Virus record (IMG/VR): IMGVR_UViG_3300020045_003677 | Location: 60,098-124,097 of that record | Length of the DNA: 64,000 nucleotides | Source of the DNA: a virus | Lineage: Duplodnaviria; Heunggongvirae; Uroviricota; Caudoviricetes | Reading direction: 5' to 3' (one strand) | Shown: piece after piece, positions 1 through 64,000 of the stretch | How the letters are laid out: every line of letters starts with the position of its first letter | Position numbering within the stretch: the stretch's first letter is position 1 | Program-made: the position numbers and the translations under genes | The notes under the pieces: model-generated | What the model saw: the letters and a program-made list of their open reading frames with translations, nothing else | Database searches by the model: none | What the model was told of the DNA's origin: nothing

Positions 1-266
1 CCTGGTTTCTCGTGTGCCTTCTTAATATCTTCCTTAGATAACTTACCTCCAGTGATATATTTTAGTACTTTCTCTGGCACTAGGTTACCACCATCCTGTT
101 TCTTGTGGCTCCATTTCTTTGCGTTCTGAGCGAACACTGCACGTTTCTTTGTAACTGGATTCTTACTGTGAGTTAGTTCCTCTGTACTCTTCCCAGTGGC
201 CTTCTTGGTGGCTGTGAACTTACCTTTGTTTGCTGGGTTAATATGTATTGTTGACACTCTATTCAT
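1..266 (-). CDS. Hypothetical Lys-rich protein, partial. ATG at 266 on the minus strand and the ORF runs off the window start.
   Basis: Reverse-complement reading from 266 to 1 has no stop (MNRVSTIHINPANKGKF...). It abuts the 259..531 ORF. Confidence 0.35.
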   Translation of the reverse strand, partial: MNRVSTIHINPANKGKFTATKKATGKSTEELTHSKNPVTKKRAVFAQNAKKWSHKKQDGGNLVPEKVLKYITGGKLSKEDIKKAHEKP

Positions 267-531
267 GTTTTAGTATACCACCAAATCCTCTTTTTCTCGC
301 AGTCACTGGGTGTGCAGTTCTCTGTAGGTGTGGTGGAGCACTAGCCGGGTTAGATGTCGGTGACACAACCTTGTTACGCTCCTTCATAGTATTAACCTTC
401 TTACCTACCTCAGACCTAGATCGTTGTACATTAATAGGCTGGTCTGGTAGTTTGGACAACCCGTCAGTCTCCGGCATCATATGAACCGAAGAACTGCGAG
501 CTCCTTTTACTGGGCGTCTTAGAATAGACAT
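259..531 (-). CDS. Hypothetical basic low-complexity protein.
   Basis: 90-aa ORF in the track. Its start overlaps the stop of the upstream minus-strand gene (ATGA-type coupling at 531). Confidence 0.35.
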   Translation of the reverse strand: MSILRRPVKGARSSSVHMMPETDGLSKLPDQPINVQRSRSEVGKKVNTMKERNKVVSPTSNPASAPPHLQRTAHPVTARKRGFGGILKHE

Positions 532-1964
532 TATTTCTTTTTCTTTTTAGTCTTTAGTACACCACCACACTTCATCTGAGTCTTAACCCCACGATTAAGA
601 ATACCAGGGATGTAGTTTGGTTCCAATGATACCTCACCAGCATAGAAGTTACCGGTAGAGTTATGTGTTGGTTGTGGCCTGTTACCTGCTAGTACTTTAG
701 TTCCCACCGACCTGTTAGGTAATGCTTTAACTTGTACTCCCTTGTATATAGGCATATTAGCATTTACTTTCTCCTGTTGTTCGGCCTGGTCAACAAGTGC
801 TGATGTATTTGGAATAGATTTAGGTCCAGCTACTTTCTGTAGTGCTTGGTCCACCGCCGGTGACGCTGTCTTAACATTTGGACTTTCCTTCTTACGTACC
901 TCAGGAGCCTTTCCTTTAGCAGCCGAAGCATCCGGTTTAGTTACAGTCTTGCTAGTGTTAACGGTTGTACCATCACTAGACTTCTTTGTTGTATTAGTCT
1001 TAGTAGTAACAACAGGTCCTGGAGCTACCTTAGGAGGTACTGTATTACCAGTAATCTTTGCATCCGGTTTCACACTCTGTCTTGGAGCATTAGGATACAT
1101 AGAATTCTGATTATTAGGATTCTTATCTCCTGGCTGTGGTTTCTGAGAGGTACGTTGTTCTACCGGTTTGCTTTGTTTATCACCTGAACGATTGATAGCA
1201 TATGCACCAGCACCAACGGCTGCTGAAACACCTCCTGTGATTACTCCCAGAGCTTTCCATTCAGTTGCATCTTGTGGTTTCATATAGTTAGCAGCATTTC
1301 TAAGAGGAGTACCTATCTTACCTACTCCTGTAGCTATGGTATTCTTCCCAGCTACAATCTTATTGCCGATAGCACCAGCACCTTGTTTAACTCCTGAAGC
1401 AGCTGCATTCTTTGCATCTATTCCAGCAACCCTAACCTTAGTAGACCATGGAATAACCGGTTGTACCGAACCAGGCTTCATACCAGCCATAGTTTCAGGC
1501 ATGGCTTTTATACTCATTGTAGCACGATCCACTATAGGAGCCTGTATTTCGGCACCTCTAAATGGAATGCCGGTACTTGTCTTTCCTGGGTTATGTACAA
1601 TGTTTTGTGCTTGAGACTTGATAAACTGTTGACCTTCTCTGGCCGCGTACTGTCTACCTTGTTGTGCACCATAGTTAATAGCAGATCTACCATACTTAGC
1701 ACCTCCCGCGAATCGCGCCGGCATCATACCAGCCATGGATTCTTCTGCAGATCCCTGCCCTGTAGCATAAGCTATCTGTGGAGTTACCATATCAAGTGCT
1801 GGTACATCTTTAAATAATTGTGGTTTATTCTGATTCCATGATCCTAATACATTCATTAGGAACTGTTGTATTGCCGGCCGGGCCTGTTGTATCTGTCCCT
1901 GACCATTAGCATCTACATCTGCTCCGTGTAGTGGTTTCAATCTAATATTTGCTGGTAAAGCCAT
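531..1964 (-). CDS. Hypothetical Gly/Ala/Lys/Thr/Pro-rich low-complexity protein, possibly virion-associated (internal or tail).
   Basis: 477-aa ORF with long low-complexity GAGAIGNK/TTKTNTTKK stretches. No enzymatic motif recognised. Confidence 0.5.
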   Translation of the reverse strand: MALPANIRLKPLHGADVDANGQGQIQQARPAIQQFLMNVLGSWNQNKPQLFKDVPALDMVTPQIAYATGQGSAEESMAGMMPARFAGGAKYGRSAINYGAQQGRQYAAREGQQFIKSQAQNIVHNPGKTSTGIPFRGAEIQAPIVDRATMSIKAMPETMAGMKPGSVQPVIPWSTKVRVAGIDAKNAAASGVKQGAGAIGNKIVAGKNTIATGVGKIGTPLRNAANYMKPQDATEWKALGVITGGVSAAVGAGAYAINRSGDKQSKPVEQRTSQKPQPGDKNPNNQNSMYPNAPRQSVKPDAKITGNTVPPKVAPGPVVTTKTNTTKKSSDGTTVNTSKTVTKPDASAAKGKAPEVRKKESPNVKTASPAVDQALQKVAGPKSIPNTSALVDQAEQQEKVNANMPIYKGVQVKALPNRSVGTKVLAGNRPQPTHNSTGNFYAGEVSLEPNYIPGILNRGVKTQMKCGGVLKTKKKKK

Positions 1965-1978
1965 AATAAGTTAGTGTG

Positions 1979-2875
1979 TTAGTTGCCTAGAATATCTCTA
2001 GGCTTTTGTTTATACTTACAATCCATTCTACTATCGTAATACATTCCATCCCACGTTTCATACACAGCCTGAAGCTGGTTATTCTCATCCCAGAAAACTC
2101 TCATAGGGTAACACGGATGGAACTCGTAGCCATTCTCATTAACTACCACCAGTACTTTCTCAGTGACCATCACTGGATCACCTGTAAGCGTCTGATAAAT
2201 AGCTAACTGTATAGAGTAGTGTATCCAGTTGCAATCATGCAAATACCTGAATGGACCTCCCATACATTTGAACTTACGACTAATCGGATTATAGTAACTT
2301 TTTTTCTTAAGAGGATCCTTTAAGAACTTGAAGTCATAGATCATATAATCATACTCTTCAGAGTTAGGTCTCTTTTTCTTTAGGATAATATCACTCTGGC
2401 CCGCTAACTGTAGATCCACCGAGTATACAAGTAGCTCAGTAGTAGCAAGTTCGTACCCTTTACTCTTAATATCTTGAATCAATATCGGTACCCATTTAGC
2501 TTTAGGACTATTAGGAATATCTTCCTCCTTAACTATTTCTCCGTTAAGTAGTTTCTCCCCATAATCATGTAGCCTAGTACCCATTCGACTAGCCTCAACC
2601 CATTCTTCCATAACTTCTAAGTAGTCCCTACCAAAGTACTGAGAATTCTTATTCTTCACCACCCTCTTCGCAACATCCTCAGACACAAACTCTTCATATT
2701 CAAACTCCTTGATTAGCGTGGTAACACTATTGAATTTAAACTGTGCATCATCCAGCATAATATACGTATGGGTATCTTCAATGAACCCTACCTTCTTATC
2801 CAGTGATATATTATCCAACTGTCTACCATTAACTTCTACTAGTCCCCTCATATGTCTTATTATACTTATTAACAA
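1979..2875 (-). CDS. PD-(D/E)XK nuclease, RecB/YqaJ-like.
   Basis: Ordered motifs LAGQSDIIL (GxxD), MIYDFKF (DxK) and QLAIYQTL (QxxxY) are typical of RecB-family nucleases. Confidence 0.55.
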   Translation of the reverse strand: MLISIIRHMRGLVEVNGRQLDNISLDKKVGFIEDTHTYIMLDDAQFKFNSVTTLIKEFEYEEFVSEDVAKRVVKNKNSQYFGRDYLEVMEEWVEASRMGTRLHDYGEKLLNGEIVKEEDIPNSPKAKWVPILIQDIKSKGYELATTELLVYSVDLQLAGQSDIILKKKRPNSEEYDYMIYDFKFLKDPLKKKSYYNPISRKFKCMGGPFRYLHDCNWIHYSIQLAIYQTLTGDPVMVTEKVLVVVNENGYEFHPCYPMRVFWDENNQLQAVYETWDGMYYDSRMDCKYKQKPRDILGN

Positions 2876-3308
2876 TCTCTATACTTAAGCCCGTCTCCTT
2901 AGATATCTGTGCATTAGATGGCACCAGTATACCATTATTAAATAACGAGCGTATAGCTTCTCTTATAGTTTTCTTATGTGTGTTCCTACTTCCTTTACTT
3001 CTACCCCCGGCCTCTCCACCTTTTGAACTATTAGTAAGTTTATGTACCTTACCATACTCCATTATATAAAGAGATTCCTTCGCTAGCGCCTCCTCCATGG
3101 TCTTATAACAACCCAGCTGTACAACTCCTATAGCCTTCCCACCACTAATAGCAGTGAATAGCCACTTCTCTTTAGGAGTCTTCTTATTAGTACACTCCCC
3201 TACATGTTGAGTAAACCTAATAGTTGGTGTCTTGGAAGTATACCCTACATACTTTATATTATCCTGGGTACCTTCAAACAATGCATACACATAGTATTTA
3301 CCCCTCAT
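2829..3308 (-). CDS. GIY-YIG family endonuclease (stand-alone catalytic domain, homing-endonuclease-like).
   Basis: N-terminus YYVYALFEG...IKYVGYTSKTPTIRFTQH matches the GIY-(10-11 aa)-YIG motif with a downstream conserved R/E region. Confidence 0.7.
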   Translation of the reverse strand: MRGKYYVYALFEGTQDNIKYVGYTSKTPTIRFTQHVGECTNKKTPKEKWLFTAISGGKAIGVVQLGCYKTMEEALAKESLYIMEYGKVHKLTNSSKGGEAGGRSKGSRNTHKKTIREAIRSLFNNGILVPSNAQISKETGLSIEIVNKYNKTYEGTSRS

Positions 3309-4080
3309 CCTTTAATCCTATTTCTTTTAGAGTAAGTCCAATAGTCTGTCTGGTTAATCCCGACAACCTAGCTATATCATTATAAGTATAGTTCTCAATT
3401 CCAATAGACTTAAGCTTATCCACCGACTCTATAACAGATTGAATAGTTCTATTCTTCTTATCCAATCCAGTCTTAGTCCAGTAACAGTTGACAGCATGCA
3501 GAGATTCATCCACAAACGCAGCAACTTCCTTAGTCTTATACTTAGTATCAATAGACATCAACTGTCTACTCTTATCAATGTAATCGTTTCTCAATAACTT
3601 CTGTATCTGTTTCCTACCACCCTCTGTACAATCCTTACTATACCATATATCATGGAAGCAGAATATACTTGTATGCATCTTAGGAAGAACTTCACTCAAT
3701 GAATCTAAACAGTATGCATCACTAACAGCCTTAGCAAGTAGTAATGGATCAGGCTTCCGATAGTAAGAAGTATTAAACTTGTACTTCAGAACATCCTGAA
3801 TAATGTCTCTAGGCTTATTATGGTTCAACATTCTCAGTGCAACAGCATTCTGAAACAGTACACCATACTCTCCCAACGTTGGTAATAAGAAAGGTAGCAT
3901 ATTCACAGACACTTGTAATCTATTCTCATCAGTCTGAACATATCCATCTTCATTAAATGCATATCCCTCTGGACAATCATGTCTGTTGGTCCATCTAATA
4001 GTACCAATAATATCTAATATATTCCTACTCATTGCAGGTATAGCAGGTACGATGCTAATCTTGTCTGTCTTCTTTCTCAT
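3298..4080 (-). CDS. Hypothetical protein with a C-terminal helix-turn-helix. Possible DNA-binding or endonuclease-associated protein.
   Basis: C-terminus IENYTYNDIARLSGLTRQTIGLTLKEIG is a clear HTH. The N-terminal domain is unassigned. Confidence 0.45.
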   Translation of the reverse strand: MRKKTDKISIVPAIPAMSRNILDIIGTIRWTNRHDCPEGYAFNEDGYVQTDENRLQVSVNMLPFLLPTLGEYGVLFQNAVALRMLNHNKPRDIIQDVLKYKFNTSYYRKPDPLLLAKAVSDAYCLDSLSEVLPKMHTSIFCFHDIWYSKDCTEGGRKQIQKLLRNDYIDKSRQLMSIDTKYKTKEVAAFVDESLHAVNCYWTKTGLDKKNRTIQSVIESVDKLKSIGIENYTYNDIARLSGLTRQTIGLTLKEIGLKDEG

Positions 4081-4104
4081 AGTTTAATCGTATGGTTTTA
4101 TCGT

Positions 4105-4166
4105 AATGTACGAAAATGACTGTGATAGTATAGTATAGTAAGCTATCACGAACAAAATCGTACATT
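4105..4166. promoter_or_regulatory. Nested imperfect palindrome in the divergent intergenic region. Candidate operator or divergent promoter control site.
   Basis: Outer inverted repeat aatgtacg/cgtacatt (4105-4112 and 4159-4166). Inner repeat gtgatag/ctatcac (4122-4128 and 4143-4149) flanks tatagtatagtaag. Repeated aatcgta motifs at 4087, 4098 and 4156. Confidence 0.4.
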
Positions 4167-4443
4167 GGTTATCCATATTATAGTTAAAATACCTGTAGTA
4201 TGTGTATTACCAACTAACTAAGTGCACGAGCTTCCCACAGATAGGGTACTTTATATAACTATCCCCGGTCTATTTCAAAATCGTAGTGTATACATAAGAG
4301 GTAGTACCACATACTCTTTACTCCCCGGTCGAATCCTGTGGGAAAACGCAAATCTAGTTTGGTCACCCCAGTACCCCTTCCAATCTTTGCGACATTTGAT
4401 TCAGACCATTACCATTGATGAGTATTAATTTAAATCCCTACAA

Positions 4444-4665
4444 ATGACAAAGTTTACAGCACTTCAAGTATTTAATATTATGTCTGTTATTATCTTAATG
4501 ATACTAACAGGCTTATTCGTTGCGCTCATTGCGTACGCTCAAGGCGTTAACCCTAAGGATACTGAATTCATTGGCATGCTTATCATCGCTGCCTCTGTAT
4601 GTGGTATTCTTCTTCTTGTACAGATGGTTGCTACTGTTCGTTCATTCATGTATCCTAAAAACTAG
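4444..4665 (+). CDS. Small hydrophobic membrane protein.
   Basis: 73-aa ORF with two predicted transmembrane stretches and an A-rich start context. Confidence 0.5.
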   Translation: MTKFTALQVFNIMSVIILMILTGLFVALIAYAQGVNPKDTEFIGMLIIAASVCGILLLVQMVATVRSFMYPKN

Positions 4666-4669
4666 AGCT

Positions 4670-4984
4670 ATGAAACATGTTATTCTATTACCTTCGCTAA
4701 AAGAGATGCAGCCAATGGAGATCACTCTTAACCAGTCCGAAGTTCTTCCTATTGGATCATACATTACTGTTCACGTTAGTGCTAAACAATACATAGATGA
4801 AGTACCCAACTTTCACCGGTGCATCACTAATAAGAAAAAGGCACGAACTAATCCTACTCTTCTGTTTCCAGTTCATATGAAGATTATTGGATACCATGCT
4901 CATCATGATGAGAATGAAGAGGATAATTGTTTGTTCATAATATGTGAACACAGTATCAGACCTTCATTTGGACTAATCAGTTAA
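4670..4984 (+). CDS. Hypothetical protein.
   Basis: Internal ATG at 4670 of track ORF 4520..4984, placed just after the upstream stop. The part upstream of 4670 overlaps gene 4444..4665 in another frame. Confidence 0.4.
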   Translation: MKHVILLPSLKEMQPMEITLNQSEVLPIGSYITVHVSAKQYIDEVPNFHRCITNKKKARTNPTLLFPVHMKIIGYHAHHDENEEDNCLFIICEHSIRPSFGLIS

Positions 4985-5130
4985 GATATTCCCTCAGCAA
5001 TGGGGGATTATTTTTAAACCCGGCGACATCTAACTAGACTATTACCACACTATAGAGGAGTCGATTGCAATGCCAACACGTGCATTTCATGGTAATTCCG
5101 ATTTTGTTTAATCATTAACATCTCCCTACG

Positions 5131-5745
5131 ATGAATAATGATTCTTTATTAGCCGCAAAGGCTCAGTTCTTGACCGTTGATTTTCTTAGTAGCCTATCTG
5201 AATCAGATGGCATGACCGCCGAATTGGTTGGTCGTGAGTTTACTATCGCCGCCTTGTACCCACACAAGACGCTGAAAGACTACAACGGTAACCCGAAGGT
5301 CATGATCAAGGCCGTTCGTGATGGGAAGGTTAACGAGTGGTTCGCTGAATCAGTCCTAACCAGGTTCTCTGTAGACAGCTGTGAAGCTGGTATAACCATT
5401 GCTAAAGGCCGCAGCTTTGCTGATGCTGCTAGCGAAGGAGTGTTGGTCTCTCGTTTTACTGTCACTGGATCAACTCCAGCAGTAGATCGTAATGGCTACG
5501 CACAATACCGTCGTGATGCGCTGTCAGCATTGAAGGTACAGAAGTTGCTGAAAGGTGACTATGAAGCATACCGTTCAAAGGAGGCATCTCCAGAGAAGTC
5601 GGAAGCTTATCGTACCATTGCAGCTAACATTGAGGACTTGTTCCTTGATTCGCTGTGTACACGCCCTAACGGCCCGCTAACACCGGAGAATGAGGCAAAG
5701 TATCGCCTTGTTAACCCGACTGTGTTGGTTGCAGAGGTTATTTAG
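5131..5745 (+). CDS. Hypothetical protein.
   Basis: 204-aa ORF with ATG start. A conserved intergenic motif lies upstream. Confidence 0.6.
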   Translation: MNNDSLLAAKAQFLTVDFLSSLSESDGMTAELVGREFTIAALYPHKTLKDYNGNPKVMIKAVRDGKVNEWFAESVLTRFSVDSCEAGITIAKGRSFADAASEGVLVSRFTVTGSTPAVDRNGYAQYRRDALSALKVQKLLKGDYEAYRSKEASPEKSEAYRTIAANIEDLFLDSLCTRPNGPLTPENEAKYRLVNPTVLVAEVI

Positions 5746-5851
5746 TTCATGATCATCCAGGCTAGGATTAGGCCCTAAGCAAGTACTCTGCTCATAGCAG
5801 TTGCGCCTGGAGATCTTTCTTTATTTATTCACGTTTTAAAACATTTGCTTT

Positions 5852-6196
5852 ATGAAAATCTTAACGATTCAAGCAAACAAAGGCGGTGCTGATGCAGCTG
5901 CTCAGGTAATTATTTATGTGTTAGGTTTGATTGGTTGTGCAATGGAAAGCATGCGCAAGGATATGGTCATCACTTATGATGAACTATCAAGACAAGCCAC
6001 GTTGGAAGTGAGAGAAAATACACTCTTAGCATACTTCAAACTGCATGGTCAACCAAAGATGCGTAATCATGTTGGTAGATTGTGTAAGATGAGAGAGGTT
6101 GATGGGTATTTATTCCACCCATTGATTAAAGAAAATATACCATTGTATGATGAGTATATCAACGTGTGTAGAACAGGAGGACAATCTCATGTATAG
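5852..6196 (+). CDS. Hypothetical protein.
   Basis: 114-aa ORF followed by a strong terminator. Confidence 0.55.
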   Translation: MKILTIQANKGGADAAAQVIIYVLGLIGCAMESMRKDMVITYDELSRQATLEVRENTLLAYFKLHGQPKMRNHVGRLCKMREVDGYLFHPLIKENIPLYDEYINVCRTGGQSHV

Positions 6197-6276
6197 TACA
6201 TTCGTTCACGGTATCAACGGTCAGATCGTTGTTATCGACTGCATCTATGATAATCCATATTGCAACTAATATAAGA

Positions 6277-6310
6277 GAGTGTCCTGCCCCCACAGGATGC
6301 TCTTCTTTTT
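6277..6310 (+). terminator. Rho-independent terminator.
   Basis: About a 10-bp stem (gagtgtcctg/caggatgctc) with a cccccA loop, followed by ttcttttt. Confidence 0.6.
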
Positions 6311-6450
6311 AAGGCCCGCGACATCCAACCACGACATACATAATTGCGATATCTAACTAAGACTTTTGCATGTTTTTACCCCGATTCTCACATATAGCAA
6401 AGTGAGATATCAATCAAGCGTGTTATTTATAAATCCTTAATAGTTAAAGA

Positions 6451-7098
6451 ATGAACGAGTTAACAATTGAACAAAGAAACGCCATGTTAGTTGGTGTATT
6501 GGCCGTATTAGCAGCGTCTACTGCAGGTACATTGTCAATGAATGGTATTGCTGTTGATGATGAGATTCAGCTCATGCAGATGCTTACTTCAAGCACAGCA
6601 CCACGTAGCCGCGTATCGGCAGAACACCCACAGTTTGTGTTCAAATCAGCCACAGGTAAACGCTTCACAGTTAGTGACACTGGTCTTCCAGCAATGCGTA
6701 TCCTGGCTTCAGGTAAAACCTTTGACTCATTACAGGCTGGCATGTTGAAAGACATCGCTAACAGTCCTGATGTGAGCTTCTTCAAAACTGTACTCGAAAC
6801 CCTTGAGAAAGGTAGAGAGATTGACATCACTAAGGTGAAGTTCAAATGTGTTGGTAAATTACCACAATCGAATTCTCTCGACCGCGATGTGCCCGCTATG
6901 ATCAACTCATGCTATAATGGCATCGAAGATTATCGTGCAGCCACAAGCGTAGCTGACCCGGATTATAACACAGCTCGTGAGGCATTACATGCTTCTAAGT
7001 TGAAACCGGAGTTCAAAAACAAATCATGGGCTAACGTTGACGACCGTCAATACTTCAGCTCAACACCGATTTTCCAGATCGACTGGAACCAGGCATAA
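6451..7098 (+). CDS. Hypothetical protein.
   Basis: 215-aa ORF. Confidence 0.6.
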   Translation: MNELTIEQRNAMLVGVLAVLAASTAGTLSMNGIAVDDEIQLMQMLTSSTAPRSRVSAEHPQFVFKSATGKRFTVSDTGLPAMRILASGKTFDSLQAGMLKDIANSPDVSFFKTVLETLEKGREIDITKVKFKCVGKLPQSNSLDRDVPAMINSCYNGIEDYRAATSVADPDYNTAREALHASKLKPEFKNKSWANVDDRQYFSSTPIFQIDWNQA

Positions 7099-7099
7099 G

Positions 7100-8140
7100 C
7101 TTGGAATCATTAGGATGGAGCTATTGTAGGGGTAGCTCCTCCTTACTTACCCGCTGGCGCGTCTTCGGACATTCGCCGGTGGGTTTAAGTTGATTATTCA
7201 CAATGCCAACATATAATAATCATGAAATGAGGCTTCTGCTATCATATAAAGATTATTGAGAGCTATGGATAGCCTAACACGCTGATCTACTCTCCAGAGT
7301 GCCCGGATACACAAATAAAACGTCGGGATAAATTTGCTACCGTTGAATATTAATAATGGTAGGACGGAGGTGGCGGAACCTCATCTTTACGGGCGTGAAC
7401 CGTGACAAACCTGTGGGGCTAGTGTGTGATATGTAGAGTGGCAAGCGACAGCTTCTCTATATACGAAACGGATCGTCGCTGATCCAGTATCACAACTTAG
7501 TGCAGACTTTAAAACCAGGTAGTCTAGGGTACATATTGAGAATATGTGCGGAGACTTTAAGAACCTTACAACCTCAACAACATCTGATAGTGTTGTAATA
7601 CAGTTCAATGCGGATCTATCGGACCGACATAACACTGCACGATGGGATACATTCAAGCTAACCAGACGCCGACTATGGCGTTCATGGCATGCACTAGTAT
7701 ACCCTGCGACGTAATCCTTATAATGTGCTCGTTGAACAGCACGGTATCGTATGGTCAAGCGATATGATAGGGTGAATTTATAACCATACAAACAAAAGCA
7801 ACACCTGGATGCTGGTAAATCAGGTAGGGACATGAACCGATGTCTCGAGTCTTCGACATTATTAAAAAGCTCAACTATCCCGAGTAAGCCAATGCTATGT
7901 CTAGATACGACAGATGCGGCCTCTACGCCGGAGAAATGAGAAAAGCCAACCACCAAGGAGAGCGGTATAGTGGAAACGAGACTGAGTGCCTATGCATATC
8001 ACCATCGTTTTCACTTCCGTTACTCGGTTCTCTTTTGACAGCTGGTTCATATATTAAGTCGTCTCACTATGATGATTTAGTAATATTGGACCAACCATAA
8101 TTATCAATTTCTAGTACCAAATCTTGTATTAATACTTAAA
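7100..8140. ncRNA. Candidate structured non-coding RNA region. About 1 kb, GC-rich and without an ORF.
   Basis: No credible ORF on the plus strand. A long hairpin at about 7149-7190 carries a UUCG tetraloop. Further hairpins include acgcc-gactat-ggcgt at about 7666. GC content is clearly higher than the flanking genes. Confidence 0.3.
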
Positions 8141-8143
8141 AGA

Positions 8144-8350
8144 ATGATGATACTATTTGAGGTATTCAGCACGTTGATACTTGCTAGTATACTGATTTAC
8201 ATACTGATAAGACCATTGTTATACGGTCGTAAGCCCTCAGAGCCGAAGATGATACTGATAGTATTTGCAGTTCATATATTGATAGTGATATCAGTAGTAG
8301 AGGTTGTATATGCTATTGCTCAGTACTTAATCACACTGTCGAAGATATGA
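8144..8350 (+). CDS. Small membrane protein.
   Basis: 68-aa hydrophobic ORF. It is first in a run of overlapping small genes. Confidence 0.45.
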   Translation: MMILFEVFSTLILASILIYILIRPLLYGRKPSEPKMILIVFAVHILIVISVVEVVYAIAQYLITLSKI

Positions 8351-8586
8351 TCTTAGGAGAACTATTGCTCGTAATAATCTTTATAGTAGGGTATAAACCC
8401 TCTAAGAAGAGATTTAAGGACTATGGTGGCTTTGATGAATACCTGCACTCTACTGAAGGACATAAAGCTGTTGATGGTTTAGTTATGGCTACCATGTTAT
8501 CTGGTCTAGCTCTAGCTATTGATATCATAGTACGTGTTGTTAAGTTTACAATGACTAGTGGGTTATTAACCTATAAGCTATTCTAA
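8347..8586 (+). CDS. Small membrane protein.
   Basis: 79-aa ORF. Its start overlaps the upstream stop. Confidence 0.45.
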   Translation: MILGELLLVIIFIVGYKPSKKRFKDYGGFDEYLHSTEGHKAVDGLVMATMLSGLALAIDIIVRVVKFTMTSGLLTYKLF

Positions 8587-8792
8587 TGAAAGAAGCTACA
8601 GTAGTCAGAGAGAACCTTATGACCGAACCTGGTTATACTCCATATTGTGGAGCACCTATGAAGTCACGTTGTACTATGCCACGTACGATATGGGATCCTA
8701 AGCTTAATCAGTTTAAGTGCTCTCATTGTAGTTTTGTTACAGAGTTTCCAGCAGATTTTATTGAACGTTACAGAGTTAAATGGAATAAATAA
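8586..8792 (+). CDS. Small zinc-ribbon protein.
   Basis: CGAP...C and CSHC cysteine pairs in a 68-aa ORF. Confidence 0.5.
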   Translation: MKEATVVRENLMTEPGYTPYCGAPMKSRCTMPRTIWDPKLNQFKCSHCSFVTEFPADFIERYRVKWNK

Positions 8793-8808
8793 CTTAAATT
8801 AAATAACA

Positions 8809-9189
8809 ATGAACTTAAAAGTCTTAGGTAAAGCGATGGGGTTTATGTTCCTACCAACGCTTGGTGTGTTATTGATGCTTGTGGTTGGGTTCTTTGACCC
8901 TATTGCAATGTGGAACTGGATTAAGTCCAACGATGGATGGGCTATTTTCGTACGTATTGTGCTCTTTCTTCTTGAAACAGGATTAGTGGTAGTAATGTAC
9001 TTCTATTATCTTGATGAAGAAACAAAGAAGCAAGCTTTTGATGGTAAAGGTGCTAAGAATGGAGAGCGTCGTAACAGTAGAACTGAAATATGCGACCTGT
9101 ATAGGACTGCAACATCACGAGACGCCTTTAGAGTGTTTGAGACAGAGAATGCAAATATCCGGATTGTTGAATTAATTAAAGAATCGTAA
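8809..9189 (+). CDS. Membrane protein.
   Basis: 126-aa ORF with hydrophobic segments. Confidence 0.5.
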   Translation: MNLKVLGKAMGFMFLPTLGVLLMLVVGFFDPIAMWNWIKSNDGWAIFVRIVLFLLETGLVVVMYFYYLDEETKKQAFDGKGAKNGERRNSRTEICDLYRTATSRDAFRVFETENANIRIVELIKES

Positions 9190-18129: not shown

Positions 18130-18620
18130 TGGCTAGATTCACATCTTCCCAGGAGATAATAGACTTCCATAGATGGTTGGAAACTGATGATGAGTTTGTC
18201 TTTCCTGTAGAAGGGGGTAAATCTATTGAGTTTAGACTCCGTAGTTATAGACCCAAGACTACTGATCAGAAGTTGACAGATAAGGAGTCTGTAAAGGCTA
18301 TACGGGATGCTGCTGGTATATCGGCTGAGCAGATGTTGAACATCGCTCAAAAGCATTACTCAGTAGATTCGTATGACCAAAGTAGTACTGGCCTAGGCGA
18401 CAGATGGCCTGAAAGGAACAATGATCATGGTAATTCTCCAAGTGAGATGAGCAATATGATTATTGAGATATTCAAGCTTATCGAAGAGCGTCGGAATCCT
18501 ACTGCAAAAGGGTATCGGACTACTCCGCAACAAGCTTCGCCTATAAAGGCTGGTGGCTTAGTTGTAGCAAGTATTGATCTTAGGTTGGGTACGCCCAATT
18601 TGGATATTAATGTTCGTTAA
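18129..18620 (+). CDS. Hypothetical protein.
   Basis: 163-aa ORF with ATGG start coupling. Confidence 0.55.
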   Translation: MARFTSSQEIIDFHRWLETDDEFVFPVEGGKSIEFRLRSYRPKTTDQKLTDKESVKAIRDAAGISAEQMLNIAQKHYSVDSYDQSSTGLGDRWPERNNDHGNSPSEMSNMIIEIFKLIEERRNPTAKGYRTTPQQASPIKAGGLVVASIDLRLGTPNLDINVR

Positions 18621-18628
18621 ATCGAACT

Positions 18629-18715
18629 GGAGATGTGGGTGAGTGGCTTAAACCACCGGTATGCTAAACCGGAGGCCCTTAACAGGGTCCGGGAGTTCGA
18701 ATCTCTCCGTCTCCG
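18629..18715 (+). tRNA. tRNA-Ser (anticodon GCU).
   Basis: Class II tRNA. Anticodon stem ccggt/accgg with loop auGCUaa, a long variable arm and T-loop ttcgaat. Confidence 0.85.
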
Positions 18716-18885
18716 CAATTAATGTTGAAAGACAGTGTGCTGCCTCAGTTAACAGGGCGTATAGCACCATTACTCAGAAGTAATACATTTAGTTTTATGA
18801 GAGTATTTAATCGGTACAGGAATTTGGAAGGGGTTGACCGCACTGTGCCTGAAAACACATGCACTGTCCAGTGATTCACTAAGGG

Positions 18886-19101
18886 ATGGGCCCCTCTTCC
18901 GTACCTAACAGTCTAACAATGAAGATGTCAGAATTAACACCAGAACAGATACAACACATTATTTCTCAATGTAGGTTAGTACCATGTACTGTAAATGAGG
19001 TAGCTAAGAGAACCTATTCAGGGTATACTCATGCTAATTTCATAAAAATATTTGAAGAACAATACAAAGATTTACCTTCTCCAATAAGGAGTGAGGAATA
19101 A
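18886..19101 (+). CDS. Hypothetical protein.
   Basis: 71-aa ORF. Confidence 0.45.
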   Translation: MGPSSVPNSLTMKMSELTPEQIQHIISQCRLVPCTVNEVAKRTYSGYTHANFIKIFEEQYKDLPSPIRSEE

Positions 19102-19104
19102 GAT

Positions 19105-19176
19105 GGAGCTTTCGTCTAGGGGTTAGGACACGGGCTTTTCATGCCTGGAACACGAGTTCGATTCTCGTAGGCTCTA
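19105..19176 (+). tRNA. tRNA-Glu (anticodon UUC).
   Basis: gtc-taggggttagga-cac D-arm and anticodon loop uuUUCau. Resembles bacterial tRNA-Glu. Confidence 0.85.
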
Positions 19177-19201
19177 CTAGTTAATTAACTTAAACATAAC
19201 A

Positions 19202-19792
19202 ATGGATGCGAAATTAATAAAAAACGATCAACTTAGTCTCTCATGCAAATTCTATAAAGAGACTATTCTTACATCTCCTACTGGTAAGACAATGACCAGT
19301 AAAGAGTTGGCTGCCATTACTGAGCTTGGGTTGGATACATCCACGATTGTGAGTACTGAGGTTAACCTTGCTACTATCAATATTGGATCCGGTCGTAGTA
19401 TGAAGGGCATGACTGAACAACAGGTACAGGCATTAATTAATGTCTTGAACTGCACTCATAAAAGCACTGATGTTAATTCGGCAGATGCTACTTTACTTAA
19501 AGGTAAGTACTGTGATTTTTCAACAACTCGTACTATTGTGAAGCCTATCAACATTACGTTTGATAATGGTGCTATTGCTGAGATAACTGCAGATATGATC
19601 GACTATAACAGTCGTGTAGCTGTTCTTGTCCCTGAAGAATACTTTGGTAATCAGTTTAGATTACGTAATGTGTACGGTTATAGTGTTAAGTTCTCATCGA
19701 GAGATACCATCATTGGTGTTGGATGTCATACATATAACTTTGCTGACCTGATTGTATTTTTACAAAAGATTCACGCACACTTATTATCGTAG
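19202..19792 (+). CDS. Hypothetical protein, paralogue of the downstream gene.
   Basis: 196-aa ORF that shares the ELG(L/F)DTST motif with 19794..20444. Confidence 0.55.
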   Translation: MDAKLIKNDQLSLSCKFYKETILTSPTGKTMTSKELAAITELGLDTSTIVSTEVNLATINIGSGRSMKGMTEQQVQALINVLNCTHKSTDVNSADATLLKGKYCDFSTTRTIVKPINITFDNGAIAEITADMIDYNSRVAVLVPEEYFGNQFRLRNVYGYSVKFSSRDTIIGVGCHTYNFADLIVFLQKIHAHLLS

Positions 19793-19793
19793 T

Positions 19794-20444
19794 ATGAGGA
19801 AAGTAAAATCATTTAATTGTGGCCCATTCAATATTGAGTGTGTTATACATGAGTTAACCAAGTGTACAAATCCAGACGGAGTAGTTGTGGACTTTGATCA
19901 GGTTAATAAAGCTAAAGAGCTAGGATTCGATACCAGTACGTTCAAGTTCGAACCGTCGTTTGAATACCATCTCACCTTTGGATACAGTTCAACTATTAGA
20001 TTTACTATTGATCAGATAATAGCTTTCAGAGATCTTATTGAGGGTATTATAGCTACCGGTACTGTGTCTTCCATTACCTATGAAGCTCTTAAACACTTAC
20101 CTAACATTAAGTTTGTACCGGTCATAAGATTGCTCCAAGACCTTGATGTTACCTTGCCTAATGGAGCCTCTATTACTGTAACTACTGGACTGGTTGGGGA
20201 ACCTTTCCTATCACTATTACCCGATGAGTACATTGTTAAGGAATATAAGGTGCTGAAGTTCTATAATGCAAAGTTTGCTGGTGACTCTACAGGGTTTACC
20301 GTAATGACTAGGTTTGGTGATACCTCAAAGCTCATTGACTTCTTTGACAGAATTATTACATATTACAAGGAGATGTTAACTTCTAAAGATAACGGTGGTC
20401 TAGGTATTGACGCCTTAGAAAGTGAGCCCACACAGACCCCGTAA
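19794..20444 (+). CDS. Hypothetical protein, paralogue of the upstream gene.
   Basis: ATG at 19794 lies immediately after the upstream stop. The track ORF is extended 5' in-frame. Confidence 0.55.
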   Translation: MRKVKSFNCGPFNIECVIHELTKCTNPDGVVVDFDQVNKAKELGFDTSTFKFEPSFEYHLTFGYSSTIRFTIDQIIAFRDLIEGIIATGTVSSITYEALKHLPNIKFVPVIRLLQDLDVTLPNGASITVTTGLVGEPFLSLLPDEYIVKEYKVLKFYNAKFAGDSTGFTVMTRFGDTSKLIDFFDRIITYYKEMLTSKDNGGLGIDALESEPTQTP

Positions 20445-20654
20445 GAAAGGGTGAAAACGAAACACTTAGAAAGACTGGAAAGCGAGTTGCCCCTTGAGAA
20501 CATCGGGTTTATGTTTGCACTGATGCCAAAACAGTATCCAGATTGATCAGTACTCACGCTAAACTATGTAAGCGGCATGGTGATTGGATCAGGCTTGGTC
20601 CGTTTATACGGCCTGGTATGTAGAGTATTCCGTGGCTGGTAAGTGTTTTTAAAT

Positions 20655-20736
20655 GGCCTCATGGCGGAATTGGTAGACGCGCTAGACTTAGGATCTGGTG
20701 TCGCGAGGCGTGAGAGTTCGAGTCTCTCTGAGGTCA
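20655..20736 (+). tRNA. tRNA-Leu (anticodon UAG).
   Basis: gcg-gaattggtaga-cgc D-arm, anticodon loop cuUAGga, a long variable arm and T-loop ttcgagt. Confidence 0.85.
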
Positions 20737-20820
20737 CGCTTGATTATTCTCAACGGCAGGGGTGCTGGTTGGGGGCGAGTGGATTAGGGTAACCTAGTTC
20801 ACTCTTTTTGTTTACTTAAA

Positions 20821-21159
20821 TTGATAGTTATGAAAGAATTATTTCATTCCTTGGTGTCCCTACTACAAACATTGATCTATGGATCTTTGTTTGGTTGCCT
20901 ACTAGTCATCATGTTCCTTCATGGAATGTATCGTGATCAGTATCCGGTGTATGACAACATTAAATGTATAGTAATTGATTCTGGAATGTACGCTAGTCGG
21001 TATGCTCCTAAGTCCTTCATTACTATCCGGATGGTAGATGATAGCACAAAAACAACTGTGCTTCATAGTGCCAATTATAGAGAATTTACTGATTTTAAGT
21101 ATAAAATTGGTGATACTCTACATTTCAAGTGGTTATTAAAAAGCAGATTTACTCATTAA
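20821..21159 (+). CDS. Membrane protein.
   Basis: 112-aa ORF with an N-terminal hydrophobic segment. Confidence 0.5.
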   Translation: MIVMKELFHSLVSLLQTLIYGSLFGCLLVIMFLHGMYRDQYPVYDNIKCIVIDSGMYASRYAPKSFITIRMVDDSTKTTVLHSANYREFTDFKYKIGDTLHFKWLLKSRFTH

Positions 21160-21169
21160 TAAATTAATC

Positions 21170-21526
21170 ATGAAAAACGACAAAGTATTGTTAAGTATTG
21201 TTCTTACTCAGTTTGCTGATGGTAAAGAAGACGTTGCAGTGGTAACACCTGAAGTTGTTGCAGCAGAAGGTACTCTTGCTCCAGAAACTGTAGCTGAAGA
21301 AGACAACGAGCCTATCAGATGTGCTATGGCTGTGACTGTTGATGGACCATCAAGTCTTATCCACCAGTCTTTGGTAAAAGCTTTCACTGAACACGATGAG
21401 CTTATGGGTATCTTCAGAAATGCAATTTCTGAGGTTATGATGGCCAAAATGTTTGGTGGTGGTCTTTCGGATCTTATCGATGCACTTGGTGGCAAAGAAG
21501 AGTCTACCGAAAAAACTGAGGAGTAA
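21170..21526 (+). CDS. Acidic hypothetical protein.
   Basis: 118-aa ORF rich in Glu/Asp. Confidence 0.5.
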   Translation: MKNDKVLLSIVLTQFADGKEDVAVVTPEVVAAEGTLAPETVAEEDNEPIRCAMAVTVDGPSSLIHQSLVKAFTEHDELMGIFRNAISEVMMAKMFGGGLSDLIDALGGKEESTEKTEE

Positions 21527-21535
21527 TATTCTCAT

Positions 21536-21610
21536 GGACCTGTAGCCAAGTTGGTAACGGCACCAGACTCATAATCTGGAGATGCGCGAGTTCGAAGCTC
21601 GCTGGGTCCA
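21536..21610 (+). tRNA. tRNA-Met (anticodon CAU).
   Basis: Canonical cloverleaf. Anticodon stem ccaga/tctgg with loop cuCAUaa and T-loop ttcgaag. Confidence 0.85.
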
Positions 21611-21629
21611 CTAATTTAATTACACTAAT

Positions 21630-21866
21630 ATGCCACTAACAATTCCAGGAAAGTGCTCCTCTTGTAAGCACAAACGAACAGTTCCGGGAGATGCACATAT
21701 TAGATGTGCTAATCCAGACCCTGACATGACGGGATACCCTCATGGTATAAGACAAGGATGGTTCTACTATCCAGTACTATTTGATCCAGTATGGATGACT
21801 AAAGAGTGTAACAACTATGAATGTAAAGACGAAACTCTCAAAACTAATGAGAAAGACCCCGGATAA
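21630..21866 (+). CDS. Small Cys-rich protein.
   Basis: 78-aa ORF with CSSC...C...C cysteine clusters. Confidence 0.45.
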   Translation: MPLTIPGKCSSCKHKRTVPGDAHIRCANPDPDMTGYPHGIRQGWFYYPVLFDPVWMTKECNNYECKDETLKTNEKDPG

Positions 21867-21961
21867 TAATAAATACTGCCCTGTGCTTGCTTTTGGGTAT
21901 GGTAACGGAAGCTTTCTTATAATGATTCCGTGGTTCAGTATTCAATTTAATCGAATTAAAA

Positions 21962-22207
21962 ATGAAAAACGGTGATAAAGTACATTATGTACCCTTTGAT
22001 GGGTGCACTAACGAAGAATGCCGAAATGGGATGATCAAACGTACCTTTACTGGTATGGATGACTATTACTATGTCGCGTATGGATGCCAAGACCCTGCAG
22101 ATATCAACAAACATAAAGGTGAGTTAACCCTCATCAGTAAGTTGAAAGAAAATTGGGTTGAACAGAACTTTCCTGAAGATACCACTGAAGAGGAGGAAGA
22201 ATGGTAA
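21962..22207 (+). CDS. Hypothetical protein.
   Basis: 81-aa ORF. Confidence 0.45.
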   Translation: MKNGDKVHYVPFDGCTNEECRNGMIKRTFTGMDDYYYVAYGCQDPADINKHKGELTLISKLKENWVEQNFPEDTTEEEEEW

Positions 22208-22473
22208 GCAAGTTCGAACAATACAAAGCTGCAATGTTACAATATTGTAGTACTGATGCCCTAGAGCTATTTGAAAAGTTCTTGAAGAAGGAGAAGGTGT
22301 TCGAGAATTTCGAAGCTAATCTAAATCTTCGCGAGAACATGATTATACAAGGCCCACATCTACTTACTGCTAATGCGTTTGTGTGGATGAGTACACCTGA
22401 GAAGTTCGATTTCTGGTGGGGTATTGATGAACGATGGGTAAATTATCTATTGAAACATGGGCCAAAAGCATAA
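22201..22473 (+). CDS. Hypothetical protein.
   Basis: 90-aa ORF. Confidence 0.45.
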   Translation: MVSKFEQYKAAMLQYCSTDALELFEKFLKKEKVFENFEANLNLRENMIIQGPHLLTANAFVWMSTPEKFDFWWGIDERWVNYLLKHGPKA

Positions 22474-22738
22474 AGAAATCGAAGTAAGTGGTACTCAAAG
22501 AGTACGCGTGACCGTCGATCCATTGATTGTGATGGAGAAAGAATATGATAGATCGGTTCCTCGACATACTTTTCTAAAGGAAATAGATGGAAAGTTCTAC
22601 ATACTATGTGATGATCAGCTCGACGATGACATCTCTGATAGCGAGATTAGTAAAGAAGAGTTTGATTATCTTACCAGTCTAAAATTTGCTATTAGAGCAT
22701 TATTAACATTTAGGGTATGGTCTACAAAGGGCAAATAA
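22457..22738 (+). CDS. Hypothetical protein.
   Basis: 93-aa ORF. Confidence 0.45.
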   Translation: MGQKHKEIEVSGTQRVRVTVDPLIVMEKEYDRSVPRHTFLKEIDGKFYILCDDQLDDDISDSEISKEEFDYLTSLKFAIRALLTFRVWSTKGK

Positions 22739-23130
22739 CTCAGCTCGAACCAAACGAGATATTCGTATTTGGTAGTAACACTCAAGGTCGCCATGGTAAA
22801 GGTGCAGCATTAATTGCTAGACAGAAGTTTGGTGCTATCTATGGTCAAGCACGAGGTCGTCAAGGCCAGTGTTATGCTATAGTAACCAAGGATCTTACTA
22901 AGGACTATAATTCGCCCTCAGTCAGTATTGAGTGTATTAAACAGGAGATAAGAGACCTGTATGGCTATGCTCGATTATATCCAGAGTTAAAGTTCTATGT
23001 AGCATACTCGGGTACCGGCACCAATCTAAACAACTATTCAAATCCATTGATGGCAACTATGTTTCGTCAGAGACCCATTCCAGAGAATATTGTGTTTGAA
23101 GAGTCATTCGACAGATTAGTAAACTTTTAA
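22717..23130 (+). CDS. Conserved Rossmann-like domain protein. Possibly a SLOG/DprA-like nucleotide-binding fold.
   Basis: The motif FVFGSNTQGRHGKGAA...GA..G...GQCYAIVTK is a Gly-rich Rossmann-type signature recurrent in phage proteins. Family assignment is tentative. Confidence 0.4.
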   Translation: MVYKGQITQLEPNEIFVFGSNTQGRHGKGAALIARQKFGAIYGQARGRQGQCYAIVTKDLTKDYNSPSVSIECIKQEIRDLYGYARLYPELKFYVAYSGTGTNLNNYSNPLMATMFRQRPIPENIVFEESFDRLVNF

Positions 23131-23271
23131 CATTTTGATACTATATCATGAGAAAAGTAATCTTTTTGCTATTATGCTTGGTGTTAGCCAGTTGTGCAAC
23201 ACCTAAGAAGTTTGGGTACCCAAAGGGAACTCAGATGAATACTGATTGGAGAATTCGTAAACTATAATTAA

Positions 23272-23559
23272 ATGAAACTGAAAGCTATAACTGGAATAAT
23301 AGTATTGTTCCTACTGATACTAACCGGGTATTTGTTATTGAATGAGATGTTTAGTCTAAGTAAGGCTAATGAGATCAATCGACAGAAGACGCTACAACGA
23401 GAGATGTTCAAATTGGGCGCCTCTATGTACAGGTCTCAAGTGATCAATACATATGGTGATTCTATCATATTTCCCATTGACTCACTGTTCATACGCGAAG
23501 TGTTCGATTATAACGATACTCTTGGTCATGAAATTGAGGGTGTAGCCTTCGAAAATTAA
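23272..23559 (+). CDS. Membrane-anchored hypothetical protein.
   Basis: 95-aa ORF with an N-terminal transmembrane segment. Confidence 0.45.
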   Translation: MKLKAITGIIVLFLLILTGYLLLNEMFSLSKANEINRQKTLQREMFKLGASMYRSQVINTYGDSIIFPIDSLFIREVFDYNDTLGHEIEGVAFEN

Positions 23560-23566
23560 CAAGGAT

Positions 23567-23640
<74 letters not shown>

Positions 23641-23655
23641 CTAATAACTTGTACC

Positions 23656-23814
23656 ATGTATACAGAACAAGAAATGCTTGAGTTTGCTGTATGGTGTGGA
23701 ACCAACTTTGTATCATACCATTCGAAGCGTGATGGTGAGAGAATATGGTTTGACCCAGAAAAGGTTGTGTACCAAACAACAAAGCAGTTATTAAAAATTT
23801 GGAGTAATAAATAA
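23656..23814 (+). CDS. Small hypothetical protein.
   Basis: 52-codon ATG ORF below the track cutoff, between tRNA-Arg and the next gene. Confidence 0.3.
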   Translation: MYTEQEMLEFAVWCGTNFVSYHSKRDGERIWFDPEKVVYQTTKQLLKIWSNK

Positions 23815-23831
23815 TTTAACGTAAAAATCAC

Positions 23832-24629
23832 ATGAGCTTAAAATTGAATGTGTTATTGGCGATAACTGACGCACTACGCGTGAAGTTTAAAAATATGGTA
23901 GCCGACCATACGAAGTTTTATCAGAAAGCCCAAGGAGCATTCCTGGGTACAAAAGCAACATATGTCAACCGCGAAGGTTGTTTAGATGATCCAAGCAAGC
24001 GTAAGTTTGTGAAAGTTATCACAACTGTTGACGAAAAGATTGCGTATTTTATCAAAGAGTCGAAAGAGTTTGTTGATGCTCTTATGTCACAAGAGAAAAC
24101 CAATGCATCCGGTATTGCAACTGCAGAACTTGTTGTGAATGGAGAATCTTGGGGTGTATTTACATCATTGGAACTGCTTCGTTTGAAGTCTTTGATCGAA
24201 TCTGCAGAGTTTGGTAGCCTTGAGCAGATGATTGCTGGAATCCCGGTAAGATCAGATGCTGAGATATGGGCCCCAACAACCAAGGAAGAATATGCCGATA
24301 GAGCAATCTATGAAGCTCCTCTTGCCTCTGGTGAATCGCGTACATCTTCTAAAGAGGAGTACATTCTCGAAGATCCGAACCTTTCTAAGCTTACATCTGG
24401 TAGTTATCAGCCTAAGCTTGCTACGCGCACAACTGTATTCACCATTGGTGACTATACTACCCAGGATTTCTCTGGTGAGTGGTCTCAACGTGAGCGTGCC
24501 GGAGCATTGAAAAGGAGAAGTGATCTTCTTATTGCCGTTACAAAAGCCCTTAAAGAATCTAATGACTGTACTGTTATCAACTCTGAGTTGACAGCGGATA
24601 GAATCTTTGGATTTATCTTCAAAGGGTAA
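23832..24629 (+). CDS. Hypothetical protein.
   Basis: 265-aa ORF. Confidence 0.6.
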   Translation: MSLKLNVLLAITDALRVKFKNMVADHTKFYQKAQGAFLGTKATYVNREGCLDDPSKRKFVKVITTVDEKIAYFIKESKEFVDALMSQEKTNASGIATAELVVNGESWGVFTSLELLRLKSLIESAEFGSLEQMIAGIPVRSDAEIWAPTTKEEYADRAIYEAPLASGESRTSSKEEYILEDPNLSKLTSGSYQPKLATRTTVFTIGDYTTQDFSGEWSQRERAGALKRRSDLLIAVTKALKESNDCTVINSELTADRIFGFIFKG

Positions 24630-24792
24630 CACAAAATATTGGTTCAAGCTTTAATCTTAACTTTAACTTTAATCCAGCCCATAGCGCGTTTTAGATTTTT
24701 AGTTGTACCAAAAGATTTAGCTTGAACTTTATTGGTAGGAGTAGTCAGGTGGAAAACAAACGAAAAATTACAGAGAATGTAACTTTTTTGAA

Positions 24793-24830
24793 GTTGTCGG
24801 TCGCGGGTTTGAGTCCCGTCACGGCCTCCA
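24793..24830 (+). tRNA. 3' half of a split, permuted tRNA, predicted Gln-UUG-like. It has an anticodon 3' strand, variable loop, T-arm, acceptor 3' strand and an encoded CCA.
   Basis: gttgt-cggtc-gcggg-tttgagt-cccgt-cacggcc-t-cca. Its acceptor and anticodon strands are exact complements of the 5' half at 25030..25059. Confidence 0.45.
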
Positions 24831-25029
24831 TTATTATCACGTTTGAGGTTTACATAGACATTTCTCCATACTAGGGCAGTTGTGCTTGCTAATAGGTGGT
24901 TAAGACATAGCTCTGCCTATAGTAAAGTACATCACAGTCTTACTTGAAAGAAAGTATAAAGGAAGGTATCCGAGCAAAGAGGGTTTGACTTGGCCCCACC
25001 AAACGTAATATTAGTACAATGCAATAACT

Positions 25030-25059
25030 GGCCGTGTAGCTTAGTGATAGAGCAACAAC
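25030..25059 (+). tRNA. 5' half of the same split, permuted tRNA. It has an acceptor 5' strand, D-arm and anticodon 5' strand.
   Basis: ggccgtg-ta-gctt-agtgata-gagc-a-acaac. It lies 199 nt downstream of its 3' half. D-loop A19 covaries with U56 in the tttgagt T-loop. Confidence 0.45.
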
Positions 25060-25150
25060 CCAAAGAAAATAGCTTTAGCATAAGTACACTTGAATATGAA
25101 ACTACACAGAGACCCCGTCCTAAGAAGGATACTGATCGGATGGGGTACAT

Positions 25151-25222
25151 GGGGAGGTGGTGCAGTGGTAGACACGCACAGCTATGGTGTGAATTGCGTC
25201 GGTTCGAATCCGACCCTCCACA
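25151..25222 (+). tRNA. tRNA-like gene with a non-canonical anticodon arm (possible UAU with C33) and an acceptor mismatch. May be a pseudogene or decoy.
   Basis: The T-arm gtcgg-ttcgaat-ccgac and D-loop cagtggtaga are canonical. Acceptor ggggagg/cctccac has a G-A mismatch at 2-71. Best anticodon stem is 4 bp (caca/tgtg) with loop gcUAUgg. Confidence 0.4.
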
Positions 25223-25419
25223 CAAAAATTGAGCCATGAAAAGAGAAAAGAAAGTAAATGTTAATGATGATGAGCGCTGGCCTGCTTACAATGAACTTAA
25301 GTCTAAGGGTGATACTATAAAAGCTAACAAGCTTAAAGAAGAGATCCTAGATTCATATAAATGGAAGAAGCCATGTCATCATGTGGCAGAGAGGTAATCA
25401 ATAACTTAAATTTATAACA

Positions 25420-25788
25420 ATGAAATTAACATTTAAACATAGGCCTGGGTATCTTTTCTCTCTAAGAGTATTAGATACTAATGGAGATGAGGTAGTTATG
25501 TCTTATTCTGTAGACGATATACTGAAAAGTATACTGGTATCTAAGCAGCAAGAGTCTGGTATTATTACTTACAGCACATTCAAATCAAGTAAACCTTGTA
25601 TTGGTGTTTGTAATGTCAATTGCGGTGATTGGAAAGTTGTTTATTCAAACATTGAAGGTGTTGAAGTAAATGATCCTCTACGTATCTGTATGACCGGGTT
25701 TAAGAAGCATGTTGGTGCACTAAGATCTAAATTATTTAAGACACATTATTTTATCATTGAAACAGATGAATCTACAACTGTTGATTAG
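25420..25788 (+). CDS. Hypothetical protein.
   Basis: 122-aa ORF with an A-rich start context. Confidence 0.55.
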   Translation: MKLTFKHRPGYLFSLRVLDTNGDEVVMSYSVDDILKSILVSKQQESGIITYSTFKSSKPCIGVCNVNCGDWKVVYSNIEGVEVNDPLRICMTGFKKHVGALRSKLFKTHYFIIETDESTTVD

Positions 25789-25789
25789 G

Positions 25790-25951
25790 ATGTTTGTATG
25801 GTTTCCATTGTTGAAACGATACAAAATGATATTTCCTTATAAGGAGCCATATCTATATGCAGGGCTAAATCCTAAATGGAAGAACCCTGATGGGTCACAA
25901 ATGACCATAAAAGAACGTAAATTGCTATACAAAAACTGGATAACAGCATGA
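25790..25951 (+). CDS. Small hypothetical protein.
   Basis: ATG at 25790 right after the upstream stop. The track ORF begins at TTG 25757. Confidence 0.35.
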   Translation: MFVWFPLLKRYKMIFPYKEPYLYAGLNPKWKNPDGSQMTIKERKLLYKNWITA

Positions 25952-26292
25952 CAGAACAAGAAATTAAAGATGGGTCTATCCTGATTGCTAAGTTCTTAGG
26001 ATGGAAACAAGGGTTTCTCTTTGAATGGACTTGCCCTTTTGAACCTTCTAAAAACGGCTTTAGGAATATCTATGCACCTAATGGTAATGGTATGAAATTT
26101 CATACTGACTGGAACTGGTTAATAGCTGGTGCCAAGAAGTTTGATGGTATTCATGACCAGATCGCTGAAGAACATATAGCTGATTATGTGTGTATGTGCG
26201 ATGAACAGGATGATTCTGTTACATGCTATGATATAATGAACGCTTTCGAAGTGTTGGTGAATAACGTTAAATGGTATAATTCGATAGTATGA
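25948..26292 (+). CDS. Hypothetical protein.
   Basis: 114-aa ORF. Confidence 0.5.
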   Translation: MTEQEIKDGSILIAKFLGWKQGFLFEWTCPFEPSKNGFRNIYAPNGNGMKFHTDWNWLIAGAKKFDGIHDQIAEEHIADYVCMCDEQDDSVTCYDIMNAFEVLVNNVKWYNSIV

Positions 26293-26486
26293 TACCAGGA
26301 GATAAGATTCACTATGTTGCCCCTCATGAAGGAGCAGTACCACAGAACGGTATGTTCAAGTCTTTGAATGAGTTCGATAAAACACATATCTTTGTAGTGT
26401 TTAACTGTGGAGAAGACTGGGAACGGTACAAGGACTATACAGGACAAAATACGCCCATATCCCGGGTCTTTCCGGGTTGGGTATAA
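26289..26486 (+). CDS. Hypothetical protein.
   Basis: 65-aa ORF overlapping the upstream stop. Confidence 0.4.
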   Translation: MIPGDKIHYVAPHEGAVPQNGMFKSLNEFDKTHIFVVFNCGEDWERYKDYTGQNTPISRVFPGWV

Positions 26487-26719
26487 CTTATTACCTACTG
26501 AGGCAGAATTAGTGAAATAGGCGAGTTAACGCTCATACGGCGCCTAAGAAGGACGCACCACTAAGTCATTCTAAGATGACCATTCTGATAAAGGCATGGC
26601 GGCTGCAGATGGCAGTGTCAATATTTGCGTGCTCCACTACTTAGAAGTGGATAGGTAACAACATTTGCATCGTAAGGTGTAAGTAGTATGCGTAATAGTG
26701 TACATAAAAGCGTATGCTT

Positions 26720-26794
26720 TGCGAGGTGGCGCAGATTGATTAGCGCACTCCCGACGAAAGGGAGAGGTCGTAGGTTTGAATCCTGCCCTCGCTA
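26720..26794 (+). tRNA. tRNA-like gene with a non-canonical anticodon loop. Anticodon CGA with A33, a short variable arm, a U56 T-loop and a 1-72 mismatch.
   Basis: gcgc-agattgatta-gcgc D-arm, anticodon stem ctccc/gggag with loop gaCGAaa, and T-arm gtagg-tttgaat-cctgc. D-loop A19 covaries with U56. Confidence 0.5.
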
Positions 26795-26801
26795 CAAAAT
26801 T

Positions 26802-26875
26802 CATGAGATAGCTCAGCCCGGTAGAGCAGCGGACCCATATTCCGCGTGTCGGTGGTTCAAATCCATCTCTCGTGA
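26802..26875 (+). tRNA. tRNA with anticodon CAU (Met or Ile2-like). Its anticodon loop is unusual, with C33.
   Basis: Acceptor catgaga/tctcgtg, D-arm gctc-agcccggtaga-gagc, anticodon stem gcgga/tccgc with loop ccCAUau, and T-loop ttcaaat. Confidence 0.7.
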
Positions 26876-26895
26876 CTAATTTTAAATTAATAACA

Positions 26896-36099: not shown

Positions 36100-36351
36100 A
36101 TGAACCGTATTTTATCATTATTAGGATTAAATCCATTGTCTCGTTTGAAAAAAGCTTCTAAAGCTTACACAAAAAGTTCGCGTAACATCGAGAAACATGC
36201 ACCAAATGCTGCTGCAGAGATCGACGCAATGATCAACAACCTGGACGTAGCTCGTTCGGCTGCTTTGGACGTTAAATCCTTCGTGAATGACCTACATCAG
36301 GTTGCAAAAACAACAACTTCCGGCCTCGGTACTCTGACTGAAAAGAAATAG
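36100..36351 (+). CDS. Hypothetical protein.
   Basis: 83-aa ORF. Confidence 0.45.
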   Translation: MNRILSLLGLNPLSRLKKASKAYTKSSRNIEKHAPNAAAEIDAMINNLDVARSAALDVKSFVNDLHQVAKTTTSGLGTLTEKK

Positions 36352-36422
36352 TTCCGGCCCTGTAAATTAAATTAGAGTTTAGTTAAATTTATTCCTACTT
36401 AAAGATTACAACAAAAAACTCT

Positions 36423-36695
36423 ATGGCTAACGTCAATAAAGTTGAAAGAGAGCTCGGAGAAGCTCTTAACCGTGCCTACTATGAGGCCAGTGAAATCACC
36501 ATCAGTAGTGATTGGAGAATTCGTAATTTAGTGTCTAATGCTACTGCTAAAAACACCTACATGAGGCGTGGAGAAGCAGTATTCAAGTATGCTAAAGGAC
36601 AATTAACCTACATCGTCCCTATTAAGTTTTTGGATGAAGTGCAGATGGCTGTACTGATGTCCGTAGTTGGTAACCCGGTAAAAGTTAAAAAGTAA
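36423..36695 (+). CDS. Hypothetical protein.
   Basis: 90-aa ORF. Confidence 0.45.
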   Translation: MANVNKVERELGEALNRAYYEASEITISSDWRIRNLVSNATAKNTYMRRGEAVFKYAKGQLTYIVPIKFLDEVQMAVLMSVVGNPVKVKK

Positions 36696-36943
36696 TGATA
36701 CGCATCTCGATATTTATTTTGAAGGATACGCTACTGCTTGAGAAGCAGAGAGTTGTATGTGCCAAGACGTTGAGAAACCAGGGTATGAATCCCCAGTTAG
36801 CCGTTGAAGAAGCCTTTAAGGCTATATCAGATGTTCAGTGTGTTTATAGTGTAGTGTCTGCAGGCAAAGAGGTGAGTGCACCTGCAATTGCTAACGATAT
36901 TACACAAGGTAAAGCATACCGGATGACTGTTTCAAGTATCTAA
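36695..36943 (+). CDS. Hypothetical protein.
   Basis: 82-aa ORF. Confidence 0.45.
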   Translation: MIRISIFILKDTLLLEKQRVVCAKTLRNQGMNPQLAVEEAFKAISDVQCVYSVVSAGKEVSAPAIANDITQGKAYRMTVSSI

Positions 36944-36993
36944 AATCTTAGGGGTGTGTCTTATGATGCACCCCTTCAATATTTAAATCGATT

Positions 36994-38421
36994 ATGTTTC
37001 AACCAAATTTTTGTACAGCGACTGACTTCTATAAGTTTGGTCACTGGTGTCAATACCCTAAGGGTATGGATAGTATCAACTCATACTGTGAGGCCCGTGA
37101 AGGTGCCCTATTTCATGATATTGTGTGGAATGGTATTCTACCAATACTAAAGGACTTCTTTGAAGGTGACGTGATTACACGTGATAACATTGAAGAGGCC
37201 AATGAAATCGTAACCGGTATGGGTGGTCATCCAGCATATTTTAACCGGGCCATGTGGGAAGAGATTCTCACTAAACACAATGGTAGATTACCGTTGTCTA
37301 TTAAGGCATTGCCCGAAGGTACTGTGGTACCGCCATCAACTCCACTATTCTGTATTACCAACACAGGTGGAGCTATTACACAACCACTTGTAAATCACAG
37401 CGAAACTCTATTAATGCATGTCTGGAGCTCAACTACGGTCGCGAGTGTATCTCGCTATATCAAGAAGAACATTCTGGATAAGTGGGCTAAGTTAACCGGA
37501 ACACCCGAACTAACCATATGGCAGTTGCATGACTTCGGATTCCGAGGTGTAAGTAGCTGGCAGACTGCAGTATACTCTGGTATGGGTCACTTGATCACAT
37601 GTCGTGGTACTGACACGTCTGATGCTGTTCGCGGTATTCGTCATTATTATGGTACAAAAGAGATCTTTGGAAACTCTGTATGGGCTACTGAACATTCTGT
37701 CGCAACTTCTTATGGTCCAGGTCGTGGTGAAGTAGACTATGTTCTTGCTCAGCTTAATGCAGCTCCAGATGATGCAATTGTATCTATGGTTATGGATAGC
37801 TATGACACGTTCAACTTTGCGCAGAATGTTGTTGGTCATCCAGAAGTACTAGCTAAAATCAAAGCACGTTCTGGTCGCACAGTATTCCGTCCTGATAGTG
37901 GTGATCCGGTAGCCGTTAATCTGAGAGTATTGGATATTCTTGGTAACGTATTGGGATTCACTGTCAATGGACTGGGTTACAAAGTATTGAACCATAATGT
38001 AGGAGTGTTACAGGGAGATGGTATGGATTACCAAACCATTGATACCCTGTTTGAAGCCATTATAACAATTGGTCACTGGTCATCTGACAACTTAGTTGTT
38101 GGTTCGGGTGGTGGGTTGTTGCAGAAATGGAATCGTGACACACTGAGATTTGCTATCAAGGCATCTCATGGTTCAATCAATGGTGTTGGGTTTGATATCT
38201 TCAAAGACCCAGCAACAGCAAATGTTGGTAATGAAACAAAAGCATCGAAACGTGGACTGTTAAAGGTTGCGCAGATCGGTAACACATTCACTACTATCAG
38301 TTCCACTACTTGTGCTCCTAACATGTTTAATCAATATGTTGATGCCATGGAACCTATTTTCCTCAATGGGGATATTATGGGTACACATGATTTCAATCTG
38401 ATCAAAAAGAGAGCAATCTAA
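36994..38421 (+). CDS. nadV: Nicotinamide phosphoribosyltransferase (NAMPT, NadV-like).
   Basis: N-terminus ATDFYKFGHWCQYP matches the TDSYK motif. LHDFGFRGVSS, RGTDT, FRPDSGDP, LQGDGMD and GSGGGLLQK are colinear with NAMPT signature blocks. Confidence 0.85.
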   Translation: MFQPNFCTATDFYKFGHWCQYPKGMDSINSYCEAREGALFHDIVWNGILPILKDFFEGDVITRDNIEEANEIVTGMGGHPAYFNRAMWEEILTKHNGRLPLSIKALPEGTVVPPSTPLFCITNTGGAITQPLVNHSETLLMHVWSSTTVASVSRYIKKNILDKWAKLTGTPELTIWQLHDFGFRGVSSWQTAVYSGMGHLITCRGTDTSDAVRGIRHYYGTKEIFGNSVWATEHSVATSYGPGRGEVDYVLAQLNAAPDDAIVSMVMDSYDTFNFAQNVVGHPEVLAKIKARSGRTVFRPDSGDPVAVNLRVLDILGNVLGFTVNGLGYKVLNHNVGVLQGDGMDYQTIDTLFEAIITIGHWSSDNLVVGSGGGLLQKWNRDTLRFAIKASHGSINGVGFDIFKDPATANVGNETKASKRGLLKVAQIGNTFTTISSTTCAPNMFNQYVDAMEPIFLNGDIMGTHDFNLIKKRAI

Positions 38422-39446
38422 TGAGAGAACTATTGGAATTACTTACCGCAGCTGGGAAAACGTTTTGTATAACGGAACTTGGCTGCGGTATGCCGATAGC
38501 TCATGGATTCATGGGACTATCTGGGTCCAGTAAGGTACTTAAGTATGCTAACTGCCCCTATAGCAAAGAAGTTCAGGAGATCATGATACCTAACATCTTA
38601 CATAGATCCGTTAGTGTTGAACGAGTTGGGTTTCTTTTAAAAGCTTTGGAGAATTACGATGCAGACTTTGATATTGTGTATTCTTTACAAGCTGGTGAGG
38701 ATAAAGAATGTCATGGGTTCATCGCCATTAACTCCGAGGGTATGGTGGAAGGTGCTGTTGCATATCATTTTACCTTTGGTTACAATATTAGTAAAGTTGA
38801 AGCCGGTGCTAGAATGATTGGGTTGTTTATTGCTATTGTCAAGAGACATGTACTCAAGATAAACTTCAACATGGGTCAGATCGACGGCGCCTTCATACAA
38901 CATGGTAGGGATTGGGACTTTTATCCTGAACTATTACCACTTAACCACAGATCATTTGTAATCACCAATGGTGGAGAGTGGATGCGTACTACAGTATTCT
39001 TGAGAGATCTAGGTCATCTTGGAATTATCAAAGGAAGCTTTAATCCATATCATGAAGGTCATGAACAATTGGTGGAGGAAGCTTTCCGTCAGCAATATGT
39101 TCCAGTATTATCGCTTACAGGAGAAACTGTTGAAGGAAAGAAAGCCAGTGCTACCGAGCTTGTTGGAAGAGCTAAAACAACTCAGCGTAACTGCATCATA
39201 GATTCGGACAACACAAAGTTTATGGATCTTATTATGGTTCTACGCAATATCTATCGGTTTGAGGGTCAGATTGGTATCTTTGCAGGTATCGATGTGTATC
39301 ATAGGATGGAAGAAGCTTTGTTCGAATTACCCCATGTTCAGTTCTATGTCTATCACAGAGAAATGAATGTGGATAATGTGTTATTTCTGTCATCAAAGTT
39401 TCCTACAACATCATCTACTAAAATCAGAGAACATGCACTCGATTAA
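38421..39446 (+). CDS. Two-domain protein. The C-terminal half is a nicotinamide/nicotinate mononucleotide adenylyltransferase-like domain. The N-terminal half is unassigned, possibly CinA-C/PncC-like.
   Basis: GSFNPYHEGH is the (H/T)xGH nucleotidyltransferase motif, with a downstream SxT-region. N-terminal ITELGCGMPIA weakly resembles the CinA C-domain AESCTGG motif. Confidence 0.65.
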   Translation: MRELLELLTAAGKTFCITELGCGMPIAHGFMGLSGSSKVLKYANCPYSKEVQEIMIPNILHRSVSVERVGFLLKALENYDADFDIVYSLQAGEDKECHGFIAINSEGMVEGAVAYHFTFGYNISKVEAGARMIGLFIAIVKRHVLKINFNMGQIDGAFIQHGRDWDFYPELLPLNHRSFVITNGGEWMRTTVFLRDLGHLGIIKGSFNPYHEGHEQLVEEAFRQQYVPVLSLTGETVEGKKASATELVGRAKTTQRNCIIDSDNTKFMDLIMVLRNIYRFEGQIGIFAGIDVYHRMEEALFELPHVQFYVYHREMNVDNVLFLSSKFPTTSSTKIREHALD

Positions 39447-39882
39447 AACACTACTCGAGAAAGCCTGGGCAGATGCTGCTTCAAAGGGGTATGACCACGT
39501 TGTTATTGCAGTTGACCTGCATGGTACTATGGTTGATTCCAAAGTATTCAATGCAGCTCCGGGTAACATCGAAATGAAGGTGCAGGCGTCAATATTTAGA
39601 AGTGCTGTAACGGCATTAAAACTATTGTCTCAGCATCCTTCAGTCACAATGTTTATCTACAGTGGTACTAAGCGCAGAAAACTTGAGCAAGTACTTGCAG
39701 AACTGATGAGTAAATACGGTATTGAAATCGATATCGATTATTCTTCAGATACTCAACACTCTATACAGTCATTTAAGAACAAACCATATTTTGGTATCTT
39801 ATTGGATGATAAAGCAGGGTTTGACCCCGATACTGATTGGGATGAAATCACACGAATCTTACCTAACTTAAAAACGCTATGA
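39433..39882 (+). CDS. HAD-like hydrolase, putative phosphatase or nucleotidase, with Asp+2 replaced by His.
   Basis: VVIAVDLHGTMVDS is a motif-I-like DxDGT, here D-L-H-G-T. GILLDDKAG matches motif IV. The start is set at ATG 39433, and the track ORF starts at 39367. Confidence 0.4.
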   Translation: MHSIKTLLEKAWADAASKGYDHVVIAVDLHGTMVDSKVFNAAPGNIEMKVQASIFRSAVTALKLLSQHPSVTMFIYSGTKRRKLEQVLAELMSKYGIEIDIDYSSDTQHSIQSFKNKPYFGILLDDKAGFDPDTDWDEITRILPNLKTL

Positions 39883-40409
39883 CACCAGAGCAAAAACAAC
39901 AGATGGAGGAAACTCCATTTCCAATAACGTTTTCTTGTATTGATCTCATCCTCACATGTAGAGGGTGTTTGGTATTTATTACCAAATCATACAAAGACAA
40001 GTATTTACGCTTGTGTGGCGGTATGGTTGATACAACCGACCTCTCTCTTAAAGCAGCAATGCTTAGAGAAGCCCATGAAGAGATGGGGGTTGACCCACGG
40101 TTTGTTCGTATAGATGAAGGATTCACTGTACAATCATTTCTTACCCAAGACTATGGTAGGTACAATCCGGATACTTCGAAGCATCGACTTCGTACTACAT
40201 TATTCACTGCTGAGTATGTACACCCACGAATTGGTACTCCACAAGAGGAGTTACTGAAAGCAGGAGATGATGCGGATGGGTTGAAATTTATTCCCATCCC
40301 ACAGTTATACGACATCAACTGGGTGTTGGAGAACGTAGCCCCAGGGCATATTCCATTACTTTATTATTGGATGGGACAGCAATATGACGCAAATCATCGG
40401 TTATTTTAA
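39879..40409 (+). CDS. Nudix hydrolase (ADP-ribose pyrophosphatase-like).
   Basis: Nudix box GGMVD...LKAAMLREAHEEMGV (GX5EX7REUXEEXGU). Confidence 0.75.
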   Translation: MTPEQKQQMEETPFPITFSCIDLILTCRGCLVFITKSYKDKYLRLCGGMVDTTDLSLKAAMLREAHEEMGVDPRFVRIDEGFTVQSFLTQDYGRYNPDTSKHRLRTTLFTAEYVHPRIGTPQEELLKAGDDADGLKFIPIPQLYDINWVLENVAPGHIPLLYYWMGQQYDANHRLF

Positions 40410-40650
40410 TGGGTTCCCGGTAAATTATGACGTGGATAGTGAGATGGCCTCTTGTAAAGGAGTAGTCTTCTCACTGTCTGACGCCATTTCGGTATCCAAA
40501 GGGGGTAGTAATTTGGGAACTGCTAAGCACGTTGAACATCTACATGGCTATATCAAAATTGATTGTCTAGCCGATACCCTACAAGATTTCAAACAATTAA
40601 TTAAAACTGCACGTAATGTCAAAAGATCCAAATCTAAGAGAAGTACATAA
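40384..40650 (+). CDS. Hypothetical protein.
   Basis: 88-aa ORF. Confidence 0.45.
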   Translation: MTQIIGYFNGFPVNYDVDSEMASCKGVVFSLSDAISVSKGGSNLGTAKHVEHLHGYIKIDCLADTLQDFKQLIKTARNVKRSKSKRST

Positions 40651-41986
40651 TTACACCATTAAAGGGTTCAAACAAGAGTTGTATTATGCAATGCACCTTG
40701 CTGTCGTTGACCTATTTGGTGACGATGTATACTCTAAAATGGAAGGTATGTCGGGGGATAGAAGCCCTGAGTTTATAACAATAGTTGACCCAGACACCGG
40801 TAAAAATATTAGAATGCCTATTGGTATGATAAGTATTTCGGAGGCCGGTCAATTAGCTAAAGCCAGAAGGCACCGTCGTGGGTATGATAGCGATGATGAC
40901 GATGATGCTGGAAACAACAACATCAATATCAAATGCCGGTATGAAGCTGAAGATATGACTATGTCGTTTGAAGTTAATACTCCTAAGCATAGAGCTGAGG
41001 AAGCTGAACTTCTTGTAGATGGTATTCGTACCAATGCAATTCAGAAATCATTCTTACAGAACAAAGTCATACGCCCGGACACATCTGAGGATAATCAGGA
41101 AGTACATATCATACCTATTAACCGAATCAAAGGTCAGGATGTATTTGTGTATTCTTCTATCGAACGTGGGCTTGTTCCATTGGTATCAAGACTAACTGGT
41201 ACAAGCGAGGGTCTTGGCATCAATAACAAATACTCACTGCTATTACATGGTAAAGGTGGTACTGGTAAGACATCTATGATGTTCAACTATGTAGCTCCTA
41301 TTGCTGTTGAGAATGGGTATACTGTAATATTCTGCGATAACGCTAAAGAATACAGTAAGATTCTGGATATTGCCGAAGTACTTGTTGAAGAACGTGGTTG
41401 GAAAGTTATCACTATTGTGGAAGATATTGATCAAGCGTTTGATGGTGAAGTTCGTGGAGACATGCAACAGACCATTCTTAACAAGATTGATGCCGGCTAC
41501 AACAAGGACATGAAACTTATTAACGTACTTACAACCAACTATATCGAGAGAATATCTTCGTATATGTTGCGTGCAGGTCGTATCTCTAAGATTCTTCATG
41601 TTGGAGGGTTGATTCGTACCGATATCCCACAATTCTGTGAGAGATATATGGGTACAATGTTTGACCCTACTGACAACTATACCAACTGCATCGAACTTCT
41701 TGAGGATATGCCGGCATCGTTTGTTCGCGAGATCATCGATGAGTCAAAAACTCTTGCGGCCTTTGATGGTGTAGCGAAGATTAGTGGTTACCTATTCGAG
41801 ACCACTATTAAATCCTACAAACACCAAGAGGAACTAACCTTTAAACAGGGTGTGGATGCTAAAGACAAAGTGATCGATGCTTTGCGTGTTGTTGCCGATG
41901 TTATTGGTATTAATCCACAAAACCTGGCCACTATCATGCACATGGATAATGGCGAACCAGTGTCAATGGGCGGAGAATTCAAATGA
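40616..41986 (+). CDS. AAA+ ATPase.
   Basis: Walker A GKGGTGKTS, Walker B IVEDIDQ, and a sensor-1-like TTN. Confidence 0.65.
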   Translation: MSKDPNLREVHNYTIKGFKQELYYAMHLAVVDLFGDDVYSKMEGMSGDRSPEFITIVDPDTGKNIRMPIGMISISEAGQLAKARRHRRGYDSDDDDDAGNNNINIKCRYEAEDMTMSFEVNTPKHRAEEAELLVDGIRTNAIQKSFLQNKVIRPDTSEDNQEVHIIPINRIKGQDVFVYSSIERGLVPLVSRLTGTSEGLGINNKYSLLLHGKGGTGKTSMMFNYVAPIAVENGYTVIFCDNAKEYSKILDIAEVLVEERGWKVITIVEDIDQAFDGEVRGDMQQTILNKIDAGYNKDMKLINVLTTNYIERISSYMLRAGRISKILHVGGLIRTDIPQFCERYMGTMFDPTDNYTNCIELLEDMPASFVREIIDESKTLAAFDGVAKISGYLFETTIKSYKHQEELTFKQGVDAKDKVIDALRVVADVIGINPQNLATIMHMDNGEPVSMGGEFK

Positions 41987-42441
41987 GTGATCAAGTAAAC
42001 TATCACGACTACCTTAAGAAAGAAGACTACTACGAAAGTAGAAATATTGGCAAAGGTAGACGTGCAAAGACTTGTGAGCATTGTGGTGGGAATATCCCTG
42101 TAGGAGAAGCCCACACCATGCATCATTTTTACCCAGATTTTGAAGCTGCGCCCACACATAATAGGTGTAATGATGCTTTCTTAGCTTCGTTGCTTCCAAA
42201 CGATGAGCCAGAGGATTACAATGATACCCACCTCTCCGAGTTCGAGAAGGGTAAAGTTAACGAGTTCTTAGAACATGATATGATATGCCATCAAATGCTT
42301 AATTTCATACGTTCTACTGGTAACACGGATTCAGCTATAAATCATCTTACAGGTAGTCACGGTATGAGAAAGGTAGTAGCTGAAGACTATATTAATGCTT
42401 TGTGTAAGATACACGATATTGATCTATTTAAATTGCCTTAA
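41983..42441 (+). CDS. Cys/His-rich hypothetical protein, possibly a zinc-binding or HNH-like fold.
   Basis: CEHCGG...H..HH...C cluster in a 152-aa ORF. Confidence 0.4.
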   Translation: MSDQVNYHDYLKKEDYYESRNIGKGRRAKTCEHCGGNIPVGEAHTMHHFYPDFEAAPTHNRCNDAFLASLLPNDEPEDYNDTHLSEFEKGKVNEFLEHDMICHQMLNFIRSTGNTDSAINHLTGSHGMRKVVAEDYINALCKIHDIDLFKLP

Positions 42442-42477
42442 ATTAAAGATATTATTCATTAATATTTTTTAGTTAAC

Positions 42478-45039
42478 ATGGCTGTAATCGAAGACAAATA
42501 CATCGAGACCGAGGGTGGGATTAGAAAGAACATCGACAAGGACAGTATGCCCTTAGCGTTGGACATCCTACAGAGAGGGCTTTATGCATTTCCAATTCCA
42601 TCTACAATTAGGGAGTTAGCATCAAACTCCTATGACGCTATTAAGGAACGTGACGTTGCTTTAGCTATCATAAAAGGTGAAACTTCTGTTGAAGATCACT
42701 TCGATGTAAACAAACAAGATGGTATCTATCACTCATCCGGGTGGGATCCATCATATTTTGACGAAGCTTGGTTATCTAAAGACCCTTGTGTTCATATTTA
42801 TTATGAGGAAGGTAGTGCTAAGGATGTACTGAGAATAGTTGACAACGGTGTTGGGTTAGGACAGAAAAGACTTGTCGGATACTTTCAACTTAACTACTCG
42901 AGTAAGCGTGCTAATAAGGATGCTTTAGGTAAGTGGGGATTAGGAAGTAAAGTTGCTTTATCGTTAAATGTTGACTCTTTTAGAGTTATCAATCGTTATA
43001 ATGGTAAGAGAACTAAATTCGATGTGTACTTGGATAAAGTGGATCCAATCATACCAAGGTTTAGTGATGGTAAGGAGAATGGCAGCATTCATCTTACTGA
43101 TACGTGTACTGCGTATTACGAAGAGACCACCGAAATGAATGGTCTTGAGATCCAGATCGATATCAAGAAGCATAACAAGAAGTTATTGTTTGAAGCTATG
43201 CAGTCTCAGTTAATGTATATGCCTGATATTAAGGTGTACACAAGAGCTCAGGGTGCTATGACTTATACCATGATGGATATACGTGCAAAAGAATTATACC
43301 GCGACAACGATATTATTATCTCCGAGTCCACAGTATATGACAGACCGCACATTCTTATTGGTGCCGGCAAAGCTTTGATCAACTATGGATTGATTGCTTT
43401 TAACGAGCTGGAAATCGAACCAAAACGAGGCTCTGTAGGACTTATCATGGACATTAATGACATAGAGGTTACTCCGTCGAGAGAAGCTCCTGTGTGGTCC
43501 ACAAAGACCCGAAAAGCCGTACTCGAAAAATACAACAAGGTAACTAAGACTGCAGCATTATTTGTAAACCAGAGTCTGGCCGCAGAGACTGACTATATTG
43601 ACTGGATGGTGAAAGCCGACCAGACTATGTCGGCCTTAAAGCATGGTAGTAACTCTAGTGTGATTGGTAGATTGGCTTCGATCATCGATGCTTCTTCTAT
43701 CACGAATGTCACTTATCCACTGAACTCTCAAGTAGAGTTCTCTCATAAAGTTAATGAGATGTTAGGTACTAAGCTGACAGCTAGAACAATACGCTATGAC
43801 AGGTATAGCAGAAAGATAGAAAGAAAGGCCATCGAGAGTCCCGGTGCATTATCTAAGATTGTGTACTTTACCGACGGTGCCGCTGATCCAATGAAAGACA
43901 GGTACATTTTCGATACCCAAGGTGAGTTTGTTCTTATCAACGGTAAAGAGGATTACAAATCTGACTTCTTTGCTAAGTTGGTTCTATCTTCTGGTAGACT
44001 GCAGTCGTACGATGACGTAATTGTTCCTGATGATATCCTTGAAGTCTACAAGACTGCAGAGATTGAAGAAGAGGAGACGTCAACTGATGGTACTACTACC
44101 ACTGTAGCTATTGACCGTAGTGCTATTCGTAAGGCTAATGCTATGATCCCGGTTCACTTTATTGCTAAGAACTACACTTCATATGTGTTCAGTTCTAAAG
44201 ATACCTATACCAGTGACATGCTATCGTTATTTGATAATGATGAAGTAGCTGTATATGGAACCTCTTTGGACAGAAATGACATGAAGGAGATTGCCTCGTT
44301 CTTTCCACACGGGTACATAAAATGCTTCGATAACTGGAGAGATACCTCTAGTAAAATCGACCAGGTTACCAACATCCCTCATTATGCATGCTTCAACCCC
44401 CACGCTAAGCCGATCAACATGATCATCATAGCTAAAGAGAACGTAAAGTATGTACTCGGTTCCGACAAGTATAAAACTATTCCGGAATTTGTGATTAAGT
44501 CCTATGATAAGGCGAAAGGTAAATTAGTATTCTCCGACGATATCAGAGCCGCAGCCACTGCCAATGTTATTGAGACAATGGTTAAGGAGTATGGCTTAAT
44601 GGGTATTCTTCGAGATGAGAAGACAGAGTTTATCTTTGATGAGGATTACAAGGAGTTTGTACATTTATACCGTGGTTGGTTTGAGAATGGTTATGACGCA
44701 CCCCAGGCGATTAATCGCACAGATTTCTATAGTCAAGCTATAGCCATTCAACTATCTAATTCGGGTATTGTACCAATTGATGTGGATAACCTTATCGTTG
44801 AGCTCAACGCCATGGTTCCGGAATGCTTATGCGATTCCCTGGATCAGGTTAAAGACGTCGATATTCTGGATATTGCATTGATTAAAAAGTGGCAAGCTAC
44901 CTTCATAAAAGTAGCCCCATTCAAGGACCTCATCTCTTTATTTGTGGATAAATATTATAACAATGGTTCTACAACCAAGGTTATTGTTGGTGCACAGATC
45001 AAAGAATACATCACTTTGAAGAATGATGAAATCGTATAA
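42478..45039 (+). CDS. GHKL-family ATPase domain protein (Hsp90/HtpG-, MutL- or MORC-like N-terminus), 853 aa.
   Basis: RELASNSYDAI matches the ELxxNSxDA Bergerat motif I (Hsp90: ELISNASDAL). VDNGVGLG matches motif II DNGxGh (HtpG: SDNGVGMT). Confidence 0.6.
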   Translation: MAVIEDKYIETEGGIRKNIDKDSMPLALDILQRGLYAFPIPSTIRELASNSYDAIKERDVALAIIKGETSVEDHFDVNKQDGIYHSSGWDPSYFDEAWLSKDPCVHIYYEEGSAKDVLRIVDNGVGLGQKRLVGYFQLNYSSKRANKDALGKWGLGSKVALSLNVDSFRVINRYNGKRTKFDVYLDKVDPIIPRFSDGKENGSIHLTDTCTAYYEETTEMNGLEIQIDIKKHNKKLLFEAMQSQLMYMPDIKVYTRAQGAMTYTMMDIRAKELYRDNDIIISESTVYDRPHILIGAGKALINYGLIAFNELEIEPKRGSVGLIMDINDIEVTPSREAPVWSTKTRKAVLEKYNKVTKTAALFVNQSLAAETDYIDWMVKADQTMSALKHGSNSSVIGRLASIIDASSITNVTYPLNSQVEFSHKVNEMLGTKLTARTIRYDRYSRKIERKAIESPGALSKIVYFTDGAADPMKDRYIFDTQGEFVLINGKEDYKSDFFAKLVLSSGRLQSYDDVIVPDDILEVYKTAEIEEEETSTDGTTTTVAIDRSAIRKANAMIPVHFIAKNYTSYVFSSKDTYTSDMLSLFDNDEVAVYGTSLDRNDMKEIASFFPHGYIKCFDNWRDTSSKIDQVTNIPHYACFNPHAKPINMIIIAKENVKYVLGSDKYKTIPEFVIKSYDKAKGKLVFSDDIRAAATANVIETMVKEYGLMGILRDEKTEFIFDEDYKEFVHLYRGWFENGYDAPQAINRTDFYSQAIAIQLSNSGIVPIDVDNLIVELNAMVPECLCDSLDQVKDVDILDIALIKKWQATFIKVAPFKDLISLFVDKYYNNGSTTKVIVGAQIKEYITLKNDEIV

Positions 45040-45886
45040 CAGTAGGATAATTCCGGTATTACGCGACAAGACAGATAAGCTTTACATAGCAGATCTGGAC
45101 CGTACGGCACCGGAGAGATTCCCTTCTGATGAAACTGTACGTGGATTAATTGATCTTTACAAGAACAATGGTGATTTAGTAGCAAGGGATACCATCATTA
45201 CGTCGTTTGGGCGCTATGTGGTATCCATCGCAAAAAACTATCAGGAGCAGGGTTTATCTTTAGCAGATCTTATTAGCGAAGGTATCCTTGGATTGATGGC
45301 AGCGATAGAACAGTTTGATACCAGTTTAACCACTAAGTTTGTGACCTACAGTAATGTAAGTATAAGCAGACAGATGAGGGAAGCCTTGGATCAGACTAAC
45401 AGGCCTGTTAAAATACCAAAAAACATCCGCAACAGTCAGATGAAAGTGAGGGAGAAAGTGCACGCTGAATCGTTAAGAGGTCGCGAATTGTTTGAAATCC
45501 TAGATTCAATAGAAGATAGGGATCAAGAATTTGCTACCAACCCTAAGATTTTTCAGAAATTTAACATGAATACACGACCAGTTGGAGAAGAAGATGATTT
45601 AGATCCTCTTGAGAATGTATTGTTATTGTCAGTTGACGGAAGTTCCCCCATGGAAGATTCTGATATGGACCTAGATCTTGGTAGAGTTTTCTCTAAATTA
45701 ACCGAGAATGAAGTCAAAGTAATCAAGGCCTTTTATGGATTTTCTGGAGACTATTTAAAGTCTTCTATGAAGCTAATTGGCGAGTCATTGGGGATGTCTG
45801 TGGAGCAGGTACGAAAGCTTAAAACCTCTGGTTTAGTGAAACTTAAGAGCAAAAAAAGTAAGGAAATACTCTCTAAATATCTATAA
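45023..45886 (+). CDS. Sigma-70 family RNA polymerase sigma factor.
   Basis: DLISEGILGLMAAIEQFD matches region 2.2 (DLIQEGNIGLMKAVDKFD). FVTYSNVSISRQMREAL matches region 2.3/2.4. A C-terminal region-4-like HTH is present (SLGMSVEQVRKLKTSGLVKL). Confidence 0.7.
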   Translation: MMKSYNSRIIPVLRDKTDKLYIADLDRTAPERFPSDETVRGLIDLYKNNGDLVARDTIITSFGRYVVSIAKNYQEQGLSLADLISEGILGLMAAIEQFDTSLTTKFVTYSNVSISRQMREALDQTNRPVKIPKNIRNSQMKVREKVHAESLRGRELFEILDSIEDRDQEFATNPKIFQKFNMNTRPVGEEDDLDPLENVLLLSVDGSSPMEDSDMDLDLGRVFSKLTENEVKVIKAFYGFSGDYLKSSMKLIGESLGMSVEQVRKLKTSGLVKLKSKKSKEILSKYL

Positions 45887-45940
45887 ATTAAACTATAATA
45901 ACTTAAATGGTATATAAGTCAAAATCAAAATTTAAGTATT

Positions 45941-47137
45941 ATGTTAACAGTTAATGTAGTTAGTCATGGTGATACAAAAACCATCAACGGATCTTTGAAC
46001 GGAGCTAAATTTAACGTTCCTTTTAGTGCAGAACTTTTTGCTGGTTTAAAAGCTAAAGAAGCTGAGTTAGCGTCAATCGAAGACGTAGCGATGTTCGATG
46101 CTTGGACAATTGAAGTGAAAGCTTTGTTGGAAAACAAAGAAGTTGATATCATTGTTACGGCATGTCCTGACTTGATTAAAAACCCAAAAACCGGGTTCTA
46201 CTTCGTAAAAGTAGTTGATAATGGTGTTGAGAAAGTTTCCAAAACTCCGGTTCCAGAGAAACTAGTAGCAATCATCCTTGAGTCGGTTGAAAAAGAAATC
46301 GATCCAACTCCGCTTGTAAAAGCCTGGATTCGTTTCTTGCGTAACCCTAACTTCACCCCAAACAAAGCTGAACGTTTTGTAGACTATATCACTTCTGTGA
46401 TTGTGGATACCGAAGAAGCTCGTAGATTGGTTGAAGAAGAAGGATTCACTGCTGAAGTTGCAACCGCTCGTTCTATTTATAACGACGTGGCTATCACTCA
46501 GGAAGGTCTTATTGTAGCCAAAAAGTATGCAAAACTGCTTACTGAAGGTTGGGTTATTGATGCAGAAACCAACAAAGCTAAAAAAGCTCCTCTGTATCCA
46601 ATGACTCCGGACACCATCGACTTCCATAGTGGAAAAATCACTAAAGGTGAAGCTGTTTTACCTGAATTTGCCGAAGAATTGTTCTTCGAACCACCAGTAC
46701 AGGGTACTAGCGGTGATGAGTTCTTATCTGGTGATAACAAAGGTCACTTGATCGCTGTTGGTAAAAAACACACTTTGGAAAAATGGTCGCAGGTTAACAC
46801 CAACGACGATACCACTTGTGTAAAAGGTCTTCACGTTGGTGGATGGAGATACGTCTCTTCTTACAAAGGACTTAACTGTCAGTTGTTGGAATGTTTCGTT
46901 GACCCAGCTGAGATTGGTGCTATCTGCGATGTGAATCGTAACAGTGATGGTGCTATCCGTGTTCGCGAATACTTCGTTTATGGTGCTGTAGAAGGCCGTA
47001 ACAAAGGTATTTATCACTCTTCTAAATATGCTGCCATGAAGGACACCGAATGGGAAGCTTACAAAAAAGAAGCTGTGGAAAACAGTAACAAACTCGTTGC
47101 CAAAATCGCTGATTCGGTAAACGACATGGGGCTGTAG
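45941..47137 (+). CDS. Hypothetical protein.
   Basis: 398-aa ORF. Confidence 0.6.
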   Translation: MLTVNVVSHGDTKTINGSLNGAKFNVPFSAELFAGLKAKEAELASIEDVAMFDAWTIEVKALLENKEVDIIVTACPDLIKNPKTGFYFVKVVDNGVEKVSKTPVPEKLVAIILESVEKEIDPTPLVKAWIRFLRNPNFTPNKAERFVDYITSVIVDTEEARRLVEEEGFTAEVATARSIYNDVAITQEGLIVAKKYAKLLTEGWVIDAETNKAKKAPLYPMTPDTIDFHSGKITKGEAVLPEFAEELFFEPPVQGTSGDEFLSGDNKGHLIAVGKKHTLEKWSQVNTNDDTTCVKGLHVGGWRYVSSYKGLNCQLLECFVDPAEIGAICDVNRNSDGAIRVREYFVYGAVEGRNKGIYHSSKYAAMKDTEWEAYKKEAVENSNKLVAKIADSVNDMGL

Positions 47138-47243
47138 TAAATATTGGGCTGGGGAGCAATTCCTGGCCCACTTTACTGTTTATAAAGAATGAGATGGTAG
47201 CCTGTTGTTACCGTCTACGAATGTTAATCGAAAATAAGAAATC

Positions 47244-47471
47244 ATGAGTAAAGCACTCGTTGAAACAGCCGGTCAGATTAATGACGGCACACTGCTCTTA
47301 GAAGGTAAAACAGCTGCTGAATTGGCTGTAGTGATTACTGAGTTAACTGGTGAGTTGACTGTAAGAATCAACAAATTCCTGGGTGGAAACAAAAGCGCCG
47401 GTAAAGACGCACGTAAAGTAACACTGGCCCTTGACCGGGTATATAAAGCTTTCCGTAAAGCTTCGGTGTAA
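47244..47471 (+). CDS. Small hypothetical protein followed by a strong terminator.
   Basis: 75-aa ORF. The terminator at 47497..47528 lies immediately downstream. Confidence 0.5.
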   Translation: MSKALVETAGQINDGTLLLEGKTAAELAVVITELTGELTVRINKFLGGNKSAGKDARKVTLALDRVYKAFRKASV

Positions 47472-47496
47472 CAGAAACATATCAATACAATATCAG

Positions 47497-47528
47497 AGAG
47501 GCCTGCATCTAGTAGGCCTCTTTTTTTA
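47497..47528 (+). terminator. Rho-independent terminator.
   Basis: 8-bp stem agaggcct/aggcctct with a 9-nt loop, followed by ttttttt. Confidence 0.7.
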
Positions 47529-47537
47529 TGTCCAATT

Positions 47538-47756
47538 ATGAGTAAATTAGAAAAGAAGAATATAGTGGTCGACTCTATAAAGGTAGATGGAAAAGAAATT
47601 CATAATGGATCAGACCTGTTAGCAATGATTACCGATGATGGTAGAATAGTGCTACAAACTTCCATAGGGAAAACCAAAATACAGTTACTTGAAATTATCC
47701 TGTCAAAGGACGATTCAAATTTGATTATTAAAGATGAGCAAACTAGCAATCATTGA
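47538..47756 (+). CDS. Hypothetical protein.
   Basis: 72-aa ORF. Confidence 0.45.
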   Translation: MSKLEKKNIVVDSIKVDGKEIHNGSDLLAMITDDGRIVLQTSIGKTKIQLLEIILSKDDSNLIIKDEQTSNH

Positions 47757-48717
47757 CGCTGATTCAATGATCTACATAATTGCGTGGAAGTTCAAGACAA
47801 AGAAGGTAGCAAACATGGTTAGGATTAGTCTTAATCAGTTTATACACGAATTGCTAAAAGCTTCTGGAGCAACACATTATGTTGGATTCTATGGATCGAG
47901 TGATAAAACTACTGCACCTAACTTTAGGTTTGCATTAGACCCTGAATACAAAGCAAACAGGCCTGAGACACCTGAATTTATTACCAAATGGAGACCTACC
48001 ATCCACAAGGAGATGTCTGACAAATGGGGATTTCTACCTGTTAGTGGTATGGAAGCCGACGATGCAGTTAGCATTACAAAGCGCAGGTATGAGAAAGAGT
48101 ATGATGAGATTGTAGTAATCACTGCAGATAAAGATCTTAAACAACTCGCCGGCATAACTCACTTCGATATGGGCAAACACAAGTTTACTGATATCACTCA
48201 GCTTGAAGCAGATAAGTTCTTTGTTGAACAACTGCTGAAGGGTGATACTGGTGATAATGTCAAAGGCTTGCCGGGCATTGGACCAAAGACTGCTGCTGCT
48301 CTTGTTGCCGGGTGTAAAACCACTGCTGATCTAAAGTGGATGGCTATCAGGATGTATAAAAACCATTTTGATTCCAAGGAAACCAAGCTTACCAAGACTG
48401 TGGAGACAGATATTGAGGTTGAATGGACCACATGGCTCGATGAAATGAAAGCTGACACTAAGAGTGTTATACACAAACTTACCGACAAACAGTTAGAACG
48501 CCAGAAACGGTTGTTCATTACTGGTGCAGCTAAGAAACGTGCAGCCGAAAAATCTAATGGTGGGTGGAGAGCTTATATCAAACAGCAGTATCAGTTGTTG
48601 CGTATGCTTGATGAGGCCCCGGATGGATTTGTAATTCCAGAACCTGTAGAGTTTGCTCATGCAGTAGTTGATACTGACATGGACCCTGCAGAAGACACCG
48701 ATTTTCTAGGATTGTAG
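47734..48717 (+). CDS. 5'-3' exonuclease / flap endonuclease (FEN, T4 RNase H / T5 D15-like).
   Basis: N-terminal LAIIDADSMIY acidic cluster. H3TH motif GDTGDNVKGLPGIGPKTAAALV. Confidence 0.75.
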   Translation: MSKLAIIDADSMIYIIAWKFKTKKVANMVRISLNQFIHELLKASGATHYVGFYGSSDKTTAPNFRFALDPEYKANRPETPEFITKWRPTIHKEMSDKWGFLPVSGMEADDAVSITKRRYEKEYDEIVVITADKDLKQLAGITHFDMGKHKFTDITQLEADKFFVEQLLKGDTGDNVKGLPGIGPKTAAALVAGCKTTADLKWMAIRMYKNHFDSKETKLTKTVETDIEVEWTTWLDEMKADTKSVIHKLTDKQLERQKRLFITGAAKKRAAEKSNGGWRAYIKQQYQLLRMLDEAPDGFVIPEPVEFAHAVVDTDMDPAEDTDFLGL

Positions 48718-48718
48718 T

Positions 48719-49837
48719 ATGAGTAGAGCCGAAACAATTCAAGCTATAAGAGATAGAATACTAAGTATTCCTCTTGCAGAAGTTCAGGCCCGTATAGCTG
48801 AGAAGTTTTACGGAATGGATAAAGTTGTTGAAGCTTTATACATGGGTACTTCAGCCGGTAAGAACATCATCTTATATGGTCCTGGTGGATTTGGTAAGTC
48901 ACAGGTAGTCAAAGAGTTTCTAAGTATAGTTGGGGTTGGTGCTCCGACAATTGTTGGTTATGAGGATATGGAGGTTGAGGCTTTGTTGGGAGTTCCTAAC
49001 ATTGAGAAGCTTACCAAACATTCTGTGTACGAATTAGCATTTGATAGAAGTGTATTTAGAGTCCCGGGCATATTAATTCTTGAAGAGTTTTTAGACGCCC
49101 GACCATCCACCGCAGCAGCCTTGAAGGATGTGTTGACGGAAGGAGGTCTCCGACAGGGAGGGTATTTTACTGAGTCTCTTATCAGTTCTGTTATCATTTG
49201 CACCAACAAGTCTCCGGAAGACGTCAGTATCGATGATTCGACTAGCGCTTTCTATAAGGAGAGGTTTCCAATTAGAGTAAAGGTTATATGGAACAACTTC
49301 TCACACGAGAGTTACTCCGATTTCTTATCTCTGATAAAGCCTGTGGAGTCTAAAGAACAACCGTTAATGTACGATGTATTAGCCGAGATGGCTTCACGTA
49401 CTGCTACTCTGGTTTCTCCTAGAATGGTTAAGGATGCATCAGATTTGATTGATATTCACAAGTCTGTAACTGTACTTAAGTTGGTAGAAGGGCTGGATTC
49501 GATAGAGTTGAGCGAGATGCTTACTTATTGTTCCATGGTCAAAGAGAGAGTGAAGATTAACGCTATCCTGAGTCAGGCTAGAACATGGTTATCTTCTCTT
49601 CAATCCAAACCACTTACTACTGTTAGGGTACTTACAGGAGCTATATCTGAGATAAACTATGTGGTAGCCAAATTAACAGAACTATCTGCTAAGCACCATG
49701 AGAATGCTATCGAAGTCATGACATTCATTAAAGAGTGCCAGGAGTTTGATCACGCTCTACGATACAGAATAGTTGCAGACTTAGACTCTGAGACTGAGAC
49801 AAAACTAAAATCAATATTCAATGGTACAGCATCCTAG
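48719..49837 (+). CDS. MoxR-like AAA ATPase.
   Basis: Walker A GPGGFGKSQV and Walker B ILILEEF. A vWA protein lies immediately downstream, which is a typical MoxR-VWA pairing. Confidence 0.6.
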   Translation: MSRAETIQAIRDRILSIPLAEVQARIAEKFYGMDKVVEALYMGTSAGKNIILYGPGGFGKSQVVKEFLSIVGVGAPTIVGYEDMEVEALLGVPNIEKLTKHSVYELAFDRSVFRVPGILILEEFLDARPSTAAALKDVLTEGGLRQGGYFTESLISSVIICTNKSPEDVSIDDSTSAFYKERFPIRVKVIWNNFSHESYSDFLSLIKPVESKEQPLMYDVLAEMASRTATLVSPRMVKDASDLIDIHKSVTVLKLVEGLDSIELSEMLTYCSMVKERVKINAILSQARTWLSSLQSKPLTTVRVLTGAISEINYVVAKLTELSAKHHENAIEVMTFIKECQEFDHALRYRIVADLDSETETKLKSIFNGTAS

Positions 49838-50903
49838 TTATGTTAGAAGCGTAGAAGACTATGAGATATCTGCTATGGCAAGTCGCCTTGGATATGTTAA
49901 TTATCTTCCTTACCAAGTTGTAAGAGACATGATGGCTATTCGTGGAAACCAGATTATGAATGATGGTAAGATAGTAGACTTGTGGCCTACACCATACAGT
50001 ACTGCTTTGATCGAATTATTTTCAATGTTTGATCAAACTATCATCAAAAGTAATAGCATCCTAGAATTTGCTGTAAATGTGCTGAAACTAATGTCTCGTA
50101 AAGTGAACCTCAGAGAGTTGGAGAAGAGTCTTTCTACTAAACAACCTGTACTTATCGACTTGGAAAGTAAGCAAGTAAACTATGCGGATGACCTTTCAGA
50201 AGTTAATCCAGAATACTTTGATATTCTTGGAATAGAGACTACTGGTATTCCTATTAACGAACTTGTTTTGCATCCAGATGTCTATGAAGTAATTCATTTC
50301 TACAATGGACTCAAACAGATTTCTGGTAGTCTTTTTCCTACGACTATTGTTACTAGGAACAAGATGACTAAAGTCAGTGATGTACATAAGGTGCGCCGGT
50401 ATAGGTTTGCTTTACCATCATTTCTTGCTGATATCGCATTAAAGAAACCATCTATCAAAACTGAAGAGGTTGAGATGAAGCAGAATAATAGTGTAATTGT
50501 AATGGTGGACGTATCATGGTCTACTACTCTCAGTTCAACCTATAATTCTATGGTTAAAGCGGTGTTCCTGAGCTTGTTGGACTCTTTCATAGATAATGAA
50601 ACCACTATTGATGTGCTGGAGTTCTTTAATTCCCCTTCAAGAGAGTTCACTATTTCAACAAAGGAAGAGCTGATAAACTATGTGAACTATAAACCTACAC
50701 CACAACTTGGTGCTAGTGGATGGAGTTCCATGGGAAAGTTCATGAAGAAATATGACGGCAAGACAGTAATCTTGATTACCGATGGTGAATTAGTAACTGG
50801 TCCAATATCTGGGGATCCTAAGCTATTCATTGTTTCAAATCGGTTCAATCGTAAGTTAGCTGACTTATCTTTTAATACAGATGGTAAATTTGTAGTAGTA
50901 TGA
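49821..50903 (+). CDS. von Willebrand factor A (vWA) domain protein.
   Basis: MIDAS-like motif VIVMVDVSWST (DxSxS) at about residue 230. Follows the MoxR-like ATPase. Confidence 0.55.
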   Translation: MVQHPSYVRSVEDYEISAMASRLGYVNYLPYQVVRDMMAIRGNQIMNDGKIVDLWPTPYSTALIELFSMFDQTIIKSNSILEFAVNVLKLMSRKVNLRELEKSLSTKQPVLIDLESKQVNYADDLSEVNPEYFDILGIETTGIPINELVLHPDVYEVIHFYNGLKQISGSLFPTTIVTRNKMTKVSDVHKVRRYRFALPSFLADIALKKPSIKTEEVEMKQNNSVIVMVDVSWSTTLSSTYNSMVKAVFLSLLDSFIDNETTIDVLEFFNSPSREFTISTKEELINYVNYKPTPQLGASGWSSMGKFMKKYDGKTVILITDGELVTGPISGDPKLFIVSNRFNRKLADLSFNTDGKFVVV

Positions 50904-52192
50904 GTTCAACATTAACAGATGAACAAGCCGATGCCGCCGTTAAGATCAAGGATTTCCTATCTAAGCCGGCAGTTCCGGATAGTTTCTTCTGTCTAACAGG
51001 CCCTCCTGGAAGCGGTAAAACATACATGCTGAAAGAGGCTTTAAAGGGCGAACCAAGAAAAATATACGGTGGTACCATATCACATGCGGCAAAAGAAGTA
51101 CTGGGACAATCTATCGAAGAGTGTTTCACTGTAGCTCAGCTGCTTGGAAAGGTTGCTACCAGTAACAGTGAAGAAGTAAGATTTATTAGTGGTGGCCGTA
51201 AGAAGATAACAGATGCTAAGATTCTGTTGTTGGATGAGGTATCAATGATAGATGATATGGAGTACGATACTATTATGCATGAAGTCAATGCCCTTGGTAT
51301 TCACTTAATAGTAGTAGGGGATCCTTATCAGTTACCACCTGTAAGTCAGGATCATCAGTCTAAATTCTTTGATACTATTCATGCAGAACTTACCACCTCT
51401 CAGAGATTTGAGGGGCCTATTGGTGAGCTAGCAGTAAGAATTAGAGAAGAGATTAGAAAGATAAATCATGATGAGGCCTTTAATAAGTATGTACTTGACG
51501 ATGAGTACGGTCGAACCAATGTGATTCGCAATGGGACCGGGTTTCGATTTGAAAACAATATCTATAAAATGGTCGACAGTGTTGCGGGAGAAATCTCAAA
51601 ACATCGTGGTGATAAAGAACATGCTCGAATTCTAGCATATAAAAACTCTACTATAAAACTACTCAACAACTCAGTTAGGATAGCCATCTACGGCGATAAT
51701 TCTAAGCAATTCGAGTATGGAGAGATAGTAATCTGTAATGGAGGGTTTTCTGCTGGAAAGATCCCAGTACTGTACAATGGTCAGGTACTATCAGTAGATG
51801 ACTCTGTTGTTGCACTTGGACCTTACGAAGTACCTTGTGTCTATCTTAAGTTGAATGGTATACCATCACCCCCGACGGGAATTCCGGTTGTATTGAATAC
51901 ACCAGAAGCGATGGCTATCTATGAACATAAGAGAGCACAATCCTATAAGTTAGGAACTGAGTTCGGTCAATGGGGTCAGTATAATATGTTCCTACAGTCG
52001 TTTGCTAAATTCGACTATGCCTATGCAACTTCTCTATATAAAGCACAAGGTATGTCTTTAAACAAGGTGTATGTGTGTGAAGGGGAGATTATGGATGTCA
52101 AGCCGATAGAGTGGAGACAAAGGTTTCAAGCTTTATATGTTGCTATGACTCGCGCTCGTAAAGAGCTAACAATTTACAACAAAAACGGATAA
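50900..52192 (+). CDS. Dda/RecD-like superfamily 1 DNA helicase.
   Basis: Motif I GPPGSGKT, II LLLDEVSMI, III VVGDPYQLPPV, V ATSLYKAQGMS and VI YVAMTRARKEL. Confidence 0.85.
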   Translation: MSSTLTDEQADAAVKIKDFLSKPAVPDSFFCLTGPPGSGKTYMLKEALKGEPRKIYGGTISHAAKEVLGQSIEECFTVAQLLGKVATSNSEEVRFISGGRKKITDAKILLLDEVSMIDDMEYDTIMHEVNALGIHLIVVGDPYQLPPVSQDHQSKFFDTIHAELTTSQRFEGPIGELAVRIREEIRKINHDEAFNKYVLDDEYGRTNVIRNGTGFRFENNIYKMVDSVAGEISKHRGDKEHARILAYKNSTIKLLNNSVRIAIYGDNSKQFEYGEIVICNGGFSAGKIPVLYNGQVLSVDDSVVALGPYEVPCVYLKLNGIPSPPTGIPVVLNTPEAMAIYEHKRAQSYKLGTEFGQWGQYNMFLQSFAKFDYAYATSLYKAQGMSLNKVYVCEGEIMDVKPIEWRQRFQALYVAMTRARKELTIYNKNG

Positions 52193-52194
52193 TT

Positions 52195-52524
52195 ATGCCA
52201 TTTTATACAGGTAAATCGGCCGATGGGTCTGATGCCCAAGAGGTTGAGGGTATGTATGTCAATCCTAAAAATCCAGAAGAGTGGAGTTCACGTCCATACC
52301 CAGAGCACATTAAGATCATGAATATGAAGAATGATGTTCTAAGGTATATGAATGGTAAGTATACCCTACAGGATGTGTACGAACAGATTCAGGCTAGGAC
52401 TTGTGGGTTAAGCGTATCTCGCAGAGAGTATGTGTTGAGTCATTTTGACGAGAACGGAGTATTTCTCTACGATGAGGCAGAAGAAAAAGAAGTCTCTGAA
52501 GAGGTTTCTAACGACAGTGAGTAA
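52195..52524 (+). CDS. Hypothetical acidic protein.
   Basis: 109-aa ORF. Confidence 0.5.
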   Translation: MPFYTGKSADGSDAQEVEGMYVNPKNPEEWSSRPYPEHIKIMNMKNDVLRYMNGKYTLQDVYEQIQARTCGLSVSRREYVLSHFDENGVFLYDEAEEKEVSEEVSNDSE

Positions 52525-52547
52525 ATACCAAATCAAAACTAAATTAA

Positions 52548-53486
52548 ATGTTTAACGAAATAAAAACAGTGCTAAGCACAGATGAGAATGTGGTTAAATT
52601 CGTGTTCACTACCACAGATGCCGTAGCGGAAGCAGTTCTATACAAGTATCCAACCTATGAAGATCGTACAGTTATTTGCTGTTCGACTCAAAGTGGATGT
52701 CCGGTAGGCTGTGTATTTTGCGGTACAGGCAAGTTCTTTACACGTAACTTAACTGCAGATGAGATAGTTCAGCAGATAAAGACTGCAGTAGACCACACAG
52801 GTATTGATCCGGTCTTCTCGAAGAAGTTCCAGATTATGTTCATGTCAATGGGAGAGCCGTTATTGAATATCGACGCTGTTATTGACGCTATTGAGATGCT
52901 GAGTATGATGTATCCAAATGCTGACTTGCTAGTAAGTACGTCTTTACCCAGCAATGCCCTGTTTAAACATGGTATATCTGCAGGTAATATGGATACTAGT
53001 AATTTAGACAAGCTTGTTAGTCTTGCTAGAATATTTCCTAAGATTGGTCTACAAATTTCATTGCATGAATCTACTGACCAAGCTCGTACGAAGCTGATCC
53101 CTACAAACACTGCAACTATATTTCAGATATCTCAGGCAGCAAAAGCATTTCTGTATGCTACTGGACGTAAAGCATTCTTAAATTATTGTGTACATGAAGG
53201 TAACTCTTCTGATGTTGATATCCAACATCTACTTGCTGCGTTTCATCCAAATGAATGCGAGTTCACTTTATCTGTTATCTGTGAGAAAGACCAATCTATG
53301 AAGAATGCTATCGAAGAAAAGGTTGCTATGGTAGTTGACTTTGCATCACGTATGGGTGCAGTAGGATATTCGACGCGAGTATTCAACCCGGCAGGACAAG
53401 ATGATATTGGTGGTGGATGCGGACAGTTATGGTTTGTTCAGGAATGGGCTAAAAAACATAAAAATGAAGACAGAACTTGCAGTTAG
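52548..53486 (+). CDS. Radical SAM enzyme of the RlmN/Cfr family (RNA adenine C2/C8 methyltransferase-like), lacking the N-terminal domain.
   Basis: TVICCSTQSGCPVGCVFCGTGKFFTRNLTADEIVQQI aligns with RlmN [37 protein letters not shown] (CX3CX2C). IMFMSMGEPLLNI matches VVMMGMGEPLLNL. QISLHESTD matches AISLHAPND. C-terminal GGGCGQLW matches the conserved DAACGQL cysteine. Confidence 0.75.
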   Translation: MFNEIKTVLSTDENVVKFVFTTTDAVAEAVLYKYPTYEDRTVICCSTQSGCPVGCVFCGTGKFFTRNLTADEIVQQIKTAVDHTGIDPVFSKKFQIMFMSMGEPLLNIDAVIDAIEMLSMMYPNADLLVSTSLPSNALFKHGISAGNMDTSNLDKLVSLARIFPKIGLQISLHESTDQARTKLIPTNTATIFQISQAAKAFLYATGRKAFLNYCVHEGNSSDVDIQHLLAAFHPNECEFTLSVICEKDQSMKNAIEEKVAMVVDFASRMGAVGYSTRVFNPAGQDDIGGGCGQLWFVQEWAKKHKNEDRTCS

Positions 53487-53832
53487 ATCATCCTCATTTG
53501 AAACATATAAGATTTTTAAAAGTGATGTGGAGAAATTAGGATTTAGGTATGAACATAACTTTGTTCCGTTTGAAGAGCTTAGTATGGAGCGGACTTCCTG
53601 TTTGTTCTTTTCCAGATCCTGGCATAGTACCAACGATTTTATGTTTTCGTTTTCTAACCCATCCGACGATAAAGTAATAATTGATATAGACTATGCTGAT
53701 GGGTATGTGCGTGGTATTCAAGCTGCCACTAAACTCTATAGCAATAGATCTAAAGTGCCTGTCTCAATAAAAGAGATTGCTGCATGGAAAAATTGTGCTG
53801 TAGCCGATCTACAAATAGTATTCGATGAGTAA
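53464..53832 (+). CDS. Hypothetical protein.
   Basis: Internal ATG at 53464 of track ORF 53401..53832. Either start overlaps the radical SAM gene. Confidence 0.45.
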   Translation: MKTELAVRSSSFETYKIFKSDVEKLGFRYEHNFVPFEELSMERTSCLFFSRSWHSTNDFMFSFSNPSDDKVIIDIDYADGYVRGIQAATKLYSNRSKVPVSIKEIAAWKNCAVADLQIVFDE

Positions 53833-54283
53833 TGCAGTTTTTCACGGTAAGTTATTACGTAACTACCAACTAGTGACTAAGCCTGGCGTTTATATGGTTA
53901 GAGTAGGATATACTGTGACGGAAAAGAGCCTAATAAACGACGATTATCCGAGGTATTTGATTCCACTGAGAGTTACTACTCCAGATGGATTACAAGCTAT
54001 CCTTGATCTTCTAAACGCTAGTCCAGTTGTTCCATTTGACGATGTCAAGTCATACTTTTTGTATGGAGCAATATTTTCAGAACATGTTACCGAGACCGAT
54101 CTTCCGGTGAAAGGTGACTTAATTTTAGCATCGTTTGATTACGATGAGAACTCAGGTAAACTTATGTGTGTAAATCTAGAGCAACTACCGAGAGAAGAGT
54201 TGGAGTTTGTAAAAGCAGAAGAGTTGCTAAACTTCCAAGCAAAGATGGCCTCGCTACTAGAGTTTACGCATGAAAAGTCTTAA
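53825..54283 (+). CDS. Hypothetical protein.
   Basis: 152-aa ORF. Confidence 0.55.
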   Translation: MSNAVFHGKLLRNYQLVTKPGVYMVRVGYTVTEKSLINDDYPRYLIPLRVTTPDGLQAILDLLNASPVVPFDDVKSYFLYGAIFSEHVTETDLPVKGDLILASFDYDENSGKLMCVNLEQLPREELEFVKAEELLNFQAKMASLLEFTHEKS

Positions 54284-54299
54284 ATAACAACAACTTAAA

Positions 54300-54743
54300 A
54301 TGAATAAAGAATTCACACAACTGAATGGTAAATACAACGATGATACTTATCCTACGTTCCCATTCGTTTCGAAAAATAAAATAACCCTTCTTAAATCTGG
54401 GCTGTACAAAAAACACAAAGCTAACTTCAGAGGCATCACAGCTACCTTTAACAAGGACTCTGGTGAGTATGAATTTCCATTGTATGGAATGTACCTCGTG
54501 AAAGAGGATATGGTTATTGTTCCGGATGAACTAGAGTTAAACGAGAGTAAACAAGCATTTCTTAATGCAGCGATTACTGCCGGTTATATTCAATCCAGCA
54601 AGCCACCTAAATTTGAAACTGTTAAATTTCCCGCTGATTCACCGGAAGCTAAATTGGCTTTATCAAATAAGGTAGACTTTCAATTTAGTCAGGTAATAGA
54701 CGGGTCTCAAGAAGACGAAGTCTATGATCCATCTCGTAACTAG
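54300..54743 (+). CDS. Hypothetical protein.
   Basis: 147-aa ORF. Confidence 0.55.
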   Translation: MNKEFTQLNGKYNDDTYPTFPFVSKNKITLLKSGLYKKHKANFRGITATFNKDSGEYEFPLYGMYLVKEDMVIVPDELELNESKQAFLNAAITAGYIQSSKPPKFETVKFPADSPEAKLALSNKVDFQFSQVIDGSQEDEVYDPSRN

Positions 54744-56898
54744 TAGACCTAATTGCTATAGCTGGGGAGAACTTCGACACAAGGATATAATCCCTGGTAA
54801 CTATGATGAGTTTGTTCATTGGAATAATCATCACAAAGACCAGCAGCTCGATAGTGAAACCCCTATGTTTGATGACGGCCCTAACGTTCATCAGGATAGA
54901 AAGATGCTAATGCTTCAGTTAGGCAGTCTAGATGGTGAAGATCAATGGCTATTCGATTTTGTAGGATTGGACGCTGAATGGATAGATCTACTTAAGGTTT
55001 GCTTAGCAGACCCTAGTATGACTTACTATATTCATAATGCCAAGTTTGACTACATAGTCGTTAAGAACACCTTAGGAATATCTCTAAGCAATGTTCACGA
55101 TACTTTCCTTATGAGTAAAGTGTTGAATACTGGGCTTGAGTTACCTATGGGATATCATAGTCTTGCTGGATGTCTTGAACGGTTTCTTAATATCGTTTTA
55201 GATAAGGCTAGCCAAACCACATTTACTGAGGCCCCGTTTACTGAGACTCAATTAGTCTATGGTGCTGTGGATGTTATGTTCTTGGGAGAGTTATTCGATC
55301 ATCTTAAAGATTTGCTTAAACAGTTCGACCTATGGTATTTGTATGATACTGTAGAGCGCCGTGTAGTTGTTGTCTATGCTGATATGGAGATTACTCCTAT
55401 GAAGTTCGACTCTACTCACTGGATGACTGTGGCTAAGCAACTGGAAATAGAACGTGACCTGGTACTAGCTGAGCTAAACAAAGAAGTTCTTGCGGATGCG
55501 AAACTGGTTAAACTACTTAGCTGTGAAGATAATGCATTGGGCGAATGCCTGATACAACCCGCAGATGAGTTTAAGGTGAACTGGAATTCCTCTTCCCAAA
55601 GAAGGTTATTACTGAGTCGGTTAGTCCCATCACTACCAAGTGATTGTACAACTAAACCTCAAGTGAAAACTTGGTTTAAAGAGAACATCGAGGCCCTTAC
55701 ACAGGATGAGGTAGATTGTTTGAATCACTTCATGGTTAGGGATTATGATGACATCAATATTATTTTGGTATCCAAACATAAGCAATGGTTACTAGACAAT
55801 GGTATGTTTGTGCCGAAGGGAACTATCCTTATCAACTGGAACTCCAATCAGCATAAACTGATGATATTCAACCATTACTATCCAAATCTAAACGATACCA
55901 ATGCGAAAAGTCTCAATAGGATCACTAAGAATGCTTTAATAAATCACTTCAAGAAGTTTGTGTCTGCTCAGAAACGTGTAGGTACTTATGGTGAGGGGTT
56001 TATGGAGAAGAATGTACGTCGCGACGGAATGATAGCACCAATGAACTGTAAGCAGATTCTGAATACCGGTAGGATAGCATTTGGCATTCTACTGCAGATA
56101 CCAGCAGACTCTAAGTTCAGGAATGCCTTCTTACCACCAGAAGACGATTGGGTATTTGTTGACTCGGATTATTCTAGTGCTGAAGTAGTTATCATGTCGT
56201 ACGCAGCACAGGAAAAGGCCTTTCTAGATGCTATTGTTGAAGGCAAAGACTTACACTCTATGTCTGCTTCACTAGTATTCAAAGATAAGTGGGTCGATAT
56301 TGCAGAACCTGGATGTGTTAACTTGATCAATGGATCTCAATGTGATTGTCCTCAGCATCAAAAGCTTAGGAAGTTCTCTAAATCTATCACGTTTGGATTA
56401 GCTTATGGTCTTTCGTACCATGGATTAGCTGAACGGCTTGACATTACCAAAGAAGAGGCTAAAGAGCTAATCGAGAAATTCTTCGCTGCCTTCCCGGCAC
56501 TAAGAGTCTACTTTGATGGTTCTAAGCAGTTCTCTATGACTCATAACTATGTTGTAAGTCTTGCTCCTACGCGTAGGATTCGGTTCTTTCATGAGCCTGA
56601 AAATAACGGCGAGAAGGATGCGATAGGTAGAGAAGGTATGAACTTTGGAATTCAAGAGACCAATGCAACCATGCTTAAGATTGCTTTGATTAAACTAGCT
56701 AAAAGGATAAAAGATGAGAATCTTCCTGCTAGGATACATCTACCGGTGCATGATGAGATACTATCTTCCTGTCACAAAGATATAGCAGATTACATGGTAG
56801 TGGTACAAGAGCAATGTATGATAGAAGCTGGGGAGATATTCCTCGGTAAAGGACTTCTTGGTGTAGACACCAAAATACTAACGAAATGGGCTAAGTAA
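54724..56898 (+). CDS. Family A (Pol I-like) DNA polymerase with a 3'-5' proofreading exonuclease domain.
   Basis: Exo I GLDAEW, Exo II NAKFDYIVV, Exo III YGAVDVMFL. Pol motif A DYSSAEVVIM, motif B RKFSKSITFGLAYG, motif C HLPVHDEIL. Confidence 0.9.
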   Translation: MIHLVTSRPNCYSWGELRHKDIIPGNYDEFVHWNNHHKDQQLDSETPMFDDGPNVHQDRKMLMLQLGSLDGEDQWLFDFVGLDAEWIDLLKVCLADPSMTYYIHNAKFDYIVVKNTLGISLSNVHDTFLMSKVLNTGLELPMGYHSLAGCLERFLNIVLDKASQTTFTEAPFTETQLVYGAVDVMFLGELFDHLKDLLKQFDLWYLYDTVERRVVVVYADMEITPMKFDSTHWMTVAKQLEIERDLVLAELNKEVLADAKLVKLLSCEDNALGECLIQPADEFKVNWNSSSQRRLLLSRLVPSLPSDCTTKPQVKTWFKENIEALTQDEVDCLNHFMVRDYDDINIILVSKHKQWLLDNGMFVPKGTILINWNSNQHKLMIFNHYYPNLNDTNAKSLNRITKNALINHFKKFVSAQKRVGTYGEGFMEKNVRRDGMIAPMNCKQILNTGRIAFGILLQIPADSKFRNAFLPPEDDWVFVDSDYSSAEVVIMSYAAQEKAFLDAIVEGKDLHSMSASLVFKDKWVDIAEPGCVNLINGSQCDCPQHQKLRKFSKSITFGLAYGLSYHGLAERLDITKEEAKELIEKFFAAFPALRVYFDGSKQFSMTHNYVVSLAPTRRIRFFHEPENNGEKDAIGREGMNFGIQETNATMLKIALIKLAKRIKDENLPARIHLPVHDEILSSCHKDIADYMVVVQEQCMIEAGEIFLGKGLLGVDTKILTKWAK

Positions 56899-57653
56899 TG
56901 GAGAAGAAAGCACTTACAGAAACATTGATGGCTATGGACGACTTGATGGTCAGTCATGGTCTAACTGAACGCGAGATAATCGCTATACTACGTAGCTATT
57001 GCTCCATGACCCATACACTATCTATTACTGAGAGAACACCTTTATTAAATAAAGGATTGTTGTTACTTGATGATAGTGTAAACGATGCCCTACTCTTTAA
57101 AGATAAGGCTGCTATCCAGACCGTTATGAATCTTGAATTCGAATCTGTCCCTAAGAGTGAGGTTTCTCATCTAGAGTTAGCTCATAAACTGGAGAAAGAA
57201 TTGGTTCCTGATGACATCGATAAGGATGAGTTAATCACTTACTATGCTACCAAGTACTTTAGCGGAGATAAGACAGTGGCCAGGTATTTTGTAATCTTCA
57301 GGTTTATCTTTCCAGATAGAACCAGCGGAGGTATGCAGAATTGGACACGTCATTTCAAAGTAGGGTTTGATGGTGTAAAAAGATGGGTCCCAACCGTTAG
57401 TAATGCAAAGAAGTTTCATGACATCTATCGTAAGAAAGATATTGGAATATTTCTAGCCGGTGCTTACTATGCAGTAATGGATAGTATAGATATCAATGCT
57501 GGGACATGTTTCATGACTACTTCTGATAAGTTCATGATGAGGTATGATTCATGGTATGAGTATGCAGCTGATAAACTAAAGGCCGCTGAAAAGAAGGCTT
57601 TGAAGCGTAAACAGATAATTGAAGACAATAATATTTTAGATACAATATCATAA
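56898..57653 (+). CDS. Hypothetical protein.
   Basis: 251-aa ORF. Its start is coupled to the polymerase stop (TAATG). Confidence 0.6.
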   Translation: MEKKALTETLMAMDDLMVSHGLTEREIIAILRSYCSMTHTLSITERTPLLNKGLLLLDDSVNDALLFKDKAAIQTVMNLEFESVPKSEVSHLELAHKLEKELVPDDIDKDELITYYATKYFSGDKTVARYFVIFRFIFPDRTSGGMQNWTRHFKVGFDGVKRWVPTVSNAKKFHDIYRKKDIGIFLAGAYYAVMDSIDINAGTCFMTTSDKFMMRYDSWYEYAADKLKAAEKKALKRKQIIEDNNILDTIS

Positions 57654-58003
57654 TGGATAATAGATCATTTCACATAGGACAAACCGTTTATCATAGAGAT
57701 GTATACTATCATAAAGAGCCACTAAAGGTGGTTGGTATTAGGGAACGAGAACTTGAGTTGGAAGGTGACTACTCCGGTGGAACTAATAATGTGGTTCAGA
57801 AACAATGGATGCCTATAAAAGGGGTATCTACTGTGTATAATTACAGGTATAAAGCTGAGTGTAGAAGGGAAGCAAGCACTGTAGAAATACTTGCTATTCC
57901 AGCTGCTGGTAGTAGCGACCCTACTTTTGTCACTATGATGGATCTAGCCGATAGGATAATGCATCTAACTGCTGAAGTTGAATTAAATCCAGAATTCTCT
58001 TAA
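57653..58003 (+). CDS. Hypothetical protein.
   Basis: 116-aa ORF. Confidence 0.5.
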   Translation: MDNRSFHIGQTVYHRDVYYHKEPLKVVGIRERELELEGDYSGGTNNVVQKQWMPIKGVSTVYNYRYKAECRREASTVEILAIPAAGSSDPTFVTMMDLADRIMHLTAEVELNPEFS

Positions 58004-58004
58004 T

Positions 58005-59084
58005 ATGAAGTATTCTTTTGAAGACGTAATAAATAAAATGCAATATGATCTTAATCATAGGGATACAGGGTTTAGCATGCCTTTAATACCTAAGTTGAAT
58101 CGTATTGTCGGAAATATCAATAAGGGGCTGTATACAGCACTAATCGGTAACCATGGTTCCGGAACCTCATCGTTCTTAAACCAGAATTATGTATTAGGAC
58201 CACTTATCCAATGGTATATCACACCAGAGGATGAACAGCCACCATTGAAGATCCTGTACTTTAATCTATCGAACAATGAGTTTAAATGCTTTCAACAGCT
58301 GATATGTCATTATTCTAAGTTAGTACATGGAGTTCATTTAGATATTCCAACTCTTAATAGTAAACCTAGTCGCTTGTTTGACATCGATCAAAGCGCAGCA
58401 TCATTGGAAGCCTTGGATCAAGCTGGAGAATTCTTTGACCTAGTAATGGGTAAAGAGCTTGAGATAGTCTCCGGCCCTAAGAAACCTACCGAGATTCATA
58501 ACCTTGTGATGGCTGAGTGGGCTGATTTTCATTCAAAACATGATGATAAAGGCTACTTTATGGTTGTTATTGACTCTGCAGAACATTTGCTGGAGGAAGA
58601 CGACGGTTTTATACGCGTTAGTGGTAAGGCTCTTGATGAGAAGATGGATAAGGTAATCCAGCAGATCATAGCCGCTACAGGTGCAACTGTTACTATAGTT
58701 GCACCCCCATATATCCCAATCGTAAGGGGTAATAGGGATACCGAGCCTCAACAGGGGCACCTTGGTAAATATAGTAACTGTCATAGGGGTATAGAGATAT
58801 ACAATCCTATCGCAGAACGGGACCCACTTTATATCAATAGTAAATCCTTGTATGTCGGAGGTAAGTCAGGAATGAATACCCTACGGACATGGACTATTAT
58901 TAGAAATACGGAAGGCTCCGATCTTATATCCAATATAGTGTTATTCCTAGCTGGGAATGGCTTTATGATTGAGCTACAAGATGAAAAAGACATCTCCAGT
59001 TTTGATGACACTAAAATGTTCATACTGGTACCAAACAAATCTCCGTACTATAAATGTATGGATAAAGACAGTGATAATGACTGA
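58005..59084 (+). CDS. DnaB-like (RecA-fold) helicase-domain protein with a degenerate Walker A. May be an inactive helicase, loader or accessory protein.
   Basis: LNRIVGNINKGLYTALIGNHGSGTSSFLN parallels the DnaB LD..GGL..G.L.V.A.RPGMGKTAF segment, but has GSGTS in place of GMGKT and so lacks the lysine. MVVIDSAEHL resembles the H2/Walker B region. Confidence 0.45.
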   Translation: MKYSFEDVINKMQYDLNHRDTGFSMPLIPKLNRIVGNINKGLYTALIGNHGSGTSSFLNQNYVLGPLIQWYITPEDEQPPLKILYFNLSNNEFKCFQQLICHYSKLVHGVHLDIPTLNSKPSRLFDIDQSAASLEALDQAGEFFDLVMGKELEIVSGPKKPTEIHNLVMAEWADFHSKHDDKGYFMVVIDSAEHLLEEDDGFIRVSGKALDEKMDKVIQQIIAATGATVTIVAPPYIPIVRGNRDTEPQQGHLGKYSNCHRGIEIYNPIAERDPLYINSKSLYVGGKSGMNTLRTWTIIRNTEGSDLISNIVLFLAGNGFMIELQDEKDISSFDDTKMFILVPNKSPYYKCMDKDSDND

Positions 59085-59367
59085 TAGATTACGAGAACGC
59101 GTTGTTCAAAACGACGGTCTTTTAGGCGGCACCCCATACCCTACAGCTTGCGAAAGTGAGTGTAGTGAGCCTATGCCAACACAACCAAGTAGATCTGTAC
59201 CATTCGCTATTCAAATTGAATCACTTAACTTTGGTTATATAGTAAGAGTTGGGTGTCAGTCGTTTGCAATAGAATCTGCCGACAAGTTAGTAACTGCTCT
59301 AGCAGCTTACCTAGCCGAACCAGAGAAAGTGCAACGTATGTGGTTTGATGGATCCTTTTTAAGGTAG
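59077..59367 (+). CDS. Hypothetical protein.
   Basis: ATG at 59077 overlaps the upstream stop (ATGACTGA). The track ORF extends 5' in-frame inside the upstream gene. Confidence 0.45.
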   Translation: MTDRLRERVVQNDGLLGGTPYPTACESECSEPMPTQPSRSVPFAIQIESLNFGYIVRVGCQSFAIESADKLVTALAAYLAEPEKVQRMWFDGSFLR

Positions 59368-59432
59368 TATTTAATTTGACTTAGTTAAAGTAAAGTAAAT
59401 TAGATGTTTGTCTAACAACTTTATAAGTCAAA

Positions 59433-60077
59433 ATGGGAAAAGAATTAGCAACCATAAATGCTATCGACAATACCCCGGTTAAGTTAACTGGGTTCAGTAA
59501 CATCGATGAAATGAAGAAATGGGCCGAAACTATTATCGACTCTGGATTACTTCCAGATAGTATTAGTGAACCGGAACAAGTGATAACTATCGTTCAGCAT
59601 GGTAAAGAGTTAGGATTAACTCCGCATATCGCGTTGAATAATATACATGTTATCGCCGGCCGGCCTGTAATCAGTTCATCTATGTTAGGTGCAATGTTGA
59701 AAAAGCACCACGTTGAATGGACAATCACCGACGACTTTACTACCGTTCCAGGTCCTGGAGGTAAAGGAGAAGATAAGAAAACTTCCTACGAGTTCTATTG
59801 GAAATCTTCTATTACTGAAAGAGTAATGAGTACTACATTCTCAATTACTTGGAATCAGATGGCCCTAGCTGGTTATACTGAGAAATCCAACTGGAAAAAA
59901 TACCCTAAAGAAATGATGCGTGCTAGATGTTTAAGCTATGCAGTAAGAGCATTGTTTCCTGAAGTTCTTTTAGGGATGTATTCAGACGTAGAGATCAACG
60001 ATATTGCTGAAGAGCTTGGTGGAGAATCAAGAGAAATCAGTATATCCGATGAGGGTGATGTTCAAATAGTAGGATAA
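59433..60077 (+). CDS. Hypothetical protein.
   Basis: 214-aa ORF. Confidence 0.55.
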   Translation: MGKELATINAIDNTPVKLTGFSNIDEMKKWAETIIDSGLLPDSISEPEQVITIVQHGKELGLTPHIALNNIHVIAGRPVISSSMLGAMLKKHHVEWTITDDFTTVPGPGGKGEDKKTSYEFYWKSSITERVMSTTFSITWNQMALAGYTEKSNWKKYPKEMMRARCLSYAVRALFPEVLLGMYSDVEINDIAEELGGESREISISDEGDVQIVG

Positions 60078-60126
60078 TTAAATTGTTGTAACTAAAACCA
60101 TTGGTTAATAACAAATTTTACATAAA

Positions 60127-60786
60127 ATGGCAAGACAAGATGTAATGGCGTTGCTCACACGAGTTAACGTCTCAAAAATGGGCAAAGGTATTCATTCCAA
60201 TATTGTGCTCACAGCAGTTGACACCGAGGAGAGACGTTCTAACGGAACTCCATCTAAAAAGTTCTTATATCTTACTTTCGCAGAGGTGGACCCTACAACG
60301 CGTAAAAAGAAAAAAGACATTGAAGTAAGTTGGTGGAAACTCGACCCAGTTGGGAATAAATACTTTCAGGATAATATGCTTGAGGTATGTTCTCAGTTGA
60401 TGGGAATTCTGGAATGCTACATGACAGCCGATGAAGCTGATGCTCATTTCGATAACGTCTTCGATGAATTCGAATTAAAGACTGTGGAAGATATTAAGGA
60501 GTATAAATGGAAGATTAAAGATGTGGGCACATTGATGACCAATCTGAAAACTGCTTTCAGTAATGCTATCACACCATTTCTAGGTGTTGACGGTAAATTA
60601 CTGCACCTTAAACTGACTACAGATGCAAAAGGTACCAATGTTGAATTACCTAAGTATGGTGCCGTATGTGAAGCTATGGGAGATGGAGAAACCACTTTGA
60701 AGTATTCTAATTCAGAACTTAAAAATCACTCTAAGAGTGGTAACGTAAGTGCTAAGTTGAGTGCTCCTACATTGGCTAATGTTTAA
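60127..60786 (+). CDS. Hypothetical protein, paralogue of 60803..61510.
   Basis: The N-terminal block NIVLTAVDTEERR is similar to NIIVAAVDFDERK in the neighbouring gene. Similar length (219 aa versus 235 aa). Confidence 0.55.
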   Translation: MARQDVMALLTRVNVSKMGKGIHSNIVLTAVDTEERRSNGTPSKKFLYLTFAEVDPTTRKKKKDIEVSWWKLDPVGNKYFQDNMLEVCSQLMGILECYMTADEADAHFDNVFDEFELKTVEDIKEYKWKIKDVGTLMTNLKTAFSNAITPFLGVDGKLLHLKLTTDAKGTNVELPKYGAVCEAMGDGETTLKYSNSELKNHSKSGNVSAKLSAPTLANV

Positions 60787-60802
60787 TTTTTAACTACATA
60801 AC

Positions 60803-61510
60803 ATGAGTAATTTATTCAGACAATACGTAGAATCTAAACCCGTTAGAGCTTCTTTAGCATTCGGTCATAATACCAACATTATTGTTGCTGCCGTCGATTT
60901 TGACGAACGTAAAGGTAAGGAATCAGCTATTAAAGCTAATACCTTTATCACGTTCCAACAGATTGACCCGGTTACAAAGGCTGTTAAAGCTAAGTTTGAA
61001 AGCAGCTTCTGGAATTTGGACCCAGCAAGCGACTTCGTTCTATCTAACTATGGCGATCAGTTAACCACTATGGTTGCTATCGTTGAAGCGATTGATGGAG
61101 ACGTTGCAGAATTCTTGACAGTGTTTGCTGATACAGCCGGTCTCGAAGACTTGGTTATCACTAAACAGTTCCTGTCTACGAAGAAAAACTGTAAAGCAGT
61201 TCAGGACGGATTTCAGGCAGCCTTTAAAGCAGCTGTAGAAGGTAAAACTGGAGATGCTTGCCCTCTTCTTCAGTGTAAGTTGGTATCCAACAAAAAGGGC
61301 TTCTTGGAAATGGGTAAAGAAAGCGGATGGATTATCCCTATGGACTCCGACGAAACTTTACCTGAAGTTACTGCACAGGAACTTGCTATTTATACCAAAG
61401 CTCAATCTGAAGAGCGCCCAACTCAGGCCGAACCTGACGCAGTTGGTGACGCACCTGATGGTGGTGGAGAAAAGGTAGTTGGTAGTGCTCCTACTTTTGC
61501 TAGTCTGTAA
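60803..61510 (+). CDS. Hypothetical protein, paralogue of 60127..60786.
   Basis: 235-aa ORF. Its N-terminus MSNLFRQYVESK is shared with the downstream primase-like protein. Confidence 0.55.
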   Translation: MSNLFRQYVESKPVRASLAFGHNTNIIVAAVDFDERKGKESAIKANTFITFQQIDPVTKAVKAKFESSFWNLDPASDFVLSNYGDQLTTMVAIVEAIDGDVAEFLTVFADTAGLEDLVITKQFLSTKKNCKAVQDGFQAAFKAAVEGKTGDACPLLQCKLVSNKKGFLEMGKESGWIIPMDSDETLPEVTAQELAIYTKAQSEERPTQAEPDAVGDAPDGGGEKVVGSAPTFASL

Positions 61511-61806
61511 TGTCTACAATAGCAACTGATCCAGCATTTTCCTCTCAACCCGAACAGGTCGGAGGGTCTTATGTTGATAATACAGGAGTTACTAGGGATA
61601 TTACCCTAAATCTAACTTACCCAACCAACCCGGATACATCTGTGAAGACTCCCCTTACCAAAAGGGAGTTCTTTGCAGTAACCCTACTTACCGGTAGGAT
61701 TGGTGCAGCTACTTATGAGGGGGTACAAATAGAAGAGCTTGTCTATCAATCGGTCAAGCAAGCGGACATGCTAATTGCAACGCTAAACAATGTTCCAATA
61801 CCATAA
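61510..61806 (+). CDS. Hypothetical protein.
   Basis: 98-aa ORF. Confidence 0.5.
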   Translation: MSTIATDPAFSSQPEQVGGSYVDNTGVTRDITLNLTYPTNPDTSVKTPLTKREFFAVTLLTGRIGAATYEGVQIEELVYQSVKQADMLIATLNNVPIP

Positions 61807-61809
61807 TCT

Positions 61810-62928
61810 ATGTCAAATTTATTTCGTAAATATGTTTCCAGTAAGAAATCCTTAACTGATAAACTGCTTGACGAAATTACTGACTTCGATATTTATTGTG
61901 AGTTACTTGGTATTGATTTGGAATTGGGGCAGCCGATCAGCAGTCCTTTACGGGATGATGATCTAAGGGCCTCATTTTCATTGTATGTACCCACTGAGAT
62001 AGAAGATGTTAGACCTGATGAAGTGTGGTGGAAAGATTTTGCAGGAGGATTCGGAAACGTATTCACTTTTGTACAAAGATTCGCTGCATTTCACCATGGT
62101 TTAGTGTTAGAAAAACGTTACGATATTATTAAATTTATCGACTCTGAACTTGGTTTAGGGTTGTTCGGTACAGAGAAGGTTACTCATGAGAAACGAGTGA
62201 TTGACTATGAAGCAGCTAAATTAAAGAAAGAAATTCTCTTTAAGTCTAGACCATTTACACGGAGAGATCTGTTATGGTGGGCTAGGTTTGGTATTGATGA
62301 AGACATTCTCAAGAAGTTTAATGTGAGAAGTGTCCAATATCTATTAGGAGAAGACTACTCTATCAAGTATGAATTCAAACGTACTGAGTTAGCTTTCGTG
62401 TATGTAGTATACGATAAAGTCAAACTCTACTGTCCGGAAGAAGATGAATTTAAGTGGAGAAATACCTGCCCCGGGCATTACCTATTTGGACAGCAGCAGT
62501 TGGAAGACCATGATAATCTTATTATTACTAAGAGTCTAAAAGATATTATGTGTTTCTACTCTCTGATGTCCTGTGATTGTATTGCACCACAGGGAGAGGC
62601 CTGGCATTTTCCAGATGAACTTGTAGCTTCCTTGAAGAAGAAATACAAGAACATATTTGTTGTGATGGATTATGACCCAGCCGGTATTGAGGCAGCGGAA
62701 CGTTTGGAAGCTCAAGGATTCACAGTTCGTTGGATAAGTCAAGATCAAGTACTTATAAACGGAAAGCTAAAAGTCTTGGATAAGGACATAAGTGACTATA
62801 TCAAAAATCATGGTGTAGAAGCTGGGTTAGCTTTAGTGAAAACAATGTTCCCTGAGATAGAGGAATCGTTATTTAAAAACGATAGACCTGAGATTATCAG
62901 GTTAGTTATGGAAAAATTAGCGGCATAA
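61810..62928 (+). CDS. Toprim-domain protein, putative DNA primase (DnaG-like catalytic core).
   Basis: Toprim-like acidic motif VVMDYDPAGIEAAERL (DxD), with an upstream E-containing block. No zinc-binding domain is evident. Confidence 0.5.
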   Translation: MSNLFRKYVSSKKSLTDKLLDEITDFDIYCELLGIDLELGQPISSPLRDDDLRASFSLYVPTEIEDVRPDEVWWKDFAGGFGNVFTFVQRFAAFHHGLVLEKRYDIIKFIDSELGLGLFGTEKVTHEKRVIDYEAAKLKKEILFKSRPFTRRDLLWWARFGIDEDILKKFNVRSVQYLLGEDYSIKYEFKRTELAFVYVVYDKVKLYCPEEDEFKWRNTCPGHYLFGQQQLEDHDNLIITKSLKDIMCFYSLMSCDCIAPQGEAWHFPDELVASLKKKYKNIFVVMDYDPAGIEAAERLEAQGFTVRWISQDQVLINGKLKVLDKDISDYIKNHGVEAGLALVKTMFPEIEESLFKNDRPEIIRLVMEKLAA

Positions 62929-64000
62929 TGAAAGAAAGTATACGCAAAGTGGTAGAAGAATATGTTACTGATTACCCGGAGTTAAGTAATACCGGACTAG
63001 CAGACAAGATTCTAGAAGATAACGCTATCACTGGAAAATCCCACAGGACTATACGTGGGTTTATTGGAGATGTACGTAATGAGATGGAGGACGAAACTCC
63101 AATCCTTACTGATATGACATTTGATCTTAGAGGCGGTGAAGAAATAGAACCTATACCTTTAGAAGCAATTGACGAACCATCACCATACGCACAAACAATG
63201 CAAGCAGTTAAGGAGTTCGAAGCATCCCTAGATGAAGATCTGGATGAAGACGAATTCGTTGATGAGGATGAGGAGGAAGAAAATGCACCAGAACAGAGTT
63301 TTGATATAGCATCCCCAATCTATTCTCTGCTAGCTACTGAGATAATGGTTGCTGACTCATTTGAAGTCGAAGACCTAAAGTATAAGTTCTCTATTGGTAA
63401 AAAGGAATACACGGTCGATGTAGAATTGGTTGATAAAGTGTTCTGTGCTTACTCACGTAAAGGACTGAATCTAACTAAAAACCAAATAATGGCTAGTACC
63501 GGTCTAGACCTGAATAAACTAACTGCTCTTATGACACGTACGAATCTTACTAAAGATTCTGAGCCGTTCGGACCATTTACAGATGAATTTATGGAGAGAG
63601 AGGACATCTATACTGTCACAGTAGAAAACGCTTCTTCCTTATTAGGCACTGTTAAGGAAACTGACTCGGCTGCACTTGAGTCTTTGATAAGAGCTTATAA
63701 GAAAGCTTATGTGGAGTTCTCTAACAAGAATCTTAAGCATGATGCATTCTTAAAAGAGGTTGCTGAGAATGTTAAAACTCTCAGTATTCCAGTACAAACA
63801 GCTCCAGTTACTATCGGTGTTAATTACAGACACGATAGAGAGTACTTAAACGCTATATTAGCAGATTTACACTTAGGGTTAAACCTTCCTGTGTATAACT
63901 ATGAGATTGCTGAAGCTAAACTTGATAGTATAGCTGCAGATATCAATGCTATGAACGCGGAAAATGTTTGTGTTACCTTCTTAGGCGACTGCATACATAC
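62928..64000 (+). CDS. Hypothetical acidic protein, partial. It runs off the window end.
   Basis: ATG at 62928 overlaps the upstream TAA (TAATG). The frame is open to position 64000. An acidic DEDLDEDEFVDEDEEEE stretch is present. Confidence 0.55.
   Translation, partial: MKESIRKVVEEYVTDYPELSNTGLADKILEDNAITGKSHRTIRGFIGDVRNEMEDETPILTDMTFDLRGGEEIEPIPLEAIDEPSPYAQTMQAVKEFEASLDEDLDEDEFVDEDEEEENAPEQSFDIASPIYSLLATEIMVADSFEVEDLKYKFSIGKKEYTVDVELVDKVFCAYSRKGLNLTKNQIMASTGLDLNKLTALMTRTNLTKDSEPFGPFTDEFMEREDIYTVTVENASSLLGTVKETDSAALESLIRAYKKAYVEFSNKNLKHDAFLKEVAENVKTLSIPVQTAPVTIGVNYRHDREYLNAILADLHLGLNLPVYNYEIAEAKLDSIAADINAMNAENVCVTFLGDCIH

Follow-up and report, generated by a model that had tools for sequence, protein, structure and literature searches.

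A Hatchet self-cleaving ribozyme in the 175-kb genome of an uncultured phage probably separates, by its own cleavage, the mRNA of an upstream gene from a structured non-coding RNA of ~630 nt that is capped by the ribozyme. The ribozyme lies in a 1045-nt gap (7099-8143) of the window, the whole stretch of 64,000 nt that was analysed. The gap is truly non-coding. Sequence and structure place 7383-7520 in the Hatchet family, and covariation among relatives identifies the following ~500 nt (7521-8015) as a conserved, structured RNA of the plus strand. From these features (Table 1) we infer transcription of the region, actual cleavage, the 3' end, and a domain acting as an RNA in its own right.

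Table 1. Features of the gap and their positions in the window
Feature	Position	Strand	Details
Hairpin H1, 3' UTR of the 215-aa gene	7112..7143	+	-17.6 kcal/mol, z = -3.3
Hairpin H2 (UUCG)	7149..7184	+	11 + 3 bp, -23.5 kcal/mol, z = -4.5
Lineage-specific insert, ~190 nt, several hairpins	7185..7361	+	between H2 and ribozyme
Local P0 hairpin	7362..7385	+	core GAGGU 7367-7371 / ACCUC 7378-7382; -8.5 kcal/mol, z = -2.1; directly 5' of predicted cleavage site
Hatchet self-cleaving ribozyme, Rfam RF02678	7383..7520	+	71.7 bits (gathering score 51), E 9.5e-13, full model 1-133
Antisense ORF, 189 aa, TTG start	7387..7956	-	spurious: homologous L001 region filled with stops in all six frames
Post-Hatchet hairpin	7521..7556	+	AGUCU...GUACAUAU-UGAGA-AUAUGUGC...AGACU; -12.6 kcal/mol, z = -4.35
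Second repeat copy	7552..7568	+	AGACU (3' strand of post-Hatchet hairpin) and conserved single-stranded CUUUAAGAACCU
Interleaved helices S1/S2	7577..7623	+	S1 ACAACA 7577-7582 / UGUUGU 7591-7596; S2 UCUGAUAG 7583-7590 / CUAUCGGA 7616-7623
Variable segment	7624..7713	+	includes hairpin acgcc-gacuau-ggcgu (7666-7681); sequence and length differ in L126, L130, L147 and the L125 group
Three-way junction	7714..7773	+	closing stem AUCCU/AGGGU; hairpins GUGCU/AGCAC and GUAUCGU/GCGAUAU
Two hairpins	7803..7846	+	CCUG 7804-7807 / CAGG 7821-7824; GGGACAU 7827-7833 / AUGUCUC 7840-7846
Conserved blocks with variable segments between	7846..7968	+	CGAGUCUUCGA (7846-7856), CCCGAGUAAGCC (7879-7890), GCCUCU
3' hairpin	7969..8015	+	11-bp stem AGUGGAAACGA/UCGUUUUCACU, invariant 25-nt loop GACUGAGUGCCUAUGCAUAUCACCA (7980-8004); -19.0 kcal/mol, z = -3.9
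AT-rich tail	8016..8143	+	GC 0.31; conserved block GGTTCATATATTAAGTCGTCT (8044-8064)

The gap is non-coding and slightly enriched in GC

The gap extends from the ORF at 6451..7098 to the ORF at 8144..8350 and is the longest ORF-free plus-strand gap where the genes of the window run on that strand. An earlier note on this DNA had described about 1 kb without a credible plus-strand ORF, and this description holds, as no plus-strand ORF exceeds 67 aa. Each plus-strand frame contains all three stop codons, 4-10 times apiece, so that no single reassignment opens the gap. Coding in a shifted or recoded frame, which the earlier note had left to be looked for in relatives, was checked, and the test (standard or recoded) found no open frame conserved across them; for each small plus-strand ORF, several relatives carry a stop or a frameshifting indel that breaks it. 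The sole long ORF runs antisense and had rightly been taken as non-genuine: it is absent from L001, and it gave no PHROG match. It is rich in Ser, Leu, Val and Arg, so the Arg/Ser/Cys richness claimed for it stands for Ser and Arg but not for Cys, which is outside its six commonest residues.

GC enrichment of the gap is slight. The GC content is 0.431 for the gap and 0.447 for 7099-8015, versus 0.399 for the whole window, and places the gap at the 92.6th percentile among 1045-nt windows. The gap is about equal in GC to the upstream coding gene (0.448) and lower than the gene at 5131-5745 (0.480), which leaves little weight to the argument that its GC is clearly above background.

A predicted Hatchet ribozyme lies within the gap

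The Hatchet family was reportedly described by Weinberg et al. in 2015. What Hatchet ribozymes do in biology has lacked an explanation since their discovery in that year. The family was also treated by Li et al. 2015 (PMC4604424) and Zheng et al. 2019 (PMC6561176); cleavage depends on Mg2+, occurs at the 5' terminus of the ribozyme and yields 2',3'-cyclic phosphate and 5'-OH ends (PMC4604424; PMC6561176). Early papers knew Hatchets from anonymous metagenome fragments only (PMC4604424; PMC6765202).

The Infernal search against Rfam that the earlier note had proposed revealed a Hatchet well above the gathering score (Table 1). Across the whole window, the Hatchet and tRNAs were all the matches at gathering score; one encoded tRNA has the anticodon CTA, and the tRNA bank lies 5 kb from the Hatchet. 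Many tRNA genes are present in this phage. The predicted cleavage site, a sequence-level match, is C7385|U7386, directly before P1. Judged by published core residues (C20-A22 CAA, U28-G31 UGGG, G63-G66 GCAG and A73-A75 AAA; PMC6561176), the core is complete, with CAA at 7406-7408, UGGG at 7414-7417, GCAG at 7502-7505 and AAA within UUUAAAACC. Seven metagenomic relatives likewise carry a Hatchet above the gathering score, at 53.5-74.8 bits (L001, L124, L125, L126, L130, L133 and L147), the one in L130 having a G-to-U change at one highly conserved core position (UUGG). Compensatory changes maintain P2, P3 and P4 across seven members: in P2, A-U to G-C and C-G to A-U changes occur in 3 of 7, and 8 more pairs are altered on both sides in P3/P4. 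P1 is formed in every member, the alignment being out of register for two.

The families that the earlier note had put forward (group I/II introns, RNase P, tmRNA) found no match even at E <= 10. For group I/II introns this covers 6900-8400, and the same search found a group I intron in the phage locus L103. Within the island, 6S, RNase P RNA and other stable ncRNAs gave nothing credible at E <= 10, and ARAGORN detected no tmRNA. The expectation of a catalytic RNA is thus borne out by the Hatchet, but not in the form of a self-splicing intron.

Hairpins upstream of the ribozyme

The 215-aa gene immediately upstream of the gap (6451-7098) ends with its own stop. Neither its protein nor the island has DNA or protein similarity among GenBank phages, and neighbouring proteins belong to no Pfam or PHROG family. 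Structure prediction for the 215-aa protein gave a mean pLDDT of 47, too low to be of use, and the phage polymerase is only ~25% identical to those of crAss-like phages.

Two stable hairpins follow this gene. The stem of H1 is AGGA-GGAGCUAUU/GGUAGCUCC-UCCU, with compensatory changes in L124, L001 and L125, and its loop region UUGUAGGGG is invariant. H1 (loop UUGUAGGGA) is retained in L132, which has no Hatchet, indicating that it is part of the upstream gene and not of the ribozyme. The loop motif TTGTAGGGG does not recur above chance (14 copies versus 10.8 expected). The second hairpin, H2, is the UUCG hairpin of the earlier note, and comparison of relatives identifies it as a homologue of the Hatchet P0 hairpin that was displaced upstream by an insert in the window. 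In L001, L125, L126, L130 and L133, a UUCG- or UUAG-capped hairpin with very different outer stems stops 3-4 nt before the Hatchet cleavage site. Neither H2 nor the 3' hairpin was called as an intrinsic terminator by a terminator scan; H2 is directly followed by UUUAAGUUGAUUAUU, and the U-run of the 3' hairpin belongs to its stem.

The insert is present only in the window, L124, L127, L129 and L134, occurs as one copy in the window, and is missing from L001, L125, L126, L130 and L133. It contains conserved helices with some compensatory changes, for example CCCGG/UCGGG to CUUGG/CCAAG. Among the sigma-70-like promoter matches of the region, the best also lies inside it (TTGATT-16-TATAAT, 7190-7217) and is poorly conserved in L124; promoter-like sites are not above the shuffled expectation (12 versus 9.1 +/- 3.3). 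A local P0 hairpin (7362..7385) precedes the predicted cleavage site, and L124 has a different hairpin at this position (GAUGGUU/AACCAUC). P0 hairpins of unrelated sequence precede the cleavage site in 7 of 7 variants, and P0 without sequence conservation was reported for ~90% of Hatchets (PMC4604424).

A conserved structured domain follows the ribozyme

The earlier note had described a structured RNA locus. Whole-region folding energy does not bear this out (z = -1.5 on the plus strand and -0.2 on the minus strand, versus -3.2 for a coding control), and the term structured therefore rests on covariation rather than on thermodynamics. In alignment A4, the domain helices comprise 44 consensus pairs, with 93.7% of cells paired versus 29-51% when partners are slid. 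Changes on both sides occur in 24 pairs versus 1-3 when slid, a value reached by 0 of 500 shuffles, in a test that uses 7-8 sequences from two sub-lineages and a structure derived from the same alignment. Many G-U pairs of the domain would be A-C on the opposite strand, which fixes the structured strand as plus.

The direct repeat that had been noticed here is real, an exact 9-nt match (AGACTTTAA) at 7504-7512 and 7552-7560, but is explained by the 3' core of the Hatchet and the 3' strand of the adjacent covarying hairpin. This post-Hatchet hairpin (helices 1 and 2 of A4) has 6 pairs altered on both sides, and L125 carries a wholly different 14-bp stem in its place. At the second repeat copy, 6 of 7 members retain CUUUAA[AG]AA[CU]C. 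Further downstream, helices S1 and S2 interleave, with the invariant block AUACAGUU (7598-7605) between their strands. Every one of the 7 members has S1, whose strands covary inside the window sub-lineage (ACAACA/UGUUGU, AUGACA/UGUCAU, ACGGCAU/GUGUCGU), and S2 (helix 3) has 4 pairs altered on both sides. The two may coexist as an H-type pseudoknot or replace each other as alternative pairings; linkers of zero length in the window type make simultaneous formation uncertain. The acgcc-gacuau-ggcgu hairpin reported earlier does occur in the variable segment, but is not unusual (z = -1.7), and the segment is not conserved between sub-lineages.

The three-way junction has 95.8% of cells paired and both-side changes in 9 of 17 pairs versus 0-2 when slid, which none of 500 shuffles matched; its junction sequences UAUAAUG and UGAU(A/G)(G/A)G are conserved. 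A covariance model of the junction, R1, matches the window at 7707-7778 (92.7 bits) and L133, which was outside the building set, at 49.6 bits; it found no match in ~120 other Hatchet loci. In the next two hairpins, which are helices 8 and 9 of A4, 5 pairs are altered on both sides; the first hairpin is also supported in alignment A9. Positions 7850-7968 align poorly, an attempt at a consensus structure gave none, and L147 has ~60 extra nt in this region. The stem of the 3' hairpin is 93% paired with 3 pairs altered on both sides, in three sequences and with 30 of 500 shuffles equalling it. Its loop holds the palindrome UAUGCAUA, and the 5' part of the loop, GACUGAGU, is complementary to AUACAGUU, so that a long-range pairing is predicted. 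Both segments are invariant, which puts their pairing outside the reach of covariation.

The domain has no Rfam match and is confined to the phage lineage of the window, the family having ~8 sequences. Post-Hatchet sequences of two other Hatchet families showed no homology to it by nhmmer, blastn or covariance model. Scans with internal blocks gave one chance match for AACGAGACTGAGTGCC (L002) and 12 chance matches for TGTAAYCTCTATAATGT, and scans of genome collections gave 0. Likewise, the remainder of the window and ~1.1 Mb of sequence from other phage loci contained no further copy of the cassette. A non-coding RNA of ~580 nt seemed to follow every phage Hatchet when only ORFs of at least 100 aa were counted; this impression was rejected as an artefact of the cut-off, since small conserved genes begin 215-300 nt past the ribozymes.

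The tail between the domain and the next gene is conserved in L124 and in L125, despite an unrelated next gene in the latter. This tail may belong to the RNA as its 3' part, or serve the downstream genes as promoter or leader. The GGTTCATATATTAAGTCGTCT block is unique in the window, which does not fit a recurring phage promoter. A terminator scan of plus-strand 7521-8143 found no terminator-like site; with no terminator called at the proposed 3' end and a conserved tail, the RNA may run on into downstream genes.

The element is modular across relatives

Comparison of relatives indicates that the element is modular. Gene order is conserved upstream of it, and the genes that follow differ between L125, L126 and the window, so that the element sits at the border of a conserved and a variable gene region. 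In L001, L125, L126, L130 and L133 the ribozyme lies directly 3' of the hairpins of the upstream gene. L132 has neither ribozyme nor domain, and its upstream protein has the same C-terminus (..NQ), indicating that the element interrupts no gene. In L126 everything after CGAGUCUUCAAAU is replaced by an unrelated gene, with a loss of ~150 nt that include the invariant loop; this part is therefore dispensable, or L126 is defective. L124 carries an extra 59-nt insert.

Proposed processing and alternative explanations

We propose the module order 215-aa gene, H1, GC-rich UUCG hairpin (the putative ancestral P0), Hatchet and domain. In the window sub-lineage the ~190-nt insert would have come between the UUCG hairpin and the ribozyme, supplying a P0 of its own. 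In members that lack the insert the ribozyme abuts the 3' hairpins of the upstream gene, so that the RNA can only arise by transcription continuing from this gene. The window offers a possible second start, at the promoter-like site inside the insert. The Hatchet would then fold and cut its own backbone between C7385 and U7386. As Hatchets cut at their extreme 5' end, the upstream product would be the mRNA, with stable hairpins and a 2',3'-cyclic phosphate at its end. Downstream, the cut would leave a 5'-hydroxyl RNA in which the whole ribozyme is fused to the domain, ~630 nt long if it ends at 8015. The phage would thereby gain a long structured ncRNA with a defined 5' end and no need for a host RNase. 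RNAs with 5'-OH ends are expected to resist 5'-end-dependent decay.

Within the set of papers searched, no later report of a long RNA linked to Hatchets was found. The analysis places a Hatchet at a defined site of a 175-kb phage, after a conserved gene and before a long folded RNA, and the natural variants (no ribozyme, no insert, truncated domain) make it a testable hypothesis that the ribozyme releases and 5'-caps a structured RNA. For structural studies, the domain also offers a candidate for a new family of large RNAs. More tentatively, 7386 to ~8015 could represent a new class of phage ncRNAs that are large and intricately folded, the first with a self-cleaving ribozyme as a built-in 5' maturation device; we hold this wider claim to be possible, short of probable. 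If it is true, the job of phage Hatchets would be to provide ncRNAs with defined ends independently of host RNases.

An alternative that we consider unlikely is that the Hatchet merely separates two cistrons, and that 7521-8143 is a long structured 5' leader controlling the stability or translation of the following genes. Conservation of the tail as far as the next start codon, even in L125 with its unrelated next gene, would suit such a leader, as would the lack of a terminator-like site on plus-strand 7521-8143. Two other Hatchet families have a small conserved gene that begins 215-300 nt past the ribozyme, an arrangement that fits the order ribozyme, leader, gene, and processing of polycistronic transcripts has been proposed (PMC6765202). 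However, known leaders need far less than 620 nt that hold a three-way junction, a pseudoknot-like element and an invariant 25-nt loop. L126 truncates the domain and starts a new gene immediately after it, and the following gene differs between L125, L126 and the window, so that a constant regulated target is missing.

The preferred reading, release of a Hatchet-capped RNA, has also to be weighed against the improbable view that ribozyme and domain are a selfish or decaying insertion, a mobile or recombination-prone cassette beside the 215-aa gene with no role for the phage. Its variable presence (absent from L132, truncated in L126, with extra inserts of ~190 nt in the window group and 59 nt in L124) and its location where a conserved gene region borders a variable one would be expected of such a cassette. 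Yet the RNA fold is under purifying selection, as shown by its invariant loops and by compensatory substitutions in numerous helices; furthermore, each genome has a single copy, ~1.1 Mb of other phage loci contain none, and a search for the terminal repeats of a ribozyme-plus-domain cassette found none. Slightly less credence still is due to the idea that the conserved blocks are mostly DNA-level signals (promoters, operators, origin or packaging sequences), with the Hatchet as the sole RNA element. It could draw on the promoter match at 7190-7217, the palindrome TATGCATA within an invariant block and the conserved AT-rich tail, but helices kept through G-C to A-U and G-U changes are sensible only in plus-strand RNA, the conserved 3' block occurs just once in the window, unlike a promoter motif, and promoter-like sites are no commoner than in shuffled sequence. 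Finally, a self-splicing intron or its remnant, or recoded protein-coding sequence, which a large, ORF-free, locally structured region and a CTA-anticodon tRNA might bring to mind, is scarcely credible, given that group I and II intron models gave nothing at E <= 10, that the flanking ORFs are complete and unrelated with the upstream protein ending at the same residue in element-less L132, and that ORFs are not conserved and the frequency of all three stops in all plus-strand frames rules out the stop-codon reassignment which that tRNA had prompted us to consider.

Comparison with known systems

Like other members of RF02678, the ribozyme at 7383-7520 has P1-P4, CAA/UGGG/GCAG/AAA, a predicted C|U site at the 5' end of P1 and a P0, and described members likewise come from uncultured, metagenomic phage-like DNA. 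Unlike the crystallised Hatchet, its L2 is ACUU and not the palindromic ACGU that drove dimerisation (PMC6561176). It further differs from the family in its long P4, with ~80 nt between the core halves, and in being fused at its 3' end to a conserved ~500-nt domain outside the family.

RAGATH RNAs are structured RNAs of unexplained function found near twister, hammerhead and Hatchet ribozymes. The domain resembles them as a conserved structured RNA beside a self-cleaving ribozyme in phage DNA, and other phage Hatchet loci are rich in RAGATH RNAs (RAGATH-6, -7, -7-assoc and -9). RAGATH models gave no match in the window or its relatives, and the domain, unlike them, is 3-4 times longer and continuous with the 3' end of the ribozyme.

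GOLLD and ROOL are large ncRNAs of phages and prophages, and both are Rfam families. The element is similar to them in being a large (~0.5-0.8 kb), intricately folded RNA in a phage with many tRNA genes. It differs in that the tRNA bank is 5 kb off and not adjacent, and GOLLD and ROOL models found no match at E <= 10 in the island. To our knowledge, neither has been described as led by a self-cleaving ribozyme.

Theta ribozymes, which are minimal HDV-like ribozymes, flank phage tRNAs, in a type of phage that also carries suppressor tRNAs (PMC10879173). They too are self-cleaving ribozymes of large uncultured phages that define the end of an ncRNA (PMC10879173). They belong to a different ribozyme class, however, and the window Hatchet precedes a large RNA with no adjacent tRNA.

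Bacterial small RNAs derived from 3' UTRs are released by RNase E. As in these, the proposed RNA would arise downstream of a coding gene through endonucleolytic processing of a longer transcript. In contrast to them, the RNA would cut itself, independently of host RNases, and the cut would leave a 5'-OH rather than a 5'-monophosphate on a much larger product.

A non-coding island with a Hatchet ribozyme

The island fills a 1045-nt gap (7099-8143) flanked by plus-strand ORFs 6451..7098 and 8144..8350. An earlier note had described about 1 kb without a credible plus-strand ORF, and this is borne out: the longest is at most 67 aa, and each plus frame holds 19-25 stops, with all three kinds present. 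The long antisense ORF that it mentioned is also there, a single 189-aa frame that starts at TTG. In L001, the closest viral-database relative, the homologous stretch is closed in six of six frames, and each small plus-strand ORF of the island is disrupted in several relatives by stops or frameshifting indels. Together the stop counts, the closed frames and the broken small ORFs rule out protein coding under recoding; given stops of such number and kind, a tRNA with a CTA anticodon cannot rescue a reading frame. The gap is non-coding. GC content is a weaker argument than the note had made it: the island (0.431) exceeds the window (0.399) and lies below the adjacent upstream coding gene (0.448). 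Folding energy of the whole region is not exceptional (z = -1.5 vs -3.2 for a coding control).

Infernal comparison with Rfam, proposed in the earlier note, was the right test, and it returned a full-length Hatchet self-cleaving ribozyme; tRNAs aside, Hatchet is the only Rfam family in the 64-kb window. The ribozyme has the published CAA linker and core residues UGGG, GCAG and AAA (PMC4604424, PMC6561176). Helices P1-P4 are all present, the predicted cut, C7385|U7386, sits at the 5' end of P1, and a P0 hairpin lies immediately 5'. P2-P4 covary among members of the lineage, and Hatchet scores above gathering in every member whose sequence covers the position. Judged by sequence and structure, the catalytic RNA of the island belongs to this known class. 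A permissive scan of 6900-8400 gave no credible intron, RNase P, tmRNA, GOLLD, ROOL or RAGATH match, so the idea of a self-splicing intron falls; the non-coding RNA island is real, with closed plus frames and both a Hatchet and a conserved domain inside. In one relative, L130, the Hatchet (1052-1188) scores 66.7 bits even though one of the highly conserved core positions has U in place of G (UGUUGGGC). The end of this contig (1649-1671) consists of Illumina adapter (AGATCGGAAGAGCACACGTCTGA), a contamination of the assembly.

Features of the island in window coordinates
Feature	Position	Observation
H1, hairpin 3' of the 215-aa upstream gene	7112-7143	loop UUGUAGGGG invariant across all members
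UUCG hairpin	7149-7184	z = -4.5
Insert, ~190 nt	7185-7361	in window, L124, L127, L129, L134
Hatchet	7383-7520 (+)	71.7 bits; gathering score 51
9-nt exact repeat AGACTTTAA	7504 and 7552	
Post-Hatchet hairpin	7521-7556	begins one nucleotide 3' of ribozyme; z = -4.35
Two interleaved helices	7577-7623	both covarying
acgcc/ggcgu hairpin	7666-7681	z = -1.7
Three-way junction	7714-7773	95.8% paired; both-side changes in 9/17 pairs
Terminal hairpin	7969-8015	z = -3.9; closes invariant 25-nt loop

Relatives and genomic surroundings

Nothing similar was found in GenBank phages. Relatives were collected by the upstream protein with a lineage-specific Hatchet pattern (L001/L003 from IMG/VR; L124 and L125 from metagenomes), from a protein database (L126, L127, L129, L130, L132, L133, L134) and by the downstream gene (L147). 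In L125 the upstream ORF opens further 5', and the added part aligns with 6220-6450 of the window in two separate reading frames; an alternative start, a frameshift between the two sequences or conservation of untranslated sequence could explain this.

The window was drawn from a 175,292-nt contig. The phage is no more than a distant relative of crAss-like and Bacteroides phages and encodes a family A DNA polymerase, NAMPT, a Dda-like helicase and a 13-tRNA bank (13119-32530, all plus strand); proteins neighbouring the element have no family assignment in Pfam or PHROG. The CTA-anticodon tRNA (25151-25223) is amber-suppressor-like and has an Rfam score of just 34.3 bits. Three further tRNAs (28245, 28736, 32449) have odd anticodon loops according to ARAGORN. 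Of the 59 long open frames in the window, 14 still end in TAG. A second ORF-free gap of 572 nt (11936-12507; no ORF of at least 70 aa on either strand) adjoins the first tRNA upstream and has no Rfam match at gathering threshold.

The island is modular

The island is an assembly of separable parts. H1 belongs to the upstream gene rather than to the ribozyme: it is retained in L132, that gene's most distant relative, which lacks both ribozyme and domain. In L132 (764-935), H1 with loop UUGUAGGGA is followed by a terminator-like hairpin. The UUCG hairpin singled out in the earlier note is present, and its homologues in five members, with very different stems, end 3-4 nt 5' of the cleavage site; it is the Hatchet P0. 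In the window and the relatives that carry the insert, the insert parts it from the ribozyme, and another hairpin occupies the P0 position; L124 has a further insert and another P0 again.

The direct repeat and the acgcc/ggcgu hairpin reported earlier were likewise recovered. The second repeat copy is the 3' strand of the post-Hatchet hairpin, which is followed by conserved single-stranded CUUUAAGAACCU. At 7552-7568, ~45 nt past the ribozyme and directly 3' of the hairpin, a motif resembling the Hatchet 3' core recurs (AGACUUUAAGAACC), without the CAGG needed for P2. An unrelated Hatchet family (family A; L005 at about 3703-3775 and other loci) has an analogous hairpin, then GAGUUAAAACUA.

A conserved structured domain follows the ribozyme

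From 7521 to ~8015, conserved blocks alternate with variable segments. A seven-sequence alignment, of few sequences from two sub-lineages and itself the source of the structure tested, gives a consensus of 44 pairs, with 93.7% of cells paired (29-51% with slid partners) and 24 pairs changed on both sides (1-3 with slid partners); 0/500 shuffles match these values. G-U pairs are frequent, which fixes plus as the RNA strand. The three-way junction is the best-defined module. The interleaved helices either coexist as an H-type pseudoknot or replace one another as alternative pairings. The 5' part of the terminal loop is complementary to the invariant block 7598-7605; within the loop (7980-8004) lies an 8-nt palindrome, UAUGCAUA, a possible site of RNA-RNA dimerisation or, at the DNA level, of protein binding. 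The consensus gives no resolved fold for 7850-7968, and L126 lacks the final ~150 nt of the domain.

Proposed processing and comparison with other Hatchets

In relatives without the insert the ribozyme directly abuts the hairpins of the upstream gene, making read-through transcription the simplest model. A terminator-like hairpin just 5' of that gene (6275-6304; 12 bp, readable on either strand, then CTTTTT on the plus strand) suggests the start of a transcription unit somewhere in 6305-6450. Transcription would read through from the upstream gene into the ribozyme, and Hatchet would then self-cleave at 7385|7386. Hatchet cleaves at its own 5' end; the upstream product carries a 2',3'-cyclic phosphate and the downstream product a 5'-OH (PMC4604424, PMC6561176). 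The products would be an mRNA with stable hairpins at its end and a ~630-nt structured RNA capped by the Hatchet; a promoter-like site within the insert of the window (7190-7217) could provide an additional start. We consider the main rival unlikely, in which the domain serves the downstream genes as a long leader. Synteny with L125 is kept upstream of the element, and the downstream genes differ. A selfish cassette, DNA-level signals, an intron or coding sequence are less likely or excluded.

Rfam has no match to the domain in any member. A covariance model of the junction matches only within the lineage, including L133, which was left out of model building, and finds none among about 120 other phage Hatchet loci; block scans of viral and genome collections gave chance hits only. 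A general ~580-nt non-coding tail after phage Hatchets was rejected as an artefact of the ORF cut-off. Two or three Hatchets apiece occur in six phage contigs (L005, L036, L089, L051, L017, L044) and in other viral loci, alongside RAGATH-6, -7, -7-assoc and -9, permuted tmRNA and tRNAs; their post-Hatchet sequences (200-300 nt) are conserved and without Rfam annotation, with an almost invariant ~120-nt block in family B. Other phage Hatchets neighbour RAGATH RNAs, tRNAs and permuted tmRNA, and between them and a small gene lie 200-300 nt of conserved sequence of their own, unrelated to the domain described here; what is new in the island is its modular architecture and the structured domain of ~500 nt attached to the ribozyme.

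What the first reader, a model, noticed from the sequence alone, without database searches (positions are those of the whole stretch)
24793..25059. Two tRNA halves in permuted order that would reconstitute a canonical tRNA-Gln(UUG).
A 3' tRNA half lies at 24793-24830. It carries an anticodon 3' strand gttgt, variable loop, T-arm gcggg-tttgagt-cccgt, acceptor 3' strand cacggcc, discriminator t and an encoded CCA. It sits 199 nt UPSTREAM of a 5' half at 25030-25059, which carries acceptor ggccgtg, u8, D-arm gctt-agtgata-gagc and anticodon 5' strand acaac. The acceptor strands (7/7) and anticodon strands (5/5) are perfect Watson-Crick complements. Joining the nucleotides that flank the two stems (5' half ...acaac|c, 3' half ttt gaa|gttgt) gives a textbook 7-nt loop cUUUGaa, with U33, anticodon UUG and A37. 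The unusual U56 in the T-loop of the 3' half is matched by A at the position-19 slot of the D-loop in the 5' half. This A19:U56 covariation replaces the universal G19:C56 pair and argues that the halves evolved as one molecule. Permuted tRNA genes are known from the red alga Cyanidioschyzon and a few archaea, where they are processed through a circular intermediate. I am not aware of one in a bacteriophage or its bacterial host lineage.
Basis: partly seen in the sequence, partly recalled or inferred. Interest (0 to 1): 0.9.

Follow-up and report, generated by a model that had tools for sequence, protein, structure and literature searches.

The report
Phage RNA with permuted tRNA-like domain
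The two "tRNA halves" are real and co-evolve, but they form a tRNA-shaped module inside a larger conserved phage noncoding RNA of about 400-590 nt, which carries a second tRNA-like arm paired to it through a loop-loop contact; they do not make a gene for a working glutamine tRNA.

Summary
The 3' half lies at 24793-24827 and the 5' half at 25030-25059, with perfect acceptor and anticodon-stem complementarity.

I found the same permuted arrangement in all 22 other loci with enough sequence, always just downstream of a DUF7873 gene. These are Bacteroidota phages, prophages and MAG contigs. Covariation is very strong: 96.5% of cells pair and 19 of 21 pairs show compensatory changes.

The tRNA-Gln reading fails:
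- The cUUUGaa loop and the CCA occur only in the window.
- No break point gives U33 plus R37 in more than 10 of 21 relatives.
- The T-run is one strand of a small local hairpin.

The flanks base-pair with each other through two covarying helices. The "anticodon" loop of the odd tRNA just downstream (25151-25223) is complementary to the apical loop of a long upstream hairpin (24679-85), and this pairing covaries through about ten sequence variants.

So 24639-25223 is one ornate RNA with two tRNA-like domains. Its closest topological analogues are YrlA Y RNAs and two-piece tmRNA. It fails the membership tests for both, and no Rfam family matches it. Its function is unknown. I infer a tRNA mimic matured by RNase P and CCA addition.

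The parts
23832..24629 (+). DUF7873 protein gene. It lies immediately upstream of the RNA in every locus examined. It is a syntenic neighbour and a possible partner; its function is unknown.
   Evidence: Pfam PF25283, E 1.5e-34. 401 homologues. Adjacent to the RNA in all loci. AF2 model pLDDT 83.6 with no informative fold or sequence match.
24639..24792 (+). Domain A, the 5' domain of the RNA.
   Evidence: Conserved and covarying in relatives. The minimum-energy fold reproduces the hairpins and H1/H2.
24679..24685 (+). K: apical-loop sequence CCATAGC, complementary to the loop of the downstream tRNA-like domain F.
   Evidence: Perfect 6-8 nt complement in the same two places in 21 of 22 loci examined, through about 10 different sequence variants; the remaining locus, L141, has 5 nt.
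24793..24828 (+). B: 3' half of the permuted tRNA-like module T1. It comprises the anticodon-like stem 3' strand, a 5-nt variable loop, the T arm with a U56-type loop, the acceptor 3' strand, U73 and C74.
   Evidence: U73-C74 is invariant in all 23 loci and matches the N73-C ending of all 13 phage tRNA genes in the window.
24829..25029 (+). C: variable linker closing the acceptor stem. Counting from C74 it is 202 nt here and 16-82 nt in most relatives. It is not conserved and probably dispensable or excised.
   Evidence: Lengths. The long inserts in the window, L133 and L129 are unrelated to each other and not repeated in the window. No Rfam hit.
25030..25059 (+). D: 5' half of T1. It comprises the acceptor 5' strand, U8 A9, the D arm (A19-type loop) and the anticodon-like stem 5' strand.
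25060..25150 (+). Domain E. It holds a conserved segment ATAGCTTTAGCATAAGTA (25069-86), the H2 3' strand CACTTGA (25087-93), the H1 3' strand CTAC (25102-05), ACAGAGA (25106-12), and a hairpin (25112-25146) with the conserved loop AAGGATACTGA (25125-35).
   Evidence: Covarying stacks found in an all-against-all column screen, by RNAalifold and by RNAduplex in each locus.
25151..25223 (+). F: second tRNA-like domain in normal order. ARAGORN calls it tRNA-Pyl(cta), which is a false suppressor call. Its 7-nt loop GCTATGG (25181-87) is K', the partner of K. It has no U33.
   Evidence: Rfam tRNA 34.3 bits. ARAGORN's anticodon calls differ between homologues: cta, tgt, atg, acc. The acceptor stem covaries. 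The loop varies in size and sequence and tracks K. In L140, L143 and L146, K' sits in a long variable arm.

Best explanation
Window 24639-25223 (+) encodes one large structured noncoding RNA. It is about 400 nt without the linker insert and 585 nt here. It belongs to a family conserved in phages and prophages of Bacteroidota and always lies just after a DUF7873 gene.

Architecture (shown):
- A long 5' hairpin.
- Two long-range helices, H1 and H2, that join the upstream flank (A) to the downstream flank (E).
- At the end of that rod, a complete tRNA-shaped module, T1. Its strand order is permuted (T arm, acceptor stem closed by a variable loop, D arm), and its anticodon stem continues into the rod instead of ending in an anticodon loop.
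- A 3' hairpin with an invariant loop.
- A second tRNA-like domain, F, whose anticodon-arm or variable-arm loop base-pairs with the apical loop of the 5' hairpin.

Mechanism (inferred, not shown): T1 and F are recognised by the host tRNA maturation machinery. RNase P cuts 5' of 25030 and 5' of 25151. The linker is trimmed back to U73-C74, and CCA is completed as for the phage's own tRNA genes. This would leave a two- or three-piece RNA held together by the acceptor stem, the anticodon-like stem, H1, H2 and the kissing helix. That RNA would act as a tRNA mimic or scaffold that engages tRNA-binding factors during infection, possibly together with DUF7873. It is not a decoding tRNA.
For: - The permuted cloverleaf is conserved with compensatory changes in 19 of 21 pairs. 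It is found by a covariance model in loci not used to build the model.
- H1, H2 and the E hairpin are among the top covarying stacks in an unbiased column-pair screen, alongside the tRNA helices. RNAalifold, RNAduplex and the window's own minimum-energy fold recover them.
- K and K' are complementary over 6-8 nt in 21 of 22 loci examined, with about 10 variants: CCATAGC/GCTATGG, CCACAGC/GCTGTGG, CCACAAGC/GCTTGTGG, TTCTCGGT/ACCGAGAA, CCTCGA/TCGAGG, CCTTAAC/GTTAAGG, TCCATACA/TGTATGGA, ATCTCGAT/ATCGAGAT, CCTCTATC/GATAGAGG, CCCAGTC/GACTGGG, TCCTATC/GATAGGA.
- There is no conserved anticodon loop.
- The linker varies from 16 to 202 nt and is unrelated between loci, while U73-C74 is invariant and identical to the 3' signature of all 13 phage tRNA genes in the window.
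- The YrlA covariance model, which has the same T/acceptor-loop/D order, hits the module in relatives at E down to 6e-7 but below its threshold.
- Mycobacterium smegmatis YrlA, which has a 7-bp acceptor stem, is cut by RNase P and receives CCA (PMC4201824).
- Hosts are Bacteroidota.
Against: - There are no expression data. The ends of the RNA, the processing steps and the biological role are all inferred.
- Covariation cannot tell whether K-K' forms within one molecule or between molecules.
- One covarying pairing (TTGGT 24639-43 with ACCAA 24707-11) is sterically implausible in cis and remains unexplained.
- DUF7873 gave no functional clue, and its adjacency may be mere synteny.
- The alignments of the A and E flanks were built by MAFFT and by eye from 12-22 sequences. 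No R-scape-type significance test was run on them.
Confidence: 0.65

Rival explanations
1. One reading: a circularly permuted tRNA gene. Its transcript is cut at both flanks, ligated into a circle and then opened by RNase P and 3' processing, giving a functional tRNA-Gln(UUG), or tRNAs with other anticodons in other phages.
For: The permuted halves covary as a cloverleaf, with tRNA-type D/T-loop tertiary covariation and a tRNA-type U73-C74 end. In the window the joined loop would be a textbook c/UUUUGAA. The flanks pair with each other, as leader and trailer do in split and permuted archaeal and algal tRNAs.
Against: No break point gives U33 plus R37 in more than 10 of 21 loci, and there would be at least 15 different anticodons. 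The distance between the stem and the flank helices is variable and long, 12-45 nt on one side and 22-30 nt on the other. In L147 and L148 the stem is 6-8 bp with almost no variable loop. The flanks carry a conserved hairpin that kisses domain F, so they look functional rather than discarded. No splicing endonuclease, RtcB or RNA ligase domain was found among the 30 window ORFs scanned. Neither flank gives a ribozyme or intron hit.
Confidence: 0.04
2. A divergent YrlA-type Y RNA. The tRNA-like module tethers an effector, and the stem formed by the flanks binds a Ro60 (Rsr) protein of the host or phage.
For: It has the same permuted order of T arm, acceptor stem-loop and D arm. Rfam RF02553 hits exactly this module in L130 (38.2 bits), L126 (35), L129 (31.8), L123 (29.2) and L135 (26.5). 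YrlA RNAs are known in 22 phages (PMC4201824).
Against: All hits fall far below the gathering score of 69. In the alignment only the tRNA-like part matches; the Ro-binding stem and the GNCGAAN0-1G motif do not. No TROVE domain appears in any called gene within about 3 kb in 10 relatives or in 30 window ORFs, whereas YrlA lies within 4 kb of Ro60. YrlA has no second tRNA domain or kissing hairpin.
Confidence: 0.08
3. A homo-oligomeric 'ornate' phage RNA in the manner of ROOL and GOLLD. The K-K' helix, the TTGGT/ACCAA pairing, or both, would be bridges between copies, assembling a multimer. This can coexist with the best explanation.
For: ROOL and GOLLD are large phage and prophage RNAs near tRNA islands. 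tRNAs sometimes sit in the GOLLD linker, and kissing loops first seen by covariation proved to be intermolecular (PMC12286853). The TTGGT/ACCAA pairing covaries (TTGAC/GTCAA in L134 and L135) but is sterically implausible in cis (and my reading of it).
Against: No Rfam ROOL or GOLLD match. F is tethered so that a cis kissing contact along the roughly 35-bp hairpin seems geometrically possible. The TTGGT covariation rests on one lineage and can alternatively extend the hairpin base.
Confidence: 0.15
4. A permuted two-piece tmRNA-like ribosome-rescue RNA. T1 would be the tRNA-like domain and domain E would carry a short tag frame (window: GCU UUA GCA UAA = Ala-Leu-Ala-stop).
For: The gene topology matches two-piece tmRNA. 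The permuted tmRNA models give weak hits on the T-arm/acceptor/loop/acceptor stretch at 16-19 bits. The window, L133, L130 and L001 show an 'I-A-L-x-stop' frame reminiscent of tmRNA tag ends.
Against: There is no G3:U70; position 3:70 is C:G, A:U or G:C. The discriminator is U, not A. The frame is not conserved in L123, L125, L129, L134, L135 or the second set of loci. There is no room for PK1 plus a tag ORF. ARAGORN, which finds permuted tmRNAs, makes no call. Relatives carry a separate bona fide tmRNA gene (L130 84.7 bits, L125 70.3 bits).
Confidence: 0.02
5. A permuted intron-exon arrangement. The flanks would be the two parts of a self-splicing group I intron, or a pair of self-cleaving ribozymes, that circularise the exon halves.
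For: The flanks are structured and together span about 240 nt, the size of a small group I intron. The same window holds a Hatchet ribozyme (7383-7520), and a relative holds a group I intron.
Against: Neither flank hits a group I, Hatchet, twister, hammerhead, pistol or HDV-like model at E up to 10 or in 10 relatives at E up to 1, although the same scan finds the true intron in L132. The window has no U at the would-be 5' splice site (acaac|ccaaag). The flank helices enclose the tRNA module as a simple rod, without a P3-P7 type pseudoknot core.
Confidence: 0.02
6. Decayed remnants of a tandem tRNA duplication, or a chance juxtaposition at a junction between adjacent tRNA genes.
For: Junctions between adjacent tRNA genes do mimic the T-x-D order. 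The model R1 scores such junctions at 20-30 bits, for example window 26764-26830.
Against: In those junctions the acceptor strands are not complementary. Here pairing is 100% over 7 pairs with compensatory change at every pair, and the anticodon stem covaries at all 5 pairs. The arrangement is conserved across DUF7873 identities from 41% to 75%.
Confidence: 0.01

Closest known systems
YrlA (Y RNA-like A) RNAs of bacteria and mycobacteriophages (Rfam RF02553; Chen et al. 2014, PMC4201824)
   Same: A tRNA-like module sits inside a larger ncRNA with the same permuted strand order: T arm, acceptor stem closed by a loop, D arm. The 'anticodon' stem runs into a rod formed by the two flanks. D/T-loop tertiary pairs are preserved. 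[quoted passage not shown] The RF02553 model gives sub-threshold hits on the module.
   Different: Scores reach at most 38 bits against a threshold of 69. There is no Ro60-binding motif and no Ro60 gene nearby. The RNA is three to five times larger, with a long 5' hairpin, a conserved 3' hairpin and a second full tRNA-like domain attached by a covarying loop-loop helix. It lies in Bacteroidota phages next to DUF7873.
Two-piece tmRNA from circularly permuted ssrA genes (alpha- and beta-proteobacteria, cyanobacteria; Rfam RF01849-51, RF04321; background from my own knowledge of Keiler, Shapiro and Williams 2000)
   Same: The gene order is 3' tRNA-like part (T arm, acceptor 3' strand), then an excised linker, then the acceptor 5' strand followed by further structured RNA. 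The pieces are expected to stay together by base pairing. The permuted tmRNA models give weak hits at the junction.
   Different: There is no G3:U70. The discriminator is U73. The D arm is a true D arm, and there is no conserved tag reading frame or pseudoknot series. The same phage lineage carries standard tmRNA genes as well.
Circularly permuted tRNA genes of Cyanidioschyzon merolae and some archaea
   Same: The 3' half is encoded upstream of the 5' half, the acceptor ends are joined by a short linker, and the flanks pair with each other.
   Different: Those genes recreate a canonical loop at a bulge-helix-bulge junction cut by the splicing endonuclease, and each has a fixed anticodon. Here no loop can be recreated consistently. 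The flanks are long, conserved and tied into further structure, and the host domain lacks that splicing pathway.
ROOL and GOLLD large ornate RNAs of phages and prophages (PMC12286853)
   Same: These are large, heavily structured RNAs encoded near tRNA islands of phages, with kissing-loop interactions detected by covariation and no known function. GOLLD sometimes contains a tRNA in its linker.
   Different: No sequence or structure match to either Rfam model. The RNA is smaller, it is built around two tRNA-like domains, and its oligomeric state is unknown.
T-box Stem I bound to tRNA (my own knowledge of Zhang and Ferre-D'Amare 2013 and Grigg and Ke 2013)
   Same: A long hairpin presents a loop that base-pairs with the anticodon-arm loop of a tRNA-shaped partner lying alongside it.
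   Different: The partner is covalently part of the same transcript. The pairing is 6-8 nt, not a codon. In some members the partner loop is in the variable arm. No T-box sequence or terminator/antiterminator is present. This is a resemblance only and was not tested.

Membership tests
Canonical decoding tRNA | Four cloverleaf helices maintained by compensatory change | tested here: met
   96.5% of cells paired, and 19 of 21 pairs have changes on both sides. 244 of 248 cells are canonical in 12 loci.
Canonical decoding tRNA | D-loop/T-loop tertiary pair 19:56 | tested here: met
   U56 goes with a GA D-loop (9 loci) and C56 with GG (the remaining loci).
Canonical decoding tRNA | 7-nt anticodon loop with U33 and a purine at 37, and an anticodon conserved among orthologues | tested here: not met
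   The best split point gives U33 plus R37 in 10 of 21 loci, and there are at least 15 different triplets.
Canonical decoding tRNA | Contiguous 5'-to-3' gene recognised by tRNA finders | tested here: not met
   ARAGORN and Rfam RF00005 do not call it. The order is 3' half, then linker, then 5' half.
Permuted tRNA gene (C. merolae / archaeal type) | 3' half upstream of 5' half, with acceptor ends joined by a linker | tested here: met
   The linker is 16-202 nt.
Permuted tRNA gene (C. merolae / archaeal type) | Flanks form a bulge-helix-bulge at a junction that recreates a canonical tRNA loop | tested here: not met
   The junction is variable in length and sequence. The first conserved flank helix (H2) lies 12-45 and 22-30 nt from the stem.
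Permuted tRNA gene (C. merolae / archaeal type) | Splicing endonuclease and ligase available; circular intermediate | not testable with these tools
   No such domains in the 30 window ORFs scanned. The rest of the 175-kb genome and the host were not examined, and there are no RNA data.
YrlA Y RNA (RF02553) | tRNA-like domain in the order T arm, acceptor stem-loop, D arm | tested here: met
YrlA Y RNA (RF02553) | Score at or above the Rfam gathering threshold (69 bits) | tested here: not met
   The best hit is 38.2 bits (L130). The window gives no hit.
YrlA Y RNA (RF02553) | Ro60-binding stem with the GNCGAAN0-1G motif | tested here: not met
   The alignment matches only the tRNA-like core. The outer stem aligns to A/U runs.
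YrlA Y RNA (RF02553) | Encoded within about 4 kb of a Ro60/TROVE gene on the same strand | tested here: not met
   No TROVE domain in the gene tables of 10 relatives or in the window ORFs.
Two-piece (permuted) tmRNA | G3:U70 alanine identity pair and A73 | tested here: not met
   Position 3:70 is C:G, A:U or G:C, and the discriminator is U in all 23 loci.
Two-piece (permuted) tmRNA | Conserved tag reading frame ending in a stop codon | tested here: not met
   The GCU UUA GCA UAA-like frame appears in only about 5 close relatives and is absent in the others.
Two-piece (permuted) tmRNA | Match to the Rfam permuted tmRNA models, or an ARAGORN call | tested here: not met
   Scores of 16-19 bits against thresholds of 47-84. 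ARAGORN makes no call.
Group I intron (permuted intron-exon) | Catalytic core detectable (RF00028), with U at the 5' splice site | tested here: not met
   No hit in either flank, while the same scan finds the L132 intron at 69 bits. No U follows acaac in the window. Caveat: the permuted order could not be undone for the scan.
ROOL / GOLLD | Match to RF03087 / RF01998 | tested here: not met
   No hits. Only the genomic context (a phage tRNA island) is shared.

The most novel reading that the evidence does not exclude
The element is the founding example of an undescribed class of phage RNA. It would be a multi-piece, RNase P-matured assembly that displays two CCA-ended tRNA-like arms on a rigid scaffold. 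One arm is permuted and anticodon-less; the other is clamped by a T-box-like loop-loop helix. The arms may be aminoacylated, and the RNA may oligomerise through the sterically 'impossible' TTGGT/ACCAA pairing. It would act on the ribosome or on another tRNA-dependent enzyme, possibly as an RNP with DUF7873.
Probability: 0.12. Interest if true: 0.9.

Novelty: new variant of a known kind. Interest (0 to 1): 0.65.

Why it matters
- It adds a new, widespread family to the short list of large structured phage RNAs. There are hundreds of DUF7873-linked loci, in soil, freshwater, marine and gut metagenomes and in one cultured Cytophagales genome.
- It is a second, independent case after YrlA and two-piece tmRNA in which evolution permuted a tRNA and fused it to another RNA. 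That suggests tRNA arrays in phages are a source of new RNA architecture.
- It has a practical side. Its second domain is called a suppressor tRNA (cta) by ARAGORN, which could lead to false inference of stop-codon recoding. Split or permuted tRNA searches would report the first domain as a tRNA gene.
- The rich covariation and the isolate host (Xanthocytophaga flavus NT2B1) make structure and function directly testable.

Tried and rejected
- Exact-pattern scans of IMG/VR with the 3' half, the 5' half, the domain E motif and the domain F motif found only L001, and later L129.
- The single metagenome scan, with the T-arm 20-mer, was swamped by ordinary Bacteroidota tRNA-Gly genes. It was wasted for finding relatives, but it showed that the U56/A19 form and the variable-loop plus T-arm are tRNA-Gly-like.
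- The search for related loci with the single DUF7873 protein found nothing in IMG/VR. The route that worked was search for homologous proteins, then look-up of encoding contigs, plus the alignment-based genome scan.
- BLAST of the region against GenBank phages gave no match.
- Rfam scans at permissive E-values gave no family.
- The promoter and terminator scan was at chance level.
- The 202-nt linker is not a repeat or a ribozyme and is not shared with other long linkers.
- The covariance model R1 cannot span the window's 202-nt linker, so it scores only the 3' half there (24.8 bits).
- I looked for a partner of the conserved AAGGATACTGA loop and of the domain E 5' segment and found none.
- Literature searches for a prior description found none.
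Full report
**Observation.** At 24793-24827 lies gttgt-cggtc-gcggg-tttgagt-cccgt-cacggcc-t, followed by cca. At 25030-25059 lies ggccgtg-ta-gctt-agtgata-gagc-a-acaac. The acceptor strands pair 7/7 and the anticodon-stem strands 5/5. Neither ARAGORN nor Rfam calls a tRNA there. They-14 other tRNAs, a Hatchet ribozyme at 7383-7520, and an odd low-scoring 'tRNA' directly downstream at 25151-25223. The region 24630-25235 is intergenic, between a 265-aa DUF7873 gene and small ORFs.

**Relatives.**
- Pattern scans of IMG/VR found one relative, L001, and later a second, L129.
- The metagenome scan with the T-arm was swamped by ordinary Bacteroidota tRNA-Gly genes. That showed two things. The U56 T-loop with an A19-type D-loop is a normal feature of that lineage. 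The window's D arm and variable-loop plus T-arm are almost identical to tRNA-Gly, with the same U73.
- The productive route was the neighbouring protein. It has 401 homologues. Their contigs and an alignment-based scan of GTDB genomes gave 21 further distinct loci.
- All loci with taxonomic labels are Bacteroidota (Cytophagales, Chitinophagaceae, Sphingobacteriales, Saprospiraceae, Spirosomataceae). One is the isolate Xanthocytophaga flavus NT2B1.
- Every locus with enough downstream sequence (22 of 22 besides the window) has the same permuted arrangement right after the DUF7873 gene. None has a contiguous tRNA there.

**The permuted cloverleaf is real.**
- In 12 hand-parsed loci, 244 of 248 cells are canonical pairs, and 17 of 21 pairs show compensatory double changes.
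- A covariance model built from these finds six loci not used to build it at 46-57 bits, E 1e-12 to 1e-15.
- On the model-fitted alignment of 15 loci, 96.5% of cells pair against 63% for shuffles. 19 of 21 pairs change on both sides. The covariation score is 0.90 against 0.22 for shuffles and at most 0.17 for slid controls. The acceptor stem is 100% paired, with compensatory change at all seven pairs.
- The tertiary 19:56 pair covaries: U56 with GA and C56 with GG.
Artefact, duplication remnant and chance are excluded.

**It is not a tRNA-Gln gene.**
- The features that made the loop look textbook do not survive comparison. Relatives have CTA, CAA or CTG where the window has CCA. Only U73-C74 is invariant, and that is the ending of all 13 ordinary tRNA genes of this phage.
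- The sequences next to the stem differ in every lineage. For any choice of break point, at most 10 of 21 loci would have U33 and a purine at 37, and the 'anticodon' would take at least 15 values.
- The closest relatives would give UUU (L001) or UUG followed by U37/C38 (L122).
- The T-run is the 3' strand of a small hairpin, an A-run pairing with a T-run, whose stem covaries and which is absent in several relatives.
- In the Saprospiraceae-associated loci the stem is 6-8 bp with almost no variable loop.

**What surrounds it.**
- An unbiased screen of all column pairs of the 12-sequence alignment returned the tRNA helices, a hairpin in the downstream flank E, the acceptor stem of the downstream tRNA-like domain F, and two helices joining the upstream flank A to E. 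These two are H2 (window TCAGGTG 24745-51 with CACTTGA 25087-93; CAAATG/CATTTG in L135; CGAGTA/TACTCG in L123) and H1 (GTAG 24735-38 with CTAC 25102-05; GTGA/TCAC; GTAA/TTAC).
- RNAalifold, RNAduplex on each of 22 loci, and the window's own minimum-energy fold recover them. The anticodon-like stem therefore continues, through a variable junction, into a rod made of both flanks.
- The loop of F (window GCTATGG, 25181-87) is the exact complement of the apical loop of the long hairpin in A (CCATAGC, 24679-85).
- This complementarity of 6-8 nt recurs in the same two places in 21 of 22 loci examined (5 nt in L141), with about ten different sequences. In three loci the partner loop sits in a long variable arm of F rather than its anticodon arm.
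- F therefore has no stable anticodon: ARAGORN calls cta, tgt, atg or acc in different homologues. It has no U33 and is part of the same structure.
- The E hairpin loop GAAGGAYAYTGA and the ACAGAGA before it are conserved in sequence, with no partner found.

**Best explanation.** 24639-25223 is one large structured RNA with two tRNA-like domains, one permuted and anticodon-less, conserved in Bacteroidota phages.
- Shown: the architecture, the covariation, the synteny and the taxonomic range.
- Inferred: processing and function.
- The linker that closes the acceptor stem is free to vary from 16 to 202 nt and is unrelated between loci. U73-C74 is invariant and matches the phage tRNA 3' signature. 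The acceptor plus T-arm stack is a full 12 bp.
- I therefore propose that RNase P and the 3'-end/CCA machinery mature both domains. This would leave a two- or three-piece RNA held together by base pairing, which acts as a tRNA mimic or scaffold.
- The precedent is M. smegmatis YrlA, whose 7-bp acceptor stem-loop is cut by RNase P and receives CCA in vivo (PMC4201824).

**Comparison with known families.**
- YrlA has the same permuted order. Its Rfam model hits the module in five relatives at 26-38 bits, below the 69-bit threshold. In the one alignment inspected (L130), only the tRNA-like core matches. The Ro60-binding motif and a nearby TROVE gene are absent.
- Two-piece tmRNA shares the gene topology and gives weak model hits. 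However, G3:U70, A73, the pseudoknots and a conserved tag frame are all missing. A GCU-UUA-GCA-UAA frame in the window and a few close relatives is not conserved. The lineage also carries ordinary tmRNA genes.
- Group I intron and self-cleaving ribozyme models do not hit the flanks.
- ROOL and GOLLD share only the context (phage tRNA islands) and the lesson that covarying kissing loops may be intermolecular (PMC12286853).
- No literature description was found.

**Unresolved points.**
- A covarying pairing between the 5' TTGGT (24639-43) and ACCAA in the hairpin's internal loop (24707-11) becomes TTGAC/GTCAA in L134 and L135. It cannot form in cis together with the hairpin. It may be an alternative state, an extension of the hairpin base, or an intermolecular bridge.
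- DUF7873 gave a confident model (pLDDT 83.6) but no informative match.
- There are no expression data.

**Verdict.** The object is more interesting as a new tRNA-derived structured RNA family than as a permuted tRNA gene. I score interest at 0.65 and novelty as a new variant of a known kind (tRNA-like modules embedded in larger RNAs).

Noticed in passing
window 7383-7520 (+): A Hatchet self-cleaving ribozyme, 71.7 bits against a threshold of 51 (E 9.5e-13). It lies in an intergenic stretch after the ORF ending at 7098. What lies 5' of its cleavage site was not analysed.
   Followed up: partly
window 28245-28319, 28736-28811, 32449-32530 (+): Three tRNA-like genes score 41-56 bits to Rfam tRNA, but ARAGORN cannot assign an anticodon to them. 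Their loops are read as 4-nt 'gaag' and 'taaa' and 2-nt 'aa'. They could be frameshift-suppressor-like or intron-containing tRNAs, or further non-decoding tRNA-like domains.
   Followed up: no
window 25151-25223 (+): ARAGORN labels this domain tRNA-Pyl(cta), which looks like an amber suppressor. Homologues are labelled Thr(tgt), His(atg) and Gly(acc). The call is an artefact of a non-anticodon loop and could mislead recoding analyses.
   Followed up: yes
window, all 13 ARAGORN tRNA genes (13119-32530): Every tRNA gene ends N73-C and then diverges. C74 is encoded but CA is not. The Bacteroidota tRNA-Gly genes in L002-L121 show the same pattern.
   Followed up: partly
L130 1955-2299; L125 235-642: Related phages encode bona fide tmRNA genes (84.7 and 70.3 bits). 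ARAGORN reads the L125 tag as GKVRTLSFTEDKVFGRVAA*. The window itself has none within its 64 kb.
   Followed up: no
L132 1432-1728 (ORF 1721-2197): A group I intron (69.1 bits) with a LAGLIDADG homing-endonuclease ORF lies about 1 kb upstream of the DUF7873 gene in one relative. Its host gene was not identified.
   Followed up: no
window 36994-39446, 45023-45886, 54724-56898: The phage encodes NAMPT plus a cytidylyltransferase-like (NMNAT-type) protein, its own sigma-70-like factor and a family A DNA polymerase. Its contig is 175 kb, so this is a large virulent-type Bacteroidota phage with NAD salvage genes.
   Followed up: no
window 24985-25012 (+), inside the 202-nt linker: A sigma-70-like match (TTGACT-16-AATATT) lies just upstream of the 5' half. 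It is at chance level in the scan and of the wrong promoter type for Bacteroidota. If it were active, the two halves would be transcribed separately.
   Followed up: no
L143 (NZ_JASJOR010000003.1, 142466-146245 of a 485-kb contig): The DUF7873 gene plus RNA module sits in a large contig of a cultured isolate, Xanthocytophaga flavus NT2B1. That suggests an integrated or co-assembled phage and offers an experimental system.
   Followed up: partly

Follow-up and report, generated by a model that had tools for sequence, protein, structure and literature searches.

The locus described here, part of the 64-kb stretch of DNA from a large uncultured phage that was analysed (the window), is a tightly packed four-gene operon predicted to rebuild NAD+, a general kind already known, and its second enzyme is apparently a previously undescribed fusion of a disabled NMN-deamidase-like domain with a NadD-like adenylyltransferase. 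From the predicted activities we infer a NARP2-like module running from NAM to NMN to NAD+, with a non-orthologous enzyme at the second step. That the four genes act as a single translationally coupled operon, with a two-step conversion of nicotinamide to NAD+ like that of NARP2, is in our judgement rather probable. All four lie on the + strand, at the positions given by the first-pass annotation, and the overlaps between them suggest co-translation. The Nampt gene (ORF A) and ORF B had been described as coupled by an ATGA overlap; their junction is instead a 1-nt TAATG overlap (TAA 38419-38421, ATG 38421-38423), and the ATGA lies between ORF C and ORF D (39879-39882). A 14-nt overlap joins ORF B to ORF C, and ORF D runs 26 nt into the ORF that follows it. 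Directly 5' of the NAMPT start, a 50-nt gap holds a + strand hairpin (36950..36975; 11-bp stem, 4-nt loop) with a folding energy of -18.8 kcal/mol and a z-score of -4.28, none of 200 shuffles folding equally well. This hairpin may be an operon boundary, a terminator or an RNA-stability element, and its membership of the module is uncertain. Shuffled sequence yields promoter-like and terminator-like sites at least as often as the interval from 36000 to 42600 does.

ORF A (36994..38421, + strand, 475 aa) is a PRPP-type nicotinamide phosphoribosyltransferase (Nampt) and not a Namat, the enzyme of NARP1. It matches NCBIfam NF006629 (427.9 bits, cutoff 405), PF18127 and PF04095, phrog_448 (E 7e-123) and human Nampt structures (E 1e-83). 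Its scores against human and Xanthomonas Nampt (285 and 268 bits) exceed that against the SPbetaL1 Namat (9W5X/9W5W; 183 bits). The motif GSGGGLLQKWNRD corresponds to human GSGGGLLQKLTRD, unlike the GSX.X.X.TRD motif of Namat, which is missing, and the catalytic His sits within ATEHS, a Nampt-type motif. Because its homology is strong over the full length and its catalytic motifs are intact, ORF A would perform the first step, coupling nicotinamide and PRPP to give NMN. These profile, structure and motif matches bear out the earlier reading of a phage NAD+ salvage operon with a genuine Nampt. Among cultured phages, the top-ranked NAMPT match to ORF A is gp217 of Tunturiibacter phage Tunturi_5 (39.6% identity), whose gene adjoins that of gp218, a NadM-Nudix protein annotated as "cytidyltransferase".

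The other known phage pathways that rebuild NAD+, NARP1 (Adps and Namat) and NARP3 (PnuC and NadR), were considered and rejected. For NARP1, the window holds no Prs/Adps-like gene (tblastn with phage Prs across the 64 kb gave E 0.5 at best), no Pribosyltran family member occurs among the ORFs scanned, and the selectivity-helix motif of Namat is missing from ORF A. For NARP3, there is no PnuC among the ORFs scanned and no NadR-type kinase in or beside the operon; the NadR model TIGR01526 falls far under its cutoff (E 0.013; 14.7 bits, cutoff 341).

ORF D (39879..40409, + strand, 176 aa), a stand-alone Nudix hydrolase (PF00293, 34.5 bits, cutoff 21.1), shows homology to that half of NadM-Nudix (NatV-type) proteins which is an ADP-ribose pyrophosphatase. 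Its top NCBIfam match, PRK05379.1-4, covers positions 199-344, the Nudix half (E 7e-6), and in BLASTP the Nudix half of Tunturi_5 gp218 matches ORF D at E 2e-11. The first-pass proposal of a separate, ADP-ribose pyrophosphatase-like Nudix gene agrees with all three matches. The Nudix box, GGMVDTTDLSLKAAMLREAHEEMGV, keeps the REx2EE core of the consensus GX5EX7REUXEEXGU, with the first Glu replaced by Asp and the spacer one residue longer, a pattern common to X29/NUDT16 and gp218. Tunturi_5 gp218 resembles the module in a Nudix half homologous to ORF D and in this unusual spacing; it differs in having an NMNAT half of the archaeal NadM type and no PncC-like domain. Since it is homologous to NadM-Nudix, ORF D probably splits the ADP-ribose that NADase defences produce, giving AMP and ribose-5-phosphate, recyclable to PRPP.

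The role of ORF C, the third gene, is less easily placed. Its longest open frame (39367-39882) encodes 171 aa; we set the start at ATG 39433 because the homologues L001, L020, L021 and P0034-36 have 149 aa, which gives a protein of that length at 39433..39882 (+ strand). The AF2 model (pLDDT 89) has a modest best Foldseek match, 2obb (E 1.3e-3, target TM 0.67); the HAD proteins KdsC and trehalose-6-phosphate phosphatase rank next (probability 0.8-0.96), and phrog_1238 is matched at E 3e-4. In an alignment of 22 sequences, motif I reads D28-L-H30-G-T, with DxH in place of DxD and the His invariant, so that the general acid/base Asp is replaced; K117 at the motif III position and D125 and D126, the motif IV DD, are likewise invariant, and the motif II Ser/Thr was placed at IYSGT / LWSS by manual reading. 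Alignment and Foldseek support a HAD-like fold, in line with the first-pass annotation. ORF C would be a HAD-like accessory protein, probably of phosphatase type. Its role in the pathway is uncertain because the family also occurs away from NAD genes, in phages that lack them; at its position, distant lineages carry unrelated genes.

As in NARP2 (the KVP40 NadV Nampt plus the NatV NMNAT-Nudix), a PRPP-type Nampt, an adenylyltransferase and an ADPR-type Nudix are combined, the predicted chemistry is NAM to NMN to NAD+, and NAD+ replenishment is expected. In contrast with NARP2, the adenylyltransferase is NadD-like rather than NadM-type and has a PncC-like domain at its N-terminus, the Nudix has its own gene, and a HAD-like gene intervenes between the two. 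By analogy with NARP2, the likely benefit would be the maintenance of NAD+ while the phage infects, also where the host has defences that deplete it, and the anti-defence role of the module is put forward on that footing. NAD+ supply for phage replication was reportedly first proposed for KVP40, and it is possible, if doubtful, that the present operon is one of general auxiliary metabolism, raising NAD+ for replication and not for counter-defence. In cells that have no defence system, NARP2 still elevates NAD+ (bioRxiv 10.1101/2024.02.11.579819), and the module sits among early/replication genes (rIIA/rIIB, sigma factor, DNA polymerase, helicase). Yet NARP2 also overcomes Thoeris and other NADase systems (bioRxiv 10.1101/2024.02.11.579819), and an ADP-ribose-recycling Nudix, together with a NADAR gene elsewhere in the window, suits a conflict over ADP-ribose and NAD+. 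The two roles are in any case compatible, not mutually exclusive.

ORF B (38421-39446, + strand, 341 aa) is the unusual component. The AF2 model of the full protein is confident (pLDDT 90.4, pTM 0.88), and its top 50 PDB matches in Foldseek are, without exception, CinA/PncC or NadD. The fusion is rare, with 32 genuine matches among 1.84 billion representatives and none in INPHARED phages. In three mutually divergent lineages of phage (L004, L015 and the window clade), it adjoins Nudix and NAMPT genes. Nearly all full-length homologues recovered have the N-domain joined to the adenylyltransferase, and some members of the N-domain family occur in cellular or eukaryote-like contexts with no NAD genes adjacent. 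The N-terminal part of ORF B outside PF01467 is real and spans about 195 aa. Between the two domains, the AF2 model and conservation delimit a beta-rich linker (residues 144-195; 38850..39005, + strand), in which Arg189 is invariant in a 9-sequence alignment and Arg195 is present in 40/40 sequences of the family alignment.

The N-terminal domain, about 190 aa left unassigned in the first-pass annotation, can be assigned: residues 1-143 (38421..38849, + strand) have a CinA/PncC fold that has lost the Ser/Lys catalytic dyad. Foldseek recovers the CinA/PncC structures 2a9s, 4cta, 5v01 and 5kvk (E 2e-6 to 7e-6, target TM 0.66-0.71, probability 1.00). The family aligns with PncC in hhalign over 138 columns (probability 93.6%, E 2e-7), and the PF02464 score, 15.2 bits, lies under the gathering threshold of 23.5, with 5/8 members giving a weak match. 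The domain thus shares with bacterial PncC (PF02464) the fold and profile-level homology; by alignment it also appears to have the PncC segments E-x-G-x-G, GxS and PYS, together with the Tyr and Arg/Lys to which the NMN phosphate binds. It differs in its fusion to an adenylyltransferase and in carrying a hydrophobic residue and Gln at the equivalents of Ser29 and Lys61. L20 aligns with S29 of EcPncC, at a position occupied mainly by M/I/L/V in the 40-sequence alignment, and Q52 aligns with K61, Gln being found in 31/40 and Lys being absent from the common residues. Y47 and K/R125, aligned with EcPncC Y56 and R142, are kept in 40/40, and S37 aligns with S46. In AtCinA, S31A and K63A have no activity (PMC5384747). 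EcPncC S29A and K61Q are also inactive and yet bind NMN with micromolar Kd, K61Q favouring NMN over NaMN, whereas NMN gave no thermal-shift stabilisation of Y56A or R142A (PMC8231969). The engineered E. coli PncC mutants S29A and K61Q, used as NMN biosensor probes, have a natural likeness here in the K61Q equivalent and the loss of the Ser; they were, however, made in the laboratory by point mutation of an enzyme normal in all other respects, and the phage domain has only ~15-20% identity to PncC.

The N-domain is accordingly best described as a putative PncC-derived pseudo-deamidase, which would have kept the residues that hold NMN and lost the Ser nucleophile and Lys base; it is predicted to bind NMN without deamidating it. 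We propose that it may capture Nampt-made NMN intact and pass it to, or gate, the fused adenylyltransferase, which would also protect NMN from host PncC. This proposal of a natural pseudo-deamidase acting in NMN capture and hand-off (or sensing), and shielding NMN from the host enzyme, is tentative, with somewhat less than an even chance of being right. "Non-catalytic" is moreover not a proven label, and a different active site is possible since the domain has invariant polar residues of its own. On a bolder reading, the invariant Glu/His/His site would carry out novel chemistry on a nucleotide of nicotinamide or ADP-ribose. More broadly, the domain might be a new enzyme or sensor for another such nucleotide, built on its own Glu/His/His/Lys/Arg set, with an ADPR-derived immune signal, NAD-capped RNA or an NAD adduct as candidate ligands. 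Across 40 sequences, E19, H98 and H116 never vary and K49, R62 and Q90 seldom do, all of them unlike the residues of PncC, and further ADP-ribose genes, such as NADAR and PARP, occur in the window and L015 neighbourhoods. We nonetheless regard this broader reading as unlikely, for the kept residues are the NMN binders of PncC and the near-constant fusion to the adenylyltransferase implies a shared ligand.

Could the PncC-like domain instead be an active NMN deamidase, so that NMN would pass through NaMN to NaAD and host NadE would complete NAD+? The bacterial pyridine nucleotide cycle would then be merged in one protein, PncC and NadD folds belonging to consecutive enzymes of that cycle. NaMN is usually the preferred substrate of NadD enzymes, and CinA-family genes adjoin nadE in plasmid records. 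Family-wide, however, counterparts of the catalytic Ser and Lys are absent, and mutation of either residue kills deamidase activity (PMC5384747; PMC8231969). No NadE occurs among the ORFs scanned, and such a route would bring an extra ATP cost and dependence on the host; we consider it very unlikely.

The C-terminal domain of ORF B (residues 196-341; 39006..39446, + strand) is a NadD/NMNAT-like nucleotidyltransferase in which the motifs GSFNPYHEGH, GxD and SSTKIR occur. Residues 203-337 match PF01467 (21.6 bits, cutoff 21), and the nearest Foldseek structures are the NadD enzymes 4ymi, 4s1o and 5db4 (E 8e-6 to 2e-5). Within GSFNPYHEGH, H211 and H214 are found in 33/40 and 37/40 aligned sequences, and SSTKIR is kept by nearly all family sequences that extend to the C-terminus. 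The adenylyltransferase assignment is weak at the sequence level, with NCBIfam NadD/NMNAT models reaching E 3e-4 at best, in the HxGH region alone. Its fold and motifs and the conserved linkage to NAMPT suggest that this domain would perform the second step, adenylylating the mononucleotide to yield NAD+. The substrate could be NaMN instead of NMN, as the nearest structures are NaMN-preferring NadD enzymes. That the domain might use quite another substrate (pantetheine phosphate, FMN, glycerol-3-phosphate etc.), with NAMPT adjacent by coincidence, is scarcely credible: the Pfam match is to a generic cytidylyltransferase-like family, barely at threshold, and a PPAT model matches weakly (E 0.006), but the non-CinA members of the top 50 PDB matches are all NadD, the fusion partner has an NMN-binding fold, and the three divergent lineages all have it linked with NAMPT and with a Nudix of NadM type.

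PF01467 and Foldseek uphold the first-pass placement of this domain in the NMN/NaMN adenylyltransferase superfamily. The further identification with a NatV/NadM-type enzyme is contradicted: bacterial NadD structures are nearest, and no NatV-type homology was found with gp218 standing for NadM-Nudix proteins in place of KVP40 NatV, ORF B showing no significant similarity to its NMNAT half (BLASTP E 0.011, HxGH region alone). A tblastn search of 50,697 phage records with ORF B gave zero matches at E 1e-3, and a search seeded with the KVP40 Nmnat would therefore probably miss ORF B.

NARP1, NARP2 and NARP3 are a recently recognised, broad-spectrum phage answer to NAD+-depleting bacterial immunity, and the present module indicates that the second step of NARP2 can fall to a non-orthologous enzyme overlooked by homology searches, so that the number of these pathways may be underestimated in surveys. 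Of the phages that encode a Nampt, about 6% reportedly lack an Nmnat homologue, and the PncC-fused architecture could explain part of them. If capture and hand-off prove true, this would be a distinct architecture of phage NAD+ reconstitution, missed by searches seeded with KVP40 NatV. In the fusion, an NMN deamidase fold has apparently been converted by nature to a domain that likely binds a ligand, and the substitutions are of the kind that engineers made for an NMN sensor. Should NMN binding be confirmed, the domain could be a natural NMN-recognition element, and the fused enzyme could aid NMN/NAD+ bioproduction where host PncC drains NMN.

The first-pass annotation claimed four ORFs at 36994-40409 of the window, and all were found on the plus strand where it had placed them: ORF A, a NAMPT gene (36994-38421, 475 aa); ORF B, an adenylyltransferase fusion (38421-39446, 341 aa); ORF C, a HAD-like gene (ending at 39882); and ORF D, a Nudix gene (39879-40409, 176 aa). 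Because homologues in four related contigs are 149 aa long, we place the start of ORF C at the ATG at 39433, within a mechanical ORF that opens at 39367. The content, order and coupling of the module are directly established. ORF A and ORF B, previously read as overlapping by ATGA, meet in TAATG with one base in common (TAA 38419-38421, ATG 38421-38423); ORF B and ORF C overlap by 14 nt, ORF C and ORF D by ATGA, and ORF D runs 26 nt into the ORF that follows. Across 36000-42600, promoter-like and terminator-like sites do not exceed their frequency in shuffled sequence. A stable hairpin at 36950-36975 on the plus strand (11-bp GC-rich stem, GGGGUGUGUCU/AUGAUGCACCCC type, -18.8 kcal/mol, z -4.3) falls in the 50-nt gap directly upstream of the ORF A start codon, as a candidate terminator, processing site or stabiliser.

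The source of the window is a large phage, which also encodes rIIA/rIIB-like proteins, a sigma factor, a DNA polymerase, a Dda-like helicase and a 5'-3' exonuclease. No INPHARED genome is close to the window, and the complete module had no megablast match among phage genomes. Among metagenomic contigs, L001 (170 kb) is syntenic with the window and the gene order of L020 is nearly identical to it. After the Nudix gene and before the next conserved one (40384-41986, plus strand), the window has an 88-aa ORF and an AAA+ ATPase of 456 aa (PF00004; phrog_10440; weak PADLOC IetA match, E 2e-4); both occur in L020 but are missing at this position in L001 and in a further relative, L021, which makes the segment a variable insertion that immediately follows the NAD module.

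The NAMPT identity of ORF A is borne out: the protein passes the NCBIfam equivalog model (427.9 bits, cutoff 405), has both the NAMPT_N and NAPRTase domains, and matches phrog_448 (E 7e-123). Among solved structures it scores 285 bits against human Nampt and 268 bits against the Xanthomonas enzyme, and only 183 bits against the SPbetaL1 Namat structures (9W5X/9W5W). In place of the Namat motif it carries GSGGGLLQKWNRD, aligned to human Nampt GSGGGLLQKLTRD, and the catalytic His is kept, in ATEHS. These signatures mark ORF A as a Nampt of the PRPP type, like that of NARP2, the KVP40-type pathway of Nampt and Nmnat (NadV, NatV). The alternative, that ORF A is the Namat of NARP1 (Adps plus Namat), is ruled out by motif and scores; since no Prs/Adps-like gene was found within the window and ORF A is of the Nampt type, NARP1 is excluded for the visible sequence. 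In L001 (5707-8001) and L021 (2433-4727) an insert of ~860 bp interrupts the NAMPT gene after residue 140 and carries a 206-aa Cys-rich, HNH-like-looking ORF, which suggests a homing endonuclease or intron; unlike these split relatives, the window's gene is uninterrupted. In addition, where a single rIIA-like gene of ~850 aa stands in the window and L001, L021 has an ORF that faintly matches LAGLIDADG.

The Nudix activity had been assigned to a separate polypeptide, rightly so: ORF D is a stand-alone gene that passes PF00293, and among NCBIfam models it best fits the Nudix half of the bifunctional NMNAT/Nudix protein (E 7e-6, profile positions 199-344). It likewise matches the Nudix half of gp218, the NadM-Nudix protein of Tunturiibacter phage Tunturi_5 (E 2e-11). 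In the Nudix box of both, the first Glu is replaced by Asp and the spacer is one residue longer, a spacing also seen in X29/NUDT16. In two distant lineages, too, the Nudix genes have NadM-Nudix models as best or near-best match; thus, the NatV-type Nudix has been kept as its own gene, while the NMNAT half has been replaced.

At the sequence level, only the C-terminal part of ORF B is recognized (PF01467, 21.6 bits, cutoff 21), and NCBIfam models for NadD, NMNAT and PPAT give weak matches, in the HxGH region only. Pfam CinA stays below threshold (E 0.09; E 0.017 for the N-terminal domain, residues 1-143, alone), with weak matches in 5 of 8 relatives. Neither ORF B nor ORF C had a tblastn match in phage genomes, and PADLOC returned no match for ORFs B, C and D. 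The AlphaFold2 model, built on an input alignment of 22 sequences, is confident (pLDDT 90.4, pTM 0.88). Its top 50 Foldseek matches in the PDB are CinA/PncC proteins (2a9s, 4cta, 5v01, 5kvk and 6mr3; E 2e-6 to 1e-5, target TM <=0.71, rmsd 2-3 A over ~155 columns) and bacterial NadD (4ymi, 4s1o and 5db4; E 8e-6 and weaker), with no third group. Weak phmmer matches among PDB sequences, to S. aureus DHFR (E 0.009, residues 229-299) and to viral FLIP, were treated as chance because the confident fold matches contradict them. Homology of the N-terminal domain to PncC is significant only by profile-profile comparison: an eight-sequence profile found no CinA among PDB sequences and reached an hhalign probability of 75.6% against PncC, and a 40-member profile reached 93.6% (E 2e-7, 138 columns) against a nine-sequence PncC/CinA alignment. 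This domain, left unassigned in the first-pass annotation, is thus assignable, by Foldseek and hhalign, to the CinA/PncC fold.

Residues were compared by hhalign mapping to E. coli PncC and by conservation across 40 family sequences. The PncC nucleophile S29 corresponds to L20 (mainly M/I/L/V) and the general base K61 to Q52 (Q in 31/40; Lys is not among the common residues). The NMN-binding Y56 and S46 correspond to Y47 (40/40) and S37 (38/40), and the phosphate-binding R142 to K125 (R in 31/40, K in 9/40). In AtCinA, S31A or K63A abolishes activity, and the residues that bind the NMN phosphate are Y58 and R145 (PMC5384747). The E. coli PncC mutants S29A and K61Q are inactive and still bind NMN (Kd about 40-125 uM), K61Q does not bind NaMN, and Y56A and R142A are not thermally stabilized by NMN (PMC8231969). 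With the dyad missing and the binding residues kept, the ORF B family naturally has the substitutions by which PncC becomes an NMN binder, and we infer that the domain binds NMN without deamidating it. Three polar residues are invariant and family specific (E19, H98 and H116; n=40) and K49, R62 and Q90 are nearly so; through these the domain could conceivably serve another catalytic function. A simple, active PncC-NadD fusion is down-weighted, the Ser/Lys catalytic dyad being missing.

The C-terminal domain (residues 196-341) keeps the GSFNPxHxGH, GxD and SSTKIR motifs, which serve ATP binding and dinucleotide formation in the family of NadD and eukaryotic NMNATs. The best-ranked NAMPT match in a cultured phage, Tunturi_5 gp217, adjoins gp218; ORF B shares with the NMNAT half of the latter the HxGH turn alone (E 0.011). 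The proposed NMNAT domain holds as regards its NadD/NMNAT-like motifs and NadD-like predicted fold; going by its sequence, it is not of the NadM type found in gp218.

The fusion neighbours a Nudix and a NAMPT gene in the window's own clade (with L020, L001 and L021), in a second lineage (L003-L005), where Prs is present as well, and in L015, a 374-kb jumbo-phage contig with PARP, NADAR and a second Nudix near its NAD module. An exhaustive phmmer search with the N-terminal domain against 1.84 billion representatives returned 33 proteins only, one of which (P0065, 2017 aa) is a repeat artefact and was left out; most of the others have 330-450 aa and the two-domain build of ORF B. In BFVD, two viral proteins match across both domains, a 'cytidyltransferase-like' protein of an uncultured Caudovirales and an uncharacterised Terrestrivirus protein. 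A few relatives of the N-terminal domain occur in cellular or eukaryote-like contexts. P0015 (275 aa; L023 6001-6828), without the GSFNP motif, is found on 22 contigs with eukaryote-like neighbours (mitochondrial carrier, C2H2 zinc fingers, Rieske oxygenase), so the PncC-like domain family reaches beyond phages.

For ORF C, 26 family members were found and 22 sequences aligned; an A-V-D-L-H-G segment, one Lys and an LLDDKAGF segment are invariant, and in the HAD-like motif set His takes the place of the second Asp of motif I. The model (pLDDT 89) best matches BT_0820 (2obb; E 1.3e-3, target TM 0.67), followed by KdsC and trehalose-6-phosphate phosphatase HAD domains, and makes a HAD-like fold a reasonable prediction. 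The earlier call of a HAD-like hydrolase fits this predicted fold; a place for the gene in the pathway is tentative. Its relatives in T4-like phage contigs lie near dCMP deaminase, without NAD genes nearby, and distant lineages hold unrelated genes at its position. In L004 that gene (239 aa) has no similarity to ORF C, which places the HAD-like gene outside the conserved core. The L020 and window versions of ORF B share 98% identity, whereas the apparent ORF C of L020 (7013-7462; P0036, listed on a contig with the 27,463-bp length of L020) is only ~52% identical to window 39433-39882; if both share a contig, the HAD-like gene has been exchanged, or has diverged rapidly, in an operon that is nearly identical elsewhere.

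Elsewhere in the window, a NADAR-domain protein (14036-14578, plus strand; PF08719, E 2e-27; PADLOC PDC-M42C, E 1e-12), NAD/ADP-ribose related, lies ~23 kb upstream of the module; L015, too, has NADAR near its module. ARAGORN called 13 tRNA genes, interspersed with small ORFs (13119-32530, plus strand), including one with a CTA anticodon (amber suppressor; 25151-25223, labelled tRNA-Pyl) and three irregular calls with four-base (gaag, taaa) or two-base (aa) anticodons; the set may reflect stop-codon suppression or recoding, or degenerate tRNAs. A sub-threshold radical-SAM match (52548-53486, plus strand; PF04055, 28.6 bits, cutoff 29.5) and an SPFH/Band-7 protein (31583-32440, plus strand; PF01145, E 8e-20) fall in the replication and early region.

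Overall, we propose that ORF A would make NMN, which the N-terminal domain of ORF B would bind and the C-terminal domain adenylylate to NAD+, with ADP-ribose recycled by the Nudix protein. By analogy with NARP2, the operon may support infection under NAD+ depletion. The module would work like NARP2, and of the NadV/NatV-type two-step pathway first suggested for it, the PRPP-type Nampt and a relative of the NatV-type Nudix are found, but not a NatV-type Nmnat, one of the features that mark NARP2. It differs from NARP1 in that the window shows neither an Adps gene nor the Namat motif, and from NARP3 (PnuC plus NadR) in that neither component was found among the ORFs scanned. The pathway logic is already known. 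In the literature on phage CinA/PncC, NadD and NAMPT, we found no account of a PncC-like/NadD-like fusion; this pseudo-deamidase/adenylyltransferase, previously undescribed and conserved alongside NAMPT and Nudix genes across three lineages, is open to direct testing.

Follow-up and report, generated by a model that had tools for sequence, protein, structure and literature searches.

A short RlmN-like radical SAM protein family recurrently encoded with NAD+ salvage genes in phages, bacteria and archaea

Two families of radical SAM enzymes are the closest described relatives of the phage protein analysed here: RlmN, which makes m2A2503 in 23S rRNA and m2A37 in tRNAs, and the Cfr family (Cfr, Cfr(C) and Cfr(D)), which makes m8A2503 and confers PhLOPSA resistance. 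Class A radical SAM methylases have, to our knowledge, no substrate other than RNA. Members of both families carry an HhH2 domain joined to the N-terminal side of the catalytic fold, and a cysteine (C118 in E. coli RlmN, C105 in Cfr) resolves their covalent adduct (PMC13001441). A second cysteine, C355 in RlmN and C338 in Cfr, carries the methyl group. The other described systems of concern belong to NAD metabolism, which is central to the conflict between phages and bacteria, NAD-depleting defences being opposed by NARP1, NARP2 and NARP3. The genes of NARP2 (Nampt/NadV plus Nmnat-Nudix/NatV, as in Vibrio phage KVP40) and those of the bacterial Preiss-Handler operons (pncA-pncB-nadD-nadE, NrtR regulon) are recurrent operon partners of the family to which our protein belongs, and this family is absent from the described components of NARP1, NARP2, NARP3 and NAD salvage. 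Full-text literature searches, together with a reading of the papers describing NARP1/2 and NARP3 and of the virus NAD-ADPr census by Iyer et al., revealed no RlmN-like or radical SAM protein described as a partner of NAD salvage.

The window, by which we mean the whole stretch of 64,000 nucleotides that was analysed, encodes on its plus strand at positions 52548..53486 a protein of 312 aa, hereafter called X. The ORF is intact, starts with ATG and has no possible upstream extension. An initial annotation had described the element as a phage, which is supported here, and X as an RlmN/Cfr-family radical SAM protein on the basis of a CX3CX2C cluster and further aligned blocks. The family assignment stands, the homology being far beyond chance: E-values reached 1.6e-30 with the NCBIfam RlmN model TIGR00048, 1e-21 to 1e-23 with the Cfr models, 1.2e-21 with the PDB RlmN entry 6fz6 and 9e-16 with E. 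coli RlmN, while the Pfam Radical_SAM profile scored 28.6 bits, slightly below its GA value of 29.5. Sequence identity amounts to 23-27% with RlmN and 25-28% with Cfr. The AF2 model of X (pLDDT 87.3) has the RlmN fold, with Foldseek E-values of 1e-19 to 1e-14 against RlmN structures, the next radical SAM fold following at 1e-06. The closest solved structure is RlmN 6FZ6 of Sphaerobacter thermophilus, and the partial TIM barrel, the beta-extension and the C-terminal loop are the same as in E. coli RlmN (3RFA/5HR7). Among PHROG families, the best match was a partial and weak one to phrog_24834, which has no functional annotation (E-value 6.4e-13, aa 39-237).

X has the sequence hallmarks of class A radical SAM methylases, namely the cluster motif, the SAM-binding motif and the two mechanistic cysteines. 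The putative [4Fe-4S] ligands C51-x3-C55-x2-C58 are found in the CX3CX2C motif CPVGCVFC (aa 51-58, 52698..52721), and the 'GGE-like' SAM-binding motif M99-SMGEP-104 (52842..52859) is common with RlmN and Cfr, where it reads MGMGEP. C44 (52677..52679, within VICCSTQ) occupies an invariant alignment column with RlmN C118 and Cfr C105 and is a cysteine in 142 of the 144 family sequences. In the loop G288-GGCGQLW-295 (53409..53432), C291 aligns with RlmN C355 and Cfr C338, the methyl-carrying cysteine, and is invariant (144/144), which bears out the earlier statement that the C-terminal CGQL cysteine is retained. The Gly-rich loop before this cysteine is one residue longer than in RlmN. X also differs from RlmN by conserved cysteines beyond the RlmN set, C214 and C245 being invariant in nearly all sequences and C45 conserved in ~94%, and by an insertion after strand beta3 ('STS'; aa ~133-150, 52944..52997), which exceeds the length found in most relatives and is modelled with low confidence (pLDDT <50 at residues 140-144). 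Residues were matched with the STS, SLH and CGQL motifs and the AF2 strands as anchors. A HMMER pairwise alignment placed the RlmN 'STSG' strand on this window-specific insertion; we discarded it and kept the MAFFT alignment of the whole family, because the latter matches the AF2 strand at 126-131 and the relatives lacking the insertion.

Altogether, about 45 positions, every catalytic one among them, show no or almost no variation in the 144 sequences, which come from phages, bacteria and archaea. This pattern bears directly on the idea that X descends from a captured host rlmN and is now a remnant in decay, without function. Such an origin would agree with a protein shorter than RlmN and scoring below the family cutoffs, but the invariant positions, the uniform length of the family and the confident fold prediction speak against decay; the conservation pattern effectively refutes a remnant, and we give this origin practically no credence.

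X does lack an N-terminal domain. The first residues of RlmN to which it can be aligned are 71-91, and ~75-85 aa, corresponding to the HhH2 domain, are therefore absent; the loss noted in the initial annotation is thus correct, and its size is smaller than the ~100 aa proposed there. Where the HhH2 domain is joined in RlmN and Cfr, X has an N-terminal beta-sheet extension leading into beta1 (aa 1-45, 52548..52682), with AF2 strands at residues 4-9, 15-21, 26-34 and 36-45. The best 120 homologues of X are nearly all 290-340 aa long, and this near-uniform length indicates that the shortness of X is not a truncation artefact. We also considered a 109-aa ORF upstream of X as a split-off RlmN N-domain and rejected it, as it gave no Pfam match and showed no similarity.

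In a neighbour-joining tree whose references were limited to 5 RlmN and 3 Cfr, the short family was monophyletic in 200/200 bootstrap replicates and fell outside RlmN in 174/200 and outside Cfr in 199/200. Kimura distances were 2.07 between the short clade and RlmN, 1.91 between the short clade and Cfr, and 1.32 between RlmN and Cfr. The scores of X lay far under the curated model cutoffs: 106.3 bits against 290 for TIGR00048, 77 against 633 for PRK11194, and 76-81 against 468-550 for the Cfr models (81.3 against 530 for NF000424, 76.3 against 550 for TIGR04432). Judged by these sequence comparisons, X is a member of a large, uniformly short and uncharacterised third clade of the RlmN/Cfr superfamily, and is neither a truncated RlmN nor a truncated Cfr. 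The 'truncated RlmN/Cfr' label has to be dropped, and the phylogenetic choice between an RlmN and a Cfr clade that had been suggested ends in neither of them.

The RNA-contacting residues of RlmN and Cfr, taken from PMC13001441, are largely replaced in X. Of the contacts common to both enzymes, E. coli RlmN R206, R207, T209, N307 and R344 have as their counterparts A125, D126 (where the family varies), L128, S242 and F279; the Cfr-specific contacts W101, S103, S151, S153, H286 and F330 correspond to R40, V42, Q95, M97, T240 and A282, and Cfr T325 is not conserved either. The Ser/Thr-rich clamp that holds the phosphate on the 3' side of the target adenosine is replaced by V42/Q95/M97/L128. The residues that stand in for the shared contacts are themselves fixed or almost fixed across the short clade, and the net charge of X is more acidic than that of RlmN and Cfr. 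Some of the residues proximal to the nucleotide are kept: Y34, R207, K/R208 and F210 stand for Cfr Y97, R249, K250 and Y252, the last one remaining aromatic.

These data have to be weighed against the function first attributed to X, that of an RlmN/Cfr orthologue making m2A2503, m2A37 or m8A2503. A minimal enzyme of this kind would act at 23S A2503 and/or at A37 of host or phage tRNAs, and would serve translation reprogramming or ribosome protection. Every characterised relative acts so, the catalytic apparatus is kept, and so are the equivalents of Cfr Y97, R249, K250 and Y252. The window also encodes 13 predicted tRNAs (at 13.1-32.5 kb), one of which, tRNA-Glu(UUC), has A37 and U38 and is the only one resembling the tRNA substrates of RlmN, which combine A37 and U38 (PMC5130265). 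The tRNA genes lie 20-39 kb upstream of X, so that the large tRNA complement described earlier is real but its position 'beside' X is a loose one; a distance of 20 kb does not favour a link with tRNA modification. The absence of HhH2, the loss of the common RNA contacts, the separate clade and scores far under the cutoffs argue further against this function, and it leaves unexplained the NAD-operon embedding and the Nudix fusion described below. It would also be redundant, as hosts own an RlmN: E. coli, a host of isolated phages carrying X, encodes a canonical one, and the other hosts of such phages would do so too. Finally, a search of the PLSDB plasmids gave only ordinary Cfr/RlmN (≤31% identity) and no member of the X family. 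We thus regard methylation of A2503 or A37 as distinctly unlikely. A phage-borne relative of Cfr would raise concern about antibiotic resistance; the roles in resistance and ribosome reprogramming once proposed find no support in our evidence, given the NAD+ partners of X and the RlmN of the hosts themselves.

The recurrent genomic partners of the X family are NAD+ salvage enzymes, rather than ribosome or tRNA-modification genes. RlmN genes, by comparison, are found in rodZ-ispG or rsmB neighbourhoods. NAD genes flank X in 13/40 phage lineages, 17/77 genome loci and 21/61 clusters at 70% identity, spread tree-wide; these counts come from crude ORF calls and BLAST, the lineages are partly non-independent, and some of the 'genome' loci are mis-binned phage contigs. 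In each of these 13 phage lineages the nearest NAD gene is no more than 2.5 kb away from X, and in 8 of them no more than 300 bp. The base rates of such genes are low, NARP2 occurring in ~1.1% of phages (10.1101/2024.02.11.579819) and NadV/Namat homologues in 4% of phage records. NadV is the commonest neighbour of X in other genomes. Most phages carrying NadV have no X, so that X is no obligatory step of the pathway.

X is found within NAD+ salvage gene clusters of phages, bacteria and archaea, in which the stop codon of one gene often overlaps the start codon of the next. Such overlaps were observed in the operons pncA-pncB-X-nadE-...-nadD of a Bacilli MAG, pncA-X-nrtR of an Ornithinimicrobium murale isolate, pncB-pncA-nadA-X-ADP-ribosylglycohydrolase-...-nadE-nudix-prs of Woesearchaeota and prs-X-nadD::nadK, as well as in the phage operons nadA-natV-nadV-X, natV-X-nadV and prs-X-nadV. 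Two variants of an X-Nudix fusion were found on two contigs, directly 5' of a gene of the NAPRTase family (NadV/PncB-type) and an NMNAT gene. In Vibrio phages, NadV and NatV adjoin X, and in Salmonella phage Arash they are located 12.6-15 kb upstream of it on the same strand. Apart from these partners, no conserved small neighbours were found outside single lineages, and an Rfam scan of seven cellular loci detected no NAD riboswitch near X.

In the window, genes of an NAD module are located 13-14 kb upstream of X on the same strand and are separated from it by rII, sigma-factor and replication genes. The first one, at 36994..38421, encodes a nicotinamide phosphoribosyltransferase (NadV/Nampt), identified by Pfam NAMPT_N and NAPRTase, phrog_448 (412 bits) and tblastn. 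It is followed on the plus strand by a gene at 38421..39446, tentatively NMN adenylyltransferase-like from a weak match to Pfam CTP_transf_like (E-value 2.7e-4, residues 203-337) and with no PHROG or PDB support for this identity, and by a Nudix hydrolase at 39879..40409 (Pfam NUDIX, E-value 2.4e-8; phrog_9999). X itself lies in a local replication module, between a Dda-like SF1 helicase (50900..52192) and a family A DNA polymerase (54724..56898), both on the plus strand. In the window, the presence of the NAD genes on the same strand speaks for a link with NAD metabolism, and the placement of X 14 kb away from them speaks against it; the spacing in phage Arash is the same. The same helicase-X-polymerase arrangement occurs at loci L014/L018, and might suggest an enzyme methylating adenine carbons in phage DNA as part of replication; yet the synteny belongs to one lineage only, X being elsewhere accompanied by NAD genes or tRNA arrays, and such a DNA modifier would have no precedent and no DNA-binding domain. 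We consider it very improbable. A nucleotide search with the 6 kb around X gave no match among GenBank phages, and none of the PADLOC defence models matched X or its neighbours.

A part of the loci directs attention to RNA again. X could be an RNA-directed enzyme of NAD-dependent RNA repair or tRNA protection. It would methylate a tRNA, the end of an RNA, or an RNA that is NAD-capped or ADP-ribosylated, would recognise it otherwise than RlmN does, and might for example protect or recover tRNAs under attack by anticodon nucleases; NAD genes would then adjoin X since repair consumes NAD+. X is in or near tRNA arrays in the phage lineages L001/L088, L016, L075, L091 and L095, and also in L127, L135 and L162, and in Stenotrophomonas phage ANB28 it lies in a tRNA cluster with RtcB 10 kb off. 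An RNA ligase, RtcB or a CCA-adding enzyme accompanies X in 8/61 clusters and a calcineurin-like phosphoesterase in 11/61. The link between phage NAD+ and RNA repair is established, NAD+ itself being used in phage RNA repair (PMC9503650), and Nudix domains include RNA-decapping enzymes. Set against this, the cellular X operons comprise only genes of NAD salvage and its regulation, without RNA repair, and the 3'-phosphodiester clamp is lost. tRNA linkage concerns a minority of loci and no isoacceptor type was found consistently next to X; moreover, the tRNA arrays of large phages span accessory regions, which makes adjacency little informative. Taken together, an RNA-repair or tRNA-protection enzyme seems rather unlikely. 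No NAD gene was detected in the ANB28 genome, which is complete; this counts against a role in NAD metabolism, as do the retained nucleotide-proximal residues, the many NadV phages that have no X, the loci close to tRNA arrays or RNA-repair genes, and the fact that class A methylases are not known to act on substrates other than RNA.

From the absence of HhH2, the lost RNA-backbone contacts and the location in NAD+ operons, we infer that X would work alongside NAD+ metabolism rather than methylate A2503 or A37. More precisely, we see about an even chance that X is an active RlmN-type methylase which, in conjunction with NAD+ salvage, would modify a non-canonical substrate. The conserved residues make RlmN-like chemistry the most likely: one SAM would methylate C291, a second SAM would be cleaved by the [4Fe-4S] cluster on C51/C55/C58, and the resulting 5'-deoxyadenosyl radical would activate the S-methyl group, which would add to an sp2 carbon in a ring of the substrate before C44 resolves the adduct. 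As substrate, a nucleotide of the NAD pathway or an ADP-ribose-type molecule seems likeliest, and its adenine (or pyridine) ring would be the part that is methylated. In phages, X would play an accessory part in a NARP2-like rebuilding of NAD+ while infection proceeds.

A more specific version of NAD+-linked methylation can be put forward tentatively, as a possibility that we rate below even. The target of C-methylation by X would be a free nucleotide (NAD+, NaAD, NMN or ADP-ribose), modified on its adenine or pyridinium ring, and X would be the first class A methylase acting on something other than RNA. It would represent a new branch of NAD metabolism in CPR bacteria, Firmicutes, Actinobacteria and DPANN archaea, co-opted by large phages beside NARP2-type rebuilding in order to blunt NAD-depleting immunity, for instance via an NAD derivative resistant to NADases or blocking a signal. 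If X does methylate such a nucleotide, RlmN-type radical methylation would extend beyond RNA. The consistent location of the X family in NAD+ operons points to a step or an accessory of NAD metabolism that had not been described before. In databases, proteins of the X family are labelled '23S rRNA (adenine2503-C2)-methyltransferase' or 'RlmN'. The family is compact and highly conserved, and its members are present in systems that can be cultured, namely Salmonella phage Arash (gp133), Vibrio phages such as 496E54-1, and Ornithinimicrobium murale.

The open reading frame at positions 52548-53486 (+ strand) of the window encodes a protein of 312 aa, starts with ATG and cannot be extended upstream. 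Its homology to RlmN and Cfr is unambiguous from sequence comparison: it was matched by the NCBIfam RlmN model TIGR00048 (E-value 1.6e-30), by the NCBIfam Cfr models (1e-21 to 1e-23) and, in the PDB, by RlmN 6fz6 (1.2e-21), E. coli RlmN (9e-16) and Cfr 9p0p (9e-15). An AlphaFold2 model computed from an alignment of 50 relatives (pLDDT 87.3, pTM 0.88) retrieved RlmN structures with Foldseek E-values of 1e-19 to 1e-14, the next radical SAM enzyme scoring 1e-06. These matches confirmed the CX3CX2C cluster (CPVGCVFC, aa 51-58, closely preceded by VICCSTQ) and the RlmN/Cfr-like blocks described in the initial annotation, including the CGQL cysteine in the C-terminal GGGCGQLW; the SAM motif reads MSMGEP. 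The class A methyl-transfer mechanism is defined by two cysteines, C118 and C355 in E. coli RlmN or C105 and C338 in Cfr (PMC13001441), which align with C44 and C291. Every alignment started at RlmN residues 71-91, so the HhH2 N-terminal domain is absent, as first proposed, its size being about 75-85 aa rather than roughly 100 aa. The source element is a phage, the window containing 13 tRNAs, NadV, rIIA/rIIB-like genes, a sigma factor, FEN, a Dda-like helicase and PolA. An identical copy of the protein came from a 175-kb JGI contig.

Among the best 120 of 6424 database homologues, nearly all were 290-340 aa long with more than 50% identity, and a family profile search recovered 165 representatives (50% identity) at E<=1e-30. 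Relatives were found in IMG/VR (297, the majority on contigs of 30-420 kb), in about a dozen GenBank phages at 45-51% identity (Stenotrophomonas, Xanthomonas, Salmonella (Arash), Aeromonas and Vibrio phages and a 462-kb uncultured phage) and in GTDB species genomes (84 found, 79 loci retained), where the carriers include isolates of Ornithinimicrobium murale, two Mycolicibacterium strains and Desulfosporosinus paludis. When aligned to reference sequences drawn from annotated records (five RlmN and three Cfr), the family showed 23-28% identity to both groups. A neighbour-joining tree of 61 family representatives and the 8 references (294 columns, 200 bootstrap replicates) recovered the short family as its own clade in 200/200 replicates, Cfr in 199/200 and RlmN in 174/200. 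Mean Kimura distances were 2.07 between the family and RlmN, 1.91 between the family and Cfr, and 1.32 between RlmN and Cfr. The RlmN model, with a cutoff of 290 bits, gave the window protein 106 bits; the Cfr models, with cutoffs of 468-550 bits, gave it 76-81 bits. It lies clearly inside the RlmN/Cfr superfamily and belongs to neither RlmN nor Cfr; the truncated RlmN/Cfr initially proposed gives way to a separate short family, a third branch of the class A radical SAM methylases distinct in architecture and context. Databases label such proteins 'RlmN', '23S rRNA (adenine2503-C2)-methyltransferase' or 'hypothetical', and the best-matching PHROGs family is filed as unknown. In GenBank phages BUCTxx99 and JGB6 the homologue carries the annotation 'prohibitin family protein', apparently in error.

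Residue conservation was calculated on 144 members of the family, of both phage and cellular origin. The cluster cysteines, C44, C291 and the SAM motif were invariant or near-invariant, as were the superfamily-wide residues K17, E28, N107, S130, S171, H173, R180, Y213 and N219. Given this conservation, the family appears competent for catalysis and subject to strong purifying selection, and the probability of a dead gene is small. Next, the rRNA contacts of the Cfr-rRNA cryo-EM complex (PMC13001441) were projected onto the family alignment. Contacts common to RlmN and Cfr are replaced: Cfr R184 (E. coli RlmN R206) by A125, R185 (R207) by a variable position, S187 (T209) by L128, N288 (N307) by S242 and R327 (R344) by F279. 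In Cfr the phosphate on the 3' side of the adenosine to be methylated is gripped by the side chains of four serines, S103, S151, S153 and S187 (PMC13001441); their counterparts are T116, N172, V174 and T209 in RlmN, and V42, Q95, M97 and L128 in the short family. The nucleotide-proximal Y34, R207, K/R208 and F210 are kept, and a family-specific set is near-invariant (Y32, Y34, R40, Q95, M97, Q169, T240, S242, R277, F279, W295, Q298 and W300). The family is also more acidic than RlmN/Cfr. This mapping is backed by the family-wide MAFFT alignment, the AlphaFold2 strand 126-131 and relatives without the window-specific insertion; an HMMER pairwise placement of the beta3 region on that insertion was rejected in its favour.

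Judged from these residues, substrate recognition probably differs from that of RlmN and Cfr, and the adenosine that is targeted may be something other than a nucleotide internal to RNA. RlmN itself requires extended tRNA contacts, the isolated anticodon stem-loop being left unmodified (PMC5130265). A canonical rRNA or tRNA methylase, as the database labels and the intact catalytic motifs would have it, is quite improbable with the shared RNA contacts replaced and the HhH2 domain missing; the substrate is presumably other than A2503 or A37. Three extra cysteines, C45, C214 and C245 (window 52680-52682, 53187-53189 and 53280-53282), are absent from RlmN/Cfr and invariant or near-invariant in the short family. 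The secondary structure places all three at the C-terminal ends of strands beta1, beta5 and beta6; together they could constitute an auxiliary metal or redox site.

The family is linked to NAD+ salvage in a recurrent, tight and phylogenetically broad manner that extends to domain fusion. Clustering of the ORFs that surround the gene in 88 phage loci singled out Nampt/NadV, NMNAT-Nudix and PRPP synthetase as the only neighbours to recur widely; in the GTDB loci the commonest were NadE, PncA, Nudix, PncB and NadD. Flanks of 6-10 kb were searched by tblastn with 15 NAD-enzyme queries, and a locus was counted if at least one non-Nudix NAD gene was present. Such genes were found in 13/40 phage lineages (75% identity clustering), 17/77 genome loci and 21/61 clusters at 70% identity, the latter spread over all parts of the family tree. 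Distances to the nearest NAD gene were at most 2.5 kb in 13/13 of these phage lineages and at most 300 bp in 8 of them, whereas random placement in flanks of this size is expected to give a much wider spread. About 1.1% of phage genomes carry NARP2 (10.1101/2024.02.11.579819), and we found NadV/Namat homologues in 2014 of 50,697 phage records.

NAD genes are located on both sides of the gene (X in the following orders), and in many cases the stop codon of one gene overlaps the start codon of the next. Cellular loci read pncA-pncB-X-nadE-(small radical SAM)-nadD in a Bacilli MAG (L148), pncA-X-nrtR in the O. murale isolate (L144; NrtR being a Nudix + NrtR wHTH protein), pncB-pncA-nadA-X-ADP-ribosylglycohydrolase-GNAT-nadE-nudix-prs in a Woesearchaeota MAG (L157) and X-pncA-pncB-nadD in Saccharibacteria (L125). 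Two further loci read prs-X-nadD::nadK (L161) and nudix-X-nadE-nadD-cinA (L145). Phage loci read nadA-natV-nadV-X (L096), natV-X-nadV (L082), prs-X-nadV (L076) and nadA-X (L016). In the largest phage lineage (26 loci), pncA, pncB, NMNAT and Nudix lie 1-7 kb downstream. Long sequence allowed a look past the immediate flanks in three groups, the window phage, Salmonella phage Arash and the Vibrio phages. In Arash, genes annotated as NadV and NatV precede the gene by 12.6-15 kb on its own strand; in the Vibrio phages, Prs and NadV adjoin it. A fusion to a Nudix domain (locus L180, 2043-3449), found as two sequence variants on two contigs, is immediately followed by a NAPRTase-family (NadV/PncB-type) gene and an NMNAT. 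In KVP40-type NARP2, by contrast, the Nudix domain is joined to NMNAT. In another, more distant short relative the fusion partner is a dGTPase-like (dGTP triphosphohydrolase-like) HD domain, again on two contigs (L181, 724-3003). The second radical SAM protein of the Bacilli operon (233 aa, L148 8815-9516), between nadE and nadD, was seen in none of the other loci.

Some observations do not fit a role in NAD metabolism. The clearest exception is Stenotrophomonas phage ANB28 (complete, 108 kb), whose gene (L177, 23068-24225) lies in a tRNA cluster with an RtcB-type RNA ligase about 10 kb off and in which an NAD gene was undetected. The gene is also missing from most NadV-carrying phages, tRNA arrays abut it at several loci, and an RNA ligase, RtcB or CCA-adding enzyme is nearby in 8/61 clusters and a calcineurin-like phosphoesterase in 11/61. 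Since phage RNA repair draws on NAD+ via KptA, 2H, Macro and NADAR proteins (PMC9503650), a role linked to RNA repair is a live rival. Action on an NAD-linked RNA or RNA-repair target would accommodate both kinds of neighbour, and we regard it as rather unlikely. In many bacteria, nadD is clustered with the ribosome-biogenesis genes rsfS and rlmH; genes of this type were not seen at the loci collected here.

We infer that the enzyme works with NAD+ salvage or reconstitution, where it would carry out RlmN-type ping-pong radical methylation. A nucleophilic S-methylene radical is expected to add readily to electron-poor heteroaromatic rings, as it does at adenine C2 and C8; by this chemical reasoning of ours, an adenine or pyridine nucleotide of the NAD pathway is a possible substrate. 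We consider the chances of a role with the NAD pathway to be evenly balanced. An RlmN relative within NAD operons is unexpected to a specialist, and full-text literature searches and targeted reading of the NARP1/2 and NARP3 papers and of the 2022 viral NAD-ADPr census turned up no mention of NAD salvage having a partner that is RlmN-like or a radical SAM protein. Culturable systems allow a direct test of the role.

In the window, the gene order is FEN, MoxR-like ATPase, unknown gene, Dda-like helicase, 109-aa ORF, the RlmN-like gene, three small ORFs and PolA. A DNA-modifying enzyme, which this position within a replication module could suggest, has a small probability: the order is shared only with close relatives (locus L014), and the surroundings differ in other GenBank phages. 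The MoxR-type AAA+ ATPase (bpMoxR/AAA_5) and an overlapping 360-aa protein without family match (48719-50903, +) are kept as a pair in L014. The downstream 143-aa ORF (53401-53832, +), also without family match, overlaps the 3' end by 86 nt as listed; an internal ATG near 53464 would shrink the overlap. A NARP2-like NAD+ salvage module (36994-40409, +) comprises a strong NadV/Nampt (36994-38421, +; phrog_448 at 412 bits), a 341-aa protein, a 171-aa ORF and a Nudix hydrolase; NadV, a weak NMNAT-like gene and Nudix are on the same strand as the RlmN-like gene, 13-14 kb upstream of it. The 341-aa protein adjoining NadV is the product of this NMNAT-like gene and has a weak cytidylyltransferase-like match. 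Between this module and the replication genes are an 853-aa rIIA-like protein (HATPase_c_3; 42478-45039, +), a sigma-70-like factor (45023-45886, +) and a rIIB-like protein (45941-47137, +). Four unusual tRNAs (25151-25223, 28245-28319, 28736-28811 and 32449-32530, all +) exceed the Rfam tRNA threshold; one has a CUA anticodon (amber-suppressor-like, 'Pyl' per ARAGORN) and the three others have anticodon calls of 4 nt or 2 nt. An SPFH/Band 7 protein (31583-32440, +) is encoded at the end of the tRNA region. Finally, a full-length Hatchet ribozyme (Rfam RF02678) was detected at 7383-7520 (+) with 71.7 bits against a gathering score of 51 (E-value 2e-12).
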